Part shown: piece by piece, positions 1 to 64,000 of the stretch | Layout: each line of letters opens with the position of its first letter | Position numbering within the stretch: the first letter of the stretch is position 1 | Origin: an uncultured Azospirillum sp. | GTDB lineage: Bacteria; Pseudomonadota; Alphaproteobacteria; Azospirillales; Azospirillaceae | Direction of reading: 5' to 3' | DNA length: 64,000 bases | Assembly (NCBI GenBank): GCA_965650625.1 | Contig: CBFGPE010000004.1 | Coordinates: 23,115-87,114 of the forward strand | The notes under the pieces: generated by a model | What the model saw: the letters and a program-made list of their open reading frames with translations, nothing else | Databases searched by the model: none | What the model was told of the DNA's origin: nothing | Position numbers and translations under genes: made by a program

Positions 1-1590
1 CCGGCGCGCGATCCACAGATCCTGGAAGGCGAACAGCCGGGTGCGCAAGGCCGCGGCGGCGGAGCCGGCGGGAACCGGGTCGGTGCCGCCCCGGCCCTCC
101 TCCTCGCTCGTCGCCATCAGGCGGTATCCCAGCCCGATCAGCATCTCGCGGGCCATGTCGTTCGCCGCCCGGCCCACCGCGGGATCGTCCCAGGCGCCGC
201 ACCGTTCCAGCAGGGCTTCCCACTGCGCGATGTTGGCGGTTTCCAGGGCCTCGACCGCCTCGGTGCGGCCGCCGCCCGGTTGCCAGCCCTTCCAGAAGAT
301 GACGCGCTTCTGGACCCGCTCCTGCAGGCCGATTTTGCTGCTTGGTCGCCGCAGCGGCCGAGGCCGGGCCGCCAGCACCGTGCAGAGCCGCAGATAGTGC
401 GATGCGACGGTATCCGGGGCCAGGGCCTGGCGCAGGCGGGGGGCGGCACGCCAAGCGCGGGCCTCGTGCTCCTCGTACCGGTCGAGCACCCGGCGGATGG
501 TCCGCGCCAGCCCGTCCGCCGTGGCCGGGTAACTGACCAGCCCGTGGTCGCTGCCGGCATAGAGCGGCAGCACGCTGCCTTCCTGCACCAGCGTGACGCA
601 GCCCATGCACGCAGCCTCGATCCCGCGGGTCACCATGCCGCCGGGACGCCGGTAATAGGCGATGGCCAGTCTGCTGCGCGACAGGAGGTCGTAATAGGTC
701 GCGTTGTCCAGGAAGCCGTTGAAGCCGACCAGCCGCAGCCCCTCGACTTCCAGAATCTGGTGGATCAGCGCCGCCTTGTCGGGGTGCCAGGGTGCGAACA
801 GGGTGCCGGACAGGAACAGGTCGACGTCGCGGTCCCGCCGCCGCAGCCGGGGCAGGCCGGCAGGGTGGCCGAAGCTCTTGGGCACGGTGGTGACGGGGGC
901 ATCCACCAGGGGCCGGACCCCGGCATGTTCGGTATGGTCGGTGACCAGGACCTCGTCGAACAGGCGGAGCCAGGGCAGCATCGCCTGGATGTGCATGTCA
1001 TAGTCGGCGGTCTGGCCCAGAAGCGGGCAGGGCAGGCTGTCCAGATCGGGCGGGATCTGGTGCCATTCCACCATTTCGCACAGGACGAAATCCGGAGGCT
1101 CCTCGCCCCGCCACAGCCGGCGCACCGAGGCATAGGGGGAGTTCGGCCGGTCACCCATTGCGTGGCCGATGTTGGTCAGGGCGAATTTAGGGTCCTGCGC
1201 TCCGCCGGCCAGCAGCACATGCGGACCGGAGGAGGGGGACGGCAGCAGCGACAGAACCTCGATCCGCGGCTTGCGCAGCAGGGCCAGCAGAGCGTGCGCA
1301 TGAGCTTGCCAGGGAGACGGTGCGTCCGACGTCGAGGCGGCCAGCCGTGCCAGCAGGGCGATGGCGCCAACTTCGTCGCCGGCGATCCACAGGGCGGCGG
1401 CCTCGTGGAATCGCGGAGCGGTCCCGTCGAACCGGCCAAGCCCGTCGATGGCTTCGTCGGTACGGCCGATCAGGCCGAGGGCGGCATGGTGCTGCCAGAG
1501 GTCGTCGCGTCCGAGCGCGATGAGCCCGGTATAGTTTCCCGTTACGAAGAGGTGTTCGGCGTCGTTTCTCTGCATACCCGCTTCAGCCAT
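1..1590 (-). CDS. Glycosyltransferase (CgeB/Glyco_trans_1_2-like), truncated by the window edge
   Basis: Manual minus-strand translation gives MAEAGMQRNDAEHLFVTGNY...DVDLFLSGTLFAPWHPDKAAL...YYDLLSRSRLAIAYYRRPGGMVTRGIEAACMGC. It is in codon phase with, and antisense to, the 280..1605 + shadow ORF. No stop was found before the left edge. Confidence 0.7.
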   Translation of the reverse strand, partial: MAEAGMQRNDAEHLFVTGNYTGLIALGRDDLWQHHAALGLIGRTDEAIDGLGRFDGTAPRFHEAAALWIAGDEVGAIALLARLAASTSDAPSPWQAHAHALLALLRKPRIEVLSLLPSPSSGPHVLLAGGAQDPKFALTNIGHAMGDRPNSPYASVRRLWRGEEPPDFVLCEMVEWHQIPPDLDSLPCPLLGQTADYDMHIQAMLPWLRLFDEVLVTDHTEHAGVRPLVDAPVTTVPKSFGHPAGLPRLRRRDRDVDLFLSGTLFAPWHPDKAALIHQILEVEGLRLVGFNGFLDNATYYDLLSRSRLAIAYYRRPGGMVTRGIEAACMGCVTLVQEGSVLPLYAGSDHGLVSYPATADGLARTIRRVLDRYEEHEARAWRAAPRLRQALAPDTVASHYLRLCTVLAARPRPLRRPSSKIGLQERVQKRVIFWKGWQPGGGRTEAVEALETANIAQWEALLERCGAWDDPAVGRAANDMAREMLIGLGYRLMATSEEEGRGGTDPVPAGSAAAALRTRLFAFQDLWIARR

Positions 1591-2222
1591 GCCAGGGCGC
1601 GGTAAATCCCGATCAGAGTCGCCGCATCCTCGATCTCGGAGTTGGCAGCCATCCGCTCCACCGTTTCCAGGTCGAACAGAGTGGTGGCGCCGAGACCTAT
1701 TTCAATTTCATCCGCCCCATCCTTGCCGGGAGCAACTCCGGGGATGGTGCCGGCGGCATCCAGCTGGCCGGCCGGCCGGCAGCGGCGGGCCAGGAACAGC
1801 AGTCCTCGTGCCGCCATGGTCGCTCCCTCCGGCGTGAAGGAGCCGAGCGGGACCAGATCCTCCGGTCCGCAAGCCAGCCCGGTCTCCTCGGTCAGTTCGC
1901 GCCGGGCGGCATCGGCCGGATTCTCCCCCTCGTCGATGAAGCCCTTCACCATCTCCCAACTGCGCTGTCCGAGCGGATGGCGGTGGTTGTGCAGCAGGGC
2001 GAAACGGCCGTCCGCTTCACCCAGCACAGCAACGCCTGTGACCATGTCGGGGCCGGCATGCACGGGTTCTACGACCAGATAGCCGTCGACGGTGGTGCCG
2101 TCGCCGCGCAGGTCGTCGGCATAAGCCCGCCATTTGCTGTTCGCGTAGACGAGACGGCGGGAGGTGAGGATGGGCGGCATGGGTGGAAATCCGGAATGGA
2201 GGTCAATCCGCTCCGACCTCAT
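1542..2222 (-). CDS. NUDIX hydrolase (ADP-ribose/NDP-sugar pyrophosphatase-like)
   Basis: Nudix box GFIDEGENPADAARRELTEETGL. Alternative start at 2180. Confidence 0.85.
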   Translation of the reverse strand: MRSERIDLHSGFPPMPPILTSRRLVYANSKWRAYADDLRGDGTTVDGYLVVEPVHAGPDMVTGVAVLGEADGRFALLHNHRHPLGQRSWEMVKGFIDEGENPADAARRELTEETGLACGPEDLVPLGSFTPEGATMAARGLLFLARRCRPAGQLDAAGTIPGVAPGKDGADEIEIGLGATTLFDLETVERMAANSEIEDAATLIGIYRALAWLKRVCRETTPNTSS

Positions 2223-3210
2223 AGCTCGGTTCGTAGACGATGATCTTGCTGCCGCCGTAATCGATGCCGAACTTGACGGTGATCAGGCGGTTGAGCCGCT
2301 CGATCAGGCGGCGGCGCATCTCCGGCTTGACGAAGAACAGCATGAAGCCGCCGCCGCCGGCACCCAGCAGCTTGCCGCCGCTCGCCCCGGCCGCACGCGC
2401 TTCTTCATAGATTTCGTCGACGATGGGGTTGCTGACGGAACTGGCGAGCTGGCGCTTGAGCTGCCACGCCTCGTGCATCAGCTCTCCCAGCCGGTAGGTG
2501 GGTTCGCGTTCGTCGCTGAGCAGGGAGACACCCTCGTCCACCATGGCGCGGATGCCCATCAACTGGCGTTCGCGATGCTCCAGGTTTTCGATCTTCTCCT
2601 TGGCGACTTCCGACGCGATGCGCGACAGGCCGGTGAAGACCAGCAGCATCGAGGACAGGAGTTCGACGCGCCGTTCCGGGCTGATGATCAGGGGCGTGAC
2701 GGCGAAGCCGCCGTCGGTGTGGAAATCGATCCGGTTCAGACCGCCGTAGGCGGCCCAGATCTGGTCCTGGTAGCCGACATTCTCGCCGATCACCTCCTGC
2801 TCGATGCGGATCGCTTCATTCGCCAGATCGCGCTTGCTGGCCATCTCCCCACGCATGGCGTAGAGGGCATTCAGCAGGCCGACGGTGAAGGACGAGCTGG
2901 ACCCCAGGCCCGAGCGCGCCGGCAGGTCCGCGTCGTGATGGACCTCCAGCCCGCGATGGGCCTTCATCTCGGAAAAGACGGCGCGGACCGCCGGATGTTC
3001 GATTTCCTCGATGGTCTTGGCCAGTTCGATGCGCGAATAGGCGAGGCGGTATTTGTGCTCGAAGAAGGGCGGCAGGCTGCGGACGTTGAGATAGCAGTAT
3101 TTGTCGATCGCCAGTCCGAACACGGCTCCACCATGGCGCCGCACCCAGGTCGGGTAGTCGGTGCCGCCGCCGAAAAGCGAAATGCGGAAAGGGGTGCGGC
3201 TGATGATCAC
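2203..3210 (-). CDS. hddA: D-glycero-alpha-D-manno-heptose-7-phosphate kinase (GHMP family)
   Basis: N-terminus MIISRTPFRISLFGGGTDYP, GHMP motif LPARSGLGSSSSF, GYQDQ, and GGKLLGAGGGGF. Confidence 0.85.
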   Translation of the reverse strand: MIISRTPFRISLFGGGTDYPTWVRRHGGAVFGLAIDKYCYLNVRSLPPFFEHKYRLAYSRIELAKTIEEIEHPAVRAVFSEMKAHRGLEVHHDADLPARSGLGSSSSFTVGLLNALYAMRGEMASKRDLANEAIRIEQEVIGENVGYQDQIWAAYGGLNRIDFHTDGGFAVTPLIISPERRVELLSSMLLVFTGLSRIASEVAKEKIENLEHRERQLMGIRAMVDEGVSLLSDEREPTYRLGELMHEAWQLKRQLASSVSNPIVDEIYEEARAAGASGGKLLGAGGGGFMLFFVKPEMRRRLIERLNRLITVKFGIDYGGSKIIVYEPSYEVGAD

Positions 3211-3353
3211 AGGCGGATATCCTTATATTGGTCCGGACTGCCGGCTCCAAGAATGTCCGGCCTGCTCGATGAATATCTGCTCGCCCCTTTTCGGGCGCTT
3301 CAGCGTCCATCGGATGCTTATTGAAGCAACCGGTGGACGCTGGCCTTTTGATT

Positions 3354-3402
3354 TTGAGCGATTCACGCTTCAGACGATTCCGTCTGAAACGATCGCGCTC
3401 TA
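3354..3402. repeat. Imperfect palindromic element supplying the TAG stop of the radical SAM gene
   Basis: ttgagcgattcacgcttcagacg-attc-cgtctgaaacgatcgcgctcta has a perfect 8-bp inner stem (ttcagacg/cgtctgaa) and outer gagcg/cgctc arms. Confidence 0.55.
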
Positions 3403-4920
3403 ATCGGCCAGGACTTCCATGCCGCTCTCCAGCAGAGCACGGGACAGGGAGTGCTTGGTCATCTGTTCGATATGCTCGCGGGTTTCCCAGCCGAAGCGCT
3501 GGGCCACCATGTCGAGATAGCGCTTGTTGGTGAAATATTCGGTAAAGGCCTGATCGCGGAAGCCCAGCACCTCCGCGGCGGAAATCTTTTCCGTCGGCAG
3601 CGGGGTGCAGTCGTAGCTGTGCTGGGAATAACCGCTCCACTGTTCCGGCAGGGCCCATCCCCTTTCCACCGCCATGGCGTAGAGCGGCGATCCCGGATAG
3701 GCCATCGCGGAATAGAAGTTGCCGAACTCGCAGTTCAGCTCCTTGGCCAGTTCCAGCGTCGCCCGCATGCTGTCCAGGTCGTCGTCGGGCAGACCGAAGA
3801 TGTAATTGCCGATGACGTGAATGCCGGCGGTCTGGATCGACTGTACAACGACACGGATGTCGTCCTGGGTGAAGGACTTGGACGCGCCGTCGCGGACATG
3901 CTCGCTGCCGGATTCGATGCCCAGGGCAAGCCAGCGGAATCCCGCCTTGCGCAGCTTTTCCAGCATGTGCGGCTTGACCGTGTCGACCCGGGCGTAGGCC
4001 CAGATGTTCAGGTCATAGCCGCGTTCGATCAGCCGGTCGCAGATCGCCAGGACATGGCGTTCGTTCAGGACGAACATCTCGTCGATGAACTTGTAGGTCT
4101 TGACGCCATAGTCGTTGTACAACCGGTCGATCTCGGCGACGACAGCGTCGGGCGAGCGCATGCGGTACCGGTTCACCCCGAACGGCGCGTTGATGCAGCA
4201 GAAGCTGCATTTGTAGGGGCAGCCGAGCGAGGTGTAGATGGAGGCGTAGGGCTGCCGCGATCCAAGGTTGCCGAAGCACTGCCAGTTGTGCGCCCGGTAC
4301 TTCTCCATCGGCAGCAGATCCCACACGTTGCCGTGCAGGTCGCCGTCGAGATCCTTGATCAGGGCCGGGGCGAGGTTGTTGCGGATCGTGCCGCCATCCG
4401 CATCCCCTCCGGTCCCCGCCACGCGGTAGACCAGCCCCTCCACCGCTTCGAGCGGCGGAGCCGGTTCCTTCAGCGCGTCGAGAAGCTGGGCGACGGTCAC
4501 CGGCCCTTCGCTGTTGCAGGCGAAGTCCACCGCCTCCTCGCGCAGCGTGCGCTCCGGCAGGGCGGCGACATGGCCGCCGACGATGATGATCGGCTGTTCG
4601 GGCAGGCGCGCCTTGATGGCGCGGCAGGTCAGTCCGGCCCCGACCATCTGCTGGGTCGAGGCGGAGGGCTGATGGCCGAACACCACCATTGCCACCAGGC
4701 GTGGCGCCAGTTCGGCGATGCGCTCCGCCACCTGGTCGGCGGTCAGGTGATCGGCCTCGGCGTCGATGATGTGGATGGAGTGGCCGCGGTCGCGGACATA
4801 GCCGCCGATCAGCCGGCACCACAGCGGCGGTTCGATCGCGGTCAGGGTTGACCCGAGGGACTGATAGATCTTGGTCCGCTCACCAGGGTTGACGAGGACG
4901 AGATCGACGTTCGGACTCAT
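3400..4920 (-). CDS. Cobalamin-binding radical SAM protein (class B methyltransferase-like)
   Basis: N-terminal B12-binding-like domain (IIIVGGHVAALPE), CxxxCxxC motif GCPYKCSFC, FIDEMF, WAYARVD, LGIESGS, and YPGSPLY. Confidence 0.9.
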   Translation of the reverse strand: MSPNVDLVLVNPGERTKIYQSLGSTLTAIEPPLWCRLIGGYVRDRGHSIHIIDAEADHLTADQVAERIAELAPRLVAMVVFGHQPSASTQQMVGAGLTCRAIKARLPEQPIIIVGGHVAALPERTLREEAVDFACNSEGPVTVAQLLDALKEPAPPLEAVEGLVYRVAGTGGDADGGTIRNNLAPALIKDLDGDLHGNVWDLLPMEKYRAHNWQCFGNLGSRQPYASIYTSLGCPYKCSFCCINAPFGVNRYRMRSPDAVVAEIDRLYNDYGVKTYKFIDEMFVLNERHVLAICDRLIERGYDLNIWAYARVDTVKPHMLEKLRKAGFRWLALGIESGSEHVRDGASKSFTQDDIRVVVQSIQTAGIHVIGNYIFGLPDDDLDSMRATLELAKELNCEFGNFYSAMAYPGSPLYAMAVERGWALPEQWSGYSQHSYDCTPLPTEKISAAEVLGFRDQAFTEYFTNKRYLDMVAQRFGWETREHIEQMTKHSLSRALLESGMEVLAD

Positions 4921-5293
4921 AGGATTGTTGCCAGACTCGGGTCATGAGGAGTGTGTCGGCCAGCATAGTCCGAAGGTAAAAGGCGGTCTAGGGAAAACAA
5001 GTTGTCTCGTGTAACAATTTAAGGTGGACATCGCCAGCAACCAAGCTGTTAACCATTGAAGAGCGGAGACGACATGTTAAAAACCTGAAATTATTTATTG
5101 TGCATAGAGGAGTATGAAAAACCCGATACCAAGAAACCTCCGGACGCCGCCGCGCGATCTCTTGAGACCTATTCAGGCCCCGGTGGACGAGGGGTGGCTG
5201 CCGTCGTCATGGCGCCTCCGATCCAGGATCACCGCCTTCGGTTCGGGCCGGCACGGCATGCCATGATATGCCATAAATTTCCGGCAAACGCGA

Positions 5294-6273
5294 TCAGGCG
5301 GATTGCCGCGCGTTCCACCAGGCGCATGTCCGCTCCAGGCCGTCGCGCAGCGATGTCCTGGCGCGCCACCCGAGCGCCAGACAGCGCGAGGCGTCCAGGC
5401 CTTTGCGTGGCATGCCGTCGGGCTTCTCCACGGCATAGTGGAAGCCGCCTTCGTAACCGACGACCGCGGCCACCATCTCCGTCAACTCGGCGATGCTGAC
5501 ATCCTCGCCCGAGCCGACATTGACGATCTCCTCGCCGCTGTAACGCTCCATCAGGAACACCAGGGCATCGGCGGCATCGTCGACATAGAGGAACTCGCGC
5601 CGCGGCCGGCCGGTCCCCCAGACCTCCACCGGCCCGATCCCGGCCGCCTTCGCAGCCTGGATCTTGCGGATCAGGGCCGGCACCACATGGCTGGCGGCCA
5701 GATCGAAATTGTCGCCGGGACCGTAGAGGTTGGTCGGGACGACGGCGATGAAATCGCGGCCGTACTGGCGGCGATAGGCCTGGCACAGCTTGATGCCGGC
5801 GACCTTTGCGGTGGCGTACCACTGGTTGGTCGGCTCGAAGGCGCCGGTCAGCAGGGAGTCCTCGACGATCGGCTGGTCGGCGAATTTGGGATAGATGCAG
5901 GACGACCCGAGGAACATCAGCTTCTCCACCCCGGCCAGATGGGCGCCGTGGATGATGTTGGCCTCGATCGCCAGATTGTCATAGATGAATTCGGCCGGCC
6001 GGGTGTCGTTGGCCAGGATGCCGCCGACGGTGGCGGCGGCGACGAACACGGCTTGCGGGCGCTCGCGCAGCATCCAGGCCTCGACGTCCCTTTGGCGGCG
6101 CAGGTCGACCGCGCCGCGGCCGACGGCAAGCGGCTGAGCGGCTGAGCGGCTGCGGCCGTCAGCCGACGGACCAGGGCCGAGCCGACCATGCCCGTATGCC
6201 CCGCCACCCAGACCCGCTTTCCGGCAAGCGGATACACCACCGGAGCCGCCTGCGTTCCAGTCGTGCTGTCCAT
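5294..6273 (-). pseudogene. fcl: GDP-L-fucose synthase/ColC-like epimerase-reductase, frameshifted by one extra 8-bp repeat unit
   Basis: The N-terminus MDSTTG...KRVWVAGHTGMVGSALVRRL starts at ATG 6273 with an AGGAAGGA RBS. It is in a different frame from the rest (VDLRRQ...AAATVGGILAN...FLGSSCIYPK...WYATAKVAG). The span is 980 bp, and removing 8 bp gives 324 codons. Confidence 0.85.
6129..6152. repeat. Perfect tandem repeat (AGCGGCTG)x3
   Basis: Read directly at 6129-6136, 6137-6144 and 6145-6152. It sits exactly at the fcl frameshift. Confidence 0.95.
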
Positions 6274-6707
6274 GGCGCGTCCTTCCTGTCCGTCGGCATG
6301 CCGTTCGGCCGGGGGCGAATGCCGTTGGCCAGTAAAAGGAAAATAACCACCCATTGTGCGCACCGCAATCCAAATGCCGCCATCCTGGCAACCGGGCCAG
6401 GAGTGAATATCCAAGTATGAGGCGGCGTCTTCCGCCGCATCGGCATGCCGCCGATCCAGGAAGACGGAAGGGCCGTTCCCTGTATTCCCTTGGTTTCCAC
6501 CGCCTCGACGGGCATTGGCAGGAAGATTCCACAAGCAAGTTGAGGATAATAAATAAAGAGAGAATCAACGCTCACTTTGCCGATCCGTTATTGATAAAAA
6601 TTGATGTTTCCATTCGGCCTGTGGCGTAATATCAAAAGTGTATATCGGCCGCGCGCCCTTTATAGGAAAATATTCTGCCTTCAACCCTCGCGCATTCCAG
6701 GGCTTCC

Positions 6708-8759
6708 ATGATCAAGACAGAGTTCAAGAGCAATGTTAAGAAGGCTCCAAAGGTCAGCTTTGTTCTTCTTGATTGGAAGTGCAGGGAAAGCTTCCACTCC
6801 CTCGATTACTTGGCGGAGCAGGATGTTCCGCGACATGATTACGAAATCATCTGGATTGAATATTATGCTCACACGTCAAAAGAAATAAGTGAAAAGATAT
6901 CTGACTATAGCGATAATAATCGTCCGGCGCCCATTGACCTTTGGCTTATTATGAATATGCCGGATGACCTATACTATCATAAGCACCTAATGTATAATAT
7001 TGGGATTGCGAAGAGTCGGGGTGATATTGTCATCATCTGCGACTCTGATGCGATGTTCACAAAATCCTTTGTTCGGACGGTGATCGAAACCTTCGAACGC
7101 ACGCCTGAAATTGCCCTGCACTTTGACGAGGTGCGCAATTCCAAACAGGATTTTTATCCCTTCAACTATCCGCCGTTCGAGTTGCTGACCGGGGATGGGG
7201 CGATCAATTGGCGCGACGGCAAGACCACCGGGCTGTGGGACACCGAGGACCCGCTGCATAGCCGCAATTACGGGGCATGCCTGTGTGCCAGGCGTTCCGA
7301 CCTGATCGCCATCGGCGGCGCCGATGAACACATGGATTACCTTGGCCATGTCTGCGGCCCGTACGAGCTGACCTTCCGCCTCGTCAACAAAGGCCTGAAG
7401 GAGGTCTGGCACGAAAGCGAGTTCCTGTACCACACCTGGCATCCGGGATCCGACGGCGACTTCAACTACATCGGCCCCACCGATGGCCGGCACATGTCCT
7501 CCACCGCGCTCGAGGCGCTGGAGAACGGTCGCATCATGCCGCTCACCGAGAACCCGGTCATCCGCCACGAGCGCGAAAACGGGGTGCCGCCGGCGAACGG
7601 CCAGTTCATCAATCCCGCCTGCCTGAAGGCCTGGACGCAGGAAGAGGTGGCGAAGTCGCCCCGCTTCAAGCTCTTCAAGCGCGGCCAGGGCGGCACCAAG
7701 CTGGTGCGGGAACTGGCCACCTACAACATCCTGTCCTACGACGGCAAATTCTACGGCGTCCCGCATTCCCTGGGGCCGGTTGATCTGGCCAGGAAGGAGG
7801 ACCGGGAAAAGCCGCAGATCGTCGAGGGGGCCTCGGCCGACGAGATCGAGGCGCTTCTCGCCGGGGGCCCGCCCCCCGCGCCCGTCGCGGCGCTTCCCGT
7901 GCAGCAGCCCTCCCAGCCCTCCAGACCGCGGGGCGTCCGGGCTCCTCCGGTTCTGGTCGGTATGGCCGGGCCTTTCAACGTGGTCTCCTATGACGACGCC
8001 TATTTCGGCGTTCCGACCTCGCTGGGACCGGTCGACCTGGCGGATCCGGCCCAGCGCGCCTTGCCGGAAATCCTGAAGGCCTCGACATGGAGCGACGTGG
8101 ACTCGATGATCCGGGCGCAACGCCTGATCCGGCTGGAGGTGGAGAGCCGTGCCCGGGAACAGATGCTGGAGCAGTTGCGGGCGGAACTTGCCGCCAAGGA
8201 CGCGATGATCGCGGACTTCCTGGACACGATCACCACCATGCGCGGTGAAAGCCAAAGCTGGGGTGAGGAGCGCGAGCGCCTGCGTCGCGAGCTGTTCAGC
8301 CTGCAGTTCCGCTTGAACGGTGCCGAGCTGCTCGACACGTTCACGCCGACCGACATCGCGGAGCGCCGTGCCGACGGCATCCGCGTCACCGCCGACAAGC
8401 CGGCCGGCTGTTTCCTGCACGGCTCGCGCCTGTCGCTGGGCAAGGGCAAGTACACGCTCGACATCTGGGGCGCAAGGCAGCACGCGTCCGCAGCGGGGCT
8501 GCCGGTTTTGAGCGTGGATCTGATCAGCAACGGCACGACCACCATCGGGACGTTCAACACCGAGCACTTCGCCGAAACGGCCACGCTGGTTTCGCTGGTG
8601 TTCCAGCTGAACGATGCGCCCACCAACGCCGGGCACGAGTTCGAAATCCGCCTCACCCACTATGGCCGCGTGGATCTGGTTGTCTCGAGGGTGCGGCTGC
8701 GCTTGACCTCCGATACGGGCGCAGCTTCCCCGGTGGGTCTTCACAGACAGCATGCATGA
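6708..8759 (+). CDS. GT2-like glycosyltransferase with internal repeats, coiled coil and C-terminal beta-rich domain
   Basis: GT-A-like N-terminus (KVSFVLLDW...SRGDIVIICDSDAMF...IGGADEHMDY...LYHTWHPG) and two copies of [YF]NxxSYDxxxxGVPxSLGPVDLA. Confidence 0.75.
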   Translation: MIKTEFKSNVKKAPKVSFVLLDWKCRESFHSLDYLAEQDVPRHDYEIIWIEYYAHTSKEISEKISDYSDNNRPAPIDLWLIMNMPDDLYYHKHLMYNIGIAKSRGDIVIICDSDAMFTKSFVRTVIETFERTPEIALHFDEVRNSKQDFYPFNYPPFELLTGDGAINWRDGKTTGLWDTEDPLHSRNYGACLCARRSDLIAIGGADEHMDYLGHVCGPYELTFRLVNKGLKEVWHESEFLYHTWHPGSDGDFNYIGPTDGRHMSSTALEALENGRIMPLTENPVIRHERENGVPPANGQFINPACLKAWTQEEVAKSPRFKLFKRGQGGTKLVRELATYNILSYDGKFYGVPHSLGPVDLARKEDREKPQIVEGASADEIEALLAGGPPPAPVAALPVQQPSQPSRPRGVRAPPVLVGMAGPFNVVSYDDAYFGVPTSLGPVDLADPAQRALPEILKASTWSDVDSMIRAQRLIRLEVESRAREQMLEQLRAELAAKDAMIADFLDTITTMRGESQSWGEERERLRRELFSLQFRLNGAELLDTFTPTDIAERRADGIRVTADKPAGCFLHGSRLSLGKGKYTLDIWGARQHASAAGLPVLSVDLISNGTTTIGTFNTEHFAETATLVSLVFQLNDAPTNAGHEFEIRLTHYGRVDLVVSRVRLRLTSDTGAASPVGLHRQHA

Positions 8760-8822
8760 CGGGGCGGCTCTGCCGGAGGCCGGCCAGAAACAGATCATTC
8801 GCTTTCCAGCGGAGGGGACGGA

Positions 8823-9167
8823 GTGTCCAACAGGATGTTTGAGCAGCGTCTTGCCACGGCCGAGAAGCGGATGGCCGAACGAGACCCGCGGAACCAGGAG
8901 CTGTCGGCCTTGGTCGAAGAGGTGGGCGAGCAGAATCGGCTGCTCCGGCACGCCTTGAACGAACAGGACAAGCGCATCCGGTCCCTGGAAGCCGCCTTGG
9001 CCGAACAGGCTCGCGTGCTTCAGGCCATCCGGGGGGAACTCGCGGACTCCGGCAGGCCAGTGGATGGCGGCCCGGCTCTTCTCAGCCTGTCGGCCCGCGT
9101 TCAGCTGATCGACGATGCGCTGACCGACCTTCGCCTTGCTGTTTTGGAAAGGTCCGGCACCCGGTAG
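8823..9167 (+). CDS. Hypothetical coiled-coil protein
   Basis: GTG start after GGAGGGG, heptad-like helical sequence, and it fills the gap between co-oriented genes. Confidence 0.6.
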   Translation: MSNRMFEQRLATAEKRMAERDPRNQELSALVEEVGEQNRLLRHALNEQDKRIRSLEAALAEQARVLQAIRGELADSGRPVDGGPALLSLSARVQLIDDALTDLRLAVLERSGTR

Positions 9168-9202
9168 AGTGCCGCCGCCCGGCCATTCGGGCCGGGGGGC
9201 TG

Positions 9203-11734
9203 ATGAAAGAGAGCAGCATGTTTATCCATTTCGACCTGCCCCGTGCCGCCGGGGATTCGCTGATGGACTGTGTCGAGCGCGTCTATGGTGCGTCGCGGGT
9301 GCTGCATCTTGGACACGGGCTTCGTTTCGATATGTCGTACGAGTCCCTGCTCAGCAAAACACCTGACGAACTTGATCTGATAAAGAACCACTACGGATGT
9401 GCGGTGACGAAGCATGCCTTCTCTCTGCACAAGATACTCGGGGCTCCGTACGTTGGTTTCATTCGAAATCCCTTTGACTGGTATGTTTCTTCATATTATT
9501 GGGCACGAAAGAACAGTCTGGGGAACCCGTCTGAATTTTACGGGTATATGATCGATAAACATGATATGTCATTGGAGTATTTTGTTCATTGGCTTCACGA
9601 CATAGGTCACGACAATAATCAGGCCAAGAATATTTTATACCTTTCAAAAGATCACGACAGCGTCCTGCCTCCGGATCCGGCGGACATCACCCTCGATGAA
9701 GCGAGTTTCGCCCAGACCATCGAACTGACTGAGACCGCGTTCGCGGTTCTTGCGCCGACCGATCTGTTCGGTCCGGCGCTCTATGTCATGGGCATGCTGT
9801 TCGACTGGCCGGACCTGCCGCTGTGGCGGCTGCGCTCTTCGTCCAACTGGCGCGCCTCGGCGTCGATCCCCGACACGCTCGAGGACTTCGTGCGCGAGCG
9901 CAGCCCCCATGACTGGAACCTGTTCGCCGCCGTCCGCAAAGGGTTCGAACAGCGTTATGCCGATGTTCTGACCGCCCGCGCCGCCGAGATCGCGGACTAC
10001 GACGCCTGCTCGCGGAACCCCGCCTGGCAGGACGCGATGCCGTTTCATGTCCGCGACGTTCAGGATCATCTCCAGCAGGGCATCCGCCTTCAGGCACCGC
10101 CGCCCCGCGACCCGGCCGCCGTCCCCGGCGCCCTGCGGGGGAACTGCATGTCGGGGCTCAAGCTGCATCTTCACGGCGTGGTCCATGGGCATTTCCTGCT
10201 GTCGCCCCGCCGGGACAGCCCGCCCTTCCTGGCCGTGCCGATGGTCAGCCTGATCCACCAGACCGCCGATCCGGACCGGCTCTGGCCATTCTACGGCCCG
10301 GGCGTTCTGTTCGACCGGTCGCTGGAAGGGCTCCGGCAACGGATCGAGGCGGGAGAGGTCCCGAGCCTGGTGGAAAGTCAGGGGGATCTCCAGATCTGGT
10401 TCTACCGAGGCGCGTACCGGTTCCTGGAGTGGGCGGCCGGCGCCGACATCGACGCGGTGTATGGCGATCCCGAGCGGACGCTGGGCGGTTCCCTCCAGGC
10501 CACGGACTGGCCGACGGCCCGTCTGTTCTTCACGCTGTTCACCGATCCGTTCCAGCGGCAGCGGATCGACGGGTTCGGCATCGTCGAAGGGGTGGAGGCT
10601 GAGCCCTGGAGGGCCGAACCGACGGCCGGCGGACCGGCGGTCACCGCCCCGTCCCTGCTGCGGTTGCTCGAAGCGCTGCAGGGCAGCGGGCGCCTTTCCC
10701 TGCGGTCGCCACCGCCGTTCCTGATCGACAGCCTGACCGACTACAATCTGGTCAAGTACCAGGGCCGGAATTACGGCGCGCGCCAGGGGGCCGGGGATCT
10801 GGAAGCCCTGCTGGCGGAGCCGGGGGAAAACCTCGTCGAGGCTGCGGCGCTGACGGATGTGCGGCGGGCGATCATCGACCGCTGGCTCTCTCACCGGTCG
10901 CCGGATCCCCACCTGATCGAAACCCTGGGCGTGACCAACATCGTCCTGTTCCGGGACCGTTTCGTCGCGTTGCCGCAAGCCCTCGGGGCCGTCGATTTGT
11001 CCGATCCCGCGACGTTCCACCTGCCCGGCGTGATCGTCAGCCGCAGCCGGACTCGCCTGCGGCATCTGGTCGCAACGGAAGCCGCCGGCCAGGACGTGAA
11101 CACGCAGGCGGGCACCGCACCGACCTCGGACGACCGTCCGGCGCCCCTGCTGCCGGACGCGTCCGGAAAGGGGCGGCTGTTCTGGCTGACCGGTTTGTCC
11201 GGGGCTGGCAAGACCACGGTCGCCCTGCGTGTGTGCGCGCGGCTGCGGGCAGCCGGGCTGCCGGCGGTGCTGCTCGACGGCGACCGCCTGCGGGCCGCCA
11301 TCGCTCCCGATGCCGGTCACGCCCCCGACCAGCGCCGCCAGCTGGCCTTTTCCTACGCCCGTCTGTGCCGGGAACTGGCGGAGCAGGGGCTGGTCGTCGT
11401 CATCGCCACCATTTCGATGTTCCATGCGGTCCGCCACTGGAATCGCGAAAATGTGGACGGCTATCGCGAAATATACTTGCGCGTTCCGCTTGAGCACCGC
11501 GCCGATCGTGACCCGAAGGGCTTGTACCGTAACGCCACTGTGGATATGGTCGGAATGGATACCTCCATTGAGGAGCCGGATCAGCCAGATCTCGTAATTG
11601 ACAATTACGGCACGACGACTCCGGACGGCGCGGCCGACCTGATCTGGAACCGATTGATTGCGTCCGATGCGGCTCTGATCGGCTTATCGGCTGCAGCCCC
11701 CGAAGACGGGGCTTTGAAGAAACCCACACATTAA
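9203..11734 (+). CDS. Fusion: sulfotransferase-like N-terminal domain, repeat region, and C-terminal CysC/Cj1415-like kinase
   Basis: N-terminus FIHFDLPRAAGDS...FIRNPFDWYVSSYY resembles Sulfotransfer_2 motifs. C-terminus has WLTGLSGAGKTT, LLDGD, TISMF, RDPKGLY and EEPDQPDLVIDN. Confidence 0.8.
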   Translation: MKESSMFIHFDLPRAAGDSLMDCVERVYGASRVLHLGHGLRFDMSYESLLSKTPDELDLIKNHYGCAVTKHAFSLHKILGAPYVGFIRNPFDWYVSSYYWARKNSLGNPSEFYGYMIDKHDMSLEYFVHWLHDIGHDNNQAKNILYLSKDHDSVLPPDPADITLDEASFAQTIELTETAFAVLAPTDLFGPALYVMGMLFDWPDLPLWRLRSSSNWRASASIPDTLEDFVRERSPHDWNLFAAVRKGFEQRYADVLTARAAEIADYDACSRNPAWQDAMPFHVRDVQDHLQQGIRLQAPPPRDPAAVPGALRGNCMSGLKLHLHGVVHGHFLLSPRRDSPPFLAVPMVSLIHQTADPDRLWPFYGPGVLFDRSLEGLRQRIEAGEVPSLVESQGDLQIWFYRGAYRFLEWAAGADIDAVYGDPERTLGGSLQATDWPTARLFFTLFTDPFQRQRIDGFGIVEGVEAEPWRAEPTAGGPAVTAPSLLRLLEALQGSGRLSLRSPPPFLIDSLTDYNLVKYQGRNYGARQGAGDLEALLAEPGENLVEAAALTDVRRAIIDRWLSHRSPDPHLIETLGVTNIVLFRDRFVALPQALGAVDLSDPATFHLPGVIVSRSRTRLRHLVATEAAGQDVNTQAGTAPTSDDRPAPLLPDASGKGRLFWLTGLSGAGKTTVALRVCARLRAAGLPAVLLDGDRLRAAIAPDAGHAPDQRRQLAFSYARLCRELAEQGLVVVIATISMFHAVRHWNRENVDGYREIYLRVPLEHRADRDPKGLYRNATVDMVGMDTSIEEPDQPDLVIDNYGTTTPDGAADLIWNRLIASDAALIGLSAAAPEDGALKKPTH

Positions 11735-11749
11735 ACCGAAATAGGGACT

Positions 11750-12526
11750 TTGGATCATATGCGCGGTCATGGCGATTTCACCGGGTTGGCAGAAAAATAT
11801 TCGAAATACCGCCCGACCTATTCGGCGACGGTCCGGGACGCGCTGATCGGCATGCTGCCGAAGCCGGCCGGGGAAGTCGAGGCAGCCGACGTCGGCGCCG
11901 GCACCGGCATCTGGACCCGTCTCGTGGCCGAACGGGTCCGCCATGTCACGGCGGTCGAGCCCAATGACGACATGCGCCGGCTCGGCATCGCCGATTCCGC
12001 CGGTCACCGGATCGAATACCGTGTCGGCTCCGGTGAGCAGACCGGCCTTGCCGACGCCTCGGTGGACATGGTCAGCATGGCGTCGTCCTTCCACTGGGTC
12101 GATTTCGAGCGCGGCCTGGCCGAGTTCCACCGCATCCTGCGTCCGGAAGGCCGCTTCGTCGCGCTGTGGAACCCGCGCCTGATCGATGCCAATCCCCTGC
12201 TGGTGGAGATCGAGGCGGAGATCACCCGGCTGGCCCCGGAAGTCGAGCGGGTGTCGTCCGGCAATTCCGGCATCACCGGGACCCTGACCGAGCGGCTGTG
12301 GGCCAGCCGGCAGTTCGACGACGTGGTCTATCTGGAAGGCCGTCACACCGTCGACCAGACCCCCGAACAGTATCTGGGCGTCTGGAATTCGGTGAACGAC
12401 GTGCGCCACCAGCTCGGCCCCGATCGCTGGGCCGCCTTCATGGCCTTCGTCGAGGCGCGGATCGCCGGCCTCGACGTGATCACCACCACCTATCGCACCC
12501 GTGCCTGGTCTGCACGCCGTCGGTGA
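11750..12526 (+). CDS. Class I SAM methyltransferase (Cj1419-like MeOPN methyltransferase candidate)
   Basis: YSKYRPTY, ADVGAGTG, AVEPNDDMR, ASSFHW, and C-terminal TRAWSARR. Confidence 0.85.
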   Translation: MDHMRGHGDFTGLAEKYSKYRPTYSATVRDALIGMLPKPAGEVEAADVGAGTGIWTRLVAERVRHVTAVEPNDDMRRLGIADSAGHRIEYRVGSGEQTGLADASVDMVSMASSFHWVDFERGLAEFHRILRPEGRFVALWNPRLIDANPLLVEIEAEITRLAPEVERVSSGNSGITGTLTERLWASRQFDDVVYLEGRHTVDQTPEQYLGVWNSVNDVRHQLGPDRWAAFMAFVEARIAGLDVITTTYRTRAWSARRR

Positions 12527-12534
12527 GACTGCCC

Positions 12535-14889
12535 ATGGACACCTCCGCCTTAACGCGCCGGATCGCCTTCGGCAGCAAAGCCGAAACCCTGGAGCGCCTC
12601 GCACCGCATTTGAGGACGGCGCACGTCCTCGATCTGGTTCGCTTCCGGGCCGTCGATTGGAACGCGGGCGGCATGGAGGCGATCCTCGACCGCATCGCCT
12701 CCACACCGTGGGGCAGGCGGGGGCCTCTGATCGTCCGGTCTTCCGCCGCGGCGGAGGACCGGGAAGGGCAGTCCCTGGCCGGGCATTTCGTATCGATCGG
12801 CAACGTCGATCCGGCCGGGCTGCCGGCCGCCATCGCCGAGGTGGCGGCCTCCTTCGGGGATGAGCCGGTAGCGGCGGACCAGATCTTCGTCCAGCCCATG
12901 CTGACGGCCGCCATGAGCGGCGTCGCCTTCACCCGGGATCCCAACACCGGCGCTCCCTACCTGATCATCAATTACGAGGAGGGCGGCGACACCGCGGCGG
13001 TCACCGGCGGCCACGCCGCCGAATTGAAGACCTTCGTCTATTGGAAGGGCGCCACGGTGCCGTGCCCGTCCCCCCTCGACCAGGTCGTGGCGCTCGCCGG
13101 CGAACTGGAAGCGCTGCTCGGGGAGGAAAGCCTCGACATCGAGTTCGCGGTCTCGCCGACCGGCGAGCTGTACCTGTTCCAGGTGCGGCCGCTGTCCGCC
13201 GCCGCCGGAACGGCCGTCGGCGCCGACGAGCACCGGCCGCTGCTGGAAGCCATCGCCCAGAAGATCGCCCAGGCCAATCGGCCGCACCCCTACCTGCGCG
13301 GCCGCCGCACCCTGTACGGCGTCATGCCCGACTGGAACCCGGCCGAAATCATCGGCATCCGGCCACGGCCGCTGGCGCTGTCGCTGTACCGGCAGCTGGT
13401 CACCGACAGCGTCTGGGCCTACCAGCGCCACAATTACGGCTACCGGAACCTGCGCAGCTTTCCGCTGATGCGGTCCTTCCATGGGCTGCCGTACATCGAC
13501 GTCCGCCTCAGCTTCAATTCCTTCATTCCGGGCGACGTGCCGGACACGCTCGCCGACCGTCTGGTGGACTGCTACATCGACCAGCTCGCGGCGGCACCGG
13601 TGCTCCACGACAAGGTCGAGTTCGAGATCGTCTTCTCCTGCTACACCTTCGACCTCGACACCCGCCTGCAACGTCTGCGCGGCTTCGGCTTCTCGGAGCG
13701 CGATCTCGAAGAGCTGACCCAGAGCCTGCGTCGGCTGACCAACCGGATCATCCACCGCGAAACCGGCTTGTGGCGCAACGACAGCAAGAAGATCGGGATC
13801 CTGGAGGAGCGGCAGCGGACCATCCGCAGCACCGACATGGACATCGTCAGCCGCATCTATTGGCTGATGGAGGATTGCAAGCGCTACGGCACCCTGCCTT
13901 TCGCCGGCTTGGCCCGCGCCGGCTTCATCGCCGTCCAGATGCTGAAGTCGCTGGTGGCGGTCGGCGCGATCGAGCCGCAGCAGTACGACGCCTTCATGAC
14001 CAGCCTGGAGACCGTCAGCGGCCGCATGACCCGCGATCTGCGTGCCCTGTCCCGCTCGGAATTCCTGGAGAAATACGGGCACCTGCGTCCCGGGACCTAC
14101 GATATCCTGTCGCCGCGCTACGACGAGGATCCGGAACGCTACCTCGGTTCCGAGCACGGCGCCGGTCCGCACGACGAGGGCGCGGTGCCGACTTTCGCCC
14201 TGTCGCTGCCCCAGATGCGCCGGATCGACGCCCTCCTGAACCAGCACTCCCTGGAAATGGACGTGGTCAGCCTGTTCGACTTCTTCCAGGCCGGCATCCA
14301 GGGCCGCGAGCATTCGAAATTCGTCTTCACCCGGTCGCTGAGCGAGGTGCTGTCGCTGCTGAACCGCCTGGGCGAACGCTATGGATTGTCGCCGGACGAC
14401 ATGTCCTATTTCGATGCCTCTCTCATCGACGATCTCTACGCATCCAGCTGCGACATCGAGGCGACGCTGCGCCACAGCATCAGCCAGGGCCGCGCCCGCT
14501 ATGCGGAAACCCAGCGCATCGTTCTGCCGCCGCTGATCAGCCAGCCCGAGGAGGTCTGGGCGTTCCACATTCCTCCCACCGAACCCAACTTCATCACCCA
14601 GCGGACGGTGGAGGGGCCTGTGCGGTCGCACAAGGCGCCGGCGTCGGAGCTGAAGGGGGCGGTGGTGGTGATCCCCAGCGCCGATCCGGGCTTCGACTGG
14701 ATCTTCTCCCACGGCATCGGCGGCTTCATCACCGCCTATGGCGGGGTCAATTCCCACATGGCCATCCGCGCCGGCGAACTGAACCTTCCCGCCGTGATCG
14801 GGGCCGGGGAGACGCTGTTCAGCCAGTGGAAGGACAGCCGCCGCCTGCGCATCGACTGCGCATCCCGCCGGGTGGATGTCCTGCAATGA
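12535..14889 (+). CDS. PEP-synthase-like L-glutamine kinase (Cj1418-like)
   Basis: FGSKAETL, IVRSSAAAED, VQPML, DIEFA, YGVMPDWNPAEIIG, KRYGTLPFAGLARAGF, YGHLRPGTYDI, DPGFDWIF, and phospho-His motif GGVNSHMAIR. Confidence 0.9.
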   Translation: MDTSALTRRIAFGSKAETLERLAPHLRTAHVLDLVRFRAVDWNAGGMEAILDRIASTPWGRRGPLIVRSSAAAEDREGQSLAGHFVSIGNVDPAGLPAAIAEVAASFGDEPVAADQIFVQPMLTAAMSGVAFTRDPNTGAPYLIINYEEGGDTAAVTGGHAAELKTFVYWKGATVPCPSPLDQVVALAGELEALLGEESLDIEFAVSPTGELYLFQVRPLSAAAGTAVGADEHRPLLEAIAQKIAQANRPHPYLRGRRTLYGVMPDWNPAEIIGIRPRPLALSLYRQLVTDSVWAYQRHNYGYRNLRSFPLMRSFHGLPYIDVRLSFNSFIPGDVPDTLADRLVDCYIDQLAAAPVLHDKVEFEIVFSCYTFDLDTRLQRLRGFGFSERDLEELTQSLRRLTNRIIHRETGLWRNDSKKIGILEERQRTIRSTDMDIVSRIYWLMEDCKRYGTLPFAGLARAGFIAVQMLKSLVAVGAIEPQQYDAFMTSLETVSGRMTRDLRALSRSEFLEKYGHLRPGTYDILSPRYDEDPERYLGSEHGAGPHDEGAVPTFALSLPQMRRIDALLNQHSLEMDVVSLFDFFQAGIQGREHSKFVFTRSLSEVLSLLNRLGERYGLSPDDMSYFDASLIDDLYASSCDIEATLRHSISQGRARYAETQRIVLPPLISQPEEVWAFHIPPTEPNFITQRTVEGPVRSHKAPASELKGAVVVIPSADPGFDWIFSHGIGGFITAYGGVNSHMAIRAGELNLPAVIGAGETLFSQWKDSRRLRIDCASRRVDVLQ

Positions 14890-15524
14890 CGACGGTTCGG
14901 CCCGTGGCCGCGCGCCTGATCGCCGTCAGCCAGCGGGTGGACGTGATCGCCGGCCGCAACGAGCGGCGCGACGCTCTGGATCAGCGGTGGACCGGCTTCC
15001 TGGACGCCTGCGGCCTGCTGCCCGTGGCGATGCCCAACACGGCGTCGCCCGCTCTCGCGGCGGCTTGGCTTGAGGCGGTGGCTCCCGCCGGCATCCTGCT
15101 GACCGGCGGCAACGATCTGACGGCCTATGGCGGCGACGCCCCGGAACGCGACGCCGTGGAAACCCTGCTGATCGAGCATGCGGTCGCCCGGCGCATCCCG
15201 CTGATGGCCGTCTGTCGGGGCCTGCAGATGCTGATGCACCATTTCGGCGCCGGGCTGGAACGGGTGACGGGCCACACCGGCACCGAGCATCCGGTCGTCC
15301 TGGGCGATGGCGGGACGGACACCGTGAATTCCTACCACAATTGGGCCTTCACGAGCGTTCCGCCCGGTTTCACCGCCTGGGCGACCGCGCCCGACGGCGT
15401 GGTCGAGGCGGTTCGCCACGACACGTTGCCGCTGCTCGGCATGCTCTGGCATCCCGAACGCAATGCCCCCTACCGCGCCGCGGAGATCGATCTGGTCCGT
15501 CGTCATTTCGGGGTTGATCGGTAG
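14886..15524 (+). CDS. Class I glutamine amidotransferase-like gamma-glutamyl hydrolase (Cj1417-like)
   Basis: ATGA overlap with the kinase gene; LLTGGNDL, nucleophile elbow VCRGLQ, NSYH, and WHPER. Confidence 0.85.
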   Translation: MTTVRPVAARLIAVSQRVDVIAGRNERRDALDQRWTGFLDACGLLPVAMPNTASPALAAAWLEAVAPAGILLTGGNDLTAYGGDAPERDAVETLLIEHAVARRIPLMAVCRGLQMLMHHFGAGLERVTGHTGTEHPVVLGDGGTDTVNSYHNWAFTSVPPGFTAWATAPDGVVEAVRHDTLPLLGMLWHPERNAPYRAAEIDLVRRHFGVDR

Positions 15525-15574
15525 CGGGGGCTTGCTGCAACGTCCACGGGTCCGCCGCATCCGCGCCTTCCCGC

Positions 15575-15605
15575 TTTCCCTGAATTTGGTTTTCCCTGAA
15601 TTTGG
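15575..15605. repeat. 15-bp direct repeat (tttccctgaatttgg x2) just upstream of the cytidylyltransferase
   Basis: Copies at 15575-15589 and 15591-15605. Confidence 0.7.
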
Positions 15606-15614
15606 AGTGCTTCC

Positions 15615-16361
15615 GTGAAAGCGATCATCCTTGCCGCCGGGCGTGGCAGCCGCATGAAGGCCATGACCGAGGACCGGCCGAAGTGTCTGGTTGAAATCGC
15701 CGGGCGCAGCCTGCTGGACTGTCAGCGCACTGCCCTGACCGGTGCCGGCGCCGGCCCGCTGGCCGTGGTGCGCGGCTATCGCGGCGAGGCGTTCGAAGGA
15801 CGCGGGCTGACCCTGTTCGATAATCCCCGCTGGGCCGAAACCAACATGGTCATGTCGCTGGTCCAGGCAGCCCCGTGGCTGAGCGCCGAACCGTGCCTCG
15901 TCAGCTACGCCGACATCTTCTACCCGGCGGAGACGGTGCGCCGGCTGATGGCGGCCGAAGGCGACATCGTCATCAGCTACGATCCGGACTGGCTGGCCCT
16001 GTGGCAGGCCCGCTTCGCCGATCCGCTGGTCGATGCCGAGAGCTTCCTGCTCGACGCGACCGGCCGGGTCATCGACATCGGCCGCAAGGTCCAGAGCCTC
16101 GACGAGGTCCAGGGGCAGTACATGGGCCTGCTGAAATTCACTCCCGCCGGCTGGGCACAGGTCACCGGCTATCTCGACGGGCTGGAACCGGCGGCGCGCG
16201 ACAAGCTGGACATGACCGGCCTGCTGTCGCGGCTGATCGCCGCCGGCGTGGTCATCCGGGCGGTCCCCAGCGCTCCCGGCTGGGGCGAGGTCGATTCCGA
16301 AAGCGATCTCGACCATTATGCCGCGGAGGTGGCGGCCGGGCGCGTCGCGCTGCCGGTCTGA
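15615..16361 (+). CDS. Phosphocholine/phosphoglutamine cytidylyltransferase family (Cj1416-like)
   Basis: KAIILAAGRGSRM, PKCLV, TNMV, SYADI, W...RFADPLVDAES, QYMGLLKF, and WGEVDSESDL. GTG start. Confidence 0.85.
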   Translation: MKAIILAAGRGSRMKAMTEDRPKCLVEIAGRSLLDCQRTALTGAGAGPLAVVRGYRGEAFEGRGLTLFDNPRWAETNMVMSLVQAAPWLSAEPCLVSYADIFYPAETVRRLMAAEGDIVISYDPDWLALWQARFADPLVDAESFLLDATGRVIDIGRKVQSLDEVQGQYMGLLKFTPAGWAQVTGYLDGLEPAARDKLDMTGLLSRLIAAGVVIRAVPSAPGWGEVDSESDLDHYAAEVAAGRVALPV

Positions 16362-16432
16362 GGCCGCTTGCGCGGGCACGGTTCGCCGCCCCGCCCCAGA
16401 AGACCCTGCCTCGATCAAGGAACAAGACGGTT

Positions 16433-17497
16433 ATGAGTCGGCGTTTCATCGACCATGGAGACGGCACCCTCACCGATGCCGAGACCGGCCTGATGTGGCG
16501 AGCCGATGGCGGCACGCCCGATCTGCCGGGCGTGCCGGGCGGGCCGAAGCCGTGGTCGGGTCCCTTCGGCGCAACCCCCGCCGACCTGCCGACGCTGCGC
16601 ACCGGCTGCTATGGGCCGCTGCCCGACCTTGACCTCTCCGGCCGGCCGGTCGGCTACGCGGTGTTCGACTATATCGACGCGCTGAACGCCGCGGCCTTCG
16701 CCGGTTACACGGACTGGCGCCTGCCCAACGTCAACGAACTGGCCAGCCTGGTGAACGAGGCGGTGCCGCACAGCCATCTGTGGCTGATGGAGAACGGCTT
16801 CCGCAACATCGAAACCCACTGCAACTTCTGGAGCTCGACCACCTGCCACGGCCATCCCGAACAGGCGTGGCACGTCCACTTCACCAACAGCGGCAACGTC
16901 CACACCAGCTGCAAGGCGTGGTGCGCCCATCACGTGCTGCCGGTGCGCGGCCTGAACAGCGGCCCGCGCCGCTTCCTGCAGACCGGGCAGACCCTGTGCT
17001 ACAGCGCCGATCTGGTGCCGCAGCTCCTGCCGGACGGCAGCGGGCGCGGCCAGGATGGCGACCTGCGCCTGGGCACGCCCCGGCCGGCGGACCGCTTCGA
17101 GCTGCGCGACGGCGGGGCGGCCGGCCGGGTGGTGGTCGACCGCTTCCTGGGGCTGGCCTGGGCATCGCCGCTGAACCTGGGCATGCCCTGGGACGCCGCC
17201 ATGGAGATGGTGCCGCGATGCTATGCCGGCTATGGCGGGCTGGACGGCTGGCGCCTGCCGGAGCGGGAGGAACTGCGCTCGCTCACCAACTATGGCTGTT
17301 CCGATCTGCTGGGCCTGATGCATCAGGCCGGTTTCGAGGATGTGCGGAACGTCGATTACTGGACCGGAACGCCCTGTGCCAACGATCCCGACCGCCACGC
17401 ATGGTCATTCGGCCTGGGCTGGGGGCTTTACGGACGCGAGCGGGCCGGGTTCCGGGCGGGGGTATGGCCGGTCTGCCCTTTCCCGCAGCCGGTGTAG
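16433..17497 (+). CDS. Tandem DUF1566 (Lcl C-terminal) domain protein
   Basis: RFIDHGDGTLTDAETGLMW, GYTDWRLPNVNEL, FWSST, QTGQT, GQDGD, GWRLPEREEL, and YWTGT. Confidence 0.8.
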   Translation: MSRRFIDHGDGTLTDAETGLMWRADGGTPDLPGVPGGPKPWSGPFGATPADLPTLRTGCYGPLPDLDLSGRPVGYAVFDYIDALNAAAFAGYTDWRLPNVNELASLVNEAVPHSHLWLMENGFRNIETHCNFWSSTTCHGHPEQAWHVHFTNSGNVHTSCKAWCAHHVLPVRGLNSGPRRFLQTGQTLCYSADLVPQLLPDGSGRGQDGDLRLGTPRPADRFELRDGGAAGRVVVDRFLGLAWASPLNLGMPWDAAMEMVPRCYAGYGGLDGWRLPEREELRSLTNYGCSDLLGLMHQAGFEDVRNVDYWTGTPCANDPDRHAWSFGLGWGLYGRERAGFRAGVWPVCPFPQPV

Positions 17498-18663
17498 GAG
17501 AAGGCGCTGCCTGCACCGGCGCCGCCGCGCCGTCCCTGGCCATCCTGACCTCCCCGCCCTTTGCCTGCGGAGTGGCCTGGCTGGTCAACGTGCTGCTGGA
17601 ACTGGGCATCCGCACCACGCATTGGGGCACGGCCAAGGGCGGGGGCGGCGGCCCCTGGCGGGAGTGCGGCGACGGCTGGACGCTGGATGAACCGGCGCGG
17701 GCCCTGCTCAAATGGCATCTGCCCATCCTGCACCAGGACGAGCCGCTGCGCTTCCGCGACGGCCTGGAGGTGGTGTGGGAGCATCGTCTCGATCTGGCCC
17801 GCGAGCCGGGCGAGGCCGTCATCCTCTACCTGCGCGACCCGCGCGACGCCATCCATTCGCTGTACCGGCGCGACTACGCTCGGACCCTCGGTTATCATGC
17901 CTATCTCGACCGCCCGGACGTCTGGCCCGACCATTTTCCGAACCTGTTCTTTTTGCCGCCGCCCGAGACCTACCTGCTGTTCGTCCTGTTCTGGCTGACC
18001 GTCGGCGAGACGGTGCCGCTGCTGACCGTGACCTTCGAGGGCATGCGTGCCGATCCGGTCGGAACGGTGCGCCGCGTGCTCGCCCACCTGGGGCAGGCGC
18101 GGCCGGATGACGAGATCGTCCGCGCGCTGGAACGCTCCGGCTTCCATGCGGCACGCCAAGCCATGCTGCGCACCAGCGCCGAGCAGGGGACGGAGCGCCT
18201 GACCGCCGCCAAGGGTGAGGTCGGCGAATGGCGGACCACCCATGACGACGCGGCCCTCGCCCGCTTCGCCCGGCCGCTCGCCCGGTTCGAAGCGCTGCTG
18301 GCTGACCTGCCGGCCGCCGAGGCGGCCTGGCAGGCCAAGGCCATTCCACGCGATCCCTTCGGCTGGCTGGAGGCGGGTGCTCCGGCCGATCTGGCCGCGG
18401 TGCTGGCCGCTATGCCGGCGGTGGCAGACAAGCCGGCGGCGCACCTCTCTGCCCAAGCCGCGGTGGCGGCCGGCTGGTTCACCGCCCGGGCAGCCGGAGG
18501 ACCGGACTTCACGCTGTCGCTGCCGCGGCGTCTGTTCCTGCGCTTCTACGCCTTCCTTCTCGAAGGACTGGACTCCGCCCCCATCGACACCCTGCTCCGT
18601 TCCCGCCACATCGACCGCATCCACGAACTTTGCCGGGGGATGGTGGGAGCGATGCCGGAGTGA
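17464..18663 (+). CDS. Sulfotransferase-like protein
   Basis: LYLRDPRDAIHS, VTFEGMRADP, KGEVGEW, and a degenerate 5'-PSB loop (SPPFACGVAWL). Start uncertain. Confidence 0.65.
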   Translation: MAGLPFPAAGVGEGAACTGAAAPSLAILTSPPFACGVAWLVNVLLELGIRTTHWGTAKGGGGGPWRECGDGWTLDEPARALLKWHLPILHQDEPLRFRDGLEVVWEHRLDLAREPGEAVILYLRDPRDAIHSLYRRDYARTLGYHAYLDRPDVWPDHFPNLFFLPPPETYLLFVLFWLTVGETVPLLTVTFEGMRADPVGTVRRVLAHLGQARPDDEIVRALERSGFHAARQAMLRTSAEQGTERLTAAKGEVGEWRTTHDDAALARFARPLARFEALLADLPAAEAAWQAKAIPRDPFGWLEAGAPADLAAVLAAMPAVADKPAAHLSAQAAVAAGWFTARAAGGPDFTLSLPRRLFLRFYAFLLEGLDSAPIDTLLRSRHIDRIHELCRGMVGAMPE

Positions 18664-18738
18664 CCGTTTCCGCCGACAACCGAGCGCGCGGCAAAAAAGG
18701 AATATTTTCATTGAATCCGCGGTTCTGTCTTTGATAAA

Positions 18739-18764
18739 TTTCCTATATTGCGCCATATAGGAAA
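18739..18764. promoter_or_regulatory. Perfect 10-bp inverted repeat (operator-like) abutting the RBS of the tail-fibre cassette
   Basis: tttcctatat-N6-atataggaaa in an AT-rich context, ending 15 bp before ATG 18779. Confidence 0.5.
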
Positions 18765-18778
18765 GGAAGCGGACCACC

Positions 18779-19111
18779 ATGAAGGGATTGCTCCTCGCCA
18801 CCGACGACATGGGGCGGTGTCTGGACGTGATCGGCGTGTCGGACAGCCGCCATACCCTGGTGATGGCCCCCGGCCAGGGCAAGACGCTGCCGGTGCCGGC
18901 CGGCGCCACGATGATGCTGGTCAACGCCACGGCCAACGTCTGGGTTCAGTATGACGGTCCGGCGGCCGTGCCGACGGCGGACGACCTCGGCGGCGGGGCA
19001 CCGGAACTTAATCCGGGTCCGCGCTTCATCAAGGGGATCGCCACCATTGGCATCAGCTCCGCACAGGCATGCGAGGTCGGCGTGACGTTCTATCGGGGGG
19101 GCAGCCTATGA
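18779..19111 (+). CDS. Hypothetical beta-rich protein (phage-like context)
   Basis: AGGAAG RBS, good codon usage, and ATGA overlap with the next gene. Confidence 0.7.
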   Translation: MKGLLLATDDMGRCLDVIGVSDSRHTLVMAPGQGKTLPVPAGATMMLVNATANVWVQYDGPAAVPTADDLGGGAPELNPGPRFIKGIATIGISSAQACEVGVTFYRGGSL

Positions 19112-20025
19112 CCTCCCGTTACAGCTTCGCGCCCGTCGGCGCACCGGCCGAGCGGCCGGTCTTCACCGGTACGGTGACTCTGCCGGCCGGCACCGAGGCG
19201 GCGCCGGGGTTGGTCTTCGCCGGCGACACCGCCACCGGCTTCCACCACCCTGCCCCCGGAATCGTCGGTCTGTCGGGGGCCTTGCAGGTCGACGGCCATC
19301 CTGTCTGGCACGCTGGGAACGACGGCGCCGGATCGGGGTGCGACGCCGACCTGCTCGACGGACAGCACGGCAGCTACTACCAGCCGGCCGCCCCCGCCCT
19401 GGGCGCCCTTGCCGGGCTGGACGCCGCCGTTGGGTTGGTCGAGCAGACCGGTTCCGCCCTGTTCGCCAAGCGCCCGCTCGGCACCGGATCGGCTGGCGCG
19501 GTCCCCACCCTGGGCGATGCCGACGCCCGCTATGCCCGGCTGAGCGGAGCGACCTTCGGCGGCGCCGTACGAAACACCGGACAACCCGCCTTCCTGGCCT
19601 TCCTGTCGTCTCAGCAATTGAACGCAACGGGGGATGGAACGCTCTACACCATCCCGTGCGATGGCGAGATCTTCGACCAGACCGGCGCCCACAACCCGGC
19701 AACCGGGATCTTCACCGCACCGGTGACCGGCTGCTACCGGTTCGACTGCACGGTCTGCCTGATCGTCGGCGCGACGCACACGCGCGCCGAACTGATCCTG
19801 GAGACGAGCAACCGCCTGCATTTCGTTGGTCAGATCAATGCGGCGGCCATGCGGGACGCGACCGGGAACGCGGTGATCATGGCCGGCTCCCGCCTCGTGG
19901 ACATGGATGCCGGGGACACGGCCGTGATGCGGGTCAAGGTTTCGAACGGCAGCAAGACTGTGTCGGTGTTCGGCACGACGGCGAGTGCGATCTACACGTC
20001 CTTCGCGGGGAGGCTGGAATGCTGA
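19108..20025 (+). CDS. Phage tail-fibre-like protein with C-terminal C1q-like domain
   Basis: Tail-fibre motif WHAGNDGAGSGCDADLLDG. C1q-like PAFLA...IFDQTGAHNPATGIFTAPVTGCYRF...LVDMDAGDT...YTSFAGRL. Confidence 0.75.
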   Translation: MTSRYSFAPVGAPAERPVFTGTVTLPAGTEAAPGLVFAGDTATGFHHPAPGIVGLSGALQVDGHPVWHAGNDGAGSGCDADLLDGQHGSYYQPAAPALGALAGLDAAVGLVEQTGSALFAKRPLGTGSAGAVPTLGDADARYARLSGATFGGAVRNTGQPAFLAFLSSQQLNATGDGTLYTIPCDGEIFDQTGAHNPATGIFTAPVTGCYRFDCTVCLIVGATHTRAELILETSNRLHFVGQINAAAMRDATGNAVIMAGSRLVDMDAGDTAVMRVKVSNGSKTVSVFGTTASAIYTSFAGRLEC

Positions 20026-20237
20026 GCGACCATCAGCGCGCCGTGCTGGCCGACATCGTCGTGGATCCGGATGCGTGGGCCGCCCATGTTCTGGATGAAT
20101 TCGGGCCGGAGGCCGGCATGGCCCACCTGGAGGCGAAGATCGCCCGGGCGGCCCCGGTGTACGAGGCCGCCCGCCAAACCCTGGGGTCGGCCTACCGGAC
20201 GCGAGCCGAGCGCACCGCCTTGCCCGGCGGACCCTGA
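20019..20237 (+). CDS. Small hypothetical protein (72 aa), possible tail-fibre partner
   Basis: MLSDHQRAVLADIVVDPDAWAAH...; overlaps the fibre gene stop. Confidence 0.6.
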   Translation: MLSDHQRAVLADIVVDPDAWAAHVLDEFGPEAGMAHLEAKIARAAPVYEAARQTLGSAYRTRAERTALPGGP

Positions 20238-20253
20238 TCGCAGGATGAAACTT

Positions 20254-20300
20254 GGGGTGTGATCGCTTCAAAACGATTCCCGACGAAGTGATCACGCCCC
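20254..20300. terminator. 16-bp stem-loop (two G-U pairs) downstream of the tail-fibre cassette
   Basis: ggggtgtgatcgcttc-N15-gaagtgatcacgcccc. No U-tract, so it may instead be a palindromic repeat element. Confidence 0.45.
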
Positions 20301-20473
20301 ATGCAACGCCGCCAAGGATTTCTATAGAAGGAAGAAATCTTGGAGAACCACAATAAATAGCCTGTTGATAGTTTAGTCAATTCAGGCGGTACTCATGCCG
20401 AAGATTTCAGTGGCGCTTTGCGCCCATCTCAAGTTAATTATCATCGATCTTCGCATTTGAAGGAAATTGACTG

Positions 20474-21061
20474 GTGGCTCGAATATTTATGATTCGCCAT
20501 GGCAAATCCGCAGCGGGCTTTGACGAAGCGCTCGATGCCGATCTGTCGGAGCTTGGGCATCGGCAGGCAGCAATTGCGGCTGCTGCGGTTGCCCGCCGGC
20601 TGCCTCCTATGCCGATCATCGCCTCTCCGTTTCGAAGAGCCAGAAGTACAGCGGAACCTTTGGCCAGGGCATGGTGCCGGCCAATCGCAATTTCCCCTGA
20701 GATTACTGAAATTCCAACGCCGCCTCATTTGGGAGAAGACAATCTTGCGGCACGCCGTCCATGGCTTACCGCCATCATGGCCAGCCGATACGGAAATCTC
20801 GGCGATGAAATTGAGAACTGGCGTCAGAACTTGATTGATTTCGTTGCGAACACGAAACAAAATTCTATTTTATCTACTCATTATCTGACGATCAACGCCA
20901 TCGTCGGGGCTGCGCAGAACGATGATCGGGTGTCTTTGTGCGACCCGGGATATTGTACCGTGACGGTGCTGGAGGTCTGTAGCGGCCGGATTTCCGTTAT
21001 CGGTATCGGCCTTGACTACGATCAACTTCCCGCTGCTTCTCCTGATTTCGAACGGAATTGA
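20474..21061 (+). CDS. Histidine phosphatase (phosphoglycerate mutase-like)
   Basis: MIRHG motif, IASPFRRARST, and LSTHYLTIN. GTG start. Confidence 0.85.
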   Translation: MARIFMIRHGKSAAGFDEALDADLSELGHRQAAIAAAAVARRLPPMPIIASPFRRARSTAEPLARAWCRPIAISPEITEIPTPPHLGEDNLAARRPWLTAIMASRYGNLGDEIENWRQNLIDFVANTKQNSILSTHYLTINAIVGAAQNDDRVSLCDPGYCTVTVLEVCSGRISVIGIGLDYDQLPAASPDFERN

Positions 21062-21144
21062 TGAATACTGCCAAGCTCTCTTGTTTTAAGCTTGGCAGTG
21101 CTCTTATGCAAATCCTGCGCGAAAGGGGAACGTGGACGGAGCGT

Positions 21145-21879
21145 TCAGGCGCCGTCCACAGTGCGAGGCAAGCAGGGCTCGTAACCGAGCAGGGCAATTT
21201 CGGCGCCCAGCTCCTTGTCCCACGACTCCAGGGCTTCAGGCGAGAACAGGCGGCGCCATTCGCCTGAAACCCCTTTGCGGACGATATAACGATTTCTCAC
21301 CATCTCGCCGTCCGAACCGCGCGGGCGGTTGGACATGGCCTCGAAGGAGTATTTCGTGTCGTAAAGAGAGCGGATCCTCTGCTCTAGTTCCGGATTGCGG
21401 GTAAATCCATAGAACTCAAGCACATCAAGCGTTACTCCAACAGTGTCCTGCTTAAGCTCGTCGAACTTTATGACCTTTATCGGCCTTTCCCGGGCCAGGT
21501 CTACCCACTTGCATGCCTCTCGGATCGTGTTGGCGAAATTACCGTAAGCCAATCCGTGTAGTGTCTCCCGCAGCTTTGCTCGATCGACAATCCCGCGGAA
21601 AATGTGATCCTCGAGATACGAAATAGCTACATCACGAGGGTCTCTTTGCAAGAAAACAATTGATACTTCTTCACGCTCAAGAAATGGGATGAAGAAGTCG
21701 GAATTATTGTGTGTCCAATGAAAATAAGGGCTTGGCGGCGGATCGTCGACGAGTCGTCTGGTTGATTCTGGGCCGTAATTCAGAACATTTACTTGTATCG
21801 TTCTGAGGTAATCCTCCAAAATCGGCACTATTGCTGAGGATCCTGAGTAAAACAAATTACAGAAGATCAAATTCTTCAT
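21145..21879 (-). CDS. Sulfotransferase domain protein (AT-richer than flanks)
   Basis: FYSGSS loop, QRDPRDVAIS, KFDELKQD, and VRKGVSGEW. GAGGAAG RBS before ATG 21879. Confidence 0.8.
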   Translation of the reverse strand: MKNLIFCNLFYSGSSAIVPILEDYLRTIQVNVLNYGPESTRRLVDDPPPSPYFHWTHNNSDFFIPFLEREEVSIVFLQRDPRDVAISYLEDHIFRGIVDRAKLRETLHGLAYGNFANTIREACKWVDLARERPIKVIKFDELKQDTVGVTLDVLEFYGFTRNPELEQRIRSLYDTKYSFEAMSNRPRGSDGEMVRNRYIVRKGVSGEWRRLFSPEALESWDKELGAEIALLGYEPCLPRTVDGA

Positions 21880-22062
21880 TTCTTCCTCAGAATCGGAGCA
21901 AATGGCTATGCTGAAAGGTATAGCAATCCCGGTGTCACATACCAATGGGAATTTTCCTGCCTGGAAGACGATGGAGCGGCGGGCCTCAGCGTCACAATGG
22001 CATCCGCTGGACAAGGCAAGGGTAACCGTCCTCCGGCAGAAGGGACACCGGGTTTGCGTGGC

Positions 22063-23160
22063 TCAAGGCCCGGCTTGCTCCGGAAACAGTCCAAGCAGCC
22101 CGTCGCGCGTGGCGGGGCAGACGCCGCGTTCGGTGATCAGGCCGGTCACCAGCCGGGCCGGGGTGACGTCGAAGCCGTAATTGGCGACCGGGCTGCCGTC
22201 GGGGGTGACGCGCACCGTCTCGATCCGGCCGTCGGCGGTGCGGCCGGTCAGCTCGCTCACCTCGCGGCCGTCGCGCTCCTCGATGGGGATCTCGCGCACG
22301 CCGTCGGCGATGGTCCAGTCGATGGTCGGCGACGGCAGTCCGACATAGAAGGGAACGCCGTTGTCGTGCGCGGCCAAGGCCTTCAGATAGGTGCCGATCT
22401 TGTTGCAGACGTCGCCGGTCGCGGTGGTGCGGTCGGTACCGACGATGCACAGATCGACCTTGCCGTGCTGCATCAGATGGCCGCCGACATTGTCGGCGAT
22501 GACGGTGTGGGGGACGCCGTGGTGCTTCAGCTCCCAGGCGGTCAGGCTGGCGCCCTGGTTGCGCGGGCGGGTCTCGTCCACCCAGACATGCAGCGGGATG
22601 CCCTGCTCGAAGGCGGCGTAGACGGGGGCGAGCGCCGTGCCCCAGTCGACGGTGGCGAGCCAGCCGGCGTTGCAGTGGGTCAGCACGTTGACCGGCTCCC
22701 CCGGCGCCTTGCGCGCCGCCGCGGCGCGGATCAGGGCTGCGCCGTGCAGGCCGATGGAACGGTTGATCTCGACATCCTCGTCGGCGATGGCCGCGGCCTC
22801 CGCCTCGGCGGCCGCGAGGCGTTGCGCCTCCGGCAGCGGCGCCAGCAGGCGGCGCATGCGCTCCAGCGCCCAGCGCAGGTTGACCGCGGTCGGGCGGGTG
22901 GCCAGCAGGGTGGCGCAGGCCCGCTCCAGCCCGCGGTCGCCGGCGTCGGCGCGCAGGGCCAGGGCCACGCCATAGGCCGCCGCGGCACCGATCAGCGGGG
23001 CGCCGCGCACCAGCATGGCGTGGATGGCGTGGGCGGCCTCCTCCAGGCTGGTCAGGCGGACGACGGCGAAGTCGTGCGGCAGCCGGGTCTGGTCGATGAT
23101 GGCGACGACGCCGTCGCCCTCCGGCCAGATGGTGCGATAGGCCATCCCGTCGATCCGCAT
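22063..23160 (-). CDS. mtnA: S-methyl-5-thioribose-1-phosphate isomerase
   Basis: [59 protein letters not shown], and NYGFDVTP. Confidence 0.93.
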
Positions 23161-23237
23161 GACATGACACTCCATCCAAAACCGAGCGGCCGAGATTAGG
23201 TGGTGGACGACCCGGCATCAATGCACTTGTGGCGCGA

Positions 23238-23276
23238 GGCCGCAGCCCCGCGGTCGCCGAATGCGGGGCTGCGGCC
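23238..23276. repeat. 14-bp perfect inverted repeat between divergent mtnA and mtnP
   Basis: ggccgcagccccgc-N11-gcggggctgcggcc. Confidence 0.7.
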
Positions 23277-23367
23277 GGCGGTTTTCTGCACTCCGCCCGA
23301 GGTCCGCTGTTGCTTTCTCCCGGTGTGCTCGGAATAGTCCCACCAGCTTCAGCGGAGAGAGCGGGAC

Positions 23368-24279
23368 ATGAGCAACGGTGCAGTTGGCGGTGCAGTTGGC
23401 GAAACGGTTGGCGAGACTGTTCTGGGCGTGATCGGCGGCAGCGGCCTGTACGACATCGACGGGCTGGAGAACACCCGCTGGGTCAAGGTGACCACGCCCT
23501 TCGGCGACCCGTCGGACGAACTGCTGACCGGCGAACTGGCGGGTCAGAAGCTTGTCTTCCTGCCGCGCCATGGCCGCGGCCACCGCATCCCGCCGTCGGA
23601 GCTGAATTTCCGCGCCAACATCCACGCGCTGAAGCAGTTGGGCGTGACCGAGATCCTGTCGGTCTCCGCGGTCGGCTCGCTGAAGGAACATCTGCCGCCG
23701 GGCACCTTCGTGGTGATCGACCAGTTCATCGACCGCACCTTCGCCCGCGACAAGACCTTCTTCGGCAGCGGGCTGGTCGCCCATGTCGGGCTGGGCCATC
23801 CGGTCTGCGGCCGGCTGGGCGACCTGATCGAGCAGGCGCTGGTCGAGCTGGACATCCCGCACCAGCGGCGCGGCACCTACATGGTGATGGAGGGACCGCA
23901 ATTCTCCACCGTCGCCGAATCCAACCTCTACCGCAGCTGGGGCTGCGACGTCATCGGCATGACCAACATGCCGGAGGCCAAGCTCGCCCGCGAGGCGGAG
24001 ATGTGCTACGCGACCGTCGCCATGGTCACCGATTACGACTGCTGGCACGAGGGGCACGACCATGTGTCGGTCGAGGCGGTGATCAAGGTGGTGGTCGCCA
24101 ATGCCGGCAAGGCGCGCGCGCTGGTCTCGGCCCTGGCGCCGAAGGTGGCGGGGCGCGAGGGCACATGCGCCCAGGGCTGCCACACCGCGCTGGACAACGC
24201 CATCATGACCGCCCCCTCCCACCGCGATCCGGCGATGCTGGAAAAGCTGTCGCTGATCGTGAAGCGCACGCTGGGGTGA
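23368..24279 (+). CDS. mtnP: S-methyl-5'-thioadenosine phosphorylase
   Basis: GVIGGSGLY, TPFGDPS, FLPRHGRGH, NFRANI, EGPQFST, IGMTNMPEAKLAREA, and VTDYDCW. Confidence 0.93.
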   Translation: MSNGAVGGAVGETVGETVLGVIGGSGLYDIDGLENTRWVKVTTPFGDPSDELLTGELAGQKLVFLPRHGRGHRIPPSELNFRANIHALKQLGVTEILSVSAVGSLKEHLPPGTFVVIDQFIDRTFARDKTFFGSGLVAHVGLGHPVCGRLGDLIEQALVELDIPHQRRGTYMVMEGPQFSTVAESNLYRSWGCDVIGMTNMPEAKLAREAEMCYATVAMVTDYDCWHEGHDHVSVEAVIKVVVANAGKARALVSALAPKVAGREGTCAQGCHTALDNAIMTAPSHRDPAMLEKLSLIVKRTLG

Positions 24280-24303
24280 CTTGGCGCCCGATCCGCCACG
24301 CGC

Positions 24304-24352
24304 AAACGAGAACGGCGCCCGCTCCCTGGGGAAGCGGGCGCCGTTCTCGTTT
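24304..24352. terminator. Bidirectional intrinsic terminator between convergent mtnP and colD
   Basis: aaacgagaacggcgcccgct...agcgggcgccgttctcgttt, a long GC stem with short A/T tails on both sides. Confidence 0.75.
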
Positions 24353-24365
24353 CAAATCAAGGCTT

Positions 24366-25535
24366 TCAGCGGCAGGCCGCGTCGAGGACCTTGTGCAGGC
24401 GGGTGATCTGCTCGTCGAGCGGGAAGGGGTGGTTGCCGACGAAGAAGCCCTGGTCATGCGCCAGATTGGCGTTCTCGACGCCACCGACCACCTCGTAATC
24501 GTAATGCTTGATCACGTCGTGGCGCAGGAAGCAGCCGCCGGTGATGATGCGGAAGCCGATGTCGGCCTCGGTCAGGGCGGCGAACACCGCCTTGCGGTCC
24601 TGCGGGCGCTTCGGGTTCAGGATGATGGTGAAGCTGAAGCAGGAGCTCTTGCCGTTCTCGCGCTGGATGATGAAGCGCTCATCCCCGGCGAACAGCGACT
24701 GGAACAGGGCCAGATTCTTGCGGCGCGCCTCGGTGAAGGCAGGCAGCTTCTTCAGCTGCTCCAGGCCGACGGCGCCTTCCATCTCGAGAGGACGGACGTT
24801 GTAGCCGGGCAGGATGAAGCGGTAGGCCTCGAAATGGTCGTTGCCGCCGCGCTGGTACAGCGGGGTGTCGTGCGGCAGGTCGCGGGTCCAGCCATGGGCG
24901 CGCATCGCCTTGACCAGATGGTAGAGCTCCAGATCGTCGGTCAGCACCATCCCGCCTTCCATGGTCGAGATGTGGTGCGAGAAGAAGAAGCTGAAGGTGT
25001 TCAGGTCGCCGAAGGTGCCGGTCTTCTTGCCGCCCAGCTCGGCATCCATCGATTCGCAGTTGTCCTCGATGAAATACAGCCCATGCTCGTCGGCGAAGCG
25101 GCGCATGACGTCGAGCGCGGCCGGGTTGCCCAGGATCGACACCGCCATGATCGCGCGGGTGCGCGGCGTCAGCGCCTGCTCCAGCTTGGAAACGTCCATG
25201 TTCAGCGTGTCGAGTTCGACGTCGATGAACTTCAGCTTCAGGCCGTACTGCTGCAGCGGGTGATAGGTGGTGGCCCAGGAGATCGCCGGGACGATCACCT
25301 CGTCGCCGCGCTGGAGCGGACGCTCCTTCTTGTAGAACAGGGCGGCGACCGCGACCAGATTGGCCGAAGAACCCGAATTGACCATCACGGCGTATTTGGC
25401 GCCGAAATAATTGGCGAAGGCCGCTTCGAAGGCGGCGACGTTCTCGCCCATGGTGAAGCGCCCGCTCTTCACCACGCGCTGGATCGCCTCAACCTCTTCC
25501 TCGCCCCAAGTCGGCGCGGCAAGCTCATAGAACAT
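24366..25535 (-). CDS. colD: ColD-like PLP-dependent GDP-4-keto-sugar 3-dehydratase (DegT family)
   Basis: SFFFSHHISTMEGG has His where aminotransferases have Lys. Also NSGSSANL, EDNCES, RAHGWTR, and LPGYNVRPLEM. Confidence 0.8.
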   Translation of the reverse strand: MFYELAAPTWGEEEVEAIQRVVKSGRFTMGENVAAFEAAFANYFGAKYAVMVNSGSSANLVAVAALFYKKERPLQRGDEVIVPAISWATTYHPLQQYGLKLKFIDVELDTLNMDVSKLEQALTPRTRAIMAVSILGNPAALDVMRRFADEHGLYFIEDNCESMDAELGGKKTGTFGDLNTFSFFFSHHISTMEGGMVLTDDLELYHLVKAMRAHGWTRDLPHDTPLYQRGGNDHFEAYRFILPGYNVRPLEMEGAVGLEQLKKLPAFTEARRKNLALFQSLFAGDERFIIQRENGKSSCFSFTIILNPKRPQDRKAVFAALTEADIGFRIITGGCFLRHDVIKHYDYEVVGGVENANLAHDQGFFVGNHPFPLDEQITRLHKVLDAACR

Positions 25536-25676
25536 GGATCATCCCCGGATGGTTCGGACGGCGGGACGGAAACCGTCCCCGCACGCCGCAGACGTGAGTG
25601 ACAAAAGCGGGGGAAGCCGGTCCGCGCAACCACCCGCTCCGGGAGACGCCTGGTGCAGTCCCCCGGAATGGCCCCC

Positions 25677-26747
25677 TTAGAACGGACCCTTGAACTGCGC
25701 CTGATAGGCCAGCCGGGCGTGCTCGGGATCCGGGCGCCAGGGCGAGCCGTTCGGCCGGGCCATGGCATAGGCCGCCTCGGCGATGGTCGACGGGTTGGGG
25801 TAGAAATGCTGCTCCAGCGCCGGCGTGGTCGGGCAGGTGGTGGGAGCGAAGCCCATGCGGCGGATCTGCAGCGGCCCGGAGCCGCCCAGACGCTCCGACA
25901 CCTGGGATGCGATCTCGGCACTGGCGCCGCAGTTGATCCAGCTGTTGTCGACCACCAGCAGCCGGCGGGTGCGGGCCACGGACTCCACGATGGTGTCGAT
26001 GTCCAGCGGAACCAGCGTGATCGGGTCGATCAGGTCGACGCTGACGTCGACCTCGCGCAGCAGCTCGGCGGCGCGCAGGCATTCGATCGCCATGTTCGAC
26101 ACGCCGACGACGGTGATGTCCCCGCCCTCCAGCATGCGGCGGGCCCGGCCGAACTCGACCGTGTAGGGGGCTTCCGGCACCGGCGCCTCGGTCGGATAGA
26201 GCAGGCGGTGCTCCATGAAGATGACCGGGTTGTCGTCGCGGATGGCCGCGATCATGCAGCCCTTGGCGTCATAGGCGTTGGACGGCGCCACCACCTTCAG
26301 CCCCGGCACATGCATGAACATCGAATGCAGGCCCTGCGAATGCTGCGCGCCCTGGCCCCAGGACTTGCCGATCATCGACCGGGCGACCAGCGGCACCTTC
26401 ACGGCGCCGCCATACATGTAATGGGCCTTGGCCGCCATGTTGACGAGCTGGTTCATGCACAGCAGCAGGAAATCCATGCGGATGTGGACATGGATCGGCC
26501 GCATCCCGGCCATGGCGGCGCCGATGGCGACGCCGGTCATCGCATCTTCCGACAGAGGCGTGGTGAAGATGCGCTCCGGCCCGAAGCGCTCCAGCAGGCC
26601 GCGGGTCGATCCCTGGATCGCCTTGTGGTCGTCGACGTCGAGACCGAAGACGAAGACGCTCTCGTCGCGCGCCATTTCCTGGGATACGGCCTCGGCCAGG
26701 GCGTCGACATAGCGGAGCTGGCGCGTCGCGGCGTTAGGCGAAGACAT
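25677..26747 (-). CDS. TPP-dependent dehydrogenase E1 beta-like subunit
   Basis: FTTPLSED, GMRP, GQGAQHSQ, PGLKVVAPS, IRDDNPVIFMEHR, and LVVD. Confidence 0.88.
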   Translation of the reverse strand: MSSPNAATRQLRYVDALAEAVSQEMARDESVFVFGLDVDDHKAIQGSTRGLLERFGPERIFTTPLSEDAMTGVAIGAAMAGMRPIHVHIRMDFLLLCMNQLVNMAAKAHYMYGGAVKVPLVARSMIGKSWGQGAQHSQGLHSMFMHVPGLKVVAPSNAYDAKGCMIAAIRDDNPVIFMEHRLLYPTEAPVPEAPYTVEFGRARRMLEGGDITVVGVSNMAIECLRAAELLREVDVSVDLIDPITLVPLDIDTIVESVARTRRLLVVDNSWINCGASAEIASQVSERLGGSGPLQIRRMGFAPTTCPTTPALEQHFYPNPSTIAEAAYAMARPNGSPWRPDPEHARLAYQAQFKGPF

Positions 26748-27690
26748 GACGGTACAGCTCCTCGGCGGCGGGGAAGGGGCTTTGCTCGGCGAAGGCGACG
26801 GCGGCGTCGACGGCGGCCTGGGCTTCCGCCTCGATGGCGGCGCGCTCCGCCTCCGGCAGCAGGGCGGCGATGCGCGGCACCTCGTCGCGGGCCTCCCACG
26901 GCTCCATTTCCGTCCGCGGACGGTAGCCCTGGTCGTAATCCTCGTTCGGGCCGACATGCTCGCGCCAGCGGTAGGCGTGGCATTCGATCAGCGCCGGCCC
27001 TTCGCCGCGGCGCAGCTTGGCCACCAGTTCGGCCGCGGTGTCGCGGACCTCGAACAGGTCGCCCGACGTGATCTTGCGCGCGTCGATGCCGAAGGTGGCG
27101 ACCCGCTCGCAGAAGCGGTCGGTCGCCCAGCGCTTCGTCTGCGGCTCGTGGATGGCGTAGAAGTTGTTCTCGCAGACGAACAGGATCGGCAGCTTGTGCA
27201 GCGCCGCGAAGTTCAGCGTCTCGTAGAAGCAGCCCTCCTCCGACGCGCCGTCGCCGAAGAAGGCGACGACGACCCGGTCGGTCTTCTGCCGCTTCAGGGC
27301 GAGGGCGTAGCCGGCGGCGATCGGGATCGTCGTGCCGACCACGGCGGAGGCGCCGAGCACATTGGCCTTGGTGTCGATCAGATGCATGGAGCCGCCGCGC
27401 CCGGCGGCGCTGCCGGTCGCCTTGCCGAACATCTCGGCCATCATCGCGGCCGGATCGCCGCCCTTCGCCAGATAGGCGGCATGTCCGCGATAGGTGCCCG
27501 ACACGGCGTCGTCCTGTCGCAGAACGTCGCAGACACCGACCGAGATGAACTCCTGGCCGATGGAGAGGTGCACCGGGCTCTTGATCCTGTCCGAAGGGTA
27601 GATCGCAGCCACCCGCTCTTCGTAATGGCGGATGAAGTAGAGGGAGCGGTACAGCCTAGCGATGGTCTCCGGGGTATACTGGGATGTCAT
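26734..27690 (-). CDS. TPP-dependent dehydrogenase E1 alpha-like subunit
   Basis: HLSIGQE, TYRGH, GRGGSMH, TPP motif FFGDGA...ENN, and YRWREH. Confidence 0.88.
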   Translation of the reverse strand: MTSQYTPETIARLYRSLYFIRHYEERVAAIYPSDRIKSPVHLSIGQEFISVGVCDVLRQDDAVSGTYRGHAAYLAKGGDPAAMMAEMFGKATGSAAGRGGSMHLIDTKANVLGASAVVGTTIPIAAGYALALKRQKTDRVVVAFFGDGASEEGCFYETLNFAALHKLPILFVCENNFYAIHEPQTKRWATDRFCERVATFGIDARKITSGDLFEVRDTAAELVAKLRRGEGPALIECHAYRWREHVGPNEDYDQGYRPRTEMEPWEARDEVPRIAALLPEAERAAIEAEAQAAVDAAVAFAEQSPFPAAEELYRHVFA

Positions 27691-28054
27691 TGATACGGAT
27701 CCCGCGAAGAGGTGAAGAAAGGCCACGATCCAGTCGCGATGATGAGGCTGCGCACAAAGACCTCTTTCCGAAGGTCGAAGGCACACCGCCGGATCCCACG
27801 CCACATCGAATAGCATACGCCAAAGGCCACATGCTTTTACCCCGCCATTCCGTAATGAATCAAGGGTTCCTGCAGGGCCGCAATTTGTCCGGCAAATAAT
27901 CCATTGATATCGTCATTGGACGATATCCCAGGCGGGAAAGGCTTGTTACAGAGTTATAATATGGGAATATGTGAGTATGTGGGGACGGCCGGACCCGCTC
28001 TTCCAGCCCGGCCGCCCCCCCTTTATGCCATCCCGAATGACCGTGCTATGGCGC

Positions 28055-29002
28055 TCAGACGACGTTGCCGTAGACCGCGTTGCGGATCATGCGGTAACCC
28101 TTGATCAACTCCTGGATGCCGTCGTCGAGCGAGAAGGCGGGCTTGTAGCCGGTCGCCTCGATCCGCTCGTTGGAGACGATGTAGTCGCGCTTGTCCGGAT
28201 CCTCGCCGATCGGCGCCTCCAGGAAGACGAACTTCGGCAGGTGCTTGTGGATGCGCTCGCACAGTTCCCACTTCGACAGGTTGGCGTCGGACAGGCCCAC
28301 ATTGTAGGGGCGGCCCTGCATCGTCTCGAAATTGTCCAACCCGTGCAGGAAGGCGCGGGCCACGTCGCGGACATGGATGTAGTTGCGCTTGAAGTGCGGC
28401 TCGAACAGCACCACGGCGCGGTCGTTGACGGCACGGTAGACGAAGTCGTTGACCAGCAGGTCGATGCGCATGCGCGGCGCCATGCCGAACACGGTGGCCA
28501 GACGGAAGCTGATCGAGTTGCCGCGGTCCAGCACCGCCTTCTCGGCCTCGACCTTGGTCCGGCCATAGAGCGAGATCGGATTCAGCGGGCTGTCTTCGGT
28601 GCAGAACTTGCCCTGTTCCCCGACCCCGTAGCCGGAGTTGGTGACCGGCATCACCAGGCGCTGCGACGGCGACAGAATCCTGGTGAGGGTGACCACCGCG
28701 TCGCGGTTGATGGTCTCGGCTCCGATCTTGTCGGCGTCGCACAGCGGGGCGCCCACCAGCGCCGCCAGCGGGATGACGACGTCGGCGGTCTTCGTCAGGC
28801 TGCGCAGGGTGGCTTCGTCACGGGCGTCGCCGCGGACCAGATCGAACTTCGGGTTGACGCAGACATGGCTCAGCGACGCCTGACGGAACATGAAGCTGTC
28901 GAGCACGGTCACCGAATGGCCGGCGTCGAGCAGCGCCGGAACCATGATCGAGCCGAGATAGCCGGCACCGCCGGTGACGAGGATGTTCAGGGACTGGGAC
29001 AT
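28055..29002 (-). CDS. SDR NAD-dependent dehydrogenase, Cj1427-like (GDP-heptose 4-dehydrogenase candidate)
   Basis: TGGAGYLG, IPLAALVGAPLC, TNSGYG, YGRTK, FRLATVFG, RMRIDLLVNDF, and GEDPDKRDY, all as recalled for C. jejuni Cj1427. Confidence 0.8.
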   Translation of the reverse strand: MSQSLNILVTGGAGYLGSIMVPALLDAGHSVTVLDSFMFRQASLSHVCVNPKFDLVRGDARDEATLRSLTKTADVVIPLAALVGAPLCDADKIGAETINRDAVVTLTRILSPSQRLVMPVTNSGYGVGEQGKFCTEDSPLNPISLYGRTKVEAEKAVLDRGNSISFRLATVFGMAPRMRIDLLVNDFVYRAVNDRAVVLFEPHFKRNYIHVRDVARAFLHGLDNFETMQGRPYNVGLSDANLSKWELCERIHKHLPKFVFLEAPIGEDPDKRDYIVSNERIEATGYKPAFSLDDGIQELIKGYRMIRNAVYGNVV

Positions 29003-29102
29003 GATGTGACCTCTACCGACAAGACGGAGCAACCGCCGTCAGCGGCACGGGGCACGCGGCGAGCGGCGGGATAGGCGGACGGCGCTGGGCCGGTCGGAAG
29101 CC

Positions 29103-29133
29103 GGCGAAGCCAACGGGCTGGCGAAGCCAACGG
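29103..29133. repeat. 14-bp direct repeat (ggcgaagccaacgg x2) in a divergent intergenic region
   Basis: Copies at 29103-29116 and 29120-29133. Confidence 0.65.
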
Positions 29134-29253
29134 AACGCGCCGCGGCATTGGTAGTCCGGCAACCCTTGAGGGCGCAAGGACTGTGTGGACGGGCGGAAAG
29201 GCGCCGTGATAGGTGGATCGCTCCCGCTTCCGGCACAGAACGCGTATCGCCCC

Positions 29254-30558
29254 ATGAGCATGCCCATCCACGGCACCATCGGCACGCCGCCCGGCGTCCC
29301 CTCCGATGCGGCGGCTGCCGTTTCCGCTCCGCCGCTTCCCCGCCAATGCGTCATCCTGGTCGGCGGTCTCGGCACCCGGCTTGGGGACCGCACGCGCCTG
29401 ACGCCGAAGCCCCTGCTGGAGGTGGCGGGCAAGCCGTTCCTCGATCACCTGATCGGCAATCTCGCCCGTTTCGGCTTCGAGCGGGTGCTGCTGCTGGGCG
29501 GCTACCGGGGCGAGGTGCTGCGCGACTATTGCGCCGCGGCGGCCACGGAGGACGGCCGGTCGAGCCGCTTCGGCGTCGCGCTCTCCTGCCTGATCGAGGG
29601 GGAGCCGGCCGGCACCGGCGGCGCCCTGGTCCAGGCCGGCGATGCGCTGGACGAGCGCTTCCTGCTGCTGAACGGCGATTCCTTCTTCGACATCAACTAT
29701 CTGGATCTGACGGCGCCGCTCGGCGACGGGATGCTGGCACGGGTGGCACTGCGCCGGGTGGAGGATGCGGCGCGCTACGGCGCCGTCCGCCTGGAGGGCG
29801 AGCGGATCCGCGCCTTCGCCGAACGGCCGGAGCAGGGGGGCGAGGGGCTCATCAACGGCGGCATCTATTGGATGGACCGCCGCATCCTCGACCATATTCC
29901 CGCCGGCTCCTGTTCGCTGGAGCGCGACGTGCTGCCCAGGCTGGCCGAACGGGGCGAACTGGCCGGGCGCTGCTATGACGGCGCCTTCATCGACATCGGC
30001 ATTCCCCAGGATCTGGCGCGGGCCGACGGGCTGGCCGCCGGATGGCACCGCCGGCCCGCCGCCTTCCTCGACCGCGACGGGGTGCTGAACCTCGATCACG
30101 GCTATGTCCACCACCGGGGCCATTTCGAGTGGGTCGACGGGGCGGTGGACGCCGTCAAGCTGCTGAACGACCGCGGCTATTACGTCTTCCTCATCACCAA
30201 CCAGGCGGGCGTCGCCCACGGCCATTACGACGAGGAGGCGATCCACGCCCTCCATGGCTGGATGCGGGAGGAACTGCGCCGCAACGGCGCCCATCTCGAC
30301 GACGTCCGCTATTGCCCCTACCACCCGGAGGGGGCGGTCGAGCGCTACCGCCGCGCATCCGACTGGCGCAAGCCGGAGGCGGGCATGCTGCGCGACCTGA
30401 TGGCCCATTGGCCGGTGGAGACCACCGGCAGCTTCGTCATCGGCGACCACGACACCGACATGGCCGCCGCAAGGGTCGCCGGCGTTGCCGGCCACCTGTT
30501 CACCGGCAGCAACCTGCTGGAGCGGGTGCGCGCCATTCTGGGCGAGAACGGGGGCTGA
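29254..30558 (+). CDS. hddC: Bifunctional HddC-like heptose-1-P nucleotidyltransferase / GmhB heptose-bisphosphate phosphatase
   Basis: LVGGLGTRL...TPKPLL...GTGGAL...NGDS...FIDIGIP followed by HAD domain FLDRDGVLN, TNQAG, CPYHP, RKP, and IGD. Confidence 0.88.
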   Translation: MSMPIHGTIGTPPGVPSDAAAAVSAPPLPRQCVILVGGLGTRLGDRTRLTPKPLLEVAGKPFLDHLIGNLARFGFERVLLLGGYRGEVLRDYCAAAATEDGRSSRFGVALSCLIEGEPAGTGGALVQAGDALDERFLLLNGDSFFDINYLDLTAPLGDGMLARVALRRVEDAARYGAVRLEGERIRAFAERPEQGGEGLINGGIYWMDRRILDHIPAGSCSLERDVLPRLAERGELAGRCYDGAFIDIGIPQDLARADGLAAGWHRRPAAFLDRDGVLNLDHGYVHHRGHFEWVDGAVDAVKLLNDRGYYVFLITNQAGVAHGHYDEEAIHALHGWMREELRRNGAHLDDVRYCPYHPEGAVERYRRASDWRKPEAGMLRDLMAHWPVETTGSFVIGDHDTDMAAARVAGVAGHLFTGSNLLERVRAILGENGG

Positions 30559-30588
30559 GGCACCCTTTTGCCTTCAGCCAGCCTCTCC

Positions 30589-32628
30589 TCAGCCCGCCGG
30601 CAGGATGAAGCCCTGCGGCGGCCGGCTGGCGCTGTGCAGCGACCACATGACCTGATAGGCGCGTTCCAGGTTGCGGGTGAAGCGGCGGCTGTCGAACAGC
30701 GGCACCGTCATCCGCCCGTCCTCCAGCCGCTTGCGCAGGGCAGCACGCCGTCCGGAATCACCGGCGAGCGCCACCGCCATCTCCTCATACTCGGCCAGCG
30801 AGCGGGTGACGGTGTCGGGCAGGCCGGCGGCGTTCAGCAGGCTGGCCGCCACCCGCGAGGCGAAGGTGCCGCCGAGGCACGTCACCACCGGGCAGCCCGC
30901 CCATAGCGCGTCGCTGGTGGTGGTGTGGCCGGTGTAGGGCAGGGTATCGAGCGCCAGATCGGCGACGCGGTAGCGGGCGATGTGGTCCGGCAGCGGGCGG
31001 GGCGGCGCGAAGACCAGCCGGGCCGGATCGATGCCCTGGGCCTTGGCCGACGCCGTCAGGTTGGCGGCCGCCAACGGGTTGGCCTCGAACAGCCACAGCA
31101 CCGATCCGGGCACGCGCTTCAGGATGCGCATCCACAGGCCGAACATCGCCGGGCTGATCTTGTAGGCGGTGTTGAAGGCGGCGAAGACGACGCCGTCCTC
31201 CGGCAGGCCGCAGTCGGCCCGGGACGGCACCGTGTCGGGCAAGGGGCGGTGGCGGTCGTTGATCTGATAGGCGTCGGGCAGGATCGCCAGCCGCTCGGCA
31301 TAGAAGGGCTGGTGGTCCGGCGGGGTGACGAAGCGGTCGCCGATCACATAGTCCATGTGCGGGCAGCCGATGGTGCCGGGATAGCCCAGGTAACTGACCT
31401 CGACCGGCGCCAGCCGGCGCGACAGCAGGTCGAGCCGGGTCTGCTTCGTGTAGCCCTTCAGGTCGACCATGATGTCGACGCCGTCGTCGGCCATGCGACG
31501 GGCGACGGCATCGAGCGGCACGCTGCGGATGTCGCGGAAATGGTCGAAGGCCTGGACCAGCCGTTTGCGCATCGCGCTGCCGTCGTCGGGCCCGTAGGAA
31601 TAGGCCAGCACCTCGAACCGCTCGCGGTCATGCAGTTCGAACAGTTCGGCCGCCAGATAGGCGGTGGCGTGCTCGTGGAAATCGGCCGAGACATAGGCGA
31701 CGCGCAGCCGGCCGTCGCGGCGCGGCTCCGGCCGCGCCGGCATCGGCGGCGACGAGGCGCGCTTGATCAGCCGGTCGAAGAACATCCGGGCGGCGCGGTC
31801 CTGCTGGGCCGGCGTGGTGTCGATCGACAGGGCGGCCAGCGGGATGACCACGCCGGCGTCGCGGTCGATGGTGTCCGTCACCATCCGGCAGAGGCGGTCG
31901 TAATCGCCCCAGGCGCACAGCGTCTGCTTGAGATACAGGTGGTAGCACAGCGCCTCGGTCTTGGCCGGGGTCAGCGTCACCGCCCGGTCGTAGGCCGTGT
32001 GCGCCTCGGCGAAGCGCCCCAGCTCGCGCAGGACATGGGCGTAGCCCAGCATCGCCTCGCCATGGCCGGGATCGGCGACCAGTGCCCGACGCAGCGCGCG
32101 CTTCGCCTCCGCCACGCGATGGCCTTCGCGCAGGGCCACGCCGAGGTTGGCGGCGGCGAGCGCATCGATGGGACGCAGCCGCAGCGCGCGGGCGAAGTCG
32201 ATCGCCGCTCCGTCGCGGTCGCCCAGCGTCAGCCGGGCCGAACCGCGGTTGACATAGCCTTCCGGTGCGGCGGGGCCCAGCAGGACGCAGCGGTCGTGGG
32301 CGGCCAGGGCCTCGCCCATGCGGCCCAGCGACTGCAGCACGGTTCCGAGATTGCCGTGGCTGTCGGCCAGGTCGGGCCGGACGGAGATCGCCTGCCGCAG
32401 GATGGCTTCCGCCTCCTGCGGCCGGCTCTGCATCATCACCGCCACGCCCAGCAGCTGGAGGACCTCGCCCTGGTTGGGAACGGCATCCAGGATCGCCCGG
32501 CACAGCCGTTCGGATTCCGTGGCCCGGCCGGCCCGGAAATGATCGAGCGCCAGTCGCGCCGCATCGGTGATGGTCATGGTCGCCGGGGGAGGCCCGGAAG
32601 GCGGTGCGGAAGGCGTTGCAGCGGTCAT
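30589..32628 (-). CDS. TPR + O-GlcNAc transferase-like (GT41/SPINDLY) protein
   Basis: TPR helices, then RLRVAYVSADFHEHAT, VDLKGYT, SYLGYPGT, FAAFNTAYKI, LDTLPYTGHTTTSDALWAGCPV, and FASRVAASLL. Confidence 0.9.
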   Translation of the reverse strand: MTAATPSAPPSGPPPATMTITDAARLALDHFRAGRATESERLCRAILDAVPNQGEVLQLLGVAVMMQSRPQEAEAILRQAISVRPDLADSHGNLGTVLQSLGRMGEALAAHDRCVLLGPAAPEGYVNRGSARLTLGDRDGAAIDFARALRLRPIDALAAANLGVALREGHRVAEAKRALRRALVADPGHGEAMLGYAHVLRELGRFAEAHTAYDRAVTLTPAKTEALCYHLYLKQTLCAWGDYDRLCRMVTDTIDRDAGVVIPLAALSIDTTPAQQDRAARMFFDRLIKRASSPPMPARPEPRRDGRLRVAYVSADFHEHATAYLAAELFELHDRERFEVLAYSYGPDDGSAMRKRLVQAFDHFRDIRSVPLDAVARRMADDGVDIMVDLKGYTKQTRLDLLSRRLAPVEVSYLGYPGTIGCPHMDYVIGDRFVTPPDHQPFYAERLAILPDAYQINDRHRPLPDTVPSRADCGLPEDGVVFAAFNTAYKISPAMFGLWMRILKRVPGSVLWLFEANPLAAANLTASAKAQGIDPARLVFAPPRPLPDHIARYRVADLALDTLPYTGHTTTSDALWAGCPVVTCLGGTFASRVAASLLNAAGLPDTVTRSLAEYEEMAVALAGDSGRRAALRKRLEDGRMTVPLFDSRRFTRNLERAYQVMWSLHSASRPPQGFILPAG

Positions 32629-34136
32629 CGTCCGCCCTCCGGGGCGGAGAGTGCCGCCACCTCCGCCGTCACTGCCGCCGTCACCCTGGCCATCACCTCG
32701 GCCCAATCGTTGGACGTCGCCTGACGGAACAGGCGCATGGTCGGATACCAGGGGCTGTCGAGCCGGTCACGCATCCAGCGCCAGTCGGCGAACCATTTCA
32801 GCACCACCCAGGTCGGCCGCCCCATGGCGCCGGCGAGATGGCAGACCGAGGTGTCGCAGGTGATGACCAGATCGAGGTTGGCCATCACCGCGGCGGTGTC
32901 GAGGAAGGCGTCCGGGCCGGCATCGAAATCCACCCCCAGCTCCGTCACCGCCACCCGGTCGCGCAGCCGCTGCAGATGGTCGAGGCCCGACACCTTCTGC
33001 AGGCTGTAGAGCCGGACGCCGGGCAGCCGGCCCATCGCCTCGAAACACTCCAGCGGGATCGACTTGCCGGTCTCGTTGCCGTGCCAGTTGATGCCGACGC
33101 GCAAGGCCGGGCGCCTGCCGCCCTCCAGCCGCTCCAGCCGCTCCGCCCAGCGGGCCGCCAGCTCCGGCTCGGCGCGCAGATAGGGCACGCCGCCGGGGAC
33201 GTTGTCCGGCGTGGTGCCCAGCCGGTGCATCAGGCTCATCAGCGAGACGTAATAATCATAGGCCGGCAGCGGCTCGCCGAAGGCGAACAGCCCGTCCAGG
33301 TCGGGGGCGGTCGACAGCACCCGCTTCAGCGCCGGCTGGCATTCGTAGAGCACCCGCGCGCCCATTCGCTTCAGCACGCCGGCATAGCGGATGTACTGGA
33401 AGGAGTCGCCCAGCCCCTGTTCGAAATGCACCAGCAGCGTCTTGCCGGCCAGCGGCTGGCCCTGCCACAGCACGCCCGGCATGTTGCGCTTGCGCCAGAC
33501 CCCCTGCTCCAGCCGGCCTTCGTAGGCGACGGTGCCGTTGGGATAGTCGCCGGCCATCAGCAGGCAGGTGCCGAGATTCTTGCGGTATTCCGGCTTTCCG
33601 ACATCGATGGCGAGCGCACGGCGGTAGTGCCGCGCCGCCTCCGGCGGAAGACCGAGACTGAGGTTGACCGCGCCCAGGTTGTTGCAGTTGACGGCCACGT
33701 CCGGTTCGACGGCAAGCGCCAGCCGGTAGACGGCGCGGGCCTTTTCCCCGTCGCCGGTGAACATGAACAGGTTGCCGAGCGTCAGCAGCGCCCCCGGATG
33801 ATCCGGCTTCAGGCGGGCCAGTTCCCGGAAGGCGATCAGCGCATGGTCGAAGTTGCGCTGGTCCATCAGGATGCCGCCCAGTGCGTTCAGCACGTCCGGA
33901 TAGGCGGGGCGCAGGCGCAGCGCCTGGCGCAGCGGCTCCATCGCCTCGTCCGGGCGGCCGGCGGCACGCAGGCAGAGACCGAGGTTGCCGTGCAGGTTGG
34001 CGACGCCGGGATGCTCTTCGGCCAGCCGGCGGAAGGTATCGGCCGCTTCGACGAAGCGCCCGCTCTGGAACAGGGCGGCGCCGTGGTTGAAGGCCTGAAT
34101 GAAGGCCGGCGAGAACTCGGAAATGGCAACCCCCAA
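32625..34136 (-). CDS. TPR + GT9-like glycosyltransferase
   Basis: TPRs, WQGQPLAGKTLLVHFEQGLGDSFQYIRY, DLVITCDTSVCHLAGAMGRP, and DWRW...SPWYPTMRLFRQ. Start uncertain (TTG 34136). Confidence 0.85.
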   Translation of the reverse strand: MGVAISEFSPAFIQAFNHGAALFQSGRFVEAADTFRRLAEEHPGVANLHGNLGLCLRAAGRPDEAMEPLRQALRLRPAYPDVLNALGGILMDQRNFDHALIAFRELARLKPDHPGALLTLGNLFMFTGDGEKARAVYRLALAVEPDVAVNCNNLGAVNLSLGLPPEAARHYRRALAIDVGKPEYRKNLGTCLLMAGDYPNGTVAYEGRLEQGVWRKRNMPGVLWQGQPLAGKTLLVHFEQGLGDSFQYIRYAGVLKRMGARVLYECQPALKRVLSTAPDLDGLFAFGEPLPAYDYYVSLMSLMHRLGTTPDNVPGGVPYLRAEPELAARWAERLERLEGGRRPALRVGINWHGNETGKSIPLECFEAMGRLPGVRLYSLQKVSGLDHLQRLRDRVAVTELGVDFDAGPDAFLDTAAVMANLDLVITCDTSVCHLAGAMGRPTWVVLKWFADWRWMRDRLDSPWYPTMRLFRQATSNDWAEVMARVTAAVTAEVAALSAPEGGR

Positions 34137-34268
34137 CGCTTCGGCCCCAACAAAGCCCCGCCCGCGCGGATGGACCTGCCGCACGGAACCGCGGCTTCTT
34201 ACCCCAAGAGCCCGGTCGGCGGCAATAAAGGGCTGCCCTTTCCGGTTCCGGGGCCTTACCGCCCAGCC

Positions 34269-35093
34269 CTACCGCTCAGGCTTCCGTCCGATGGCCGCCC
34301 AGGAGATCTCGTTGACCCAGGCGAGCTGTACGCCCTCCAGCCCGGCGCCCGTCATCAGCGCCTCCACCTCGTCGCGGCGCCAGTAATTGGCGATCTTCGG
34401 CAGCATCTGGTCGAAGACGATGGAGCGCAGATGCGCGAAGTCGAAGCGGCGGATCAGGCGGAAATATTCCAGCCGGTCCAGCCCCAGCCGCAGGGCCAGC
34501 CACAGAAGCGCGGTCGGCGGCAGGGACAGCGCATGCACCAGTCCGATCGGCAGGCGGCTGAACAGCGCCTTGCGCAGCGGGTCGGCGAAGCGGACGATCC
34601 AGCCGTTGTTCTCGCGGCCATAGACCCAGATCATCACCCGCCCGCCCGGCTTCACCGCGCGCACCATGTTGGCGAGCGCCGTTTCCGGATGGGCCAGATG
34701 GTGGATGACGCCGATGGAGAAGGCGAGATCGAAACGCTCCACCTCGTTCAGCTCGTAGGCGCTCTGGCGGCGCACCTCCATGGCCGGGTGCGGCGCCAGC
34801 GTGGCGCGGGCCGAGGTCAGGCTGCGCTCGTCGATGTCGATGGCCAGCCCGCCGGCCGCGCCGTAGCTCATCGGCCAATGGCTGTTGCGCCCCATGCCGC
34901 AGCCGACATCGACGAAGCTCAGGCCGCGCCAGTCCTCCGGCGCCATGAAGGGCGTCCAGCGGCGGAATTGCTCCTCATAGATGTCCTTCAGCTCGGCATA
35001 ACGGCCCCACTCATAGCCGAAGCGGTCGGCCGACCCGCTGTGCACCGCGGAGGCGGTGTCGGGAGCGGCGGAAGGGGGCGGCGCTTCGCTCAT
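34269..35093 (-). CDS. Class I SAM methyltransferase
   Basis: RFGYEW, VDVGCGMGR, SIGVIHH, and KPGG. Confidence 0.85.
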   Translation of the reverse strand: MSEAPPPSAAPDTASAVHSGSADRFGYEWGRYAELKDIYEEQFRRWTPFMAPEDWRGLSFVDVGCGMGRNSHWPMSYGAAGGLAIDIDERSLTSARATLAPHPAMEVRRQSAYELNEVERFDLAFSIGVIHHLAHPETALANMVRAVKPGGRVMIWVYGRENNGWIVRFADPLRKALFSRLPIGLVHALSLPPTALLWLALRLGLDRLEYFRLIRRFDFAHLRSIVFDQMLPKIANYWRRDEVEALMTGAGLEGVQLAWVNEISWAAIGRKPER

Positions 35094-35326
35094 CGCGGCG
35101 GTCCGGTGTTGTGGGTGGGGCAGGGTGGTGGGCGGTATGGCGGCTATCGGTAGAAGCCGGGGGGCGGGCTTGTCAAGCCGGGCGCCCGTTTCGCTTGTCC
35201 TGTGCGGGCGCGCGATGCTGTCCGCCAGTCGCCGAACGGCGACGCTGTCCGCTTGTCGCCGTCCGCCGGTTTATGCCAAACATGGGCGCCGTCGATGCGG
35301 ACGGCAGATTGGCGACCTCGGAAGAC

Positions 35327-35983
35327 ATGATCGCGATACTGGCGCACCGCGGGTTCTGGACGGAACCGGCCGAAAAGAACAGCCGGGAGGCGCTCGAGCG
35401 GGCGTTCCGCGAGGGCTTCGGCATTGAGACCGACATCCGCGACCGGAACGGCGCGCTGGTCGTCAGCCATGATCCTCCAGTCGGCGACGGCCTGATGTCC
35501 TTCGACGAACTGCTGGAGCTGTACGGGCGCCATGCCCCCCAGGCAGGTGGTCGGGCCGGAACGCTGGCGCTCAACATCAAGGCCGACGGCCTGCAGGGGC
35601 CGCTGCTCGACGCCCTGGCGCGCCATGGTGTGGACGACTGGTTCGTGTTCGACATGGCGGTGCCCGACGGCATCCTCTATCTGCGCCGCGGCGCCGTCGC
35701 CTACACCCGGCAGAGCGAGTATGAGCGGGAGCCGTCCTTCTACGAGCAGGCGGCCGGCGTCTGGCTCGACGCCTTCGAGAGCGACTGGATCGACGCCGCC
35801 GTGATCGAGCGGCATTTGGCCGCGGGCAAGCGCGTCGCCCTCGTCTCGCCCGAACTGCACGGACGCCCCCATGCCGCCACGTGGGAAAGCTGGAAGGCCG
35901 TCGCCTCCCGGGCCGAACCCGGCATGCTTGCCCTTTGCACCGATTTCCCCGACAAGGCGCGCGAGTTCTTCAATGCCTGCTGA
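35327..35983 (+). CDS. Glycerophosphodiester phosphodiesterase-like protein
   Basis: LAHRG, EKNS, GIETDIRD, SHD, LNIKADG, VSPELH, and CTDFP. Confidence 0.8.
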   Translation: MIAILAHRGFWTEPAEKNSREALERAFREGFGIETDIRDRNGALVVSHDPPVGDGLMSFDELLELYGRHAPQAGGRAGTLALNIKADGLQGPLLDALARHGVDDWFVFDMAVPDGILYLRRGAVAYTRQSEYEREPSFYEQAAGVWLDAFESDWIDAAVIERHLAAGKRVALVSPELHGRPHAATWESWKAVASRAEPGMLALCTDFPDKAREFFNAC

Positions 35984-36635
35984 AACGCCTGCCGGAACGC
36001 CGGCCCGGATCAAGGCCGTCCTCTACGACATGGACGGCGTACTGATCGATGCCAAGGACTGGCATTACGAAGCGCTGAACGAGGCGCTCGCCCTGTTCGG
36101 CATGGAGATCAAGCGCGACGAGCATCTGGCGCTCTATGACGGCCTGCCGACCCGCCGCAAGCTGGAGATGCTGAGCGCCAGCCGGCAGCTGCCGGTCCGG
36201 CTGCACGGCTTCATCAACGAGATGAAGCAGCGCCGCACCATCGAGCTGGCCTATTCGCGCTGCCGCCCCTTCTTTCCCCACCAGTACGCGCTGTCGCGCC
36301 TCCAGGCGGAAGGCTACCGGCAGGCGGCCTGCTCCAACTCCATCCGCAACACGGTGGCGGTGATGCTCGGACAGGCGGCCCTGCTGCCCTATTTCGAGTT
36401 CTACCTGTCCAACGAGGATGTGGCCCAGGCCAAGCCGCACCCGGAGATTTACCTGACGGCGATGCAGCGGATGGGCCTGGCGCCGCAGGAATGCCTGATC
36501 GTCGAGGACAACGAGCATGGCATCCGCGCCGCCAGGGCCAGCGGCGCCCATGTGATGGAGGTCGGGGACGTCTACGACGTCACCTATGACCGCATCCGCC
36601 GGCACATCGCCCGCGCCCAGGGAGAGACGCCGTGA
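35973..36635 (+). CDS. HAD-superfamily phosphatase
   Basis: YDMDGVLID, CSNS, KPHPEIY, and VEDNEHG. Confidence 0.88.
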   Translation: MPAETPAGTPARIKAVLYDMDGVLIDAKDWHYEALNEALALFGMEIKRDEHLALYDGLPTRRKLEMLSASRQLPVRLHGFINEMKQRRTIELAYSRCRPFFPHQYALSRLQAEGYRQAACSNSIRNTVAVMLGQAALLPYFEFYLSNEDVAQAKPHPEIYLTAMQRMGLAPQECLIVEDNEHGIRAARASGAHVMEVGDVYDVTYDRIRRHIARAQGETP

Positions 36636-38155
36636 ACATCCTGATCCCGCTGGCGGCCGCCGACCGCTATTTCTCCGCCGACGAGTTCCACTTCCCCAAG
36701 CCGCTGGTCGAGATCGACGGCCGGCCGATGATCGAACAGGTGGTGGAGCCGCTGCGCGGCTGCTTCCCGGACGCCCGCTTCATCTTCATCGTCAAGGAAG
36801 AGGACTGCCGCCGCTTCAACCTGAACGACGTCCTGCGCCAGATCGCCGGTCCCGAGGCGGTGGTCATTCCGCTCCGCGCCCTGACCAGGGGGGCGGTCTG
36901 CTCCTGCCTGATGGCGATCGAGCATATCGAGAGCGACGAGGAACTGATCGTCACCAACGGCGATCAGGTGATCGAGGCCGACATTGCCGCGGTGGTCCAG
37001 CGTTTCCGGCGGCAGCGGCTGGACGCGGCGGTGATCACCTTCGATTCCGTCCATCCCCGCTATTCCTACATCCGCACCGGCGATGACGGGCTGGTGGTGG
37101 AGGCGGCGGAAAAGCGCGTCATCAGCCGCCATGCCATCGCCGGTTTCTACTACTTCGCCGCCGGCCGGCTGTTCGTCGAGGCGGCGATGGAGTCGATCCG
37201 GCACGACGTGCAGATCGACGGCGCCTTCTACATCGCCCCCACCCTGAACGAGCTGGTGCTGACCGGCCGCCGGGTCGGCCATTGCCCGGTCTCCGCCGAC
37301 CGCTACCACAGCTTCTATGCGCCGACGCTGATCCCGCAGTACGAGCGCCTGCTGCAGGGCCGCCGCCTCGCCGGCAACGCCGGGACCGGCACCGGGCCGA
37401 AGCGGCTCAACGTGCTGATCCCGATGGCCGGGCGCGGCAGCCGCTTCGCCCGCGTCGGCTACGCCAAGCCCAAGCCCTTCATCGATGTCGCCGGCCGCAC
37501 GATGATCGAGCGGGTGCTCGACAATCTGGCGATCCCCGGCGCCCGCTACATCCTGATGGGCCGGCGCGAGCATTTCGAGGCGGAACCGGAGCTGGCCGCC
37601 CAACTGGAGGCGCGGCCGGACGTGGTGCTGTGCCCGGTCGACCTGGAGACGGAGGGCACCGCCTGCACCGTCCTGCTCGCCCGCGGGCTGATCGACGGCG
37701 ACGAGCCGCTGCTGATCGCCAATTGCGACCAGATCGTCGATTTCGACTGCCGTTCCTACATCGACGACGCCGTGCGCCGCGGGCTGGACGGCTCCATCCT
37801 GGTGTTCCGCGACAGGGACCGCGACCCGAAATGGTCGTTCGCCCGGCCGGGCGAGGACGGGCTGGTCCGCGAGGTGCGGGAGAAGGTGGCGATCTCCGAT
37901 CTGGCGACGGTGGGCATCTATCATTTCCGCACCGGCCGGATCTTCATCGACGCCGCCGTCGACATGATCGCCCGCAACGACCGGACCAACGGTGAGTTCT
38001 ACACCTGCCCGGTCTACAACTACGCCATCGCCGCCGGGGCGCGGATCGGCGTCTTCGAGATCCCCGCCGGTGCGATGCATGGCCTCGGCACGCCGGAGGA
38101 TCTGGAGCGCTATCTGGCCCGGGACACCTCGGCTGATGGGGTTGGCACCCCGTGA
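36632..38155 (+). CDS. Tandem (two-domain) sugar-phosphate nucleotidyltransferase-like protein
   Basis: Two NTase-like halves: NILIPLAA...PKPLVEIDG...NGDQ, and NVLIPMAGRGSRF...PKPFIDV...NCDQ...LGTPEDL. GTGA overlap. Confidence 0.8.
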   Translation: MNILIPLAAADRYFSADEFHFPKPLVEIDGRPMIEQVVEPLRGCFPDARFIFIVKEEDCRRFNLNDVLRQIAGPEAVVIPLRALTRGAVCSCLMAIEHIESDEELIVTNGDQVIEADIAAVVQRFRRQRLDAAVITFDSVHPRYSYIRTGDDGLVVEAAEKRVISRHAIAGFYYFAAGRLFVEAAMESIRHDVQIDGAFYIAPTLNELVLTGRRVGHCPVSADRYHSFYAPTLIPQYERLLQGRRLAGNAGTGTGPKRLNVLIPMAGRGSRFARVGYAKPKPFIDVAGRTMIERVLDNLAIPGARYILMGRREHFEAEPELAAQLEARPDVVLCPVDLETEGTACTVLLARGLIDGDEPLLIANCDQIVDFDCRSYIDDAVRRGLDGSILVFRDRDRDPKWSFARPGEDGLVREVREKVAISDLATVGIYHFRTGRIFIDAAVDMIARNDRTNGEFYTCPVYNYAIAAGARIGVFEIPAGAMHGLGTPEDLERYLARDTSADGVGTP

Positions 38156-38874
38156 ACGCCATCATCCCGCTGGCCGGACCGGACTTCATCCATCCCCGCT
38201 TCGGCATCCGCCCACTGGTCGAAGTGGAGGGCGAGCCGCTGGTCCGCCGGGCGATCACCGGCCGCCCCTGGTGGCGCGACGGAACGCTCGGCCCCGCCGA
38301 TCTGGTGTTCGTCCTGCGCGATGTGCCGGAGGCGCAGACCGTCCAGGGCTTCCTGACCGACTGGTTTCCCGGCTCGCGCAACGTGCGCCTGTCCGACCTG
38401 ACCGGCGGCGCCCTGCTGTCCGCCCTGGCCGGAACGGCCCTGCTGGCCCGCCCGGCGGCACCGGTCTGCGTCGATCTGGTCGACATCCTCTATGATGGCC
38501 CGGCAATGGCCGGCCTGTTCGCCGATCCGGCGGTGGGCGGCGTCCTGCCCTGCTTCCAGTCGGACGAGCCCTGCTACAGCTATGCCGAGATCGCTGCCGA
38601 CGGCTCGGTGGTTCGCACGGTGGAGAAGCGGGTGATCTCCTCCCACGCTTCGGCCGGCACCTATCTGTTCCGCGACGCTGCCCTGTTCCTGCGCGCCGCC
38701 GCCTATTCGCTGGAGCATGCCGACGCCCTCGCCCACAAGGGGGCGCTGTTCCTCTGCCCAGCGATGAACGGCGTGATCGCCGAGGGGCTGCGGGTGCTGC
38801 CGGTTCCGGTCGACAACGTCCGCCCGGTCAGCAAGAGCTTCGCCGAGCCGGCCGGGAAGGACACCGACGCATGA
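38152..38874 (+). CDS. Nucleotidyltransferase-like protein
   Basis: NAIIPLAG, VEKRVISSHASAGTYLF. GTGA overlap. Confidence 0.7.
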   Translation: MNAIIPLAGPDFIHPRFGIRPLVEVEGEPLVRRAITGRPWWRDGTLGPADLVFVLRDVPEAQTVQGFLTDWFPGSRNVRLSDLTGGALLSALAGTALLARPAAPVCVDLVDILYDGPAMAGLFADPAVGGVLPCFQSDEPCYSYAEIAADGSVVRTVEKRVISSHASAGTYLFRDAALFLRAAAYSLEHADALAHKGALFLCPAMNGVIAEGLRVLPVPVDNVRPVSKSFAEPAGKDTDA

Positions 38875-39992
38875 TCGCTCCCCGCGACGTCTCGGTGGTG
38901 GTCCAGGGGCCCTGGAGCCCGGACCAGACACCGCAGGCCCTGGCCAGCGTGCGCGCACATCTGCCGGGCGCGCAGATCGTCCTGTCGGTGTGGAAGCAGG
39001 GCCCGGAGTTTCCGGCCCATGCCGTGGACGCCGACACCGTTCTGCTGAACGCCGATCCGGGGGCGGTCGACCTGCGCGGCCTCCTGCATCCGGACATCGA
39101 GCATCGGACGGCGACCGCCTCCTCCAACTTCAACAGGCAGGCGAACTCCACGCTGGCCGGCCTGCGGCTGGCCGACCGCCCCTATGCGCTGAAGCTGCGC
39201 ACCGACATGGTGCTGGAGCATGCGGGCTTCCTGGCCTATCCGGCGCTGTTCCGGGGGATCCCGGCGCCGATGCGGGTGTTCGACGAGCGCATCGTCACCA
39301 CCAACGCCCGTTGTCCGCAGCGCTCCTTCGCCATGTTCGTGCAGGATTTCTGCTCCTTCGGCCGGACGGAGGACATGCGGCTGCTGTGGGAGGCCGAGCG
39401 CCATCCATCGCGCGAGGCGCTGCTCGCCATGCCGCGGGAGGAGCGGGAGGAACGGGTGCTGGTGCCGGAACAGCAGCTGGTGGTCTCCGCCCTGCGCCGC
39501 CGGCACGAGGTGCCGATGCCGAACGCGCTCGCCGGCGGCCCGGCCCTGGCGGAGCTGACCGAACGGGCGGTGGCGGGGAACTTCGTCTGCCTGGATGTCC
39601 GGCGCTTCGGCGTGCGCACGCTGAAGCCGTCGCTGGACTGGGTCAACAGCGCGGATGCGATGCGGCTGTCCTGGCTGTGGATCCTGCGGGCGGGCTACGA
39701 GGAATATCTGTCCTGGTGCCGGCGCCATTGCGGGGAGGCCGTGGATGCCCTGATCGCGGCGTGCGGCGACGGCTACGCCTCCGCGATGGAGGATGTCGCC
39801 CTCAAGCGGCGGCTGGTGACCGGCCCCAATGCCCTGGCGCCACAGCCGCTGTTCGACGAAGCCCTGCTCTGCTGCCTTGCCGGGCGGGGCGACGATGCCA
39901 TGAACGGGGCGATCACCCTGCATCGCGCCGGCCTGCGCGATCCGGCGCTCCACCGGCTTTTCGAACGGCTGGGGCACCGGCTGCCGGGATAG
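38871..39992 (+). CDS. wavE: WavE lipopolysaccharide synthesis family protein
   Basis: DVSVVVQGP, NFNRQ..STLAGL, YALKLRTD, DFCSFG..EDM, and PEQ. Confidence 0.7.
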   Translation: MIAPRDVSVVVQGPWSPDQTPQALASVRAHLPGAQIVLSVWKQGPEFPAHAVDADTVLLNADPGAVDLRGLLHPDIEHRTATASSNFNRQANSTLAGLRLADRPYALKLRTDMVLEHAGFLAYPALFRGIPAPMRVFDERIVTTNARCPQRSFAMFVQDFCSFGRTEDMRLLWEAERHPSREALLAMPREEREERVLVPEQQLVVSALRRRHEVPMPNALAGGPALAELTERAVAGNFVCLDVRRFGVRTLKPSLDWVNSADAMRLSWLWILRAGYEEYLSWCRRHCGEAVDALIAACGDGYASAMEDVALKRRLVTGPNALAPQPLFDEALLCCLAGRGDDAMNGAITLHRAGLRDPALHRLFERLGHRLPG

Positions 39993-39999
39993 TGCCGAT

Positions 40000-41736
40000 T
40001 CAGGCGGCGGGCCCGCCGCATTGCTCCTCGCACCAGCGGCGCCACATCAGCCGGTAGGCGCTCTCCAGATTGCGCATGAAGCGCGCCTCGTCGCACAGCG
40101 CCGAGGTCCGGACCCGCTCGCGCATGCCCATCCGCAGCCGCATCAGCCGGCCGAGGTCGCCGGCCAGTTCGGCGGCGATGGCGGCATAGCGGTCGGGGGT
40201 GGCGGCGACCAGCTCCGGCAGGCCGATGGAGGCCATCAGGCTGGAGCCGACGCGGGCGGCATGCCGTCCCCCCGCCAGCGTGACCAGCGGCGCCCCCATC
40301 CACAGCGTGTCGCAGGTGGTGATGGTGCCGTTGTAGGGGTGCGGATCCAGCGCGATGTCGATCCGGTTGTAGGCGGCGAGATGGCCCGCCGCGTCCTTGA
40401 TGAAGCCGACGAGGTCGAGCCGGTCCGGGTCGATGCCGGCGGCGGCGAAACGCCCCCGCAGCCCGGCGGCGGTGCCGGGATCGGACAGCGGCCGGTCCTT
40501 CAGCAGCAGGCGGGATTTCGGCACCCGCCGCAGCACCTCCGCCCACAGCTGGACCGTCTGGTCGGTGATCTTGGACAGCTTGTTGAAGGAGCCGAAGGTG
40601 ACGTGTCCGGTCGCTCCGGCCGGCAGCGGCACCACCGCCGGCGCATCGGACGGCGGACGGAAGCACAGGAAGGGCGGCGGCAGCCGCACCAGCGTCTCCA
40701 CCGCATGGCCGTCGGTGGAGCCGACCGGATCGCTGACCGGATCGACGATGCGGTAGCCGACCGTCTCCATGCCGGTGCCGTTGGGATAGCCCAGCCACGT
40801 CACCTGCACCGGCGCCGGCCGGTGGGCCAGCATCGGCAGCCGGTTCAGCCCGGAATGGCCGGCGAGGTCGACCAGGATGTCGATGCCGTCGGCCCGGATC
40901 AGCCCGGCGAGGGCGGCATCGTCCAGATGGCCCACCGTGCGCCAGCCGTCGGCCTGCGCCTTGAAGCGGGCGGTGTAGGCGTCGGCATGGGTGTCCGGCA
41001 GGATCGAATAGCAGACGATCTCGAAGCGGCTGCGGTCGGCGGCCTCGAACAGCGGCGTGAGGAAATAGGCGCCCAGATGCTCGCGGAACTCGACCGACAG
41101 GTAGCCGATGCGCAGCCGCCTCTCCGGGTCGGGTCGGTTGACGTGGGCCGCCGGTGCCGCGGCCGGCCGGCCGAAGCGCTCATCGAAGCGGCGGTGCTCG
41201 GCCAGCAGCCGGTCGCCGGGAAGCTCGAGGTAGTTCAGGCAGAGCAGCCGCTGGCTGGCGATGCGCGGATCGCCGGGAGCCAGCCTTTCGGCCCGGCCGA
41301 AACACAGGGCCGCCGCCGCCGCCTCGCCGCGCATCTGCCGGACCACGCCCAGGTTGAACCACAGGTTGGCTTCCTGGTTCGGGTCGGCCTGGATCGCCCG
41401 GCTCCACAGCCGCACCGTCTCGTCCAGCCGGTCGTTGCCGTAGGCGTCGCCGCCCAGCCCGACCCAGGGCCTGGCGTAATCCGGCCTGAGAGCCAGGGCG
41501 CGGCGCAGCGCCGCCACCCCCTCGGCAGGCCGGCCGAGTTCGCCCAGGACGAAGCCCAGGTTGTTCCACAGGTCGGCCGCCATGCCGTCCCCGGCCAGCA
41601 GCTCGCGGTAGAGCGACGCGGCCTCCTCCAGCCGTCCGCCGACGAAGGCGTCGAGCGCCCGGCGCTTCAGGGCTTCTCTTGAGGATGGAGGAGCGGAAGA
41701 CGGCTGGGCGGCGGAGGGAACGGTGGGCAGGGACAT
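40000..41736 (-). CDS. Second TPR + O-GlcNAc transferase-like (GT41) protein
   Basis: RLRIGYLS, VDLAGHS, QVTWLGYPNGTG, FGSFNKLSKI, and LDPHPYNGTITTCDTLWMGAP. TGATG overlap with gmhA. Confidence 0.9.
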   Translation of the reverse strand: MSLPTVPSAAQPSSAPPSSREALKRRALDAFVGGRLEEAASLYRELLAGDGMAADLWNNLGFVLGELGRPAEGVAALRRALALRPDYARPWVGLGGDAYGNDRLDETVRLWSRAIQADPNQEANLWFNLGVVRQMRGEAAAAALCFGRAERLAPGDPRIASQRLLCLNYLELPGDRLLAEHRRFDERFGRPAAAPAAHVNRPDPERRLRIGYLSVEFREHLGAYFLTPLFEAADRSRFEIVCYSILPDTHADAYTARFKAQADGWRTVGHLDDAALAGLIRADGIDILVDLAGHSGLNRLPMLAHRPAPVQVTWLGYPNGTGMETVGYRIVDPVSDPVGSTDGHAVETLVRLPPPFLCFRPPSDAPAVVPLPAGATGHVTFGSFNKLSKITDQTVQLWAEVLRRVPKSRLLLKDRPLSDPGTAAGLRGRFAAAGIDPDRLDLVGFIKDAAGHLAAYNRIDIALDPHPYNGTITTCDTLWMGAPLVTLAGGRHAARVGSSLMASIGLPELVAATPDRYAAIAAELAGDLGRLMRLRMGMRERVRTSALCDEARFMRNLESAYRLMWRRWCEEQCGGPAA

Positions 41737-42320
41737 CAGACCAGTCGGGCTTCGACCTGTTCGCACAGATAATGGTACAGGCAGATATGGACCTGCTGGA
41801 TCAGCGGGGTGGAGCGCGACGGCACGTCGAGCAGGATGTCGCTCAGGGCCGCCATCTTGCCGCCGCCCTCGCCGGTCAGCGCGATGGTGGTCATGCCCAG
41901 GCTCTTGGCCACCTCGAAGGCGGCGATGACGTTGCGCGAATTGCCGCTGGTCGAGATGCCCAGGATGACGCCGCCCTGCTCGCCATAGGCCTCGGTCTGG
42001 CGGGAGAAGACGGTGTCGTAGGAATAGTCGTTGCTCCAGGCGGTCAGCACCGCCGGGTTGGAGCTGAGGCAGATCGCCTTCAGGCCGCGGCGCTCCTTCA
42101 GGAAGCGGCCGACCAGCTCGCCGGTGATGTGCATGGCGTCCGACGCCGAGCCGCCGTTGCCGCAAACCAGCAGCGCCTTGTTGGCGCCGAGCGCCGCGGT
42201 GACGGCGGCGATCGCCGCCTCGACCCGGGCGGGATCCAGGCTGTCCATGGTGCGCTGCAGGACATCGATGGCGGCGGTGAAGCAGCCGTGCAGGGCGGCG
42301 GCGGAGTCCTGAGAGGCCAT
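41736..42320 (-). CDS. gmhA: Sedoheptulose-7-phosphate isomerase (SIS domain)
   Basis: CGNGGSASDAMH, TAWSNDY, GISTSGNSRNV, LTGEGGG, and IQQVH. Confidence 0.9.
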   Translation of the reverse strand: MASQDSAAALHGCFTAAIDVLQRTMDSLDPARVEAAIAAVTAALGANKALLVCGNGGSASDAMHITGELVGRFLKERRGLKAICLSSNPAVLTAWSNDYSYDTVFSRQTEAYGEQGGVILGISTSGNSRNVIAAFEVAKSLGMTTIALTGEGGGKMAALSDILLDVPSRSTPLIQQVHICLYHYLCEQVEARLV

Positions 42321-42544
42321 GGGCGGAACACCTTTGTGCTGAGGCGGACGATATGGGGCGGGCATGAGGGGGGCTCGAGCCGGAGGCGGCCTGGACGGTC
42401 TCCCTTCCGGTGCGCAGTGCATCCTACGGATCACCGTTGCCTGTCAACCGGGCGCCACGCAATGACCGCTTTGCCGCACCGGGCGGAAAGCCTATTTTCC
42501 ACCGATGCTCCCGAAAGCGGGAGAGTGGATGGCGGAACTGGCCC

Positions 42545-43099
42545 ATGACAACGCGAACGGTCCGACTGGGCCCCCTCAGCGTGAAGATGTATTGCGCGAT
42601 CGGCATGATCGCCGTGTCCTGGGCCCAACTCGAGGACATGGTCTCGCTGTGCATCTCGCGCCTTCTCGGCACCGACCATACCGATTTCCTTCCCATCGCC
42701 TCCAACATGCAGGTCAAGGCCCGCTTCGACGCGCTGAAGACCATCGCCACCCTGCGCCTGCCTGCCGACGAGGCCAAGGCGCTGATCGCCCGCTGCGACG
42801 AGGCGCTGGAACTGGGGCGGGAGCGCAACAAGATTCTGCACGGCTCCTGGATCCAGGGGGAGACCGACGACGTCGCCATCCGCCTGAACTACCGCGCCCA
42901 TGGCCGCGTCTCCGCCAACGCCCCGGTCATCTCCGCCCGCGAGATCGCGGAGATCAGCGACCGCATCACCATGCTGACCGAAGGCTTCGCCCAGATCCTG
43001 CAGCGGCTTGGCCTGCTCGATCCGAAGAATCCGATGCGAAGCCCGGCGCGCGCCGCCGGGGGCGATGGCGGCAAGCCGCGGGAGGCGGTCGAGGACTGA
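42545..43099 (+). CDS. Hypothetical alpha-helical protein with HEPN-like RxxxxH motif
   Basis: AIGMIAVSWAQLE...ERNKILHGSW; helical profile. Confidence 0.6.
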   Translation: MTTRTVRLGPLSVKMYCAIGMIAVSWAQLEDMVSLCISRLLGTDHTDFLPIASNMQVKARFDALKTIATLRLPADEAKALIARCDEALELGRERNKILHGSWIQGETDDVAIRLNYRAHGRVSANAPVISAREIAEISDRITMLTEGFAQILQRLGLLDPKNPMRSPARAAGGDGGKPREAVED

Positions 43100-43150
43100 G
43101 GCGCTCCCGATCGCCGTTTCCCCTGCCGCCGCCCCCTTACCGCCGCCCCC

Positions 43151-44464
43151 TTACCGCCAGGGATCGAACGTTTCCAGGGCGGCGTTGCCGGGGGCGGGCC
43201 GCAGCAGCATGCGCGGGGACGGGTTCAGCGCCGCGGCGGTGGCGGCGAAAGACCCGGTGCTGATCGCCAGGATGTCGGAGCGGGTCAGGACGTGGAAGTC
43301 CTGCAGATAGTCCAGCCCCTCCCACTGGATCGGGAAGTCGTCCTTCGTCACCGGGGAGAAGCGGGCGAATTCCGGCACCACCTTCGGCTCGTCGGTGGCG
43401 ACGAACAGGACCGGGTCCTCCAGCGTCGGCCACAGCCCGTCCAGCCAGTCGAGATAGAGCGACAGCGGCGTGTAGTCCTGGTTCCACCAATCGGTCTGGC
43501 GGATATGCACGGCGACCAGGGTACGGCCACGGCGGCGCAGCATCTCCACCGGCGGTTCCAGAAAGCGGTCCCAGCAGGGGCGCGGGGTCAGCCAGGACAG
43601 GATGTCAGCCCGCCGCTCCTTCACCATCGCGTCGACGGGCGAGCCGCCCAGGAACAGGTCGCGGTCGCGGAGCGGATTGGCCACCCGTTGCGCGAAGCCG
43701 TCGGCGAACTCCCTGCGGCTGCGCAGCCAGCCCTGGAATTCCGGCAGGACCGCCGGATCGAGCCGCGGGTCGTCGAGGTCGAAGAAGGCGTGGCCGACCC
43801 AGTCGGGGGTCAGGAACTCCATGCCGTAGGTGTCGGCATAGAGGCGGACGGCGACATACTCGTTCACGGTCTGGGCGAAGCGGCCGTAATTGCCGAGCGA
43901 GGCCATGCTGAGCCAGGGGCGGTCGCGCCTTGGCTCCCGCCGCCGGTTCCATCGGGCGTCCGGCGCCAGCGAGCGGTCGAAGCGCATCAGCGAATAGGCG
44001 ATGTAGGCCGGCGAATAGTTGTTCTTCAGCTCCACGGCCCGTTCCAGCAGCGCATAGGCGCCGTCCGCGTCCCCCTTGGCCCTGAGCACCTCGGCAAGCC
44101 CGGTCATCGCCTCGGCATAGTCGGACCGCGCGCCCATGGCGCTGCGGAAGGCCAGTTCCGCCCGGTCCAGCTCCCCGGACAGCAGCAGGGCGATGCCCAG
44201 GTGATGGATGGTGTCGGGGGAGGCCGGGTTCCGGCGCAGCGCGAGGCTCAGGATCGGCACTGCGGCCGCCGGGTTCCGGGCCTTGTAGGCGGCTATGCCC
44301 TTGACCAGCAGCGCACCGGCGTCCTCCGGGGCAGCCTCCAGGATGCGGTCGCAGATGGCGCTGCTGATGTCGAGCCATCCGGAATTGCAGTAGTCGAGCG
44401 CCTGCCGCACGGCATCGGGCAGGGACAGCCGCTGCCCGGCGATGGTTTCGATCCGGATGGACAT
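43151..44464 (-). CDS. TPR + GT11-like (alpha-1,2-fucosyltransferase-like) protein
   Basis: TPRs, LGNYGRFAQTVNEY, VAVHIRQTD, FVATDE, and DFHVLTRSD..IS.GSF. Confidence 0.7.
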   Translation of the reverse strand: MSIRIETIAGQRLSLPDAVRQALDYCNSGWLDISSAICDRILEAAPEDAGALLVKGIAAYKARNPAAAVPILSLALRRNPASPDTIHHLGIALLLSGELDRAELAFRSAMGARSDYAEAMTGLAEVLRAKGDADGAYALLERAVELKNNYSPAYIAYSLMRFDRSLAPDARWNRRREPRRDRPWLSMASLGNYGRFAQTVNEYVAVRLYADTYGMEFLTPDWVGHAFFDLDDPRLDPAVLPEFQGWLRSRREFADGFAQRVANPLRDRDLFLGGSPVDAMVKERRADILSWLTPRPCWDRFLEPPVEMLRRRGRTLVAVHIRQTDWWNQDYTPLSLYLDWLDGLWPTLEDPVLFVATDEPKVVPEFARFSPVTKDDFPIQWEGLDYLQDFHVLTRSDILAISTGSFAATAAALNPSPRMLLRPAPGNAALETFDPWR

Positions 44465-44629
44465 GACGGTTCCGAAGGCTCTTGCTAAAGGGCTACCCCG
44501 CATGGGTCGGCCTGACTTGCACCCTTGTCCGCGAGGGGTCAAGTTGCCTCGTTGCAAAGCCTCAAGATTTCACCGATCTTCCCGGCCGTTTCGCCAGCAC
44601 CCGTCCCGCTCCAGGATGCCAGTTCCGAC

Positions 44630-46234
44630 ATGACCTCGATCCAAGACATCCTGAAGAAGGCCGTCGGCCTGCATCATGGCGCGGAAGCCGGCCGCGCGGC
44701 GGCGCTCTACCGTTCCGTCCTGGCGCTGGAACCCGCCCAGCCGGATGCCCTGCATCTGCTCGGCCTGCTGGTCCGCCGCGACGGCAGGACGGCCGACGGA
44801 GCGCTGTTGATGGCGCGCGCGCTGCTGCTGGAGCCGATGCATTCGGGGGCGCTCCTCAACCGCGCCCTTACCCTGCAGCAGCTCGGGAAACTCGACGAGG
44901 CCGCGGCGCATCTCCGGCGCAATCTGGAGCTGGATCCGACATCCGACATCTCCCTGCCGCGTCTGGCCTATGAGGCGCTCGCCTGCGGGCGGCTGGCCGA
45001 GGCGGGCCGGCTCCTCCGCCGTTCCGCCGTCCTGCTCGGCGGCGGCGGGACCGCAGCCGACCGGCCGCGCCGTGCGCTGCAGCGTCATGCCATCGCCCGC
45101 GCCCTGCGCGAGGATGCGGAGGACCCGACCCTGCCGCCGGGGCTGGTGGTGCGCGGGGTGTTCCGCGACAGCAGCGGCTATGCCTTCGCCGTCCGCCGTT
45201 TCGTCAGGGGGCTGGTGGAGGCGGGAATCCGGGTCCGGCTGGTCGACCTCAACTATGCCGACACCGACAATCTTCCTGACGACCAGATCGATCCGCTGCT
45301 GTTCACGCTCGACCGGCCGGTGCGGGCGAAGGCGGTGCTGACCGTCACCACCCCGCCGGCGGTGGAAGCCGTTCCGGGGCTGAAGACCATCAATTACACC
45401 ATGTTCGAGGCCCTCGACATTCCGCCCCTGTGGGCGGCGCAGAACCGGCGCCATGACCATGTCGTCGTCGCCACCGGGTCCTCGCGCGAGGCGTGGCTGC
45501 GCGCCGGCCACCCGCCGGACCGCGTCCATGTCAGCCCCGCCGGCGTCGACGCGGTGGAGGCCGGCAGCATTCCCCCCTCGGCCATCGTCGACAGCGCGGG
45601 CCGCCGGCTGTCCGATTACCGGGTGCGCGTCCTCAACGTCTCCGACTTCAACGACCGCAAGAACCTGGACGGGCTGCTGCGGGTCTGGCTGGGCACGACG
45701 CGGGCGGAGGATTCGGCGGCCCTGCTGCTGAAGGTCGGCAAGGGCGGCGGGGTTTCCGGCGGCATGCGCGATCTGCTGGCGCGGGTGTCGGCGCAGACCG
45801 GCCGGACGCTCGCCCAGGCGGCCCCGGTCTTCCTGGTGGAGGGCAAGCTGTCCGACGCGGACATGATGGGGCTGCATGCCGCCTCCACCCATTACTGGAG
45901 TATGTCGCACGGCGAGGGCTGGGACCTGCCGATGGCGCAGGCCGGCGCCATGGGGCTGACCCTGCTGGCGCCCGACCACAGCGCCTACCACGCCTATCTC
46001 GACGGCCGGGTGGCGCACATGATCCCCAGCCCCGTCACGCCCGGCATCACCGCCTATGCCGGCCAGGACTGGTGGAGCCCCGACGAGGGCGAGGCGGCCC
46101 GGCTGCTGCGCGCGGTCATCGACGACCCCGACGGCACCCGCCGCTCGGCGCAGGCCCATCTGCTGGAGCATTTCAGCTGGCAGGCCGCCACCCGCCGCCT
46201 GATCGACCTTCTGCGGGAGCTGGACGCGCTGTGA
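44630..46234 (+). CDS. TPR + GT4-like glycosyltransferase
   Basis: TPR N-terminus, SGYAFAVR, YTMFE, RKNLDGLL, and SHGEGWDLP. Confidence 0.85.
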   Translation: MTSIQDILKKAVGLHHGAEAGRAAALYRSVLALEPAQPDALHLLGLLVRRDGRTADGALLMARALLLEPMHSGALLNRALTLQQLGKLDEAAAHLRRNLELDPTSDISLPRLAYEALACGRLAEAGRLLRRSAVLLGGGGTAADRPRRALQRHAIARALREDAEDPTLPPGLVVRGVFRDSSGYAFAVRRFVRGLVEAGIRVRLVDLNYADTDNLPDDQIDPLLFTLDRPVRAKAVLTVTTPPAVEAVPGLKTINYTMFEALDIPPLWAAQNRRHDHVVVATGSSREAWLRAGHPPDRVHVSPAGVDAVEAGSIPPSAIVDSAGRRLSDYRVRVLNVSDFNDRKNLDGLLRVWLGTTRAEDSAALLLKVGKGGGVSGGMRDLLARVSAQTGRTLAQAAPVFLVEGKLSDADMMGLHAASTHYWSMSHGEGWDLPMAQAGAMGLTLLAPDHSAYHAYLDGRVAHMIPSPVTPGITAYAGQDWWSPDEGEAARLLRAVIDDPDGTRRSAQAHLLEHFSWQAATRRLIDLLRELDAL

Positions 46235-49200
46235 CCGATCCCATCATGCCGGCTGCGGGCCTGCCCGATCCCGTCACCCTCTTCTGCTGCCTGGCCCCGC
46301 CCGACTATTACCGCCGGCCGCTGTTCTCCGACCGGGAGGTGTTCTGCGGTCCCGACTGCCCGACGGTGGAGACGGGCGACGGCTTCTCCTCGCTGAACAC
46401 GCCGCACGGCGAGTACGACTTGGCGGCGGTCGTCGCCCGGCTGCCGGCGCACCAGCGGCCGGAGCTGATCGTGGTGAAGGCCGACGCCACCCGGCGCAAC
46501 CTTCCGCGCGGGCTGGACCGGCTGCCCGGAACCAAGGTTCTGCTGGTCGGCGACAGCCATCATCTCGCCGGTCCGCTGCGCACGCTGCTGGCCTATGGCG
46601 CGATGGAGAGCTTCGACGCGGTGATGCTCGACCACACCCGCCAGCATGCCCACGTCTTCCTGGAGGCGGGGTTCGAGCGGGTCTATTGGATCCCGGCGGT
46701 CGATTATGCGCTGCGCCGGCGCGACATCCTGGCGGAGCCTCCGGCTGAGTTCAGGTTCGACCTCACCTTCGTCGGGCAGATCGGCGCCTTCCACCCCTGG
46801 CGGCGCCATGTGCTGGACCGGCTGAGCGCGGCGGGGCTGCCGCTGGTGGGCATGCGGGCCGAGCCGGAGAGGGCGGCCGACGTCTATGCCGCCTCGCGCG
46901 TCACGCTGAACTGCTCGCTGAACGGCGACCTCAACCTGCGCGTCTTCGAGGCGCTGGGGGCCGGCGGCTTCCTGCTGACCGATGCGCTGTCGCCGGACGC
47001 CGGGCTGGAGCGCTGCTTCACCCCCGGCCGCCATCTCGTGACATACCGCTCGCCGGACGAGCTGGTGGAGCTGGCGCGCCATTATCTCGACCACCCGGAC
47101 GAGGCGATGGCGATCCGTCGGGCCGGACAGGCGCATCTGCTGGAGTTCCACAGTCCGCAGGTCAAGCGCGCCCAGTTCTTCGCAGCCGTGTTCGACGACC
47201 GCGTCGACCCGGCGCTGGAGCTGCGCTCCGAACGGCGTGGCCTGAGGGCGCTGCCGGCGCGGGGCATAGGGTTCCAGCGTCGCCTCGCCGCCTACGAGGC
47301 GCTGCAGCTGCTGCAGCTGACGGCGTCGCGGCTGACCGTGCATACCGGCGCGGGGCAGGGCACCGGTGGGGGCACGGATGAAGACGGCTTCGCCGCCGAC
47401 CTGCGCGCCATGGTCCGCGACCTGCCCCGCGTGACCTTCGCGGCTGCGGACGGGATGCCAGAACCGGTGGCCCTGCCGCTGCAGCCGTCCGCCGACCGGG
47501 TGCGGAATGAGGCGGTGATGCTGCTGCCCTGGCCCGACCGGGCGGAGACCGACCGGCGGATGGTCCGGCTGCCCGGCGCCTCCGTCCTCTGTCCAACCCT
47601 GTCGTCGCGCGACCATGCCGCGGCGGCCGCCCATCTGGCCGACTGGGGCTTCGTGCCGACCGAGCCCGGCGGCATCCTGTTCCAGTGCGCCGACGCCCTG
47701 CGCTATGCCGCCCGCTCGCTGTCCGATCCGGTCCTTGCGGCGGGGCTGACGCCCGACCTCAAGCGCGCGCGCCTCGCGGCGCTGGAGCCGCTGCTGTGGA
47801 CCGCCGACCAGATGATGGGGGTGGCCCAGCTCGCCAACCGCCTGGGCAACGGCGCCCTGACGGAGCGCTTCCTGCTGCGCTGCGCCGCGCTGGACCGCCA
47901 GCAGCCGGACGCGCTCGTCGGGCTGGCCCGCCTGTGCGCGGCGGGCGGGCGGCGGGCGGAGGCCGCCGTCTATCTTGCCGAGGCCCGGCGGGCCGCCCGG
48001 CTTGCCGATCTGCCGGATCCGGCTCCCGACCTGGGCGCCGATGCGCTTTCCGACGCGGCCGACCATCCGGCTCTGGAGCGCTACCGCGTGCTGTTCCGGC
48101 AGGCGACGGTTCCCTCGACCGGGCGGCCCCGCCGCATCCTGGTGGTCACCAACCTGTTCCCGCCGCAGGAGTTCGGCGGCTATGGCCGCAAGCTGTGGGA
48201 GTTCTCGGCCGAGCTGATCCGCCGCGGCCATACGGTGAAGGTGCTGACCGCCGACGTGCCCGAACTCGCCCGGCCGGGCATGGCCGGGACCGAGGACATC
48301 GAGGCGCATGTCGAGCGTTCGCTGACCCTCTACGGCTATTGGAAGGACGGGCGCGCCTTCACCCACGACGACCGGACCCATTGCGCCACCCTGATCCGCG
48401 CCAACATCCGCCGGGTGCTGGAGGCCGCCCGCGACTTCGGTGCCGACGCCTGTCTGGTCGGCAACCTCGACATGCTGGCGACCGAGTTCCTCGACCCGCT
48501 GACCCGGCAGATGGGCGTGCCGGTGCTGCATTGCCTGGGCAACCAGCATCCCGGCTACGCGCCGGAGGCGGCACCCCGCTCCCCGCTCTACCGCGCCGGG
48601 CCGGCCAGCGGCTGGGTGGCGGAGCGGCTGGCGGCCGGCGGCTATGGCCTGTCCGCCACGGTGATCCATCCCGGCGCCCGCGTCGATTATTTCCACCGCG
48701 CGGTGATGCCGGCGACCGACCGGCTGCGCATCGCCTTCGCCAGCCTGTTCGTCAACTACAAGGGGCCGCAGACGCTGGTCAACGCGCTGGGGATCCTGCA
48801 CCGCGAGGGCATCGACTTCGACTGCACCTTCGCCGGGGAGGCGCCGGACACCGACCTCGCGGCCCGCTGCCGCGACTTCGTGGAGCGCAACGGCATGGCC
48901 GGCAAGGTGCGCTTCACCGGCTTCCTCGACCGCCGCGGCCTGTCCGACCTGTTCGCCCGCTGCAATGTCCTGGTCTTCCCCAGCGTTTTCCAGGAGCCCT
49001 TCGGCATCTCGCAGGTGGAGGCGATGGCCGCCGGCCTGACCGTGATCGGCAGCGGCACCGGTGGCAGCGGCGAGGTGCTGCGCGACGGCGTCGACGGCCT
49101 GTTGTTCAAGGCGGAAGACCACGAGGCGCTCGCCGACCGCCTGCGCCGTCTGGTCAAAGACCGCGCCGCCTGGCAGCGCATGGCCCTGTCTGGCCGCGAC

Positions 49201-49281
49201 CGCGCCCGCGACTTCACCGTCGCCCGCTCCGTCGACCGGATCGAGACGGTGTTCGAGGAACTGATCGCGCAGAAGGAATGA
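46231..49281 (+). CDS. Two-domain glycosyltransferase (CgeB/Glyco_trans_1_2 + GT4)
   Basis: YAASRVTLN...LNLRVFEA..AGGFLLTD, then ILVVTNLFPP...GG, YKG, and FPSVFQEPFGISQVEAMAAG. GTGA overlap. Confidence 0.85.
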   Translation: MTDPIMPAAGLPDPVTLFCCLAPPDYYRRPLFSDREVFCGPDCPTVETGDGFSSLNTPHGEYDLAAVVARLPAHQRPELIVVKADATRRNLPRGLDRLPGTKVLLVGDSHHLAGPLRTLLAYGAMESFDAVMLDHTRQHAHVFLEAGFERVYWIPAVDYALRRRDILAEPPAEFRFDLTFVGQIGAFHPWRRHVLDRLSAAGLPLVGMRAEPERAADVYAASRVTLNCSLNGDLNLRVFEALGAGGFLLTDALSPDAGLERCFTPGRHLVTYRSPDELVELARHYLDHPDEAMAIRRAGQAHLLEFHSPQVKRAQFFAAVFDDRVDPALELRSERRGLRALPARGIGFQRRLAAYEALQLLQLTASRLTVHTGAGQGTGGGTDEDGFAADLRAMVRDLPRVTFAAADGMPEPVALPLQPSADRVRNEAVMLLPWPDRAETDRRMVRLPGASVLCPTLSSRDHAAAAAHLADWGFVPTEPGGILFQCADALRYAARSLSDPVLAAGLTPDLKRARLAALEPLLWTADQMMGVAQLANRLGNGALTERFLLRCAALDRQQPDALVGLARLCAAGGRRAEAAVYLAEARRAARLADLPDPAPDLGADALSDAADHPALERYRVLFRQATVPSTGRPRRILVVTNLFPPQEFGGYGRKLWEFSAELIRRGHTVKVLTADVPELARPGMAGTEDIEAHVERSLTLYGYWKDGRAFTHDDRTHCATLIRANIRRVLEAARDFGADACLVGNLDMLATEFLDPLTRQMGVPVLHCLGNQHPGYAPEAAPRSPLYRAGPASGWVAERLAAGGYGLSATVIHPGARVDYFHRAVMPATDRLRIAFASLFVNYKGPQTLVNALGILHREGIDFDCTFAGEAPDTDLAARCRDFVERNGMAGKVRFTGFLDRRGLSDLFARCNVLVFPSVFQEPFGISQVEAMAAGLTVIGSGTGGSGEVLRDGVDGLLFKAEDHEALADRLRRLVKDRAAWQRMALSGRDRARDFTVARSVDRIETVFEELIAQKE

Positions 49282-49423
49282 GCGGAAGGAACCGCAGTCC
49301 GTCGCCCGCGGTCCATTGGCCGGTGAGAAAAAAGGTCCGAGTTCCCCTCCCCTTTCGATTGGGGGATGAAAGGTTGTAGAGTGGCGGAGCCGCAGCCCGC
49401 GGCGCGGATTCCTCCTTGCGGCC

Positions 49424-52400
49424 ATGACCACCATTCTCCCAGACCTGTCAGACGCTCCGGCCGGTGCCGTGCCCGCCTGTTCTTGCCTGCTGTGCAGTGC
49501 CGCCTGGAGTGCCGCCCCCATCGCCGCAAGTCCGGACCCGCAAGGCGCGCTGCCGCAGGGCGCCGCCTCGTCCACCGTCCAGGCCTTGCTGGCGATGGGG
49601 ACGCCGCGCTGGGGCAGCGGCGCGGTCGGCAGCGGGGCGACGGTCACCTACAGCTTCATGGAGCAGGCGCCGTCCTATGCCACCACCGCGGACGGGAGCG
49701 GCTTCGCGACGCTGTCCAGCGCCCAGCGCGACGCGGTGCGGCAGGCCTTCGCCGCCTGGAGTTCGGTCGCCAACATCTTCTTCGTCGAGACCTCCGACAG
49801 CGCCAACAGCGGGCAGGGCGGGTCGATCCGCATCGGCACCAACCGGCAAAGCTCCAGCGCCGCCTACGCCTATTATCCGACAGGCTCGCTCTATGACGGC
49901 GGCGGCGACATCTATCTCGCCAACAACGCCTCGACCAACACCAGCCCGACGCCGGGAAGCTACGGCTATCTGACCATCCTGCACGAGATCGGGCACGCCA
50001 TCGGGCTGAAGCATCCCGGCAACTACAACGCCACCGGCGGCGGGGGCGAGCCGCCCTACCTGTCCTCGACCGAGGACAATTACCGCTACACGCTCATGTC
50101 CTACAACCGGCACCCCAGCCTGGGCCTGAACGGGCTGGCGACGGGGCCGGCGCTGTACGACATCGCGGCGGCCCAGTACCTGTACGGCGCCAACACCGAC
50201 ACCCGCATCGGCGACGACCGCTATGCCTTCGCCAGCAACACCGTGGCTGTCAGCCAAGCCATCTGGGATGCCGGCGGCACCGATAGCATCGACGCCAGCG
50301 GGCAGGCGTCCGCCGTCACCATCGACCTGACGCCCGGTGCCTTCAGCTCCATCGGTCCCAACGGATCGGGCGGGCTGGCGGTGGGCAATGTGGCGATCGC
50401 CGCCGGCGTCACCATCGAGAACGCCATTGGCGGTGCCGGCAACGACATCCTGATCGGCAATTCCGCCAACAACCTGCTGATCGGCGGCGCCGGTGACGAC
50501 ACGCTGACCGGCGACGCGGGCGACGACACGCTGCAGGGCAACGGCGGCATCGACACCGCGGTCTACAACGGCAGCCGCTCCTCCTACACCGTTACCGTCA
50601 CGTCCGACGGCGCCACCATCTCCGGCGGCGGCGAGGGCACCGACACGCTGACCGACGTCGAATTCGCCCTGTTCGCCGACACCCGGATCAGCCTGACGCC
50701 CCCGGCGGTCACCGCCAAGGCCGGCCGGGTTTCCATCGGCTCCTCGATCACCATCGCCAGTCTGGTGACGGCGACCGATCCGGCCGGCGGCCTCGTCACC
50801 CAATATGAGCTGGTCGACAACACCAGCGGCGCCGGCTCCATCATGGTCGGCGGGGTGGCCCAGGCCACCGGCGCCGTGGTCTCGCTGAGTGCCGCCGCCT
50901 TCGCCGGCGTCACCTTCGCCGCCTCATCCCTGACCAGCCTCGACGAACTGTCGGTGCGCGCCTACAACGGCGTGGCCTGGAGCCGCTGGGTCGGCTTTAT
51001 CGTCTCCTCCCGCCCGGCCAACCGGCCGCCGTCCGTCCAGGGCGACAAGACCCTGACCGCCCTGGAAGCCGGGCCGGCCATCGCTCTCGGCATCGACCGG
51101 CCGAGCGACCCGGACGAAGGCGACAGCATGGCGGTGACGCTGACCCGGCTGCCGACCGCCGGCACGCTGCGGCTGGCCAACGGCACCGCCGTCACCGCCG
51201 GGATGACGCTCGGCACCGCCGATCTGGGCGGCCTCACCTATCAGGCCCCATCCGGGACCCCGTCGTCGCCGGGCTCCTTCGCCTACACCGTCACCGACAG
51301 TCAGGGCGCGGTCAGCGGCCAGACCGTGACCTTGCGGGTGACCCCGCTGGCCGAGACGATGGCCGGCTTCGACCCGCTGGCCTATCTCGCCTCCAATCCC
51401 GATCTCGCCGCCGCCTTCGGCAGCGACACCACGGCGGCCCGCGAGCATTACCTGCGCTTCGGCCGGGCGGAGGGCAGGGCGGTCGCAGCCTTCGATCCGC
51501 TCTCCTATCTGGCGGCCAATCCGGATCTGGTGGCCGCCTTCGGCTACGATCCTGCGGCGGCGAGCCGGCATTATCTGACCTTCGGCCGGCGGGAGGGGCG
51601 CTCGACCGGCAGCTTCGATCCGCTGGCCTATCTGGCGGCCAATCCCGACCTGTCCGCCGCCTTCGGCACCGACACCGTCGCCGCCACCCGCCATTACCTG
51701 ACCCTCGGGCAGCGGGAGGGGCGCAGCATCCGCTTCGACGCCTTCGGCTATCTGGTGTCGAACCAGGATCTGTCCGCCGCCTTTGGTCTGGATCCGACAG
51801 CGGCGACCCGCCACTACCTGACCATGGGCCGGCAGGAAGGGCGCAGCATCACCTTCGACAGCCTGGGCTATCTCGCCGCAAACCCCGATCTGGCCGCAAA
51901 CTTCGGCATCGACACCGCCAAGGCGGCCCGGCACTACCTATCCTACGGCCGGTCCGAAGGGCGCAGCAGCAGCTTCGACGCTCTCTCCTACCTAGCGGCG
52001 AACCGCGATCTGGCGGCCGCCTTCGGCAACGATTCCACACGGGCGGAGGAGCATTACATCCGCTTCGGCCGTCTGGAGAACCGCAGCACCAGCTTCAGCA
52101 CCCACGACTATCTGCTGGCCAACCCGGACCTGCTCAGCGTCTTCTCGGGCAACGAGCAGCAGGTGAAGCTCTATGTCGTGCTCTACGGCAACACACCGCG
52201 GCGCGACGATGCCGGTTTCGATGCCCTGAGCTATCTGGCTGCCAATCCGGATCTGGCAGCGCGCTTCGGCACCGACACCGCGGCGGCCACCACCTATTAC
52301 CAGTCCACCGGCCAGACGGAGGGGCGGCCGACCCGGTTCAACGCGCTCGCCTACCTGATGGCCAACCCCGACCTCAGTGCCGCCTTCGGCAGCGACCAGC

Positions 52401-52531
52401 AGAAGGCGCTGATCCACTTCATCCAGTATGGCCGCAACGAATCCCGCCCCAACCCGATCGGCTATGTCCGCCCGTCCGCGGCCGGGCTCGCCATGGCGAA
52501 TGATGGGATGCTGGCGGCCGGTGTGGGGTGA
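49424..52531 (+). CDS. Serralysin-like M10 zinc metalloprotease with RTX repeats, Ig/cadherin-like domain and nine C-terminal ~40-aa repeats
   Basis: HEIGHAIGLKHP zinc motif, Met-turn TLMSY, IWDAGGTDSID, GGAGND/GGAGDD/GDAGDD nonamers, and DPDEGD. No signal peptide seen. Confidence 0.9.
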   Translation: MTTILPDLSDAPAGAVPACSCLLCSAAWSAAPIAASPDPQGALPQGAASSTVQALLAMGTPRWGSGAVGSGATVTYSFMEQAPSYATTADGSGFATLSSAQRDAVRQAFAAWSSVANIFFVETSDSANSGQGGSIRIGTNRQSSSAAYAYYPTGSLYDGGGDIYLANNASTNTSPTPGSYGYLTILHEIGHAIGLKHPGNYNATGGGGEPPYLSSTEDNYRYTLMSYNRHPSLGLNGLATGPALYDIAAAQYLYGANTDTRIGDDRYAFASNTVAVSQAIWDAGGTDSIDASGQASAVTIDLTPGAFSSIGPNGSGGLAVGNVAIAAGVTIENAIGGAGNDILIGNSANNLLIGGAGDDTLTGDAGDDTLQGNGGIDTAVYNGSRSSYTVTVTSDGATISGGGEGTDTLTDVEFALFADTRISLTPPAVTAKAGRVSIGSSITIASLVTATDPAGGLVTQYELVDNTSGAGSIMVGGVAQATGAVVSLSAAAFAGVTFAASSLTSLDELSVRAYNGVAWSRWVGFIVSSRPANRPPSVQGDKTLTALEAGPAIALGIDRPSDPDEGDSMAVTLTRLPTAGTLRLANGTAVTAGMTLGTADLGGLTYQAPSGTPSSPGSFAYTVTDSQGAVSGQTVTLRVTPLAETMAGFDPLAYLASNPDLAAAFGSDTTAAREHYLRFGRAEGRAVAAFDPLSYLAANPDLVAAFGYDPAAASRHYLTFGRREGRSTGSFDPLAYLAANPDLSAAFGTDTVAATRHYLTLGQREGRSIRFDAFGYLVSNQDLSAAFGLDPTAATRHYLTMGRQEGRSITFDSLGYLAANPDLAANFGIDTAKAARHYLSYGRSEGRSSSFDALSYLAANRDLAAAFGNDSTRAEEHYIRFGRLENRSTSFSTHDYLLANPDLLSVFSGNEQQVKLYVVLYGNTPRRDDAGFDALSYLAANPDLAARFGTDTAAATTYYQSTGQTEGRPTRFNALAYLMANPDLSAAFGSDQQKALIHFIQYGRNESRPNPIGYVRPSAAGLAMANDGMLAAGVG
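51364..52450 (+). repeat. Nine tandem 40-41-aa coding repeats, consensus FDxLxYLAANPDLxAAFGxDxxxAxxHYxxxGxxEGR
   Basis: Counted in the translation; about 120-123-bp periodicity. Confidence 0.9.
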
Positions 52532-52717
52532 TCCCGAAGTCTCACGCCTCCCGGCCGATCAGCCCCACGCCTGCGCGATCCGATGCATCGCATCAATCGC
52601 GCAACCACCGGGCGGACGGCCGGTGTCACGGGCGCGGTCTTATCGAGACCCGTCAAGGAAGGAACCGATTGTGAATTGTCCGCATCGGCCTGCGGATCGC
52701 CTGTGAAGGAAGCGCGA

Positions 52718-53449
52718 ATGTGGAGCAAGGGGGCATGGAAGCGGGCGGTGCGTGCGATGCCGGGAGCCGCCCATCTGATCCCCCTTTACCGCTTCGCCAA
52801 GGGGACGGACGCGCGCTACGCCAACCTGTGGCGGCGAGCGGTGCCCGGCCTGTTCCAGCCGTTCGCGACGACGCAGATGGACCGCTATCCCACCCTGTTC
52901 CGGTTCGCCCTGGCCACTCTGGGGGATGATCCTTCCACACGCCTGCTTTCCTTCGGCTGCTCGACAGGGGAGGAGGTGTTCAGCCTCCGCCGCTATTTCT
53001 CCCAAGCCGTCATCCGGGGAATCGACATCAACCCCCGCAACATCGCGCGCTGTCGGGCCAGTCTGTCGCGTCTGGCAGACGACCGGTTGTCCTTTACCGT
53101 CGCCGCCTCTGCCGCCGGGGAAGAGGCGGGCAGCTATGATGCGGTTTTCGCGATGGCTGTTTTCCGGCATGGGGAGTTGGGCGACTTTCCCCCGCTATGC
53201 AGCCATCTGCTCCGTTTCGACGCCTTCGAACAGGCGCTGACAGAGTTGGCGATCTGCCTGAAGCCCGGTGGCCTGCTGTTCTTGCGCCATGCCAACCACC
53301 GCTTCACGGATACAAGGCTGGCCGACAGTTTCGACCTGCTGCTGGAGGCGCCAAAAAATTCCACGACCCCGATCTATGGCAGGGATGAAAGGCTGCTGGC
53401 GCCACAACCCGTTCTCGAAGGCGTGGCATTCCGCAAGCGGGTGTCCTGA
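52718..53449 (+). CDS. SAM methyltransferase with CheR-like GCSTGEE motif
   Basis: RLLSFGCSTGEE, GIDIN, and LKPGG. Confidence 0.8.
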   Translation: MWSKGAWKRAVRAMPGAAHLIPLYRFAKGTDARYANLWRRAVPGLFQPFATTQMDRYPTLFRFALATLGDDPSTRLLSFGCSTGEEVFSLRRYFSQAVIRGIDINPRNIARCRASLSRLADDRLSFTVAASAAGEEAGSYDAVFAMAVFRHGELGDFPPLCSHLLRFDAFEQALTELAICLKPGGLLFLRHANHRFTDTRLADSFDLLLEAPKNSTTPIYGRDERLLAPQPVLEGVAFRKRVS

Positions 53450-53458
53450 AGCGACGGG

Positions 53459-54103
53459 TCAGTCGCGTGCCCGGTAATGGGCGAGCAGGCGGGGGCACAG
53501 CTTTTCCAGCCGGGCCTCCACCTCCGCGTCGCGGGGCTTGTCGCGAAAGCGTTCGGACACCTCGGTGCCCCGGACATTGCCGAACACGAACTCGAAATGC
53601 TCCATCAGGCCGGGGGTCAGCCGCCACAGCGCCTCCAGCATCTCGTTGTGGCGGCGGCGGTAGTTGTAGAAGTCCTCCTCCACCGGCCAGCCCAGCCCCC
53701 GCATTGTCTCCAGCACCGCCGGATCGCGCACGACGAAATCCTCGTACCGGATCACGGCGTCGAAGCGCTCCCGCTCGGCGAAGATCTGGTCGAGGATGAG
53801 GAACTTCTCGTCGATCAGCCCCGAATAGTTCCGGTAGTTCTTGGTCCGCAGGCTGATGTAGTTGTCGCGGGGGTCGCGCAGCAGCAGGACGATCCGGTGG
53901 GGCCGGAACCGTTCCATATGGACGGGCAGCGGGTAGGCGGTGGTCACCACCACCTTGGCCACCGTGTCCACCGAGGTGTCTAGGCGCGGGGCAGCGAAAT
54001 TATTGGGAATATCGACCAGCGCCAGGCAGTCGGGGCGCTGCGCCAGGAACAACGTGAAGGCGGTCGCCCCGCTGGACTGCATGCCGTAGACAAGAATCCT
54101 CAT
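53459..54103 (-). CDS. Sulfotransferase-like protein
   Basis: YGMQSSGAT loop, LRDPRD..IS, and IRYEDF. Confidence 0.7.
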   Translation of the reverse strand: MRILVYGMQSSGATAFTLFLAQRPDCLALVDIPNNFAAPRLDTSVDTVAKVVVTTAYPLPVHMERFRPHRIVLLLRDPRDNYISLRTKNYRNYSGLIDEKFLILDQIFAERERFDAVIRYEDFVVRDPAVLETMRGLGWPVEEDFYNYRRRHNEMLEALWRLTPGLMEHFEFVFGNVRGTEVSERFRDKPRDAEVEARLEKLCPRLLAHYRARD

Positions 54104-54119
54104 GTCGTTCGCTCCCGGT

Positions 54120-54911
54120 TCAGGCCGCGGCCACGGTCTTCGCCGCGGGTGGCACCAGCCATTCCCGCTCGATCTCGGCGCTGACGAAGACGTAGCGGCG
54201 GGTGTGCGGGGTGGGGTGGCGGATACCGACCCCGTGGATCGCGTCGATCCCCTGCGGGAAGATCACCATCTGGTTGGCGCGGTAGGGGACGACGGCGGCC
54301 ACCTCCACCGACTCGGCGGGCAGGGCATAGTTCGCGATGTCGGCGACCGGGCCGTTCTTCCAGCGGAACAGCTCCAGATCACCGCCCACCGCGTCGTCGT
54401 CGGGGTGGCGCAGGTAGTACAGGCAGGTGAACAGCCGGTTCGGCATGTCGAGGTGCGGTCCCCGCGAGGTGGAGGGGCCGGCGGTGACTGGCGTGTTGAT
54501 CTCCATCCTGGCCTCCTGAAGGATGCGCGCGCGGTCGAAGCCATCGCGCATCAGCAGCCCCATCGGATGGCCCAGCAGGTCGCCGTCCAGCGCCTCCTTC
54601 ATCGCTGCCGGCCAATGGTCGCGGAACAGCGCCACCACCTCGGCGAAGAAGGCGGGCGAGGTGTGGTAGGCGACGAAATCCTTCCACACCGGCGGCAGCT
54701 CGGTGTGGTTCATGATCTGCCAAGCCGAGAGCTGGTAGCGCCGGTTGCTGCCCGGCGGCTTCGAGCCGGCCCAGCCGATGACCGGGAAGGGCGGATAGCC
54801 CTCGTTCAAGGCGCGGTAGGTATCCCCGTCCAGCACGTCCGGCACGACCAGATGAGGAAAGGGATCGAGGCGGATGTCGAACGGGGTCAGGCCGGAAAGC
54901 AGGGACCGCAT
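54120..54911 (-). CDS. 2OG-Fe(II) oxygenase-like protein
   Basis: PFPHLVVPD, HxD (PHLD), LYY, GGDLEL, NQMVIF, HGV, and RRYV. Confidence 0.8.
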   Translation of the reverse strand: MRSLLSGLTPFDIRLDPFPHLVVPDVLDGDTYRALNEGYPPFPVIGWAGSKPPGSNRRYQLSAWQIMNHTELPPVWKDFVAYHTSPAFFAEVVALFRDHWPAAMKEALDGDLLGHPMGLLMRDGFDRARILQEARMEINTPVTAGPSTSRGPHLDMPNRLFTCLYYLRHPDDDAVGGDLELFRWKNGPVADIANYALPAESVEVAAVVPYRANQMVIFPQGIDAIHGVGIRHPTPHTRRYVFVSAEIEREWLVPPAAKTVAAA

Positions 54912-55192
54912 GCTTGATGTCCTGGTCGGTGGGCGGTTCGGTGGGGGCGATTCGGTAGAGGCGGCCCGGTGGGCGCCACGCTACCATCCAGCGGAAGGCC
55001 GGGGAATACAAGTCACATTGATAGAGATTGTCCCCGCTCCGTCAACCTGCGGAACGTGCAAGGGTACATTGCCGGCGATTGAAGAAATCGGCTAAGATTT
55101 CCCGGATGAGGATCTCCGGTTCCGGCTGCCGCGGCGCGTTTCGACCGGGATCGGCCGATGGATACCAACGCACCGATGAGCGCACCGCACCG

Positions 55193-55810
55193 ATGAACGC
55201 CTTCCAAGCGCCGGCACCCTACCGCATCGTCCGCAACTTCCTGGGCGACGAGCTGATCGAGCGGCTGCTGGCCCATGCCCTGGCCAGCCGGGAGGACTTC
55301 GCTCCGACGCGGGTTGGCGGCAAAACGGGGCGCGAGGATCGGGAAATCCGCATCTCCCTGGTGCTGCGCAAGCTCGGACCGCTGAAAGACGAGCTCAAGG
55401 CCCGGTTTCGGGCAATGGCCGACTGGTCGGTCGGGGAATTCCGCCTGTCGCCCTTCGATCTCGACTCGATGGAGATCGAGCTGGTCGCCCACGGCGACGG
55501 CGCCTTCTACGCGCGGCACATCGACACCGCGACGGGGGATCCCGAGCTCGCCAGCGACCGCGTCCTCACCGGCGTTCTCTACTTCCACGCGCTGCCCAGG
55601 CGTTTCAGCGGCGGCGAACTGCGCATGCATTCGATCCTGCCACCGGAGCACGGCGGCCGGCATGAGGACATCGAGATGGAGCGGGACATGCTGCTGCTAT
55701 TCCCGTCCTGGGCGCCGCACGAGGTCCGGCCGGTCTCCTGCCCCTCCGGCGACTTCGCCGACCACCGCTTCGCCATCAATTGCTGGTACCGGAAGCGGCG
55801 CGCCGCATGA
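55193..55810 (+). CDS. 2OG-Fe(II) oxygenase (prolyl-hydroxylase-like)
   Basis: YARHID, VLYF, GGELR, FPSWAPHEV, and RFAINCW. Confidence 0.85.
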   Translation: MNAFQAPAPYRIVRNFLGDELIERLLAHALASREDFAPTRVGGKTGREDREIRISLVLRKLGPLKDELKARFRAMADWSVGEFRLSPFDLDSMEIELVAHGDGAFYARHIDTATGDPELASDRVLTGVLYFHALPRRFSGGELRMHSILPPEHGGRHEDIEMERDMLLLFPSWAPHEVRPVSCPSGDFADHRFAINCWYRKRRAA

Positions 55811-55944
55811 TCCCCAACCCCCTTGCCGACGCCCTGTTCCGCGGCTGCGAGCTGGTGCACGGGCGCCCCCTTCTGCCATCCGGCCAGGACAGCTGGGTGC
55901 TGCTGCACTATTTCGACGCCGACTTCGCGGGGCCGCTCGATTGA
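55807..55944 (+). pseudogene. 45-aa ORF, possibly a C-terminal fragment of a 2OG-Fe(II) oxygenase
   Basis: MIPNPLADALFRGCELVHGR...WVLLHYFDAD, with ATGA overlap. Resemblance to the oxygenase C-terminal GCE-x-x-H-x-R...LHY segment is from recall. Confidence 0.35.
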
Positions 55945-55990
55945 CGGAAGACTTGGTGTCGGCTTTCAACCACAGGGGAGACCGCGCCTC

Positions 55991-57928
55991 ATGCGGCTGA
56001 TCTGCGGCTTCCTGCGTCTCGACGGGTGTCCGGCCGAGGGCGAACGGCTCGACGCCATGGCGGCCGCCATGGTGGGGCCAGGCCTGTCACCGTCCGTCGC
56101 CCGCCGTATCGACGGCCCGGTGGCCCTGGCGATGCTCGACTTCGCCAGTCCCCGTTCCTGGCCGGCGGCCGGGGGGATGCCGGCTGGAGAGAGCGGCCTG
56201 CTGCTGGCGGCCGATATCCGCCTCGATGAACCGGACCGGCTGGCCGGGGCGTTGGGCGGAGCGCTGGGCAACGCAGACGGCTCCGCCGGCACGGGACGGG
56301 ACGACGGACTGCTGCTATCCGCGCTGGAGCGCTGGGGACAGGGGGGCGTGGGCCGCGTGCTCGGCGACTTCGCCTTTGCGGCGTGGGATCCGCGCTCGCG
56401 CAGCCTGCTGTGCGCCCGCGACGCCATGGGGGTGCGCCCCTTCTTCTTCCTGCACCGTCCGGGTGAGGCCTTCGCCTTCGCCTCGCTGCCGCGCGGGCTG
56501 CATGCCGGCGGCTTCGCTGCGCGGGAACTCGACGAGGAGTACCTGCTCGGCACGCTGTTGCTTACGCCCCTCGGGCCGGAGCGCTCGTTCTTCCGTGGGA
56601 TGGAGCGTCTGGCGCCGGGCGGCCTGCTGCGGGTTTCGGCCGGAGGGCTCGAACGGAGTCTCCACTGGCAACCCGACGAGGCCACGGCGGGGCGCCGAGC
56701 CTGCCGGCCGGAAGAGGCGGCCGAAGAGATGGCGGCGCTGCTGGCGGAAGCGGTGCGCTGCCGCCTGCCCGCGGCGGGGCCGGTGGCGACGCATCTCAGC
56801 GGCGGCCTCGACTCCTCGACCGTTACCGTCCTGGCGGCGCGGATGCTGCGCGGCCAGGGGCGTCCGCTGTGCGCCTATTCGTTCCTGCCGCGACGAGGCG
56901 ACGGCTATTCGGACAACGACGAGCGGCCGTATATCGATGCCGTCCTCCGCCAGGAGCCGGACATCGACTGGACTCCCGTCCACATCACCGACCCGGCGGC
57001 CTTCGTCCTGCCGCGCCTGGATCCGGATCAGCCCTACTCCTGCGACCCCGCCACGCCCGAGGTACAGGTCTGTGCCGACGCCGCGGCGCGCGGCGCCGGC
57101 ACCTTGCTAACAGGCTGGGGCGGCGACGAGGGGGCGACCTTCCATGGCGGCGGAGCCTTGGCCGAAGCGTTCCTGGCCGGACGCTGGCGGACCCTGGCCC
57201 GGGAGGTTCGGGCTCTGGAGAAACTGGGGCGGTCGCCGATGTCGGTGGTGCGCGGCGACATCCTGCCCTACCTGATTCCCGATCGGGCGCAACGGCTGAT
57301 CAGGCGCCTGCTGGGCCGACCGCCGCAACGGACCGGCTACGAGAGGGTCGCCGCGCTGCTCCGCCCCGGCGCGGTTGCCGGGGTTTCATCGTCGAGCTTC
57401 GTCTTCAGGCCCGACGCCGTGGCGAACCGCTTGGCGGGGCTGACGGAGCCGGGCGTCGCGGCCAACGTCGAGAAGCTGGCGACGATGGGGGCCCGGTATG
57501 GTCTCGCCGTCGCCTTCCCGATGCTGGACCGGCGGCTGGTCGCGTTCGTGCTGTCGTTGCCCAGCGCCCTGTTCCTGCGCGACGGGTGGAGGAGGCGCCT
57601 CTTCCGCGACGCCATGGCCGGCGTGCTGCCGTCCGAAATCCGCTGGCGCCCGGACAAGCTCGCCGCGATTCCGGAACAGCCGGACCTCGTGCTCGGGCAG
57701 CGCGACGCCCTGTTGGCGCAGTTGCCCCCGTTGCGCCGGCATCCGCGCATTGCCGCCCTCTTCGACCTCGACGTCATCGAGGAGCGGCTGCGTGCCCTGC
57801 CGTCCGCCGACGAGACGCCGAAGACCTTGTCACTCCGGGAGGCGCAAGAGGTCAGGCGGAGCATCTCGGTACTTTGGCGGGTTCTCTGCTTCGCCATCTA
57901 CGTGCAGCATCATCACGGTATGGACTGA
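55991..57928 (+). CDS. Asparagine-synthase-like lasso peptide cyclase (C protein)
   Basis: GDFAFAAWD, ARDAMGVRP, HLSGGLDS, TGWGGDE, and PMLDRRLV..RR.FRDAM. Lacks the Cys at residue 2 needed for glutaminase activity. Adjacent to B1/B2. Confidence 0.8.
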   Translation: MRLICGFLRLDGCPAEGERLDAMAAAMVGPGLSPSVARRIDGPVALAMLDFASPRSWPAAGGMPAGESGLLLAADIRLDEPDRLAGALGGALGNADGSAGTGRDDGLLLSALERWGQGGVGRVLGDFAFAAWDPRSRSLLCARDAMGVRPFFFLHRPGEAFAFASLPRGLHAGGFAARELDEEYLLGTLLLTPLGPERSFFRGMERLAPGGLLRVSAGGLERSLHWQPDEATAGRRACRPEEAAEEMAALLAEAVRCRLPAAGPVATHLSGGLDSSTVTVLAARMLRGQGRPLCAYSFLPRRGDGYSDNDERPYIDAVLRQEPDIDWTPVHITDPAAFVLPRLDPDQPYSCDPATPEVQVCADAAARGAGTLLTGWGGDEGATFHGGGALAEAFLAGRWRTLAREVRALEKLGRSPMSVVRGDILPYLIPDRAQRLIRRLLGRPPQRTGYERVAALLRPGAVAGVSSSSFVFRPDAVANRLAGLTEPGVAANVEKLATMGARYGLAVAFPMLDRRLVAFVLSLPSALFLRDGWRRRLFRDAMAGVLPSEIRWRPDKLAAIPEQPDLVLGQRDALLAQLPPLRRHPRIAALFDLDVIEERLRALPSADETPKTLSLREAQEVRRSISVLWRVLCFAIYVQHHHGMD

Positions 57929-58462
57929 CTGACCGGCCGCCGCTGTATTGGCTGCTGTACTGGGTGCCGTCTCGTGGGTGAAGCGGGCGATTTCGGTGAA
58001 GCCGCGGCTGACCGGGACGCCGACCACGCCCATGTCGCCGACGGTCAGCCACGCGTGCGCTTCCATCCTCTGGCCGGCCCTCTGGCCGTCCCGGTGGCCG
58101 GTGCCATCCGTGGCCAGGCGCATGCCGAAATGGAGCGTCGAGGCGATGCAGCGCCGATGGAGCATCAGCTTGGCAACGATTGCCTGTGGCAGACAGTGCG
58201 CCTGGCACGGCAGATGGCGGGCGGCACGACCGACCGCCATTCCGACCCTGCGGATGGCGGTCTGCCGTCGTTCGTCAAGGGGAAAGGCGGCGTCGATGCC
58301 GCTGGATGGAGGGCCGCCGGACAGGACGCCGAACCGGGCGGCGATCCATCGGAACGGCAGCAGGCCCAGCACCGCGAGTGCCAGCACCAGCCACGCCGCC
58401 GCCTCCAGCGTCAGCCACCGGTCCCCTGCGGGAAGGTTCAGGAATTTACGCAGCCGTTCCAT
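57830..58462 (-). CDS. Lasso peptide B2 leader peptidase (transglutaminase-like)
   Basis: CLPQA (Cys), LHFG, AHAW (His), and VVG. Confidence 0.88.
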   Translation of the reverse strand: MERLRKFLNLPAGDRWLTLEAAAWLVLALAVLGLLPFRWIAARFGVLSGGPPSSGIDAAFPLDERRQTAIRRVGMAVGRAARHLPCQAHCLPQAIVAKLMLHRRCIASTLHFGMRLATDGTGHRDGQRAGQRMEAHAWLTVGDMGVVGVPVSRGFTEIARFTHETAPSTAANTAAAGQSVHTVMMLHVDGEAENPPKYRDAPPDLLRLPE

Positions 58463-58754
58463 CGCCCGGCTTCAGCAGCCCGCGCTCATGCAAGGTCCCC
58501 AGGAAGCGCTCAGCCTCGTCCCGTGCCGTGGCGGGGGCGACCTCGTACTCGGCGACCAGTTGCGCGACCAGCCGCTCCAGCGTCGTGGGGGTTTCGAGCA
58601 ATTCCCAGATCCGGGTGCCGACGGGGTTCAGGTTGAAGTAGGTGCCGCTCTCGACGCTCATCATCAACAGCTCGTCGTTGACGGCGGCGGTCAGCAGACC
58701 GTCGGCACGCTGGAAGGCTTCATTCCGGGACGGTGCCGCGTCATTCATGGACAT
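58446..58754 (-). CDS. PqqD-family RiPP recognition element (lasso B1)
   Basis: ELLMMS..SGTYFNLNPVGTRIWELL...EYEV....ARDE...FL..L...GLL. Confidence 0.9.
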   Translation of the reverse strand: MSMNDAAPSRNEAFQRADGLLTAAVNDELLMMSVESGTYFNLNPVGTRIWELLETPTTLERLVAQLVAEYEVAPATARDEAERFLGTLHERGLLKPGDGTAA

Positions 58755-58833
58755 TCCCTTTCCAAGCAATTCCCTGCTGTCTCGGGCAACTATTCAGATG
58801 ACAATGTGCGCCCACCTGTCAAACGATAGCGGA

Positions 58834-59685
58834 TCACAAATAGCCGTATCGCTTCATCATCGGGCGATGAGCGGCTGCGATGGCTTCCTGTTGGACCGGC
58901 GTGAGCGTCTCGGCCCACGCCCCCGCGCGGCCGGAGCGGAAGAACGGCGCGATCGATTTCAGTGACCGCTCGGAAAACCCTTTCTGCTGCTCCTGCCGCT
59001 GCAGCGTGGTGAAGTCCGCAAAGCGAGCGGCGCGTTCCACCTGTGCCCGTGACGCTGCCAGCCCCAAAAAAGCGATGGCCGCGCCGAAGCTGCCGACAGG
59101 ATCTGCCCGCAGATCCTCGTACCGTAGTACGTGTACCGGCACATCGTACTGCTCGGTCCAACTGGCCACATGACCACTCCAGTCCAGCGTCACCTGGGGA
59201 AGCTGGCTTTCCAGATGGTTGAGGTTCGCGGCCAAAGTGTGGTGGTTGGAGTTCAGCCATCCGATGGCGTGGTCGATGCCGACATGCGCGTGGAAGGAAA
59301 AAGACACGGCTACATCGCGCGGGTCACGTACTATGTATAGCGCCGCGCGCGCCACGCCACGGCCCAAAACCGGCTCACCGTCGGGGTTTACCCGGTACGC
59401 ATCGTGTACCTTGAGGTACACCGGCTCCGTTGTCTCCGCCACGATGCCCTCGATGATCCGAGGGCGCAGCCGGTCCGCCTCGTCCTTCGTCAGCAGATCC
59501 GTGTCGATCAAAGTGATGTCGTCGGCGTCGGCCCGATTGACCGGATAACGGTTGCAGAGGTTGATCCGGTTGATATCGACCGGCTCCTCCCCCATGGATA
59601 GCAGGTTGGCGAAAAGCAAACGCAGCCACGTGTTGCCCGATTTCGGATAGGACGCCAGCCAAACGATCCTGCCCTCCGGCGCCAT
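58834..59685 (-). CDS. Sulfotransferase (Sulfotransfer_1)
   Basis: WLASYPKSGNTWLR, KVHD, YIVRDPRDVAVS, RYEDL, and FFRSGRAG.W. Confidence 0.92.
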   Translation of the reverse strand: MAPEGRIVWLASYPKSGNTWLRLLFANLLSMGEEPVDINRINLCNRYPVNRADADDITLIDTDLLTKDEADRLRPRIIEGIVAETTEPVYLKVHDAYRVNPDGEPVLGRGVARAALYIVRDPRDVAVSFSFHAHVGIDHAIGWLNSNHHTLAANLNHLESQLPQVTLDWSGHVASWTEQYDVPVHVLRYEDLRADPVGSFGAAIAFLGLAASRAQVERAARFADFTTLQRQEQQKGFSERSLKSIAPFFRSGRAGAWAETLTPVQQEAIAAAHRPMMKRYGYL

Positions 59686-60596
59686 CAGGCACTCTCCCGG
59701 AGGTGCGCAAGAACCATTTGGACGGTTTCATCGAGACGGCCGAAATCAATGGCCTGGGAAAGTCGGAAGACACGGACATGGCCGAGCAGGGCGGCGATCT
59801 GGCCGAAAAGCTGGGTGTCACGTCCCATATGGGACGCCAAGGACGAGCGATACACCTCCCGGCGCAGCAGGGGTGCTGCCTCCACCAGCTTGAGGGGCAG
59901 GAAGGCCGGGACCTGCGGTGGCCGCACTTGCCGGAGCAGAATGACGGTCTTCAGCGGAAAGCTGGGCTGCGCACCCGCGCCACAGGGATCGACATGGTAT
60001 TTCCGGATGCCTTTCCTGACCGCCTCTCCCTGACGGTCGGCAAGCGACAGTCGTTCCACGGCTTCGGCCCACAATCGGTGCCAACGCCCGTCGGACAGCA
60101 CGGAGGGGCGGCCGTCCGGACCGAACCGGATGGCCGAGACGTCATCGCTGATGAACCCGCCTCCCGCCCGGCACAACGCTGCGGCAAAGGTTGATTTCCC
60201 CGCTCCGGTCGGGCCGCACAGCGCCACGCCGCAACCATCGAGGGAGACGGCCGCCGCATGCAGTACCAGGCTCCCGCGCTGATGCAGCGCGGCGCCGAGC
60301 CCAGTACCCAGAAGGAAAGGTGCGGCATCCGCCTCACGCCCCGGCGCTTCCAGAGCCGCAATGATCTCGCGCCCGGCGATGACCAGGCAACGGACCACGC
60401 CGGGTACATGAAAGAGAAACGAGGAACCAGCAACCTGCCAGTTCGGTCCGACGTAGCTTGCACCTTCCATCGTCGTCGGTACGGCACCGCGCCGGATCAC
60501 CACATCCGGTTCAGACCGGGACCGTTCGATCTCCTGATACCCTGCTAAAGCGAACTCCGAAGCGACCGACTGCCCACAGATCAGGTATTGGAACAA
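59685..60596 (-). CDS. HPr-kinase-like lasso peptide kinase (PadeK-type candidate)
   Basis: LVLHAAAV, GPTGAGKST, and ISDD. TTG start; TGATG overlap with the sulfotransferase. Confidence 0.82.
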   Translation of the reverse strand: MFQYLICGQSVASEFALAGYQEIERSRSEPDVVIRRGAVPTTMEGASYVGPNWQVAGSSFLFHVPGVVRCLVIAGREIIAALEAPGREADAAPFLLGTGLGAALHQRGSLVLHAAAVSLDGCGVALCGPTGAGKSTFAAALCRAGGGFISDDVSAIRFGPDGRPSVLSDGRWHRLWAEAVERLSLADRQGEAVRKGIRKYHVDPCGAGAQPSFPLKTVILLRQVRPPQVPAFLPLKLVEAAPLLRREVYRSSLASHMGRDTQLFGQIAALLGHVRVFRLSQAIDFGRLDETVQMVLAHLRESA

Positions 60597-60705
60597 TCAC
60601 CACTCCCAACGCCAGAACGGCATCCTGCCATAGTGTACATCCATCCTTCGCTTCTGGAGGGAGGAAGCTCCGATCACCGATCTGGGAGAGCTGATAAACC
60701 CTAGT

Positions 60706-60873
60706 TCATGACGCCGTAGTATAGGCGGTGGGATTGCTCCCTTCCGGAGTGCCGGCACCTTTCTGCAAGGTCAAGGTCTGAATGCTCTGGCTCTGGATTT
60801 CCGGCGTGACCCACACTTTCTTGGGCTGAGCGGGTTCAGCGTTCGCCGGATGGGGGAGGTCATGCGCAGGCAT
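60706..60873 (-). CDS. Candidate lasso peptide precursor (55 aa), not in the ORF track
   Basis: Manual translation: MPAHDLPHPANAEPAQPKKVWVTPEIQSQSIQTLTL-QKGAGTPEGSNPTAYTTAS*. It has a WxxPxI leader motif, Thr at -2, Glu at core position 8 and a C-terminal Ser, and lies directly upstream of the kinase. Confidence 0.75.
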   Translation of the reverse strand: MPAHDLPHPANAEPAQPKKVWVTPEIQSQSIQTLTLQKGAGTPEGSNPTAYTTAS

Positions 60874-60985
60874 GATGAAGCTTTCGGTCTGGTCGGCAGA
60901 GAGCGGGCCGCAGGTAGTCTGCGACCCCTATGAAACCTAGCAGGATACCGTCAGAGTGACAAGCATCGGTGGCAGCAGCCACGAC

Positions 60986-61537
60986 TCATGCGGGATATTG
61001 TGGTCCCGCCGTCAATTTGGCCTGCTTGGGATCCGGGTGCCACACCATGCTCCAGGCTGGTCCCTGCATTCCAACTTCGACGAAGCCCAGACGGCGGTAG
61101 AGGATCTGCGCCGGGTTCGTCATATCCACGGCGAGGCTGACCGTCTTGCCCTCGTTGGCGGCTTCGGCCTGCACCGCCCGGATCAGCGCCGTTCCCAGGC
61201 CGCGGCCCCGCCATTCCGGAACCAGCGACACGTCGACGACGCGCACGTCGCCGGCAGTACGGAGCAGGTAGAGCCGCCCGATGGGGACGTCGCCCTGCAC
61301 CAGGATGCCGAAATCGGCATCGGCGTAGGCGGCGGCGTAGTGGTGCGCCTGGAAGGCGAACTGCTGGGCCAGGAACGCCCGCTTGGCTTCCTCCGGCCAT
61401 CCGGTCGGATCGAGTTCGCCGATGCGGATCGAGACGAACAGCCGCTCCAGGAACGGCCGGTCGTCCGCGGTCTCGCCACGCAGGGCGAAGCCCTGCCCTG
61501 CGCCATGCAGGGCAAGGCTTCGGTATGCGGTCTGCAT
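60986..61537 (-). CDS. GNAT N-acetyltransferase
   Basis: QFAFQAHHY...PIGRLY...VVDVSLVPEWRGRGLGT...NPAQILYRRLGF. Confidence 0.88.
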   Translation of the reverse strand: MQTAYRSLALHGAGQGFALRGETADDRPFLERLFVSIRIGELDPTGWPEEAKRAFLAQQFAFQAHHYAAAYADADFGILVQGDVPIGRLYLLRTAGDVRVVDVSLVPEWRGRGLGTALIRAVQAEAANEGKTVSLAVDMTNPAQILYRRLGFVEVGMQGPAWSMVWHPDPKQAKLTAGPQYPA

Positions 61538-61550
61538 CGCCGGCACGCGA

Positions 61551-62147
61551 TCAATTCCGCACCGGGAAGACCCCGTCATTGTTGATGCAGAACAGCATCG
61601 TCAGATACGGCTGCCGGTTCTCATGCGCATCGACGCCGCCCGCGGTGTTGCCGCCGCCGACGGTGATGGAAGCCCCATGCATCATCGTGTCGGGCGACTG
61701 TCCGGTGTTCGCGATGTACGCCGCCACGTTGTTGTAGGTGGTGGCGGAAGTCGGCTGGACGACACGCGCCAGCCAGGACTGGTTGGCCACGGGCGTGGTC
61801 TGCGTGTTGGTCTGAATGCCGGTCGCTACCGGATTCTCCACCGTCATCGTGTGGTTGTGCGGCGGTAGCTGCTGGCCGCTGAGAACCACCGTCTTGCTGC
61901 CGACCGTCGTGGCCCCCCAGTGCCGCGGCGACAGGCCCGGCCCCTGGCCCTGGCACATGACGGTGAAGCCCTGCAGGTTGGGCAGCTTGAAGGTCTGGTT
62001 GGGGGTGCCGCCCCAGGTGTTGCCGATGATGGCGTAGAGCGCCGCATTCAGGGGCGCGGAGATTTCCTGCCCGTTGCAGATGTACCAGCCCTGCGGAACG
62101 TACCCGAAGGCGAATGCGCGAATTTCGCCGATGTAAGCGTCAGCCAT
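61551..62147 (-). CDS. Phage tail collar domain protein 3 (MdpB-like)
   Basis: YIGEIRAFAF...PQGWYICNGQ...LYAIIGNTWGG...FKLPNLQG...HENRQPYL..FCI...GVFP.RN. Confidence 0.88.
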   Translation of the reverse strand: MADAYIGEIRAFAFGYVPQGWYICNGQEISAPLNAALYAIIGNTWGGTPNQTFKLPNLQGFTVMCQGQGPGLSPRHWGATTVGSKTVVLSGQQLPPHNHTMTVENPVATGIQTNTQTTPVANQSWLARVVQPTSATTYNNVAAYIANTGQSPDTMMHGASITVGGGNTAGGVDAHENRQPYLTMLFCINNDGVFPVRN

Positions 62148-62162
62148 GGTTTTGCCTCCCTC

Positions 62163-62705
62163 TTACGCCCGGGTGGGGAAAGTGCCGTTCAGGGCGATGA
62201 TATAGGTCAGGACCGCGGTGGGCATGACGTTGGCATGCCCGACGCCCGCCCCCTCGGTCGAGATGGTGGAGGCCACCGGGTTGACCGCCGATCCGCCGGC
62301 GCTGCCCAGGCCGCTCTTCAGGTACATGGCCGTGGGGCTGGTGGTGTTGGCGAACATCACCGTGCTGCCGGGGTTCGGCGTGGTGGCCGGGAGGCCGGCG
62401 GTCCGCAGGAGGTGGTTGTGCGCCCCGGTGTGCGCGGCCTGCAGCGACACGGTCTCGCTGCCGCCGGACTGCCCCATGACGCGGTTGGTTAGGCCGGTTC
62501 CTTGGCCCTGCCCGATCGGGATGCGGCCGCGCAGGTCGGGGATGCCGAAGGTCTGGACGCCGTCGCCGCCGTAGGTGGTGCCGATCAGCGCGTACAGCGC
62601 CTGATAGGTGTTGATGGCAAGCAGCGAGCCGTCGCAGATGTGCCAGTCGGCTGGTGGGTAGCTGCCCGCGAACAGCCGGATCTCGCCAACGAAATAATCG
62701 GTCAT
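62163..62705 (-). CDS. Phage tail collar domain protein 2 (MdpB-like)
   Basis: FVGEIRLFAG...WHICDG.LL....ALYALIGTTYGGDG..TF.IPDLRGR...H.NVMP...YIIAL.G.FP. Confidence 0.9.
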   Translation of the reverse strand: MTDYFVGEIRLFAGSYPPADWHICDGSLLAINTYQALYALIGTTYGGDGVQTFGIPDLRGRIPIGQGQGTGLTNRVMGQSGGSETVSLQAAHTGAHNHLLRTAGLPATTPNPGSTVMFANTTSPTAMYLKSGLGSAGGSAVNPVASTISTEGAGVGHANVMPTAVLTYIIALNGTFPTRA

Positions 62706-62738
62706 GGATGCTCCCTTCTCCGAATCAATGGGCCGTCG

Positions 62739-63281
62739 TCAGTTCCGCGCCGGATAAAGGCCGACGATCGCGATGCAGAAATTCAGCACTAGGAAGGGTT
62801 GCATGTTGTTGTGCCCCGCGGCGGCAGGCGTGGTGGAGATCGTCGCCGGGTTGAGCGTGATGGGGGCCGTTCCGGGCGCGCCGTAGATGCTCGGCGCCGT
62901 CGTCACCTTCGCATTGGTGCCTGTCGAGGCGAAGAAGTTGCCGGACGGATTCGGTGCGACACCGGCGGCGGCGAGCCCGTTGACCGTGTGCTGGTGCGGC
63001 GGGATCTGGGTGCCGGTCAGCGCCACCGTCTCCACCCCCAGCGCCTTGCCGCGCATGTAGTCGCCCGAGGGATCGTTCAGGTTCAGGTGAGCCATCGCGC
63101 GCCCGCGCAGGTCGGGCAGATTGAACGTCGTCGTCCCGTTGCCGCCGTACGTCGTGCCGAGCAGGGAGAACAGCGCCTGGTTCCCCTGGATTTGCATGGT
63201 GGTGCCGTCGCACAGATGCCATCCGTCCGGCGCCCAATTCATCGGGAACACCCGGATTTCGCCCAAGAACCAATCACTCAT
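62739..63281 (-). CDS. Phage tail collar domain protein 1 (MdpB-like)
   Basis: FLGEIRVF...WHLCDG...NQALFSLLGTTYGGNGTTTFNLPDLRGR...HNNMQPFLVLNFCIAIVGLYP.RN. Confidence 0.9.
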   Translation of the reverse strand: MSDWFLGEIRVFPMNWAPDGWHLCDGTTMQIQGNQALFSLLGTTYGGNGTTTFNLPDLRGRAMAHLNLNDPSGDYMRGKALGVETVALTGTQIPPHQHTVNGLAAAGVAPNPSGNFFASTGTNAKVTTAPSIYGAPGTAPITLNPATISTTPAAAGHNNMQPFLVLNFCIAIVGLYPARN

Positions 63282-63669
63282 AGCGTTCCTCCTCGCAGCC
63301 TTGGAGCGTACCAGAAGCATGCAAATCAATGGCGACCGGCAACTTCGGATACATACTCCTGCCTATATCACGGGTTGATTTGGCCTTATCGCATCAAATT
63401 GTGACAAAGGCGCCCTCCACATGCAACGGGATGTCTGTTTGATTTCAATGCAGTAGCAATACGCGATATGGCATACGTAAGCGTGTTGCGGACCTTGAGA
63501 TAATCTACTGGAAGTACGTTCGCGGTCCCGACCTTGGTTCTGGTTCCATGCGACTCGGATGTATCACCGGAATGTTTTTCGCCTTTGCCGGTCTTCGTTT
63601 CCAAGCCCGTGACGGTTCGGGTATGGTCGCGCCCGCGAACCAGCCTGCCATCCCATGACGGGAACCGCC

Positions 63670-64000
63670 ATGCGAGCGATCCTTTTCGGCCTGCTCCGGC
63701 ACCTTCGCCCGTCCGGGGATGCGGTATCCCCGGCGGGGGAATTCGCCGCCTTCCTGCGCGACGTCGCCGCCTTCGCCGGCTGGCGGCTGGCCGGGATGGC
63801 GGTGCTGGCGGTGCTGGCCGCCGCGGCGGAGGGTATCGGCCTGCTGCTGCTGGTGCCGCTGCTCTCGATGGTCGGTGTCGGGGTCGGCGGCGTGGGAGGT
63901 AACCGGCCGGGGGAGAGCGGCCGGTCCTGGCTGGCCTTCCTTGGACTGGGGACCGGACTGGAAGGCGCGCTGGTCCTCTATGTGGTCCTGGTGGCGGCGG
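63670..64000 (+). CDS. ABC transporter permease/ATP-binding protein, N-terminal part (lasso D-type candidate), truncated by the window edge
   Basis: Manual translation MRAILFGLLRH...LAVLAAAAEGIGLLLLVPLLSMVG... is hydrophobic and open to the window end. Confidence 0.65.
   Translation, partial: MRAILFGLLRHLRPSGDAVSPAGEFAAFLRDVAAFAGWRLAGMAVLAVLAAAAEGIGLLLLVPLLSMVGVGVGGVGGNRPGESGRSWLAFLGLGTGLEGALVLYVVLVAA

Follow-up and report, generated by a model that had tools for sequence, protein, structure and literature searches.

The Fcl-family gene at 5294..6273 on the minus strand of the window, i.e., the whole 64,000-nucleotide stretch analysed (C4:23115-87114), was frameshifted by a third copy of an octamer, and this redundant fcl paralogue probably carries a null allele that arose recently by strand slippage. 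The preliminary description had proposed a phase-variable glycan switch, a recent null mutation, or an assembly error at this site. Our analysis favoured the null mutation, because the three-copy form was a derived +8 bp change relative to all orthologues, differed from an intact allele at 3 of 956 nt, and contained no second lesion. There was no sign that the site arose as a contingency switch or serves as one.

The array, (AGCGGCTG)x3, was perfect and located at 6129..6152 (no strand assigned), exactly where the preliminary description had placed both the repeat and the frameshift; Tandem Repeats Finder indicated a period of 8, 3.0 copies, and 100% matches. The gene-strand form of the unit is CAGCCGCT, repeated three times head-to-tail, and the array lies 121 nt inside the gene, whose ATG and stop codon are at 6273-6271 and 5296-5294, respectively, on the minus strand. 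The ATG frame encodes MDSTT...GHTGMVGSALVRRLTAAAAQPL (MDSTTGTQAAPVVYPLAGKRVWVAGHTGMVGSALVRRLTAAAAQPL in full) and is afterwards out of the enzyme frame. Reading of this frame gave a premature stop at 5917..5919 on the minus strand and a 118-aa product whose native sequence is confined to the first 46 residues; no record was found by an exact look-up of this frameshifted product. The 5' piece (6129..6273, minus strand), in the ATG frame, carries the NADP-binding Rossmann motif GHTGMVG, and the 3' piece (5294..6139, minus strand), in the shifted frame, carries GSSCIYP, YATAK, and the remaining enzyme. No additional stop or frameshift was observed in the 3' piece; the enzyme remainder, from …AVGRGAVDLRRQRDVEAWML… to …WWNARQSA, was open in the frame of ORF 5294..6568. 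Deletion of 8 nt fused both frames into a single 323-aa frame. Indeed, the intact 323-aa enzyme that the preliminary description had expected from two copies is exactly the protein encoded by the natural alleles P0132 and P0123.

The two pieces were compared with the NCBIfam model GDPFucSynFcl (NF047922). The 5' piece matched profile positions 2-26 with 30 bits and the 3' piece matched positions 32-305 with 430 bits, and this division of one match across two frames indicates a frame change at the repeat. Both scores were below the equivalog cut-off of 500 bits, which applies to the whole protein, and the intact orthologues P0132, P0124, and P0122 scored 466-471 bits, just below it. In Pfam, the broken gene matched Epimerase and GDP_Man_Dehyd. 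The nearest PDB structures were GDP-L-fucose synthases, namely 8du0/7ll6 (324 bits) and the E. coli enzyme 1bsv (287 bits). The alignment with 8du0/7ll6 covered residues 7-275 of the 3' piece, in which the catalytic GSSCIYP and YATAK (Ser-x-Cys and YxxxK) were kept. The GxxGxxG NADP(H) motif and the catalytic domain are thus kept but encoded in different frames, not in one polypeptide. The profile, the motifs, and the solved relatives place the gene among the short-chain dehydrogenases, in the Fcl branch, in agreement with the fcl-like identity first assigned to it. It is probably a GDP-L-fucose synthase paralogue of the GDP-4-keto-6-deoxy-D-mannose 3,5-epimerase/4-reductase type. The top matches in NCBIfam and the PDB were all Fcl, with no ColC model or structure among the matches, and a GDP-heptose-type substrate is possible in view of the adjoining HddA-like kinase.

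The window lies in a draft genome of 6.9 Mb in 271 contigs with 68% G+C. Over its first 12 kb, identity was 93% with AZO_p6, a plasmid of Azospirillum lipoferum 4B, and 91% with a plasmid of 290 kb from A. ramasamyi M2T2B2; the window derives from an Azospirillum plasmid island matching AZO_p6. On one strand, the order of a large glycosyltransferase-containing protein, a NUDIX hydrolase, a kinase, a radical SAM enzyme, and fcl was conserved. The gene next downstream of fcl encodes an intact B12-binding radical SAM enzyme (3400..4920, minus strand; 'radical SAM protein' in the annotation of A. lipoferum 4B), separated from fcl by a gap of 373 nt with a promoter-like site. A scan of 4800-6800 for promoters and terminators yielded a single promoter-like site, the one upstream of the radical SAM gene, a count no higher than in shuffled sequences. 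The intact GHMP sugar kinase (2203..3210, minus strand) was assigned as HddA-like from NF049969 and the PDB; its score of 136 bits was far under the NF049969 cut-off of 600, and its structural relatives were the heptose-phosphate kinases 4usk, 3k85, and 4n3o. The NUDIX hydrolase (1542..2222, minus strand), supported by Pfam and the A. lipoferum 4B annotation, was also intact, and the large glycosyltransferase-containing protein of ~1127 aa (1..1590, minus strand) is present as its 5' part and leaves the window. On the divergent side, which was also conserved, a GT2-like glycosyltransferase (6708..8759, plus strand) shares the intergenic region 6274-6707 with the broken gene and is accompanied by a small ORF, an APS-kinase fusion, a methyltransferase, and a PEP-utilising enzyme; profile searches supported the matches to the APS kinase and the PEP utiliser.

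Other genes of the same genome make the broken copy redundant. An intact fcl paralogue was found on the same island, 16 kb away, at C4:11998-12909 (64% identical; 511-512 bits against NF047922, above the cut-off), and another at C50:36704-37618 (55% identical; 478-479 bits). A gmd gene was found at C4:3483-4505 with 622 bits. With two intact fcl paralogues and gmd, the supply of GDP-fucose would probably be little affected by the lesion, and selection against it would be weak. Furthermore, since the donor made by the enzyme is diffusible, a clear-cut OFF phenotype is unlikely to follow from the loss of one copy.

The preliminary description had connected the gene with GT11-type transferases. 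Ten large ORFs located at 29-49 kb were searched with Pfam; the matches were GT41-TPR (two TPR-GT41 proteins), GT4, WavE, and nucleotidyltransferases, and GT11 was not among them. The GT11 model PF01531 had 0 matches in the genome and was equally silent in control genomes. According to PMC10835893, which cites Chen et al. (2023), an alpha-1,2-fucosyltransferase has been reported from A. lipoferum, and fucosylation in this clade is plausible for this reason.

Subsequently, the site was compared among relatives. The orthologue in A. lipoferum 4B is AZOLI_RS29165 (WP_014189869.1), named GDP-L-fucose synthase and intact with 323 aa, and its site reads AAGGCGCG|CAACCGCT. The orthologue in A. thiophilum (G003) is likewise intact with 323 aa and reads AATGCGCG|CAACCGCT. 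A. thiophilum, A. lipoferum 4B, and A. ramasamyi were all exactly 8 bp shorter at the array site, where their sequences were non-repetitive. We obtained closer alleles from a 90%-identity protein cluster around the window gene. This cluster contained intact proteins that carry exactly the predicted ...LTAAAAQPLAVGRGAVDL..., and their DNA has CAGCCGCT twice. Two-copy forms were represented by P0132 (ENA metagenome ERZ27393852, locus L032), P0123 (JGI 3300056388), and the N-terminal half of P0003 (JGI 3300049823, locus L031). The L032 allele, which reads ...AAAAQPLAVGRGAVDL..., was 99.7% identical to the window gene: apart from the extra unit, 3 nt differed in 956, two of them synonymous and one exchanging Ser/Arg. 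An imperfect pair, CAGGCGCG|CAGCCGCT, was observed in the Logan contig L039. The relatives thus form a series from non-repeat through imperfect pair and perfect pair to three copies, and the only copy states seen were three (the window and Logan contig L029) and two (L031, L032, and P0123). Since the intact orthologues are 8 bp shorter and L032 has two copies, the presence of three copies represents a derived gain of one unit (+8 bp) on a two-copy background. Four scans of metagenome and genome contigs with a gapped pattern of 1-4 copies and a fixed 25-mer gave no matches, and the allele set was not widened.

The dN/dS of the gene against its orthologues was 0.13-0.17. Together with the single lesion, this value indicates that the break is recent. 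The otherwise perfect preservation of the gene is what is expected of either a very recent break or a regularly reverting allele, and this observation runs counter to a reading as a null allele only. In A. ramasamyi, lesions unrelated to the repeat have destroyed the orthologue: a deletion of 22 bp has removed GxxGxxG, a second deletion comprises 62 bp, the 3' part is frameshifted, and no CDS was annotated. About 20 related contigs shared this dead orthologue, and the neighbouring genes were intact; the orthologue of the window gene is therefore repeatedly dispensable.

These results would be explained by the following course of events. In the lineage of the strain, two adjacent identical octamers, CAGCCGCT CAGCCGCT, encoded the loop and strand after the Rossmann helix in the plasmid-borne gene, and replication slippage presumably inserted one further unit (from two to three copies, +8 bp). 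Ribosomes starting at the ATG now translate the 46 native residues, enter the shifted frame, and stop after 118 aa, so that the catalytic two-thirds is detached from the NADP-binding motif and the window copy is OFF. The other paralogues would keep up the supply of GDP-fucose, and the effect on the phenotype would be weak. Slipping back to two copies would be possible in principle, probably at a low rate.

The genuineness of the third copy has a bearing on every reading of the locus. The Logan contig L029 (SRR14536432) was 100% identical to the window over 4704 nt and had three copies. Because this separate assembly has the same three copies, an assembler slip as the source of the third copy, one of the options in the preliminary description, is unlikely. 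A wider form of the same objection attributes the third copy to an artefact of the sequencing, the library, or the assembly, or to a mutation in the laboratory stock, and assumes two copies in the wild strain. The assembly is indeed a draft in 271 contigs, and the Logan run may derive from the same isolate, in which case an error of the assembler would be excluded and a change in the laboratory stock would not. The metagenome contig L030 (ERZ27321121), moreover, was 100% identical over 3846 nt and its identity broke exactly within the repeat, as if assemblers struggle at this site; its terminal 130 nt had no match in the genome or in 40 relatives, and we counted it for neither allele as a probable chimeric contig end. 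Against these points, two different assemblers gave the same three-copy sequence, and 4-5 contigs in NCBI, ENA, and Logan have given records of the 259-aa truncated product P0127, which is a gene-caller call of the 3' piece. Short-read errors do not typically take the form of an exact 8-bp tandem duplication, and a 24-nt array is much shorter than the read length. The assemblies each showed a single allele, and in the genome assembly only the three-copy junction was present, the two-copy junction being absent. An artefact or a stock mutation is therefore very unlikely.

The third copy being accepted, the question is whether it belongs to a reversible slipped-strand switch, with two copies ON and three OFF, that varies a fucose-type residue of the glycan of the island. 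Such a switch might also act by polarity and lower the expression of the radical SAM enzyme, kinase, NUDIX hydrolase, and glycosyltransferase. The part of the proposal that stood is that both two- and three-copy alleles exist in nature, in coding sequences as close as described above. The gene, moreover, has no secondary lesion and was under strong purifying selection in the past, the octamer pair was perfected stepwise within the lineage, and the gene is the first in a surface-glycan operon, which is a typical location for a switch. Switching by a low-copy repeat is known from icaC of Staphylococcus aureus (PMC4117637), and phenotypic variants of Azospirillum are known as well (Vial et al., 2006, as cited in PMC3899980). 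The remainder of the proposal fared worse. The unit is long and present in only two to three copies, a nucleotide-sugar synthase is a poor target in a genome that also has gmd and two intact paralogues of it, the A. ramasamyi orthologue has been irreversibly lost with its neighbours kept, and a single change in a single direction was observed. Polarity, for its part, is weakened by the gap and the promoter-like site before the radical SAM gene. The genome-wide repeat counts also argue against a switch. Perfect 2x8 arrays numbered 221, against about 270 expected, and at this chance level the two-copy ON state is not a selected repeat. Perfect 3x8 arrays, on the other hand, were seen twice in the 6.9-Mb genome against 0.01 expected from base composition, and none was found in three 2-Mb third-order Markov simulations; an array so far above chance indicates that the three copies reflect a duplication event. 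Only six perfect non-triplet arrays of at least 20 nt, including the two 3x8 arrays, were detected in the 6.9 Mb, so that the genome has no set of contingency loci (phasome), although phasome membership is a usual and not a strictly defining feature of the contingency-locus class. Both mutS and mutL were intact. Features of contingency loci that were present are an in-frame tandem repeat whose unit is not a multiple of three and a copy number that differs between close relatives (two versus three); a published copy-number cut-off for octamers was not found in the phase-variation literature. In the working definition of PMC11868660, phase variation is visible in both directions without selection at about 1e-5 or more per colony, and nothing at the present locus reaches this standard. 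On balance, a phase switch is unlikely, and it is quite unlikely that the two/three-copy octamer is a working low-copy switch and the first simple-sequence contingency locus in Azospirillum. A further possibility is a bypass during expression, in which programmed +1/-2 ribosomal frameshifting or slippage in transcription would still yield the full-length enzyme. In its favour, neither piece has any other damage, and the shifted frame stays open through the junction. However, CAGCCGCTCAGCCGCTCAGCCGCT contains no slippery heptamer, homopolymer run, or stop-codon pause site, the local fold was no better than shuffles (z = -0.72), an Rfam search of 1-16000 gave no match, and every relative encodes the enzyme in one frame; a bypass is extremely unlikely.

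With regard to the genome-wide counts, two minor points may be added. The long frames across the other 3x8 array, at C222:1704, resembled spurious high-GC frames. A mutator background was also considered and was rejected, both mismatch repair genes mentioned above being intact.

Among known systems, the (CTGG)3 repeat of E. coli lacI is the best analogue of the window locus. It is an ordinary mutational hot spot for frameshifts, according to the account of Farabaugh et al. (1978) in PMC12606429, and it has been reproduced in Pseudomonas putida (PMC3485313). In both cases, a low-copy perfect repeat in a coding sequence gains or loses one unit by slippage and gives revertible frameshift nulls; they differ in that the unit here is 8 bp, not 4, and that the functional state here has two copies, not three. 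The site under study belongs to the same class of mutational hot spots as lacI (CTGG)3.

In S. aureus, 'ttta' phase variation of icaC reverts at about 1 in 45,000 divisions independently of RecA, has a clear phenotype and a fitness effect, and varies in 9% of genomes (PMC4117637). Like the window locus, icaC has a low-copy repeat in a polysaccharide-synthesis gene, a one-unit expansion that truncates the product, and natural copy-number variants. Reversibility, however, has been demonstrated for icaC, and the window gene has two intact paralogues. The contingency tracts of Haemophilus, Neisseria, Campylobacter, and Helicobacter have copy numbers well above chance and switch in both directions at 100-10,000 times the basal rate, and such loci are many per genome and mostly encode non-redundant transferases (PMC11868660). 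The window locus shares with them a non-triplet unit in a surface-glycan gene, in which copy number sets the frame. In contrast, it has two to three copies, an ON state at chance level, six comparable arrays in the genome, and a redundant nucleotide-sugar synthase as its product.

Another comparison is with AZOLI_RS29165 of A. lipoferum 4B, the orthologue on AZO_p6 in the same gene order and within the same 12 kb at 93% identity; unlike the window gene, it is intact and repeat-free at the site. Azospirillum itself has been described as undergoing phase variation when plasmids are lost or rearranged (Vial et al., 2006, as cited in PMC3899980). As far as that citation describes it, such variation resembles the present case in being a heritable change of plasmid-borne traits in the same genus, and it differs in that its mechanism is a large-scale replicon change, not repeat slippage.

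The result is mainly a point of annotation: this fcl copy is a frameshifted pseudogene in the source strain, and the glycan chemistry of the island should be predicted from the two other fcl genes and gmd. If switching did occur at the level of the culture, a repeat-based mechanism would be added to the phenotypic variation of Azospirillum by plasmid loss, a root-associated bacterium could vary a plasmid-encoded surface or protein glycan, and the finding would be relevant to the stability of surface glycans in inoculant strains. The series from non-repeat to perfect repeat would in that case represent the birth of a contingency locus in progress. The locus and its close relatives also provide a clean natural example of the birth of a slippage hot spot.

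At the 8-bp repeat of the frameshifted Fcl-family gene, window positions 6129-6160 were aligned with loci L033, L010, L039, L031, and L032 (alignment A4). A. lipoferum 4B had AAGGCGCG|CAACCGCT at the repeat site, the Logan contig L039 of a further relative had CAGGCGCG|CAGCCGCT, and CAGCCGCT was present in two copies in the metagenome alleles and in three copies in the window strain. Taken together, these aligned sequences trace a stepwise "repeat birth" across relatives, proceeding from A. lipoferum 4B through L039 and the two-copy metagenome alleles to the three copies of the window strain. Substitutions in alignment A4 at window 6129-6160 exceeded the regional average (93-94% identity), possibly because the protein loop encoded here is variable or because misalignment templated the mutations. 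Directly upstream of the array, GGCTGACGGCC (window 6139-6165, minus strand) can form an 11-bp hairpin with the initial units of the repeat (GCCG-C-TCAGCC). The energy of the local fold was no better than that of shuffled sequences (z = -0.72).

Besides the fcl array, only five perfect non-triplet tandem arrays of at least 20 nt were found in the genome: CCGGTTGC x3 (G000:C222:1704-1727), TCGTCCT x4 (C150:8669), AGAAAGCGGG x3 (C185:4143), CGCCG x4 (C71:22650), and TCCGGCC x3 (C98:18788). The metagenome contig L030 (ENA ERZ27321121 NODE_3127) matched the window strain at 100% identity over 3846 nt, and the match stopped within the 8-bp repeat. Its terminal 130 nt (L030:1-132) encoded a portion of some unrelated gene in the opposite orientation and had no match in the genome of the window strain or in 40 relatives; the contig is either chimeric at this end or spans a genuine breakpoint.

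Upstream of the window, on the same contig and plasmid island, we found gmd (622 bits) with an adjoining second Gmd/Rmd-like gene (307 bits; G000:C4:2436-4505) and an intact fcl (G000:C4:11998-12909) scoring above the equivalog cut-off. The island therefore holds a complete GDP-fucose route without the broken copy, and the same gene set possibly also provides a GDP-rhamnose route. Within the window, two TPR-GT41 (OGT-like) proteins were encoded on the minus strand at 30589-32706 and 40000-42165 (Pfam Glyco_transf_41, 315 and 166 bits, respectively). Two double nucleotidyltransferase ORFs were located at 29185-30558 and 36632-38155. The two TPR-GT41 proteins would fit a role of the island in protein glycosylation.

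In the relative A. ramasamyi M2T2B2 (G019; plasmid NZ_CP029835.1; L011:1280-1640 and L034:7916-9851), the fcl orthologue was a pseudogene with multiple lesions: deletions of 22 bp (eliminating GxxGxxG) and 62 bp, plus a frameshift in its 3' part. The site carried no annotated CDS. Pieces of this pseudogene (protein records P0125, P0126, P0128, P0130, P0131, and P0133) were present on about 20 ENA and Logan contigs.

What the first reader, a model, noticed from the sequence alone, without database searches (positions are those of the whole stretch)
9203..16361. Apparently complete Campylobacter-type O-methyl phosphoramidate (MeOPN) pathway in an alphaproteobacterium
Seen: a contiguous + strand run of CysC-like kinase domain, methyltransferase, PEP-synthase-like kinase, glutamine amidotransferase-like hydrolase and cytidylyltransferase. 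Known: in C. jejuni, Cj1418 (Gln kinase), Cj1416 (cytidylyltransferase), Cj1417 (hydrolase), Cj1415 (3'-kinase) and Cj1419/1420 (methyltransferases) build the P-N-bonded MeOPN capsule modification, which affects phage and serum interactions. The motifs here match those recalled proteins, e.g. GVMPDWNPAEIIG, and TISMF rather than the CysC FISP. Inference: this organism decorates a surface glycan or glycoprotein with phosphoramidate.
Basis: partly seen in the sequence, partly recalled or inferred. Interest (0 to 1): 0.8.

Follow-up and report, generated by a model that had tools for sequence, protein, structure and literature searches.

The report
Phosphoramidate glycan-decoration cassette in Azospirillum
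This Azospirillum plasmid island carries an intact five-gene set that very probably makes the rare phosphorus-nitrogen donor known from Campylobacter capsules. The set is widespread in bacteria, and here its last kinase is fused to a sulfotransferase-shaped domain that may be the still-unknown enzyme that attaches the group.

Summary
Window 9203-16361 holds five tightly packed + strand genes:
- an 843-aa protein ending in an APS-kinase-like domain;
- a SAM methyltransferase;
- a 784-aa PEP-utilising kinase;
- a class-I amidotransferase-type hydrolase;
- a nucleotidyltransferase.

Curated profiles support the MeOPN-donor reading. The kinase scores 935 bits on NF004508 (cut-off 501). The hydrolase's best family is gamma-glutamyl-CDP-amidate hydrolase, although it scores below that model's cut-off. 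The kinase domain passes NF004041, while the genome's two CysC paralogs do not.

The cassette is not special to this organism. All five genes lie within about 5 kb in 60 of 80 loci from many phyla. It occurs in at least 590 species genomes, in 10 of 69 species of the genus, and in about 3% of sampled Pseudomonadota. The same island sits on plasmid AZO_p6 of A. lipoferum 4B under generic names.

"Complete" is only partly shown. No transferase is proven, no C. jejuni sequence could be fetched for reciprocal BLAST, and no chemistry was done.

The most interesting point is new. The kinase is fused to a sulfotransferase-fold domain, and sulfotransferase-family genes abut the cassette in many other loci. 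The methyltransferase occurs only where the kinase does. Together these suggest a PAPS-like transfer route.

Verdict: new member of a known kind, moderate interest.

The parts
9203..11734 (+). 843-aa fusion protein with three parts: a sulfotransferase-fold domain (aa 1-~300), a repeat-bearing middle region (aa ~300-640), and a Cj1415-type (cytidine diphosphoramidate 3'-kinase-like) APS-kinase-family domain (aa 657-800; DNA ~11171-11602).
   Evidence: Kinase domain: Pfam APS_kinase 4.8e-29; NF004041 136 bits against a cut-off of 127. Its motifs are TISMF and LDGDRLR, whereas the genome's own CysC paralogs have FISPF/LISPL and LDGDNVR.

N-terminal domain: AlphaFold2 with an alignment gives pLDDT 89 and pTM 0.88. 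The top Foldseek PDB hit is heparan sulfate 2-O-sulfotransferase, E 6e-5. Remote relatives hit Pfam Sulfotransfer_2 and Gal-3-O_sulfotr.
11750..12526 (+). Class I SAM-dependent methyltransferase of the cassette (the public gene call starts at 11759, giving 255 aa).
   Evidence: Methyltransf_11 2.2e-18. Present in 68 of 80 related loci at a median 58% identity, the most conserved of the five genes. Found only where the kinase is present in an independent AT-rich sample: 12/30 against 0/26.
12535..14889 (+). L-glutamine kinase-type enzyme (Cj1418 family): an ATP-grasp/PPDK_N domain plus a phosphohistidine swivel domain.
   Evidence: NF004508 (PRK05849) 935 bits against a cut-off of 501; the next hit in the genome scores 30 bits. 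His741 lies in an invariant GGVNSHMAIRA motif. Proteins 65-68% identical are named 'glutamine kinase' by JGI.
14886..15524 (+). Gamma-glutamyl-CDP-amidate hydrolase-like class-I amidotransferase (Cj1417 type).
   Evidence: The best NCBIfam is NF045546 at 106 bits. That is below the cut-off of 250, but the next family scores 56 bits and the next hit in the genome 32 bits. The Cys110/His189/Glu191 triad is conserved in 72 loci. Its start codon overlaps the stop codon of the kinase gene by 4 bp.
15615..16361 (+). Nucleotidyltransferase, the probable CTP:phosphoglutamine cytidylyltransferase (Cj1416 type).
   Evidence: NTP_transf_3 9e-19. The ILAAGRGSR...PK motif is conserved. Present in 76 of 80 loci, always in the G-H-C order.
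16433..17497 (+). DUF1566/Lcl_C protein, probably part of the transfer machinery (acceptor binding?).
   Evidence: Lcl_C 1e-39. A relative of the p843 sulfotransferase-like domain (P0126, 925 aa) is fused to an Lcl_C domain 42% identical to this protein.
17464..18663 (+). Sulfotransferase-family protein with a non-canonical phosphosulfate-binding (5'-PSB) loop (SPPFACG); a second candidate phosphoramidate transferase.
   Evidence: Sulfotransfer_1 1.4e-7. Relatives of this family lie next to the cassette in 8 other loci from different orders.
6708..8759 (+). GT2-like glycosyltransferase at the head of the same co-directional gene run. It shares a repeated ~45-aa module with the middle region of the 843-aa protein.
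   Evidence: Glycos_transf_2 2.8e-5. tblastn similarity between GT683 and the p843 middle region is 22-27% identity.
20474..21061 (+). Histidine phosphatase family protein in a low-GC insert; a possible phosphatase for the 3'-phospho-CMP by-product (speculative).
   Evidence: His_Phos_1 2.6e-15. GC is 0.54 at 20-22 kb. In 11 of 80 other loci a CysQ/IMPase-like gene sits inside the cassette.
21145..22014 (-). Sulfotransferase-domain protein in the same low-GC insert (the public call is 21145-21879).
   Evidence: Sulfotransfer_1 5.2e-18.

Best explanation
The five genes form one operon-like cassette. It makes an activated phosphoramidate donor by the route worked out for Campylobacter jejuni.

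Proposed steps:
1. [quoted passage not shown]
2. The nucleotidyltransferase joins the product to CMP, giving CDP-L-glutamine.
3. The Cys-His-Glu hydrolase releases glutamate, leaving cytidine diphosphoramidate.
4. The APS-kinase-like domain adds a 3'-phosphate, giving a PAPS-like cofactor.

What is shown here is the family membership and intactness of the enzymes, and their strict co-inheritance.

What is inferred:
- The 3'-phosphorylated donor is used by sulfotransferase-fold proteins. These are the N-terminal domain fused to the kinase and/or the 399-aa protein downstream. They would put phosphoramidate on a hydroxyl of a glycan built by the surrounding glycosyltransferase island.
- The conserved methyltransferase supplies the O-methyl group, either on the cofactor or on the transferred group.
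- The acceptor is unknown. The island has many TPR-GT41 enzymes and type I secretion genes but no polysaccharide exporter, so a glycoprotein is plausible.
For: Profile matches:
- NF004508 scores 935 bits (cut-off 501). It is unique in the genome.
- NF045546 is the best family for the hydrolase and that gene is the model's best hit in the genome, 106 against 32 bits.
- NF004041 passes only for the cluster's kinase domain (141 bits). The two CysC paralogs score 110 bits.

Catalytic residues are conserved: His741; Cys110/His189/Glu191; GRGSR; the P-loop.

Cassette conservation:
- In 80 loci: K 77, M 68, G 80, H 72, C 76.
- All five genes are present in 60 loci, with a median span of 5 kb.
- The orders KMGHC and KGHCM dominate.

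The kinase subfamily has TIS[LM]F in place of the APS-binding FISP motif.

Sulfotransferase link:
- The fused N-terminal domain has a sulfotransferase fold and keeps the 3'-phosphate-binding motif RNPxDWYxSSYYW.
- Sulfotransferase-family genes lie 0-81 bp from the cassette in other loci.
- CysQ-like genes sit inside the cassette in 11 loci.

In an independent AT-rich sample the methyltransferase occurs only with the kinase, p=1.7e-4.

Against: - No C. jejuni sequence could be retrieved, so no reciprocal best-hit test against Cj1415-Cj1422 was done.
- The hydrolase is below its equivalog cut-off (106 against 250 bits).
- No specific model exists for the cytidylyltransferase.
- NF004508 is labelled only 'hypothetical protein'. 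Its link to Cj1418 rests on JGI naming and on my own knowledge.
- The genome has PAPS-making genes, so the sulfotransferase-family proteins could be ordinary sulfotransferases.
- The association statistics are not corrected for phylogeny or contig length.
- The acceptor is not identified. No flagellin gene lies on this contig.
Confidence: 0.75

Rival explanations
1. The APS-kinase-like domain and the sulfotransferase-family proteins form an ordinary sulfation system: PAPS supply plus glycan sulfotransferases. On this view it merely lies beside a glutamine-kinase module, and phosphoramidate is transferred by something else or not at all.
For: The genome can make PAPS, since it has two CysC-type paralogs. 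ST289 is a good Sulfotransfer_1 match. V. alfacsensis pVa1 has cysDN next to its cassette. The sulfotransferase fold is known only for sulfuryl transfer.
Against: - The kinase subfamily travels with the glutamine kinase in 77 of 80 loci and is often fused to it.
- It has lost the FISP APS-binding motif that the genome's own CysC paralogs keep.
- The fused sulfotransferase-like clade has replaced the 5'-phosphosulfate loop HIPKTAGT by FDLPRAAGDS, while keeping the 3'-phosphate motif.
- Sulfotransferase-family genes are enriched where K and M are present.
Confidence: 0.15
2. The cassette makes a phosphoramidate donor for a small secreted metabolite or lipid head group rather than for a surface glycan or glycoprotein.
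For: In an Agrobacterium vitis plasmid the G-H-C triad sits with a CDP-alcohol phosphatidyltransferase, LysE exporters, a TauD dioxygenase and an aminoacyl-tRNA-ligase-like gene. It has no kinase and no glycosyltransferases. P-N natural products exist (PMC6429109).
Against: Here the cassette lies inside a >60-kb island of glycosyltransferases, sugar-nucleotide enzymes and TPR-GT41 proteins. It is co-directional with a GT2-like gene that shares a module with the fusion protein.
Confidence: 0.07
3. The genes are an inactive, horizontally acquired relic with no current product.
For: - Distribution in the genus is patchy, 10 of 69 species.
- The island is plasmid-borne.
- GC is lower at 6-10 kb and 20-22 kb.
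- A neighbouring GDP-fucose synthase gene is truncated relative to strain 4B.
Against: All five reading frames are intact and keep the residues that are >=95% conserved in the family. The genes are 96-97% identical in protein between this genome, A. lipoferum 4B and A. ramasamyi, and are identical on several metagenome contigs.
Confidence: 0.03

Closest known systems
Campylobacter jejuni O-methyl phosphoramidate (MeOPN) pathway, Cj1415-Cj1422
   Same: Same four enzyme families for the donor: glutamine kinase, cytidylyltransferase, gamma-glutamyl-CDP-amidate hydrolase and 3'-kinase. Same kinase-hydrolase-cytidylyltransferase gene order. A SAM methyltransferase is adjacent, and the whole sits in a glycan-biosynthesis island.
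   Different: - The 3'-kinase is fused to a sulfotransferase-fold domain and a repeat region.
- There is one methyltransferase instead of two.
- There are no poly-G tracts.
- No recognised Cj1421/Cj1422-type transferase was found, although homology could not be tested.
- The cassette is plasmid-borne in a soil/rhizosphere alphaproteobacterium.
- The island has no capsule export genes, so the acceptor is probably different.
PAPS / sulfotransferase system (CysC APS kinase, sulfotransferases, CysQ)
   Same: A 3'-phosphorylated nucleotide donor is made by an APS-kinase-family enzyme. Sulfotransferase-fold proteins lie next to it, and in 11 of 80 related loci a CysQ/IMPase-type phosphatase is also present. 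The 3'-phosphate-binding motif of the transferase fold is kept.
   Different: - The kinase lacks the FISP APS-binding motif.
- The transferase clade has an altered 5'-phosphosulfate loop (Lys to Arg, Thr to Asp).
- The presumed group transferred is phosphoramidate, not sulfate, and the nucleotide is cytidine.
Phosphoramide-bearing lipopolysaccharides of Xanthomonas campestris and Shewanella sp. MR-4
   Same: These are non-Campylobacter Gram-negative surface glycans with P-N groups (cited in PMC3907429). They show that such decorations exist outside Campylobacter.
   Different: Those groups lack the O-methyl. Their biosynthetic genes are not linked to this cassette in anything I could test.
CDP-donor transferases (TagF-like CDP-glycerol glycerophosphotransferases; CDP-alcohol phosphatidyltransferases)
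   Same: They are found next to the G-H-C core in other lineages. They are an alternative way of using a CDP-linked phosphoryl donor.
   Different: They are not present in this window. Their presence is not linked to the 3'-kinase.

Membership tests
C. jejuni-type phosphoramidate donor pathway (Cj1415-Cj1418) | L-glutamine kinase: ATP-grasp plus PEP-utiliser phosphohistidine domain, of the Cj1418 family | tested here: met
   NF004508 935 bits against a cut-off of 501, and unique in the genome. PPDK_N and PEP-utilizers domains are present. His741 is invariant. The link of the model to Cj1418 rests on JGI's 'glutamine kinase' names for 65-68% identical proteins and on my own knowledge.
C. jejuni-type phosphoramidate donor pathway (Cj1415-Cj1418) | Gamma-glutamyl-CDP-amidate hydrolase (Cj1417): class-I amidotransferase fold with a Cys-His-Glu triad | tested here: inconclusive
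   NF045546 is the best family (106 bits, E 2e-30) and this gene is the model's best hit in the genome (106 against 32 bits). However, it is below the curated cut-off of 250. The triad C110/H189/E191 is conserved.
C. jejuni-type phosphoramidate donor pathway (Cj1415-Cj1418) | CTP:phosphoglutamine cytidylyltransferase (Cj1416) | tested here: inconclusive
   There are only general matches (NTP_transf_3; LicC/MurU-like PDB hits) and no specific model or solved Cj1416 entry was found. Position after the hydrolase is conserved in 76 of 80 loci.
C. jejuni-type phosphoramidate donor pathway (Cj1415-Cj1418) | Cytidine diphosphoramidate 3'-kinase (Cj1415): APS-kinase family, distinct from CysC | tested here: met
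   NF004041 136-141 bits against a cut-off of 127, while the two CysC paralogs score 110. TIS[LM]F replaces FISP in >=90% of 77 cassette kinases.
C. jejuni-type phosphoramidate donor pathway (Cj1415-Cj1418) | Reciprocal best hits to the C. jejuni proteins themselves | not testable with these tools
   No Campylobacter sequence was reachable. The genome-contig scan returned only closer relatives. The AT-rich metagenome scan gave marine contigs. The Raushel papers were not held.
Complete MeOPN system (donor + transfer + methylation) | MeOPN transferase of the Cj1421/Cj1422 type | not testable with these tools
   No reference sequence was available. Candidates here are sulfotransferase-fold proteins.
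Complete MeOPN system (donor + transfer + methylation) | SAM methyltransferase dedicated to the pathway | tested here: inconclusive
   A Methyltransf_11 gene is inside the cassette. It is present in 68 of 80 loci at 58% median identity, and occurs only with the kinase. Orthology to Cj1419/Cj1420 is untested, and their function is itself unassigned (PMC11800397).
Complete MeOPN system (donor + transfer + methylation) | P-N bonded O-methyl phosphoramidate on a glycan | not testable with these tools
   This needs 31P / 1H-31P NMR or mass spectrometry.
Sulfotransferase superfamily (N-terminal domain of the 843-aa protein) | Sulfotransferase fold | tested here: met
   The model has pLDDT 89 and pTM 0.88. 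Foldseek ranks 1-36 are all sulfotransferases, and the best is HS 2-O-sulfotransferase 4ndz (E 6e-5, prob 1.0, TM 0.48).
Sulfotransferase superfamily (N-terminal domain of the 843-aa protein) | 3'-phosphate-binding motif (R-x-P-x-x-R/W-x-x-S) | tested here: met
   R88, P90 and S96 are invariant across the alignment, including canonical Sulfotransfer_2 proteins.
Sulfotransferase superfamily (N-terminal domain of the 843-aa protein) | Canonical 5'-phosphosulfate loop with catalytic Lys (H-I-P-K-T-G-G-T) | tested here: not met
   The loop reads FDLPRAAGDS in the window and its six close relatives: Lys to Arg and Thr to Asp. There is no direct Pfam hit for the domain itself.

The most novel reading that the evidence does not exclude
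Sulfotransferase-fold proteins are the long-sought phosphoramidate transferases. They would use 3'-phospho-cytidine diphosphoramidate the way sulfotransferases use PAPS.

On this reading the kinase, the methyltransferase and the sulfotransferase-fold enzyme form one optional 'PAPS-like' sub-module. It is added to a universal glutamine kinase-hydrolase-cytidylyltransferase core. The very conserved methyltransferase would act on the common cofactor or on the phosphoramidate group, not on the variable glycan.

The 843-aa protein in this window would then be a natural fusion of cofactor maker and cofactor user.
Probability: 0.4. Interest if true: 0.8.

Novelty: new member of a known kind. Interest (0 to 1): 0.55.

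Why it matters
A 2019 review still describes O-methyl phosphoramidate sugars as found only in Campylobacter (PMC6429109). As of 2025 the steps that attach and methylate the group remain unassigned (PMC11800397, PMC12409886).

This locus sits in A. lipoferum 4B and its relatives, which are harmless, culturable and genetically tractable plant-associated bacteria. That gives a convenient system for three tests:
- whether P-N decorated glycans are common in soil bacteria;
- whether sulfotransferase-fold enzymes perform the transfer;
- where the methyl group is added.

The fusion protein is a ready-made hint about which enzyme uses the 3'-phosphorylated donor.

Tried and rejected
1. Reciprocal comparison with C. 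jejuni Cj1415-Cj1422 was not possible.
- The single genome-contig scan returned the 80 closest of at least 590 hits, none of them Campylobacter.
- The PDB holds no entry named for Cj1415-Cj1418 among the hits.
- The four Taylor/Raushel papers were not held.
- A metagenome scan with an AT-rich MPDWNPAE pattern returned mostly marine contigs. I used these as an independent sample instead.

2. A single-sequence structure prediction of the N-terminal domain failed (pLDDT 39). It succeeded with an alignment.

3. Family 'fam16' is the commonest neighbour of the cassette (24 of 80 loci, mostly Acidobacteriota).
- It has no Pfam hit.
- hhalign could not link it to sulfotransferases, but hhalign did not link known sulfotransferase families to each other either.
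- The top PDB profile hits are the sulfotransferases TEG12 and Teg14, but only at E 0.3, which is not significant. I leave it as suggestive only.

4. Flagellin as acceptor: there is no flagellin gene on this contig, so this is not supported by adjacency.

5. The promoter/terminator scan gave nothing above shuffles.

7. The methyltransferase has no informative solved relative.

Full report
**What is there**

Window 9203-16361 contains five co-directional, tightly packed genes (gaps 16, 9, -4 and 91 bp):
- an 843-aa protein whose residues 657-800 are an APS-kinase-family domain;
- a 255-258-aa class I SAM methyltransferase;
- a 784-aa protein with PPDK_N (ATP-grasp) and PEP-utiliser swivel domains;
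- a 212-aa Peptidase_C26/GATase protein, whose start overlaps the previous stop;
- a 248-aa NTP_transf_3 nucleotidyltransferase.

Public gene calls on identical metagenome contigs give the same genes.

The run continues upstream with a GT2-like 683-aa protein (6708-8759). Downstream it continues with a DUF1566/Lcl_C protein (16433-17497) and a 399-aa sulfotransferase-family protein (17464-18663).

**Which organism**

The glutamine-kinase-like protein is 97% identical to proteins of Azospirillum thiophilum and A. lipoferum. The same island, in the same order, lies on the 296-kb plasmid AZO_p6 of A. lipoferum 4B.

RefSeq gives the genes there only generic names: adenylyl-sulfate kinase, class I SAM-dependent methyltransferase, PEP-utilizing enzyme, gamma-glutamyl-GABA hydrolase family, and phosphocholine cytidylyltransferase family. 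So the organism is indeed an alphaproteobacterium, and the pathway is not recognised in its public annotation.

**Identity of the enzymes**

- The 784-aa protein scores 935 bits on NCBIfam NF004508/PRK05849 (equivalog, cut-off 501). The next hit in the whole genome is 30 bits. JGI names 65-68% identical proteins 'glutamine kinase'. The swivel-domain histidine (His741, GGVNSHMAIRA) is invariant in 21 diverse relatives.
- The hydrolase's best family is NF045546, gamma-glutamyl-CDP-amidate hydrolase (106 bits; next family 56). Searching that model against the genome returns this gene first (106 against 32 bits). However, the score is below the model's cut-off of 250, so strict membership is inconclusive. 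Its Cys110/His189/Glu191 triad is conserved.
- The kinase domain passes NF004041 (136-141 bits, cut-off 127). The genome's two CysC-type paralogs do not (110 bits). In 77 cassette kinases the APS-binding FISP motif is replaced by TIS[LM]F, and LDGDNVR by LDGDxLR. The genome's own CysC paralogs keep the canonical forms.
- The nucleotidyltransferase has only general matches (LicC/MurU/GlmU-like), but it keeps the GRGSR...PK signature.

[quoted passage not shown] The four enzyme types here fit that scheme, and the order kinase-hydrolase-cytidylyltransferase equals Cj1418-Cj1417-Cj1416.

I could not fetch any C. jejuni sequence.

**How common it is**

The best 80 are 49-97% identical. They come from Alpha-, Beta- and Gammaproteobacteria, Acidobacteriota, Planctomycetota, Gemmatimonadota, Verrucomicrobiota, Bacteroidota, Chlamydiales, Sericytochromatia and others.
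- In these 80 loci the window's kinase domain, methyltransferase, glutamine kinase, hydrolase and cytidylyltransferase have homologues in 77, 68, 80, 72 and 76 loci. Median identities are 51, 58, 54, 48 and 52%. None of the other window proteins recurs.
- All five genes occur together in 60 of 80 loci within a median 5.0 kb, mostly in the orders K-M-G-H-C (as here) or K-G-H-C-M.
- Within the genus the kinase is present in 10 of 69 species. In an even sample of the phylum it is present in 13 of 400 other genomes. It is also found on plasmids of Vibrio, Cupriavidus, Agrobacterium, Roseovarius and others.

So this is a mobile, patchily distributed accessory cassette, not a peculiarity of this bacterium. 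A 2019 review still states that such sugars are known only from Campylobacter (PMC6429109). PMC3907429 notes un-methylated phosphoramide groups in Xanthomonas and Shewanella LPS.

**The transfer step**

The N-terminal 300 residues of the 843-aa protein have no Pfam hit. An exhaustive search of 1.84 billion representatives found only six close relatives and about 115 remote ones. Of the 40 aligned sequences, 33 hit Pfam Gal-3-O_sulfotr or Sulfotransfer_2.

With this alignment AlphaFold2 gives a confident model (pLDDT 89, pTM 0.88). Foldseek ranks 1-36 in the PDB are all sulfotransferases, led by heparan sulfate 2-O-sulfotransferase (E 6e-5).

The domain keeps the motif that binds the 3'-phosphate of PAPS (RNPxDWYxSSYYW). 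Its 5'-phosphosulfate loop is changed in the whole clade from HIPKTAGT to FDLPRAAGDS. This is what one would expect if the nucleotide 3'-phosphate is kept but the transferred group is different.

The close relatives have varied architectures:
- one full fusion (839 aa);
- three without the kinase domain;
- one fused instead to an Lcl_C domain 42% identical to the window's own Lcl_C protein. This ties that downstream gene to the same function.

**Comparative support**

In the 80 loci, recognised sulfotransferase-family genes occur in 24. They lie 0-81 bp from the cassette. An unassigned family with sulfotransferase-like motifs ('fam16') occurs in 24 more, which brings the total to 45 loci because three carry both kinds. 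A CysQ/IMPase-type phosphatase sits inside the cassette in 11. The window's 399-aa sulfotransferase-family protein has relatives next to the cassette in 8 loci of different orders.

A second, independent sample of 120 AT-rich, mostly marine loci has kinases about 36% identical to the window's. It again shows the G-H-C core (101, 85 and 72 loci), with the kinase (49) and methyltransferase (20) as optional parts. Sulfotransfer_3 (9 loci) and TagF-like genes (8 loci) are recurrent neighbours.

Among its 56 loci of 8 kb or more:
- the methyltransferase is found only where the 3'-kinase is (12/30 against 0/26, p=1.7e-4);
- sulfotransferase genes go with the methyltransferase (p=0.008) and tend to go with the kinase (7/8 against 23/48, p=0.056);
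- TagF-like genes do not go with the kinase.

The pooled figures are stronger but confounded by sample and flank length. None of these tests corrects for shared ancestry.

**Reading**

- Shown: an intact, conserved cassette of the enzyme families that make the Campylobacter phosphoramidate donor.
- Inferred, about 0.75: it makes 3'-phospho-cytidine diphosphoramidate here.
- Inferred, about 0.4: sulfotransferase-fold proteins, including the domain fused to the kinase, transfer the phosphoramidate in a PAPS-like manner. The methyltransferase, the most conserved of the five proteins, would then act on the common cofactor or group rather than on the variable glycan.

As of 2025 the literature leaves Cj1419/Cj1420 unassigned and the decoration steps uncharacterised (PMC11800397, PMC12409886). 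No held paper mentions sulfotransferases together with the MeOPN transferases.

**Acceptor**

The acceptor is unknown. The surrounding >60 kb on AZO_p6 and in the window encode:
- TPR-GT41, GT2, GT4 and WavE proteins;
- sugar-nucleotide enzymes and several methyltransferases;
- a C39-peptidase ABC transporter with HlyD;
- an RTX metalloprotease.

They encode no Wzx/Wzy or ABC-2 polysaccharide exporter. No flagellin gene is on the contig. A secreted or flagellar glycoprotein is therefore as likely as LPS or EPS.

**Rivals**

- The sulfotransferase-family proteins may be ordinary PAPS-dependent enzymes (0.15).
- The product may be a small molecule or lipid head group, as the A. vitis variant suggests (0.07).
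- The cassette may be a relic (0.03).

**Verdict**

This is a new member of a known kind, common in nature, with one feature of real interest: the sulfotransferase-fold/kinase fusion.

Noticed in passing
window 5294-6073 (-) against L092 8764-9735: The GDP-L-fucose synthase gene is called as only 259 aa here and on identical metagenome contigs. A. lipoferum 4B has an intact 972-bp gene at the same place.
   Followed up: no
window 20300-22050: A low-GC (0.54) insert carries a histidine-phosphatase-family gene (+) and a Sulfotransfer_1 gene (-). It sits between the C1q-like cassette and the methionine-salvage genes mtnA/mtnP. It looks like a separate acquisition.
   Followed up: partly
window 7700-8400 and 10100-11100: The C-terminal half of the GT2-like 683-aa protein and the middle region of the 843-aa protein share a repeated ~45-aa module (...Y-x-G-x-F/Y-G-x-P-x-x-L-G-P/A-V-D-L...). 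tblastn identity is 22-27%. The module may bring both enzymes to one substrate or complex.
   Followed up: partly
L094 (Agrobacterium vitis plasmid pRvVAT039a) 8911-14000: This locus has the glutamine kinase-hydrolase-cytidylyltransferase triad without the 3'-kinase or methyltransferase. It is joined to a CDP-alcohol phosphatidyltransferase, two LysE exporters, a TauD dioxygenase, an asparaginase and an aminoacyl-tRNA-ligase-like gene, and is flanked by transposases. It looks like a small-molecule or lipid phosphoramidate cluster.
   Followed up: no
L093 (Vibrio alfacsensis pVa1) 5448-14022: A 1002-aa kinase-glutamine kinase fusion and the hydrolase lie beside cysDN, a TagF-like CDP-glycerol glycerophosphotransferase gene and a PEP-CTERM/XrtA exopolysaccharide locus.
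   Followed up: no
L007 (JAEYRB010000001.1): A 4.6-kb contig binned as a 'Bacillota bacterium' MAG encodes a kinase 97% identical to the Azospirillum one. This is probably a binning contaminant.
   Followed up: no
window 22063-24279: The methionine-salvage genes mtnA (-) and MTA phosphorylase (+) sit inside the glycan island, next to several SAM-dependent enzymes. Their link to the island is unclear.
   Followed up: no
L020-L078 (24 loci, e.g. L036:14589-15464:-): A ~300-aa family without any Pfam hit lies a median 81 bp from the cassette, usually on the opposite strand, mainly in Acidobacteriota. It has the motifs GLFGTGRxYINE and YRHPLDSLLTNW. It may be a further sulfotransferase-like transferase family (PDB profile hits TEG12/Teg14 at only E 0.3).
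   Followed up: partly

Follow-up and report, generated by a model that had tools for sequence, protein, structure and literature searches.

Results

A sulfotransferase-type domain and a kinase share one open reading frame

The window, a stretch of 64,000 nucleotides from a contig of an uncultured Azospirillum sp. (CBFGPE010000004.1), contains on its forward strand an open reading frame that is uninterrupted over 843 aa and has a coding-like codon-position GC pattern along its whole length. The encoded protein consists of three parts, a sulfotransferase-type domain, a series of beta-rich repeats and a C-terminal kinase, with linkers between them:

9203–11734, + strand: whole fusion open reading frame, 843 aa; an alternative ATG start at 9218 gives MFIHFD...
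9209–10012, + strand: sulfotransferase-family-2-type domain, residues 3–270 (profile of 35 relatives; AF2 model against the PDB)
10022–10159, + strand: poorly conserved, low-confidence linker, residues 274–319 (pLDDT below 50; variable columns)
10160–11089, + strand: about five tandem ∼60-aa beta-beta-beta-alpha repeats, residues 320–629 (secondary structure of the AF2 model)
11090–11167, + strand: variable Ala/Pro/Asp-rich linker where the two genes formerly met, residues 630–655 (variable columns; AF2 model)
11168–11659, + strand: Cj1415-type (NF004041/PRK05541) nucleotide 3′-kinase domain, residues 656–819 (profiles and tree)

An assembly error can be excluded as the source of the fusion, because orthologues form five clusters of 836–849 aa and the fused form is present in four Azospirillum genomes, the source and three others of the genus. 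No run of six or more identical bases occurs in the gene, so poly-G phase variation is unexpected.

The N-terminal region is a divergent sulfotransferase-family-2 domain

No Pfam sulfotransferase model matched the N-terminus of the fusion protein, even at E≤1; the sulfotransferase call of the initial annotation had therefore been made from motifs alone. PF03567 had no match in the whole genome, and the N-region profile retrieved nothing from the PDB sequences. The N-region profile retrieves single-domain proteins of about 270–300 aa, and all of the 35 closest ones match Pfam Gal-3-O_sulfotr/Sulfotransfer_2 (PF06990/PF03567). When a profile was built from those 35 relatives, with the window sequence left out, residues 3–270 scored 117 bits. 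An AF2 model of the full-length protein (pTM 0.33) matched only APS kinases in Foldseek, so the N-domain was modelled separately. The model of residues 1–300 (pLDDT 85.7, pTM 0.86) had almost only sulfotransferases among its top PDB matches, with a best E of only 1.9e-3; the leading match was the HS 2-O-sulfotransferase 4NDZ (probability 1.0, TM 0.47), and 5T03 reached a TM of 0.51. We conclude that residues 3–270 are a genuine though divergent sulfotransferase-family-2 domain. With the kinase profile given below, these results bear out the earlier description of a sulfotransferase-like N-terminus and a C-terminal kinase in one protein.

The donor loop, LPRAAGDS (residues 12–19, nt 9236–9259), departs in its P13-R14-A-A-G-D-S core from the PKxxGxT pattern with catalytic Lys. 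Position 14 is occupied by Lys in the 35 relatives, with at least 90% conservation, and without exception by Arg in the N-region family. The further motifs are T69-K70-H71 and the 3′-phosphate motif R88-N-P...S96, in which every alignment shows R88, P90 and S96 unchanged; all catalytic-site residues of the N-domain are constant across homologues of 40–90% identity. The domain also occurs in a stand-alone protein of 600–630 aa.

The initial annotation had called this loop a degenerate PAPS loop and proposed that the fold was repurposed to transfer phosphoramidate, with true sulfation as the alternative. The Arg-for-Lys change is real, but the argument from degeneracy falls away with the 3′-phosphate Arg/Ser pair intact. 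Tyrosylprotein sulfotransferases have a functional Arg at the same position of the 5′-phosphosulfate loop, and we dropped the loop change as a sign of lost sulfate chemistry and treat it as uninformative. As far as its sequence goes, the N-domain holds nothing that separates a cytidine from an adenine donor, or phosphoramidate from sulfate. If the protein takes part in true sulfation, the N-domain would be a PAPS-dependent polysaccharide sulfotransferase, and the fused kinase would phosphorylate APS from the cell's sulfate adenylyltransferase, alone or additionally. All catalytic motifs of the N-domain, including the Arg at the loop position, are compatible with sulfuryl transfer, and the nearest solved folds are carbohydrate sulfotransferases; the kinase and the gene order, however, argue against this explanation.

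The kinase belongs to a type that accompanies glutamine kinases

The kinase domain carries the P-loop GLSGAGKTT and the motifs LDGDRLR, ATISMF and RDPKGLY, and matches Pfam APS_kinase at 4.8e-29. It scores 136.4 bits against NCBIfam NF004041 (cut-off 127), of which we take Cj1415 itself to be a member, and 109 against TIGR00455, the canonical APS kinase equivalog, below the cut-off of 138.7. The two canonical APS kinase domains of the genome, located elsewhere, show the opposite pattern (TIGR00455 257 and 238; NF004041 110), whereas seven operon-linked kinases from other loci resemble the window kinase. In a tree of 81 kinase domains, the window kinase fell within a 78-member clade linked to glutamine kinases, and the split between this clade and the canonical kinases had a support of 100/100. 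Outside the orthologues, all 115 of the closest multi-domain kinase relatives are kinase-glutamine kinase fusions. Two residues kept in the canonical domains of the genome, the Asn of DGDN and the Phe of FTG, are missing from the window kinase. The identification of a Cj1415-like kinase is thus supported, and by profile and tree the fusion kinase is assigned to the NF004041 type that accompanies glutamine kinases, other than the canonical APS kinases. For sulfation the genome, moreover, already contains the two canonical kinases, one of which, of CysN-CysC type, lies 2.6 kb from a canonical Sulfotransfer_3 gene on another contig (C40).

Three additional apparent kinase fusions, at loci L012 (471 aa), L061 (642 aa) and L040 (1220 aa), were rejected as Arg/Pro/Ala-rich open-frame extensions in high-GC DNA.

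The repeats are shared with an adjacent glycosyltransferase

The initial annotation had overlooked the 310-residue repeat region between both domains. Its ∼60-aa beta-rich repeat matches no Pfam family. The last two copies (496–626) are the best conserved, and positions 500–626 gave hundreds of multi-domain matches in a profile search, to proteins that also bear GT2, radical SAM, methyltransferase or sulfotransferase domains. One carrier lies just upstream:

6708–8759, + strand: family-2 glycosyltransferase with a C-terminal repeat as in the fusion protein (repeat profile E = 1.2e-13)

The presence of this region in the adjacent glycosyltransferase and in many unrelated glycan enzymes, together with the scores of the N-region family below every Pfam sulfotransferase threshold, could mean that the N-region is non-catalytic and serves to bind the donor or the polymer and so to place the kinase at the assembly machinery. 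We regard this as highly improbable, given that Arg14, His71, Arg88 and Ser96, with the motifs around them, do not vary among homologues of 42% to 90% identity and that the domain is also found in the stand-alone protein.

The fusion gene is the first gene of a phosphoramidate-donor operon

The fusion gene is followed, with tight or overlapping junctions, by four genes:

11750–12526, + strand: SAM methyltransferase in the Cj1419/Cj1420 position (in 69 of 82 glutamine-kinase loci)
12535–14889, + strand: L-glutamine kinase, Cj1418 type (NF004508, 935 bits, cut-off 501)
14886–15524, + strand: class-I amidotransferase/C26 hydrolase, Cj1417-like; starts within an ATGA overlap with the stop of the glutamine kinase gene
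15615–16361, + strand: nucleotidyltransferase in the Cj1416 position (in 78 of 82 glutamine-kinase loci)

The phosphoramidate-pathway context assumed at the outset is therefore present, with the donor pathway genes directly downstream. The co-occurrence of the fusion with Cj1416–Cj1418 homologues, suggested as a check in the initial annotation, was clear for the Cj1418-type kinase; Cj1417- and Cj1416-like genes are present but below equivalog cut-offs, since the best NCBIfam match of the C26 hydrolase is the gamma-glutamyl-CDP-amidate hydrolase (Cj1417) model NF045546 at 106 bits (cut-off 250) and the nucleotidyltransferase matches generic models only. Both families keep their order in 68–78 of the 82 glutamine-kinase loci. 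The donor operon is found in at least 577 species representatives.

Relatives of the N-region lie beside the same operon and, once, beside ATP sulfurylase

Among the neighbourhoods of the N-region, three contain the phosphoramidate operon and one contains ATP sulfurylase. At L090/L091 the N-region and kinase are unfused and the gene order is N-region, kinase, methyltransferase, glutamine kinase, C26 hydrolase, nucleotidyltransferase, with a gap of 106 bp between the first two genes at L090; L008 has the same order plus one inserted Sulfotransfer_1 gene. Because the unfused genes are adjacent in the same operon of relatives, the fusion united two neighbouring genes of one operon. The first position of the fusion gene in a phosphoramidate-donor operon, and that of two independent relatives in the same operon, argues against true sulfation.

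In contrast, a canonical sulfate adenylyltransferase (NF003166, 427 bits, cut-off 387) is encoded two genes away from the homologue P0009 (L007, a metagenome contig), which is 43% identical and has the same motifs LPRAAGDS, TKH and RNP..S. The neighbourhood of P0009 also has a pyruvate kinase and an NF004041-type kinase (158 bits), and no glutamine kinase was found within 10 kb. This neighbourhood suggests sulfation for that member. Since the kinase beside the ATP sulfurylase is of the NF004041 type, this subfamily may phosphorylate APS too. The P0009 neighbourhood lends some weight to the sulfation alternative raised in the initial annotation, which for the fusion protein we consider unlikely.

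A survey of operon flanks, drawn from the best 80 glutamine-kinase loci, all of them closer relatives than Campylobacter, revealed 11 Sulfotransfer_3-like genes in 0.98 Mb where 0.69 were expected (∼16-fold, Poisson 2e-10), and all 11 were within 4 kb of a glutamine kinase. A CysQ-like gene of the inositol-monophosphatase family was present in 8 of the 80 operons, which fits a 3′,5′-bisphosphate by-product. The N-region family itself was found in none of the 80 other operon loci. Only 17 of 80 operons have a sulfotransferase-fold neighbour, or 32 of 80 when one unproven family is counted, so the pairing is not universal. Among the sulfotransferase-like families near the operon (c16, c18, c55 and family 2), hhalign gave weak scores only, and we make no claim of a sulfotransferase fold for c16.

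The Campylobacter-type transferase is absent and the cluster holds other transferase candidates

NF058596 and PF11186 (DUF2972) had no match in the fusion protein at E≤1 or anywhere in the genome, which extends to the whole genome the earlier remark that no Cj1421/Cj1422-like transferase was recognized. The same two models had no match in 46 other operon genomes; the genomes searched include no positive control, and none of the 14 control genomes is a Campylobacter. As most operon genomes checked lack the Campylobacter transferase, another enzyme class must act there.

Two further sulfotransferase-fold genes, overlooked in the initial annotation, lie in the cluster:

17464–18663, + strand: Sulfotransfer_1-like, no lysine in the donor loop (PPFACGVAW; retains LRDPRD..S); candidate for a rival or second transferase
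21145–22014, − strand: Sulfotransfer_1-like, no lysine in the donor loop (LFYSGSSA; retains QRDPRD..S and RKGVSGEWR); candidate for a rival or second transferase

If these lysine-less proteins are the phosphoramidate transferases, the N-region would do something else, such as sulfation, transfer of another group, or polymer or donor binding. Both proteins keep the RDPRD..S and (R)KG..GEWR 3′-phosphate motifs and have no basic donor-loop residue. An orthologue of the 21145–22014 gene also sits next to the donor operon at L008 and at L013 (Azospirillum sp. TSO22-1), the latter of which lacks the N-region, and L090 also has Sulfotransfer_1 genes nearby. The N-region alone, however, is fused to the kinase or immediately upstream of it, and its catalytic-site residues are invariant. 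In addition, C. jejuni has at least two transferases that serve different acceptor positions (PMC5808241), so several transferases can coexist in one cluster. We judge it quite improbable that the two Sulfotransfer_1-like proteins act in place of the N-domain.

Discussion

A candidate phosphoramidate transferase

The kinase type, the donor operon, the absence of the Campylobacter transferase, the gene order and the ∼16-fold enrichment of sulfotransferase-like genes favour the proposal that a sulfotransferase fold was repurposed, and the position of P0009 by an ATP sulfurylase and the rival Sulfotransfer_1 genes weigh against it. On balance, we consider the fusion protein a good candidate, though an unproven one, for the attachment of phosphoramidate to a surface sugar, and we put at roughly 0.55 the probability that the N-domain transfers phosphoramidate from a 3′-phospho-CDP-amidate made by its own kinase domain, from which the donor might be channelled.

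According to this mechanism, the glutamine kinase would phosphorylate the glutamine amide, the nucleotidyltransferase would join the product to CMP and the C26 hydrolase would free glutamate to leave cytidine diphosphoramidate. The C-terminal kinase would then add a 3′-phosphate, and the resulting 3′-phospho-CDP-amidate, a cytidine look-alike of PAPS, would be bound by the N-domain in the way that sulfotransferases bind PAPS. Arg88 and Ser96 would hold the 3′-phosphate, with the Pro13-Arg14 loop on the 5′-diphospho group, and a general base near His71 would help to move the terminal phosphoramidate onto a surface-polysaccharide hydroxyl, with cytidine 3′,5′-bisphosphate as the by-product. The methyltransferase would O-methylate the phosphoramidate group before or after transfer. 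The five repeats, common to the fusion protein and the adjacent glycosyltransferase, probably tether the enzyme to the same polymer or to the same assembly complex.

A broader and more tentative idea, which we regard as possible but somewhat short of even odds, is that the sulfotransferase fold is inherently suited as a scaffold for phosphoramidyl transfer, that the fusion is a self-contained enzyme that both finishes and uses its donor, and that a kinase-transferase pair of this kind can change over between sulfate and phosphoramidate. P0009 beside its ATP sulfurylase would, if this is true, be an example of such a switch, which would need only swapped upstream activation genes because the two 3′-phosphorylated donors are near-isosteric.

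Phosphoramidate transfer by the fusion protein would represent new P-N group-transfer chemistry for a well-studied fold, would explain the 3′-phosphate on the donor and would suggest that an Azospirillum surface glycan bears a so far unreported phosphoramidate decoration; our literature search found no phosphoramidate-bearing Azospirillum glycan, and no paper it returned contains the idea of phosphoramidate transfer by a sulfotransferase fold. The biosynthesis of the MeOPN donor has been worked out, and to our knowledge the transfer step has been assigned to Cj1421/Cj1422 by genetics only. In 2025 the group that elucidated the pathway still described the decoration mechanism as future work (PMC12409886). 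The fusion of a sulfotransferase-type domain with the pathway kinase is new evidence on this step, a Rosetta-stone link from donor to user in one protein and a concrete target for assay.

Comparison with known systems

The C. jejuni MeOPN system (Cj1415–Cj1422) likewise has its donor-building set in one polysaccharide cluster, and shares with the Azospirillum locus a glutamine kinase, a C26 hydrolase, a nucleotidyltransferase, a PRK05541-type kinase and a SAM methyltransferase. Cj1421 and Cj1422, which consist of a conserved 244-residue N-terminus plus DUF2972 (PMC5808241), resemble the fusion gene in lying within a MeOPN-type donor gene cluster, but the Azospirillum candidate is unrelated to them in sequence, is fused to its kinase, is accompanied by one methyltransferase rather than two and belongs to a soil and plant alphaproteobacterium.

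With the Sulfotransfer_2/Gal-3-O-sulfotransferases (4NDZ), the fusion protein shares a homologous domain and fold, the 3′-phosphate Arg/Ser pair, the DN.Q motif and, putatively, a sugar-polymer acceptor. It differs from them in the Lys-to-Arg and Thr-to-Ala changes of the donor loop, in a Trp in place of the second Arg of RxPxxR, in scores below Pfam thresholds and in its fusion to repeats and a phosphoramidate-pathway kinase; the proposed donor, a cytidine nucleotide with phosphoramidate, would set it apart from PAPS-dependent sulfotransferases generally. The bifunctional PAPS synthases and CysN-CysC/NodQ also fuse consecutive donor-making steps and use the same kinase fold. However, those proteins fuse activation to the kinase, and other bacteria fuse the NF004041-type kinase to glutamine kinase instead, whereas the Azospirillum protein fuses the kinase to the presumed user of the donor.

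Fold and motifs of the N-terminal domain

The source genome is a high-GC Azospirillum, in which an open reading frame at 9203-11734 (+) encodes an 843-residue fusion of a sulfotransferase-type N-domain, repeats and a C-terminal kinase; codon position 3 has the highest GC throughout its length, and its nearest named homologue, from A. lipoferum, is 90% identical. Pfam and NCBIfam recognise residues 656-819 only, and the N-terminus matched no sulfotransferase Pfam model, even at E<=1. A profile of the N-region (the protein minus its kinase), made from residues 6-633 and three stand-alone homologues, was searched against 1.84 billion representatives. The family is rare: no more than about eleven proteins scored under 1e-30. 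Many proteins with a single domain, 270-300 aa long, matched profile positions 1-260. All 35 single-domain relatives match Pfam Gal-3-O_sulfotr and Sulfotransfer_2, and residues 3-270 scored 117 bits against a profile of these 35 (window sequence left out). The PDB matches to an AF2 model of residues 1-300 (pLDDT 85.7, pTM 0.86) were nearly all sulfotransferases, headed by heparan sulfate 2-O-sulfotransferase (probability 1.0, TM 0.47), with weak E-values (best 1.9e-3). The motifs correspond as follows.

Donor loop: PKTAGST in sulfotransferase relatives, P13-R14-A-A-G-D-S in the fusion
GH motif position: T69-K70-H71 in the fusion
3'-phosphate motif: RdPvdRviS in relatives, R88-N-P-F-D-W-Y-V-S96 in the fusion
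DN.QTR in relatives: D137-N-N-Q-A-K in the fusion

R14, H71, R88 and S96 are invariant across homologues of 42% to 90% identity, and tyrosylprotein sulfotransferases have Arg at the position of R14. From the profile, fold and motif results, therefore, the N-terminus is really sulfotransferase-like, as the initial annotation proposed; its term "degenerate" for the donor loop was too strong, since the loop still has a basic residue and the 3'-phosphate site is preserved.

The kinase domain and its operon

Residues 656-819 match Pfam APS_kinase (4.8e-29) and exceed the cut-off of NF004041 (PRK05541; 136.4 bits, cut-off 127), and score 109 against the canonical APS-kinase equivalog TIGR00455, under its cut-off of 138.7. 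Two canonical APS-kinase domains, within CysN-CysC-like open frames elsewhere in the genome, score 257 and 238 bits with TIGR00455 and 110 with NF004041. Seven kinases of other glutamine-kinase operons resemble the fusion kinase (NF004041 141-220 bits, TIGR00455 90-129 bits), and a maximum-likelihood tree of 81 domains split three canonical kinases from the other 78, which include the fusion kinase, at 100/100. Canonical DGDN.R..LN..LGF, FISP and FTG are replaced by DGDRLR, TISM and MVG, and all 115 of the nearest non-orthologous multi-domain relatives (51-61% identity) are glutamine kinase fusions. Together, scores, tree, motifs and fusions place this kinase in the phosphoramidate pathway rather than in sulfur assimilation, with a substrate preference predicted from sequence. 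The genes 3' of the fusion follow with short or overlapping junctions.

11750-12526: SAM methyltransferase
12535-14889: glutamine kinase (NF004508, 935 bits, cut-off 501)
14886-15524: C26 hydrolase (best NCBIfam match gamma-glutamyl-CDP-amidate hydrolase, 106 bits, below cut-off)
15615-16361: nucleotidyltransferase

This gene set looks like that of the Cj1418/1416/1417/1415 route, which leads to 3'-phospho-cytidine diphosphoramidate (PMC6429109). We estimate a probability of about 0.55 that the N-domain is a phosphoramidate transferase whose donor comes from its own kinase domain.

Distribution and relatives of the fusion

Five 90%-identity clusters carry the fusion (836-849 aa). It occurs in 4 of 121 genomes of the family, in a single genus and fused in every case, and is therefore an accessory gene. 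G+C is 0.54-0.63 at window positions 2000-10000 and 20000-22000 versus ∼0.69 elsewhere, and third-position GC in the fusion gene is 0.61 over the first 200 codons versus 0.85-0.88 later, which points to an island that is mosaic or was acquired horizontally. N-regions also occur stand-alone (603-631 aa). Two loci (L090, L091) have the order N-region, kinase (184 aa), methyltransferase, glutamine kinase, C26, nucleotidyltransferase, and a third (L008) has the same order plus a Sulfotransfer_1 gene between N-region and kinase; thus the fusion arose from genes that were neighbours in one operon.

Genuine sulfation by the N-domain is the most serious alternative, though an unlikely one, and its main evidence is locus L007. 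There (10001-16252), the genes after P0009, an N-region homologue (43% identical, every motif retained), encode in turn a Na/H exchanger, a kinase, a sulfate adenylyltransferase of canonical type (NF003166 427 bits, cut-off 387) and pyruvate kinase, with no glutamine kinase within 10 kb of P0009. The kinase of L007, of NF004041 type (158 bits), lies just short of the TIGR00455 cut-off (135 against 138.7) and sits on a long branch of the kinase-domain tree. In L007 the kinase-transferase pair may have switched naturally to a sulfate donor, and the locus allows the bolder reading that the pair uses whichever activated group its neighbours supply.

Other sulfotransferase-like genes

Four of the genome's seven sulfotransferase-fold genes lie within the 64-kb window. 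Beyond the operon, the first of two Sulfotransfer_1-like genes lies between genes for an Lcl_C and a C1q-domain protein; a histidine phosphatase gene and then the second Sulfotransfer_1-like gene follow.

16433-17497: Lcl_C (DUF1566) protein, inside the polysaccharide cluster
17464-18663 (+): Sulfotransfer_1-like protein
19069-20025: C1q-domain protein, inside the polysaccharide cluster
21145-22014 (-): second Sulfotransfer_1-like protein
53459-54103 (-): 214-aa ORF with GMQSSGATAF and LLLRDPRDNYIS motifs; sub-threshold Sulfotransfer_3 match (E = 0.017)
58834-59685 (-): canonical sulfotransferase (YPKSGNTW loop, RDPRD)

That the Sulfotransfer_1 paralogues are the transferases, and the N-region has another task, seems improbable. 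Orthologues of the 21145-22014 protein adjoin the same operon in L008 and Azospirillum sp. TSO22-1 (L013); both paralogues retain the 3'-phosphate motifs RDPRD..S and KG..GEWR, but their donor loops contain neither Lys nor Arg.

L008 and L090 also have Lcl_C alongside their N-region, and in P0015 (L092) Lcl_C and an N-domain homologue form one fused protein. The 214-aa ORF adjoins two 2OG-Fe(II) oxygenase genes and a methyltransferase. The canonical sulfotransferase adjoins asparagine-synthase-like and P-loop kinase-like genes (55823-60596), in what looks like a lasso-peptide cluster unrelated to the fusion operon. The same genome seems to have a separate, conventional module for sulfation on contig C40 (37534-41175), where 2.6 kb separate a Sulfotransfer_3 gene from a canonical CysN-CysC-type APS kinase.

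The repeat region

The initial domain list named both ends of the protein correctly and left residues 320-629 undescribed. In a full-length model (pLDDT 63, pTM 0.33) these form about five repeats, each built of helices and three short strands. Hundreds of multi-domain proteins match the last two repeats (496-626); the domains that they carry are of the GT2, radical SAM/SPASM, methyltransferase or sulfotransferase kind. The tandem repeat (∼60 aa; consensus P.L......YNIV.Y....YA.P..LG..DL) lies at protein ends (P0013-P0049), is covered by no Pfam family, and also ends the glycosyltransferase just upstream of the fusion (6708-8759; E = 1.2e-13). It is probably a polymer- or partner-binding module.

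Comparison with other glutamine-kinase operons

Glutamine kinase is encoded in at least 577 species representatives, of which the best 80 loci were surveyed. Their core order is kinase (free or glutamine kinase-fused), methyltransferase, glutamine kinase, C26, nucleotidyltransferase. The N-region family occurs in none of these 80; 17 have a sulfotransferase-type neighbour (Sulfotransfer_3-like in 14, family-2 in 2, lysine-less Sulfotransfer_1 in 1). Against a background of 169 PF13469 matches in 240 Mb of the same genomes, the 0.98 Mb of operon flanks hold 11, ∼16 times expectation (Poisson 2e-10), every one within 4 kb of a glutamine kinase. A further 16 loci, mostly Acidobacteriota (L024 15970-17172 and 15 others), have beside the operon an unannotated family of ∼300-400 aa whose motifs GLFGTGR and YRHPLDSLLT resemble the donor loops of sulfotransferases; neither Pfam nor hhalign supported the sulfotransferase fold for it. 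Eight operons (L016 12911-13726 and seven others) contain, between hydrolase and nucleotidyltransferase, a CysQ-like inositol-monophosphatase-family gene, consistent with clearance of a nucleoside 3',5'-bisphosphate formed as a by-product.

Campylobacter transferases comprise a conserved 244-residue N-terminus and DUF2972 (PMC5808241). Searches with PF11186 and NF058596, run without a positive control, found no match in this whole genome or in 46 other operon-bearing genomes; initially, no Cj1421/1422-like transferase had been recognised in the window. A literature search found no paper pairing "glutamine kinase" with "sulfotransferase"; new here are a covalent fusion, an N-domain of family-2 origin and a homologue in a sulfate context.

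Follow-up and report, generated by a model that had tools for sequence, protein, structure and literature searches.

Four consecutive minus-strand genes in a 64-kb stretch of Azospirillum DNA (the window), at positions 24366-29002, are predicted to encode the central steps of a pathway that tailors GDP-heptose, in which the sugar would be oxidised at C4, deoxygenated at C3 and extended by a pyruvate-derived two-carbon unit through the action of a two-subunit ThDP enzyme of the E1 type; we put the probability of this reading at roughly 60%. The four had been pointed out in a sequence-only reading of this DNA, and gene calls together with domain and structure matches show them to be real and intact. 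By increasing coordinate they encode a ColD-type PLP/PMP-dependent GDP-4-keto-sugar 3-dehydratase (24366-25535, 389 aa), the E1 beta (25677-26747, 356 aa) and E1 alpha (26734-27690, 318 aa) subunits of the ThDP enzyme, and an extended SDR of the Cj1427 type (28055-29002). The E1 alpha stop and the E1 beta start overlap by 14 nt. An AT-rich intergenic spacer (27691-28054), recognised on reading the sequence, is probably the promoter region of the E1 alpha-E1 beta-dehydratase unit; promoter scoring of this spacer gave no strong consensus promoter. Plasmid AZO_p6 of Azospirillum lipoferum 4B shares about 98% identity with the window and bears the four genes, annotated at the same lengths; the pathway is thus directly testable.

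The extended SDR shows a specific similarity to PDB 6VO6 (E=1.5e-113, 55% identity over 305 aa), which we take to be Cj1427 (Huddleston et al. 2020), with the second-best solved SDR reaching only 1.4e-18. It matches the Pfam Epimerase family (9.8e-29) and displays both hallmarks of the extended SDRs, namely the GxxGxxG NAD site (GAGYLG at 12) and the YxxxK motif (YGRTK at 146). This strong homology predicts that it is a Cj1427-type GDP-heptose C4-dehydrogenase. Cj1427 itself carries a tightly bound NADH that is recycled by alpha-ketoglutarate, and oxidises its substrate without 6-deoxygenation (PMC10680097).

The 3-dehydratase displays the DegT/AAT type I fold (Pfam DegT_DnrJ_EryC1, PF01041, 6.8e-82) and its best solved relative is E. 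coli ColD (PDB 2GMS; E=3e-121, 49% identity over 382 aa, residues 3-384). In its S186-H187-H188 motif, His187 replaces the aminotransferase Lys: in a single alignment this residue is matched both to the Lys of true aminotransferases and to the position mutated in 3B8X, the ColD H188N mutant entry, where the catalytic His is the first His of the S-H-H signature. Across the related loci almost every DegT gene keeps the catalytic His, and so does the E1-adjacent one wherever it is present. On the strength of this homology the protein is predicted to catalyse the PLP/L-Glu-dependent C3 deoxygenation of a GDP-4-keto sugar. It thus resembles the ColD of GDP-colitose synthesis (E. coli O55 WbdK) in its full-length similarity, in the His that stands in for the Schiff-base Lys and in the GDP nucleotide. 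However, whereas colitose clusters join ColD to a GDP-mannose 4,6-dehydratase and ColC, the partner here is a Cj1427-type dehydrogenase, which implies that the C6 hydroxyl would be retained and that the sugar would be a heptose.

Candidates for all steps of heptose activation lie in the window, each matching its NCBIfam model below the equivalog cut-off. Divergently transcribed from the four genes is a plus-strand fusion (29185-30558; Pfam NTP_transferase + HAD) of an HddC-like sugar-1-phosphate guanylyltransferase (1.8e-34) and a GmhB-like heptose bisphosphate phosphatase (1.1e-42). The first step would be provided by a minus-strand GmhA sedoheptulose-7-phosphate isomerase gene (41736-42434; 1.7e-57, 194 bits against a cut-off of 209), whose family also adjoins the E1 pair in 9 other loci. 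The set is completed by a minus-strand gene for an HddA-like GHMP sugar kinase (2203-3210; 1.6e-39), homologs of which (50-65% identity) adjoin the E1 pair in other phyla. Capsular GDP-heptose modification in C. jejuni uses the same GmhA/HddA/GmhB/HddC activation genes, Cj1427 (the homolog of the SDR here), a 3-dehydratase (the PLP-dependent C3-dehydratase of HS:5 there, the ColD-type enzyme here) and C4-reductases of the GDP-fucose-synthase family (Cj1428-type), a family also represented in this window. The C. jejuni C3-dehydratase of HS:5 deoxygenates the Cj1427 product, and the two enzymes together yield GDP-D-glycero-4-keto-3-deoxy-heptose in vitro, precisely the intermediate predicted here (PMC10680097). 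The two systems differ in that these C. jejuni pathways have neither a ThDP enzyme nor a radical SAM enzyme, and their natural 3-deoxy route begins at the 4,6-dehydratase product rather than at that of Cj1427.

The two subunits of the ThDP enzyme together have the make-up of a heterotetramer-type E1. E1 alpha matches Pfam E1_dh (2.6e-58), human PDH E1 alpha in the PDB (2.8e-41) and NCBIfam PDH_E1_alph_y (300 bits, under the cut-off of 394), and carries the GDG...NN ThDP motif at 147-177. E1 beta (Pfam Transket_pyr + Transketolase_C) matches E1 beta chains in the PDB at 4e-62 to 5e-58 and retains the cofactor-activating Glu (TPLSE, 63) and a His (AQHSQ, 134). It ends in an extension of about 30 aa, with F-K-G-P-F as the last residues; this tail is common to the cassette clade and missing in E2-linked paralogs. 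The two active-site histidines used for lipoyl acylation in E1 enzymes are conserved in the pair, so that a lipoyl-type acceptor is conceivable on the sequence alone. The E2 and E3 subunits that the sequence-only reading had noted as lacking from this region are indeed absent: tblastn with three E2 proteins from this genome, plus a fragment of its E3, retrieved none in the window, and the same queries found none in 80 related loci. In the E1 alpha tree, this subunit belongs to a supported clade whose members come from loci lacking E2/E3 within 10 kb. The genome's other E1 alpha paralogs fall outside this clade, two of them adjoining an E2-type gene in separate E1 clusters elsewhere in the genome, and the pair lacks the E2/E3 linkage of a complex-type E1 such as the 2-oxo acid or acetoin dehydrogenases. 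The single actinomycete E1 relative retrieved adjoins genes for a condensation domain, an ACP and a ketosynthase, with no sugar genes.

An orphan E1 pair set by conserved synteny within nucleotide-sugar genes that would generate a ring ketone is the arrangement typical of the actinomycete alphaKADH2 enzymes, i.e. AviB1/AviB2 (avilamycin), Plm8/Plm9 (paulomycin), KbDH-alpha/beta (kibdelomycin) and those of aldgamycin and kosinostatin. These are likewise two-subunit, PDH-E1-like and free of E2/E3, and transfer a C2 branch from pyruvate to C3 or C4 ketones of NDP-sugars to give a tertiary alcohol, as demonstrated in vitro for KbDH (PMC12247030, PMC4802897). Whereas they act on dTDP-deoxyhexoses or pentoses in the secondary metabolism of Actinomycetota, the Azospirillum cassette likely serves GDP-heptose for a cell-surface or protein glycan, and occurs in many Gram-negative and other phyla. 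The sequence-only reading had instead looked to YerE of yersiniose A synthesis, an analogy that survives for the chemistry and fails for the homology, where the alphaKADH2 pairs would be the true precedent. In the YerE/YerF system (also ErwE, MygE), a His-type PMP/PLP 3-dehydratase supplies a 3-deoxy-4-keto nucleotide sugar, to whose C4 a ThDP-bound acyl anion is added before reduction (PMC9306805). However, YerE is a single-chain, flavin-containing member of the decarboxylase superfamily acting on a CDP-3,6-dideoxyhexose; the split E1 alpha/beta pair is thus no YerE-like ThDP/FAD carboligase, and the resemblance is functional only. A 2025 review credits the branching of LPS sugars to YerE-like enzymes only, and is silent on E1-type carboligases for GDP-heptose surface sugars (PMC12247030).

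Combining these elements, the Cj1427-type SDR would oxidise the heptose at C4, its bound NADH being reoxidised with alpha-ketoglutarate as is known for the C. jejuni homolog. The ColD-type enzyme would then remove the C3 hydroxyl with PLP and L-glutamate, giving GDP-3-deoxy-4-keto-heptose, alpha-ketoglutarate and ammonia. The E1 pair would decarboxylate pyruvate on ThDP and deliver the hydroxyethyl carbanion to the C4 ketone, leaving a 4-C-acetyl tertiary alcohol; this step is modelled on the E1-type alphaKADH2 pairs and on YerE, whose acceptor is also a 3-deoxy-4-keto sugar. A fucose-synthase-like SDR and an HpnJ/BchE-like radical SAM enzyme might subsequently act on the product, through reduction or epimerisation and through radical chemistry, and neighbouring glycosyltransferases would presumably move the finished sugar to a surface or protein glycan. 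Of the conversion of GDP-heptose to a 3-deoxy-4-C-branched sugar originally suggested for these genes, C4 oxidation followed by PLP-dependent C3 deoxygenation is strongly supported by the homologies, the conserved activation genes and the in vitro chemistry (PMC10680097), while ThDP-dependent C2 addition at the C4 ketone is, by analogy, the best candidate for the third step. Our literature search found no description of such a pathway.

The grouping of the four genes is not due to chance, since of the 11 closest related loci with room on both sides, 10 have both a ColD-type and a Cj1427-type gene flanking the E1 pair. The order E1 alpha-E1 beta-dehydratase-dehydrogenase is kept in Alphaproteobacteria, Acidobacteriota, Gammaproteobacteria and Vulcanimicrobiota, together with HddA, HddC, GmhA and GmhB homologs, and more divergent versions are found in Nitrospirota, Cyanobacteriota, Myxococcota, Chloroflexota and others. 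Genes for heptose activation, for a GDP-fucose-synthase-like reductase and for a B12-type radical SAM enzyme usually accompany it; in this genome the kinase, radical SAM and reductase genes (2.2-6.3 kb) stand about 20 kb from the E1 pair. Thus, the four genes are half of a conserved cassette to which the radical SAM enzyme, the fucose-synthase-like reductase and the HddA-like kinase also belong, and the end product is probably a more complex molecule than a plain branched sugar.

The radical SAM enzyme (3400-4920, minus strand, 506 aa; Pfam B12-binding + Radical_SAM) carries the motif CPYKCSFC at 234. Its nearest NCBIfam families are HpnJ (1e-48) and BchE (1e-43), followed at some distance by AprD4 (9e-25), and AprD4 is its best solved relative (3e-18). 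Among carbocycle-forming radical SAM enzymes (HpnJ, calditol synthase, PtmC), HpnJ is the nearest named family and is genetically tied to the making of a five-membered carbocycle from a sugar. The protein is itself no member of that family, scoring 166 bits against a cut-off of 578 and sitting among heptose rather than hopanoid genes, and HpnJ, unlike the enzyme predicted here, acts on a lipid-linked hexosamine. All 16 genomes with an ortholog of this radical SAM enzyme also encode the E1 pair (Fisher p=7e-22); the pair occurs without it in up to 6 of 22 genomes and the converse was not seen, which indicates that the E1 step is independent of the radical step.

This strict dependence of the radical SAM enzyme on the E1 pair invites a more speculative extension, which we regard as possible though unlikely: after the same early steps, with the ThDP pair making the C4-C8 bond, the radical SAM enzyme would bond heptose C7 to the acetyl carbonyl (C8), making the cassette a route to caryose-type carbocyclic higher sugars (4,8-cyclo-3,9-dideoxy-nonoses). 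The enzyme set predicts the features of caryose from the LPS of Trinickia (Burkholderia) caryophylli, a nine-carbon sugar: the 3-deoxy position from the dehydratase, the C4 quaternary carbinol from the ThDP enzyme, C8 and the terminal C9 methyl from pyruvate, and the five-membered carbocycle. The biosynthesis of caryose is reported as unknown (PMC9092360). Against this extension, the argument is retro-biosynthetic throughout, about half of the closest loci have no radical SAM gene within 10 kb, and the fucose-synthase-like SDR finds no evident role in the scheme. Moreover, B12-domain radical SAM enzymes are mostly methylases, and we know of no report of caryose from Azospirillum.

That same SDR (5294-6255, minus strand), of C4-reductase/epimerase type, matches PDB GDP-fucose synthase at 1.7e-95 and NCBIfam Fcl at 430 bits (cut-off 500). 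Its gene is frameshifted: split tblastn frames place the Rossmann N-terminus (6133-6255) and the remainder (5294-6130) in different reading frames, the intact A. lipoferum 4B gene lacking an 8-bp insertion present here, so that this strain may have an altered or inactive pathway. GDP-fucose-synthase-like enzymes are of the kind that reduce a C4 ketone; were this one to do so here, C4 could not be the branch point, which counts against addition at C4. The conservation of such a C4-reductase-type partner, together with the AprD4 similarity of the radical SAM enzyme, permits a different and rather improbable scheme, in which the ThDP pair would extend or modify the heptose side chain instead of C4; for instance, an AprD4-like diol dehydration of C6-C7 would create a side-chain carbonyl, the ThDP pair would add its C2 unit there and the SDR would reduce the C4 ketone. 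However, HpnJ and BchE score far above AprD4, the E1 step does not depend on the radical step, and the known alphaKADH2 sugar enzymes all use ring ketones (PMC12247030). Finally, the generic PDH/acetoin annotation and the conserved lipoyl-related histidines would also suit an ordinary catabolic E1 (for pyruvate, acetoin or a branched-chain keto acid) working with a host E2/E3, or a support role such as keto-acid decarboxylation, that lies in a sugar cluster by accident, but this is very improbable given the sugar-operon position kept across many phyla, the lack of E2/E3 in the related loci, the separate E2-adjacent E1 clusters, the distinct clade and the patchy, accessory distribution of the pair (23 of 121 Azospirillaceae).

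If C2 addition at the C4 ketone of GDP-heptose is correct, E1-type ThDP carboligases would reach beyond the antibiotic sugars of actinomycetes and, in hundreds of species of many phyla, would turn GDP-heptose into cell-surface sugars, the product being an undescribed 3-deoxy, C-branched and possibly carbocyclic higher sugar. These enzymes would then be new biocatalytic tools for making chiral tertiary alcohols on nucleotide sugars, and, were the caryose-type extension also to hold, such sugars would prove common in many bacterial phyla and not just an oddity of a single plant pathogen. A. lipoferum 4B is a culturable, non-pathogenic, plant-growth-promoting bacterium that lends itself readily to gene knock-outs and glycan analysis, and the sugar could have a bearing on its root colonisation.

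A further minus-strand gene (1542-2222), in the same unit as the HddA-like kinase, encodes a Nudix hydrolase with weak NCBIfam Nudix matches that is possibly a GDP-sugar hydrolase; it is annotated as a NUDIX hydrolase in 4B, and in one of the related loci (L028) the cassette is followed by a homolog of 43% identity.

The four core genes proposed by the sequence-only reading as consecutive minus-strand genes are present and intact at 24366-29002, and their codon usage is that of genuine genes in a replicon of 68% G+C. The first encodes a ColD-type dehydratase (24366-25535, minus strand) assigned to the DegT family by both Pfam and NCBIfam; among solved structures E. coli ColD (2GMS) is by far its best match (E=3e-121, 49% identity over 382 residues), with the CDP-sugar 3-dehydrase E1 a distant second at 2e-54. 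Next come the beta (25677-26747) and alpha (26734-27690) subunits of a 2-oxo acid dehydrogenase-type E1, both on the minus strand and overlapping by 14 nt. The pair retains its ThDP motif, activating Glu and active-site histidines; both lipoyl-related histidines, inspected for loss as a possible sign of E2 independence, are kept. An AT-rich spacer of 364 nt separates the E1 alpha gene from that of an extended SDR dehydrogenase (28055-29002, minus strand), whose sole close solved relative is 6VO6 (E=1.5e-113, 55% identity; next solved match 1e-18), a structure that we take to be Cj1427. An HddC-GmhB fusion (29185-30558) is divergently oriented from this gene. At the protein level the window is ~98% identical to plasmid AZO_p6 of Azospirillum lipoferum 4B, where the counterparts of its genes are annotated with generic names only.

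The four core genes make up half of a conserved cassette. Scanning one genome per species recovered more than 575 relatives of the E1 alpha, and neighbors were counted at the 11 closest loci with room on both sides of the E1 pair. A ColD-type gene (>60% identity) stands beside the pair at 10 of the 11, as does a Cj1427-type gene at 10, an HddA-like kinase at eight, and a B12-domain radical SAM enzyme and a GDP-fucose-synthase-like SDR at five each; GmhA and GmhB homologs likewise recur at related loci. The usual gene order in the closest loci is E1a-E1b-dehydratase-dehydrogenase-SDR-radical SAM-HddC-HddA. The Azospirillum cassette is patchy and accessory, occurring in 23 of 121 Azospirillaceae. 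For the dehydratase and for the E1 alpha alike, the best 120 named homologs are all from Azospirillum or metagenomic, and a search of the plasmid collection gave no cassette match in Trinickia caryophylli.

A divergent tier of the cassette is found in Nitrospirota, Cyanobacteriota, Myxococcota, Chloroflexota and others (loci L034-L047 and L049-L055 of those fetched for their E1 alpha relatives; E1 alpha 50-57% identical). Here the ColD ortholog is replaced by a DegT protein of only 33-37% identity, with values of 31-45% against the ColD-like enzyme over these loci. In almost every case it carries His where the PLP lysine would be (motifs AHI, AHH and GHH), at the position mutated in the ColD H188N entry 3B8X. 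On this motif, the protein would represent a second 3-dehydratase lineage recruited to the same pathway, and the retention of the His even in this tier makes C3 deoxygenation of a 4-keto sugar look like a constant of the pathway.

The steps as far as GDP-3-deoxy-4-keto-heptose are supported by homology and published enzymology. The C. jejuni PLP-dependent C3-dehydratase consumes L-glutamate and yields alpha-ketoglutarate, so that C4 oxidation and C3 deoxygenation would be neatly coupled via the latter; together, both C. jejuni enzymes produce GDP-D-glycero-4-keto-3-deoxy-heptose in vitro, a compound then not known from nature (PMC10680097). In the following step, the E1 pair is predicted to add a pyruvate-derived C2 unit to GDP-3-deoxy-4-keto-heptose. 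In yersiniose synthesis, YerE acts on a 3-deoxy-4-keto nucleotide sugar (PMC9306805), a class that exactly matches the acceptor predicted here. Further, in antibiotic sugars pyruvate-derived C2 branches are added onto C3 or C4 ketones by the alphaKADH2 enzymes, which are E1-type ThDP alpha/beta pairs; one of them, KbDH, was shown in vitro to carry out the carboligation (PMC4802897, PMC12247030). An E1 pair on a Streptomyces plasmid was rejected as a sugar-branching comparator, its neighbors being condensation-domain, acyl-carrier-protein and ketosynthase genes, none of them sugar genes. In a 2025 review, branching of LPS sugars is attributed to YerE-like enzymes, and alphaKADH2 pairs are placed with antibiotics (PMC12247030); our literature search found no paper joining Cj1427-type or GDP-heptose pathways to thiamine enzymes. 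The present instance adds a sequenced, culturable and non-pathogenic host with complete-genome relatives, together with a split arrangement, a patchy accessory distribution and a reductase gene that is naturally frameshifted.

The nearest named families of the radical SAM enzyme are HpnJ (1e-48) and BchE (1e-43), with P-methylases and AprD4 scoring lower and every family match falling far below the family cut-off; AprD4 is its best solved relative. Among 401 evenly chosen alphaproteobacterial genomes, E1 alpha orthologs occur in 22 and radical SAM matches in 18 (Fisher p=7e-22 for their co-occurrence). All 16 genomes with a radical SAM match of at least 52% identity also encode the E1 pair, the co-occurring genes mostly being 1-8 kb apart on one contig; two genomes have weak matches (42% identity) and no E1 pair, and up to six have the pair without the radical SAM enzyme. 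The pair can occur without the radical SAM enzyme, and the reverse is not seen; this one-way pattern fits a radical step on the ThDP product or later in the pathway. The same asymmetry disfavors side-chain extension following an AprD4-like dehydration, a possible alternative.

An alternative candidate for the end product is a caryose-type carbocycle. Caryose, a 4,8-cyclo-3,9-dideoxy-nonose, combines a 3-deoxy position, tertiary carbinols at C4 and C8, nine carbons and a terminal methyl. How it is made is reported to be unknown, and genetic evidence ties HpnJ-type radical SAM enzymes to the formation of five-membered carbocycles (PMC9092360). A heptose with an added acetyl unit and a C7-C8 ring closure would yield the caryose pattern; even so, we regard a caryose-type carbocycle as an unlikely final product. 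Bradyrhizose, which retains O-3, was rejected as a product, with no Bradyrhizobium among the best 80 loci. This sugar bears a carbinol at C4 together with a C4-C9 ring (PMC9912281), and its candidate cluster is centered on a dTDP-glucose 4,6-dehydratase homolog (PMC4743980).

The claimed absence of an E2 or E3 subunit was upheld by tblastn: three E2 proteins and one E3 fragment from the same genome gave zero matches in the 64-kb window or in 80 related loci (flanks of at most 10 kb). The genome has five further E1 alpha paralogs, one adjoining a lipoyl-domain AcoC-type gene and another an E2 with a 2-oxoacid_dh domain. In a maximum-likelihood tree, all E1 alphas of the 80 fetched loci unite in one supported clade (99/94), outside which lie four of these five paralogs, both E2-linked ones included; the fifth, from the genome's second sugar cluster, falls inside. 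A 50-row clade (100/98) unites the heptose-linked E1 alphas; its phyla are thoroughly mixed, which indicates horizontal spread. Given this separate clade and the conserved sugar context, it is very unlikely that the pair is a catabolic E1 working with a borrowed host E2.

The E1 beta C-terminus (window 25677-25770) bears a ~30-aa extension with the invariant end F-[KRT]-G-P-F-COOH. This tail is carried by the heptose cassette and its sister clade (loci L007-L055, L056, L067, L070, L074-L076, L079 and L090), and is absent from the genome's paralogs outside its two sugar clusters and from several other E1 beta clades of the fetched loci. Possible roles are gating of the active site or occupation of the E2-docking surface.

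The cassette is broken up in this Azospirillum: the Nudix, HddA-like kinase, radical SAM and SDR genes lie at 1.5-6.3 kb and GmhA at 41.7 kb of the window, apart from the core. The GDP-fucose-synthase-like SDR gene occupies two frames on the minus strand, the Rossmann N-terminus at 6133-6255 and the rest at 5294-6130. With the intact 4B gene (WP_014189869.1) as reference, the split is caused by an 8-bp insertion near 6145-6152, where the window has three copies of the unit CAGCCGCT versus two diverged units in 4B. The genome is a draft of 271 contigs and the insertion could be an assembly error; the repeat expansion looks real, and this strain may thus make a different or truncated product.

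Next to the split cassette are a phosphoramidate-type gene set and glycosyltransferases of the TPR-GT41 kind. The heptose genes are flanked (30589-34184 and 40000-42165, minus strand) by two OGT-like TPR-GT41 proteins and by a TPR protein whose C-terminus is GT9-like, so the cassette product may be placed on protein instead of LPS. Directly beside the dehydratase gene are plasmid-borne genes for MtnA (methylthioribose-1-phosphate isomerase; 22063-23175, minus strand) and methylthioadenosine phosphorylase (23368-24279, plus strand), a pair that could salvage 5'-deoxyadenosine or MTA from the radical SAM and other SAM-dependent enzymes of the island. A sulfotransferase-domain gene (21145-22014, minus strand) lies in a 54% G+C patch (20001-22000) of the ~68% G+C replicon, suggesting that foreign DNA entered recently between the sugar genes and the fibre/C1q genes. 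Elsewhere in the same genome (G000:C32:24500-33500, locus L090) lies another orphan E1 alpha/beta pair, with 44% and 41% identity to the first and the same GPF tail. It is accompanied by two Lys-type-looking DegT aminotransferases, an LmbE-like deacetylase, a GmhB-like phosphatase, a transaldolase-like gene and an SDR, and this cluster may specify a different higher-sugar pathway.
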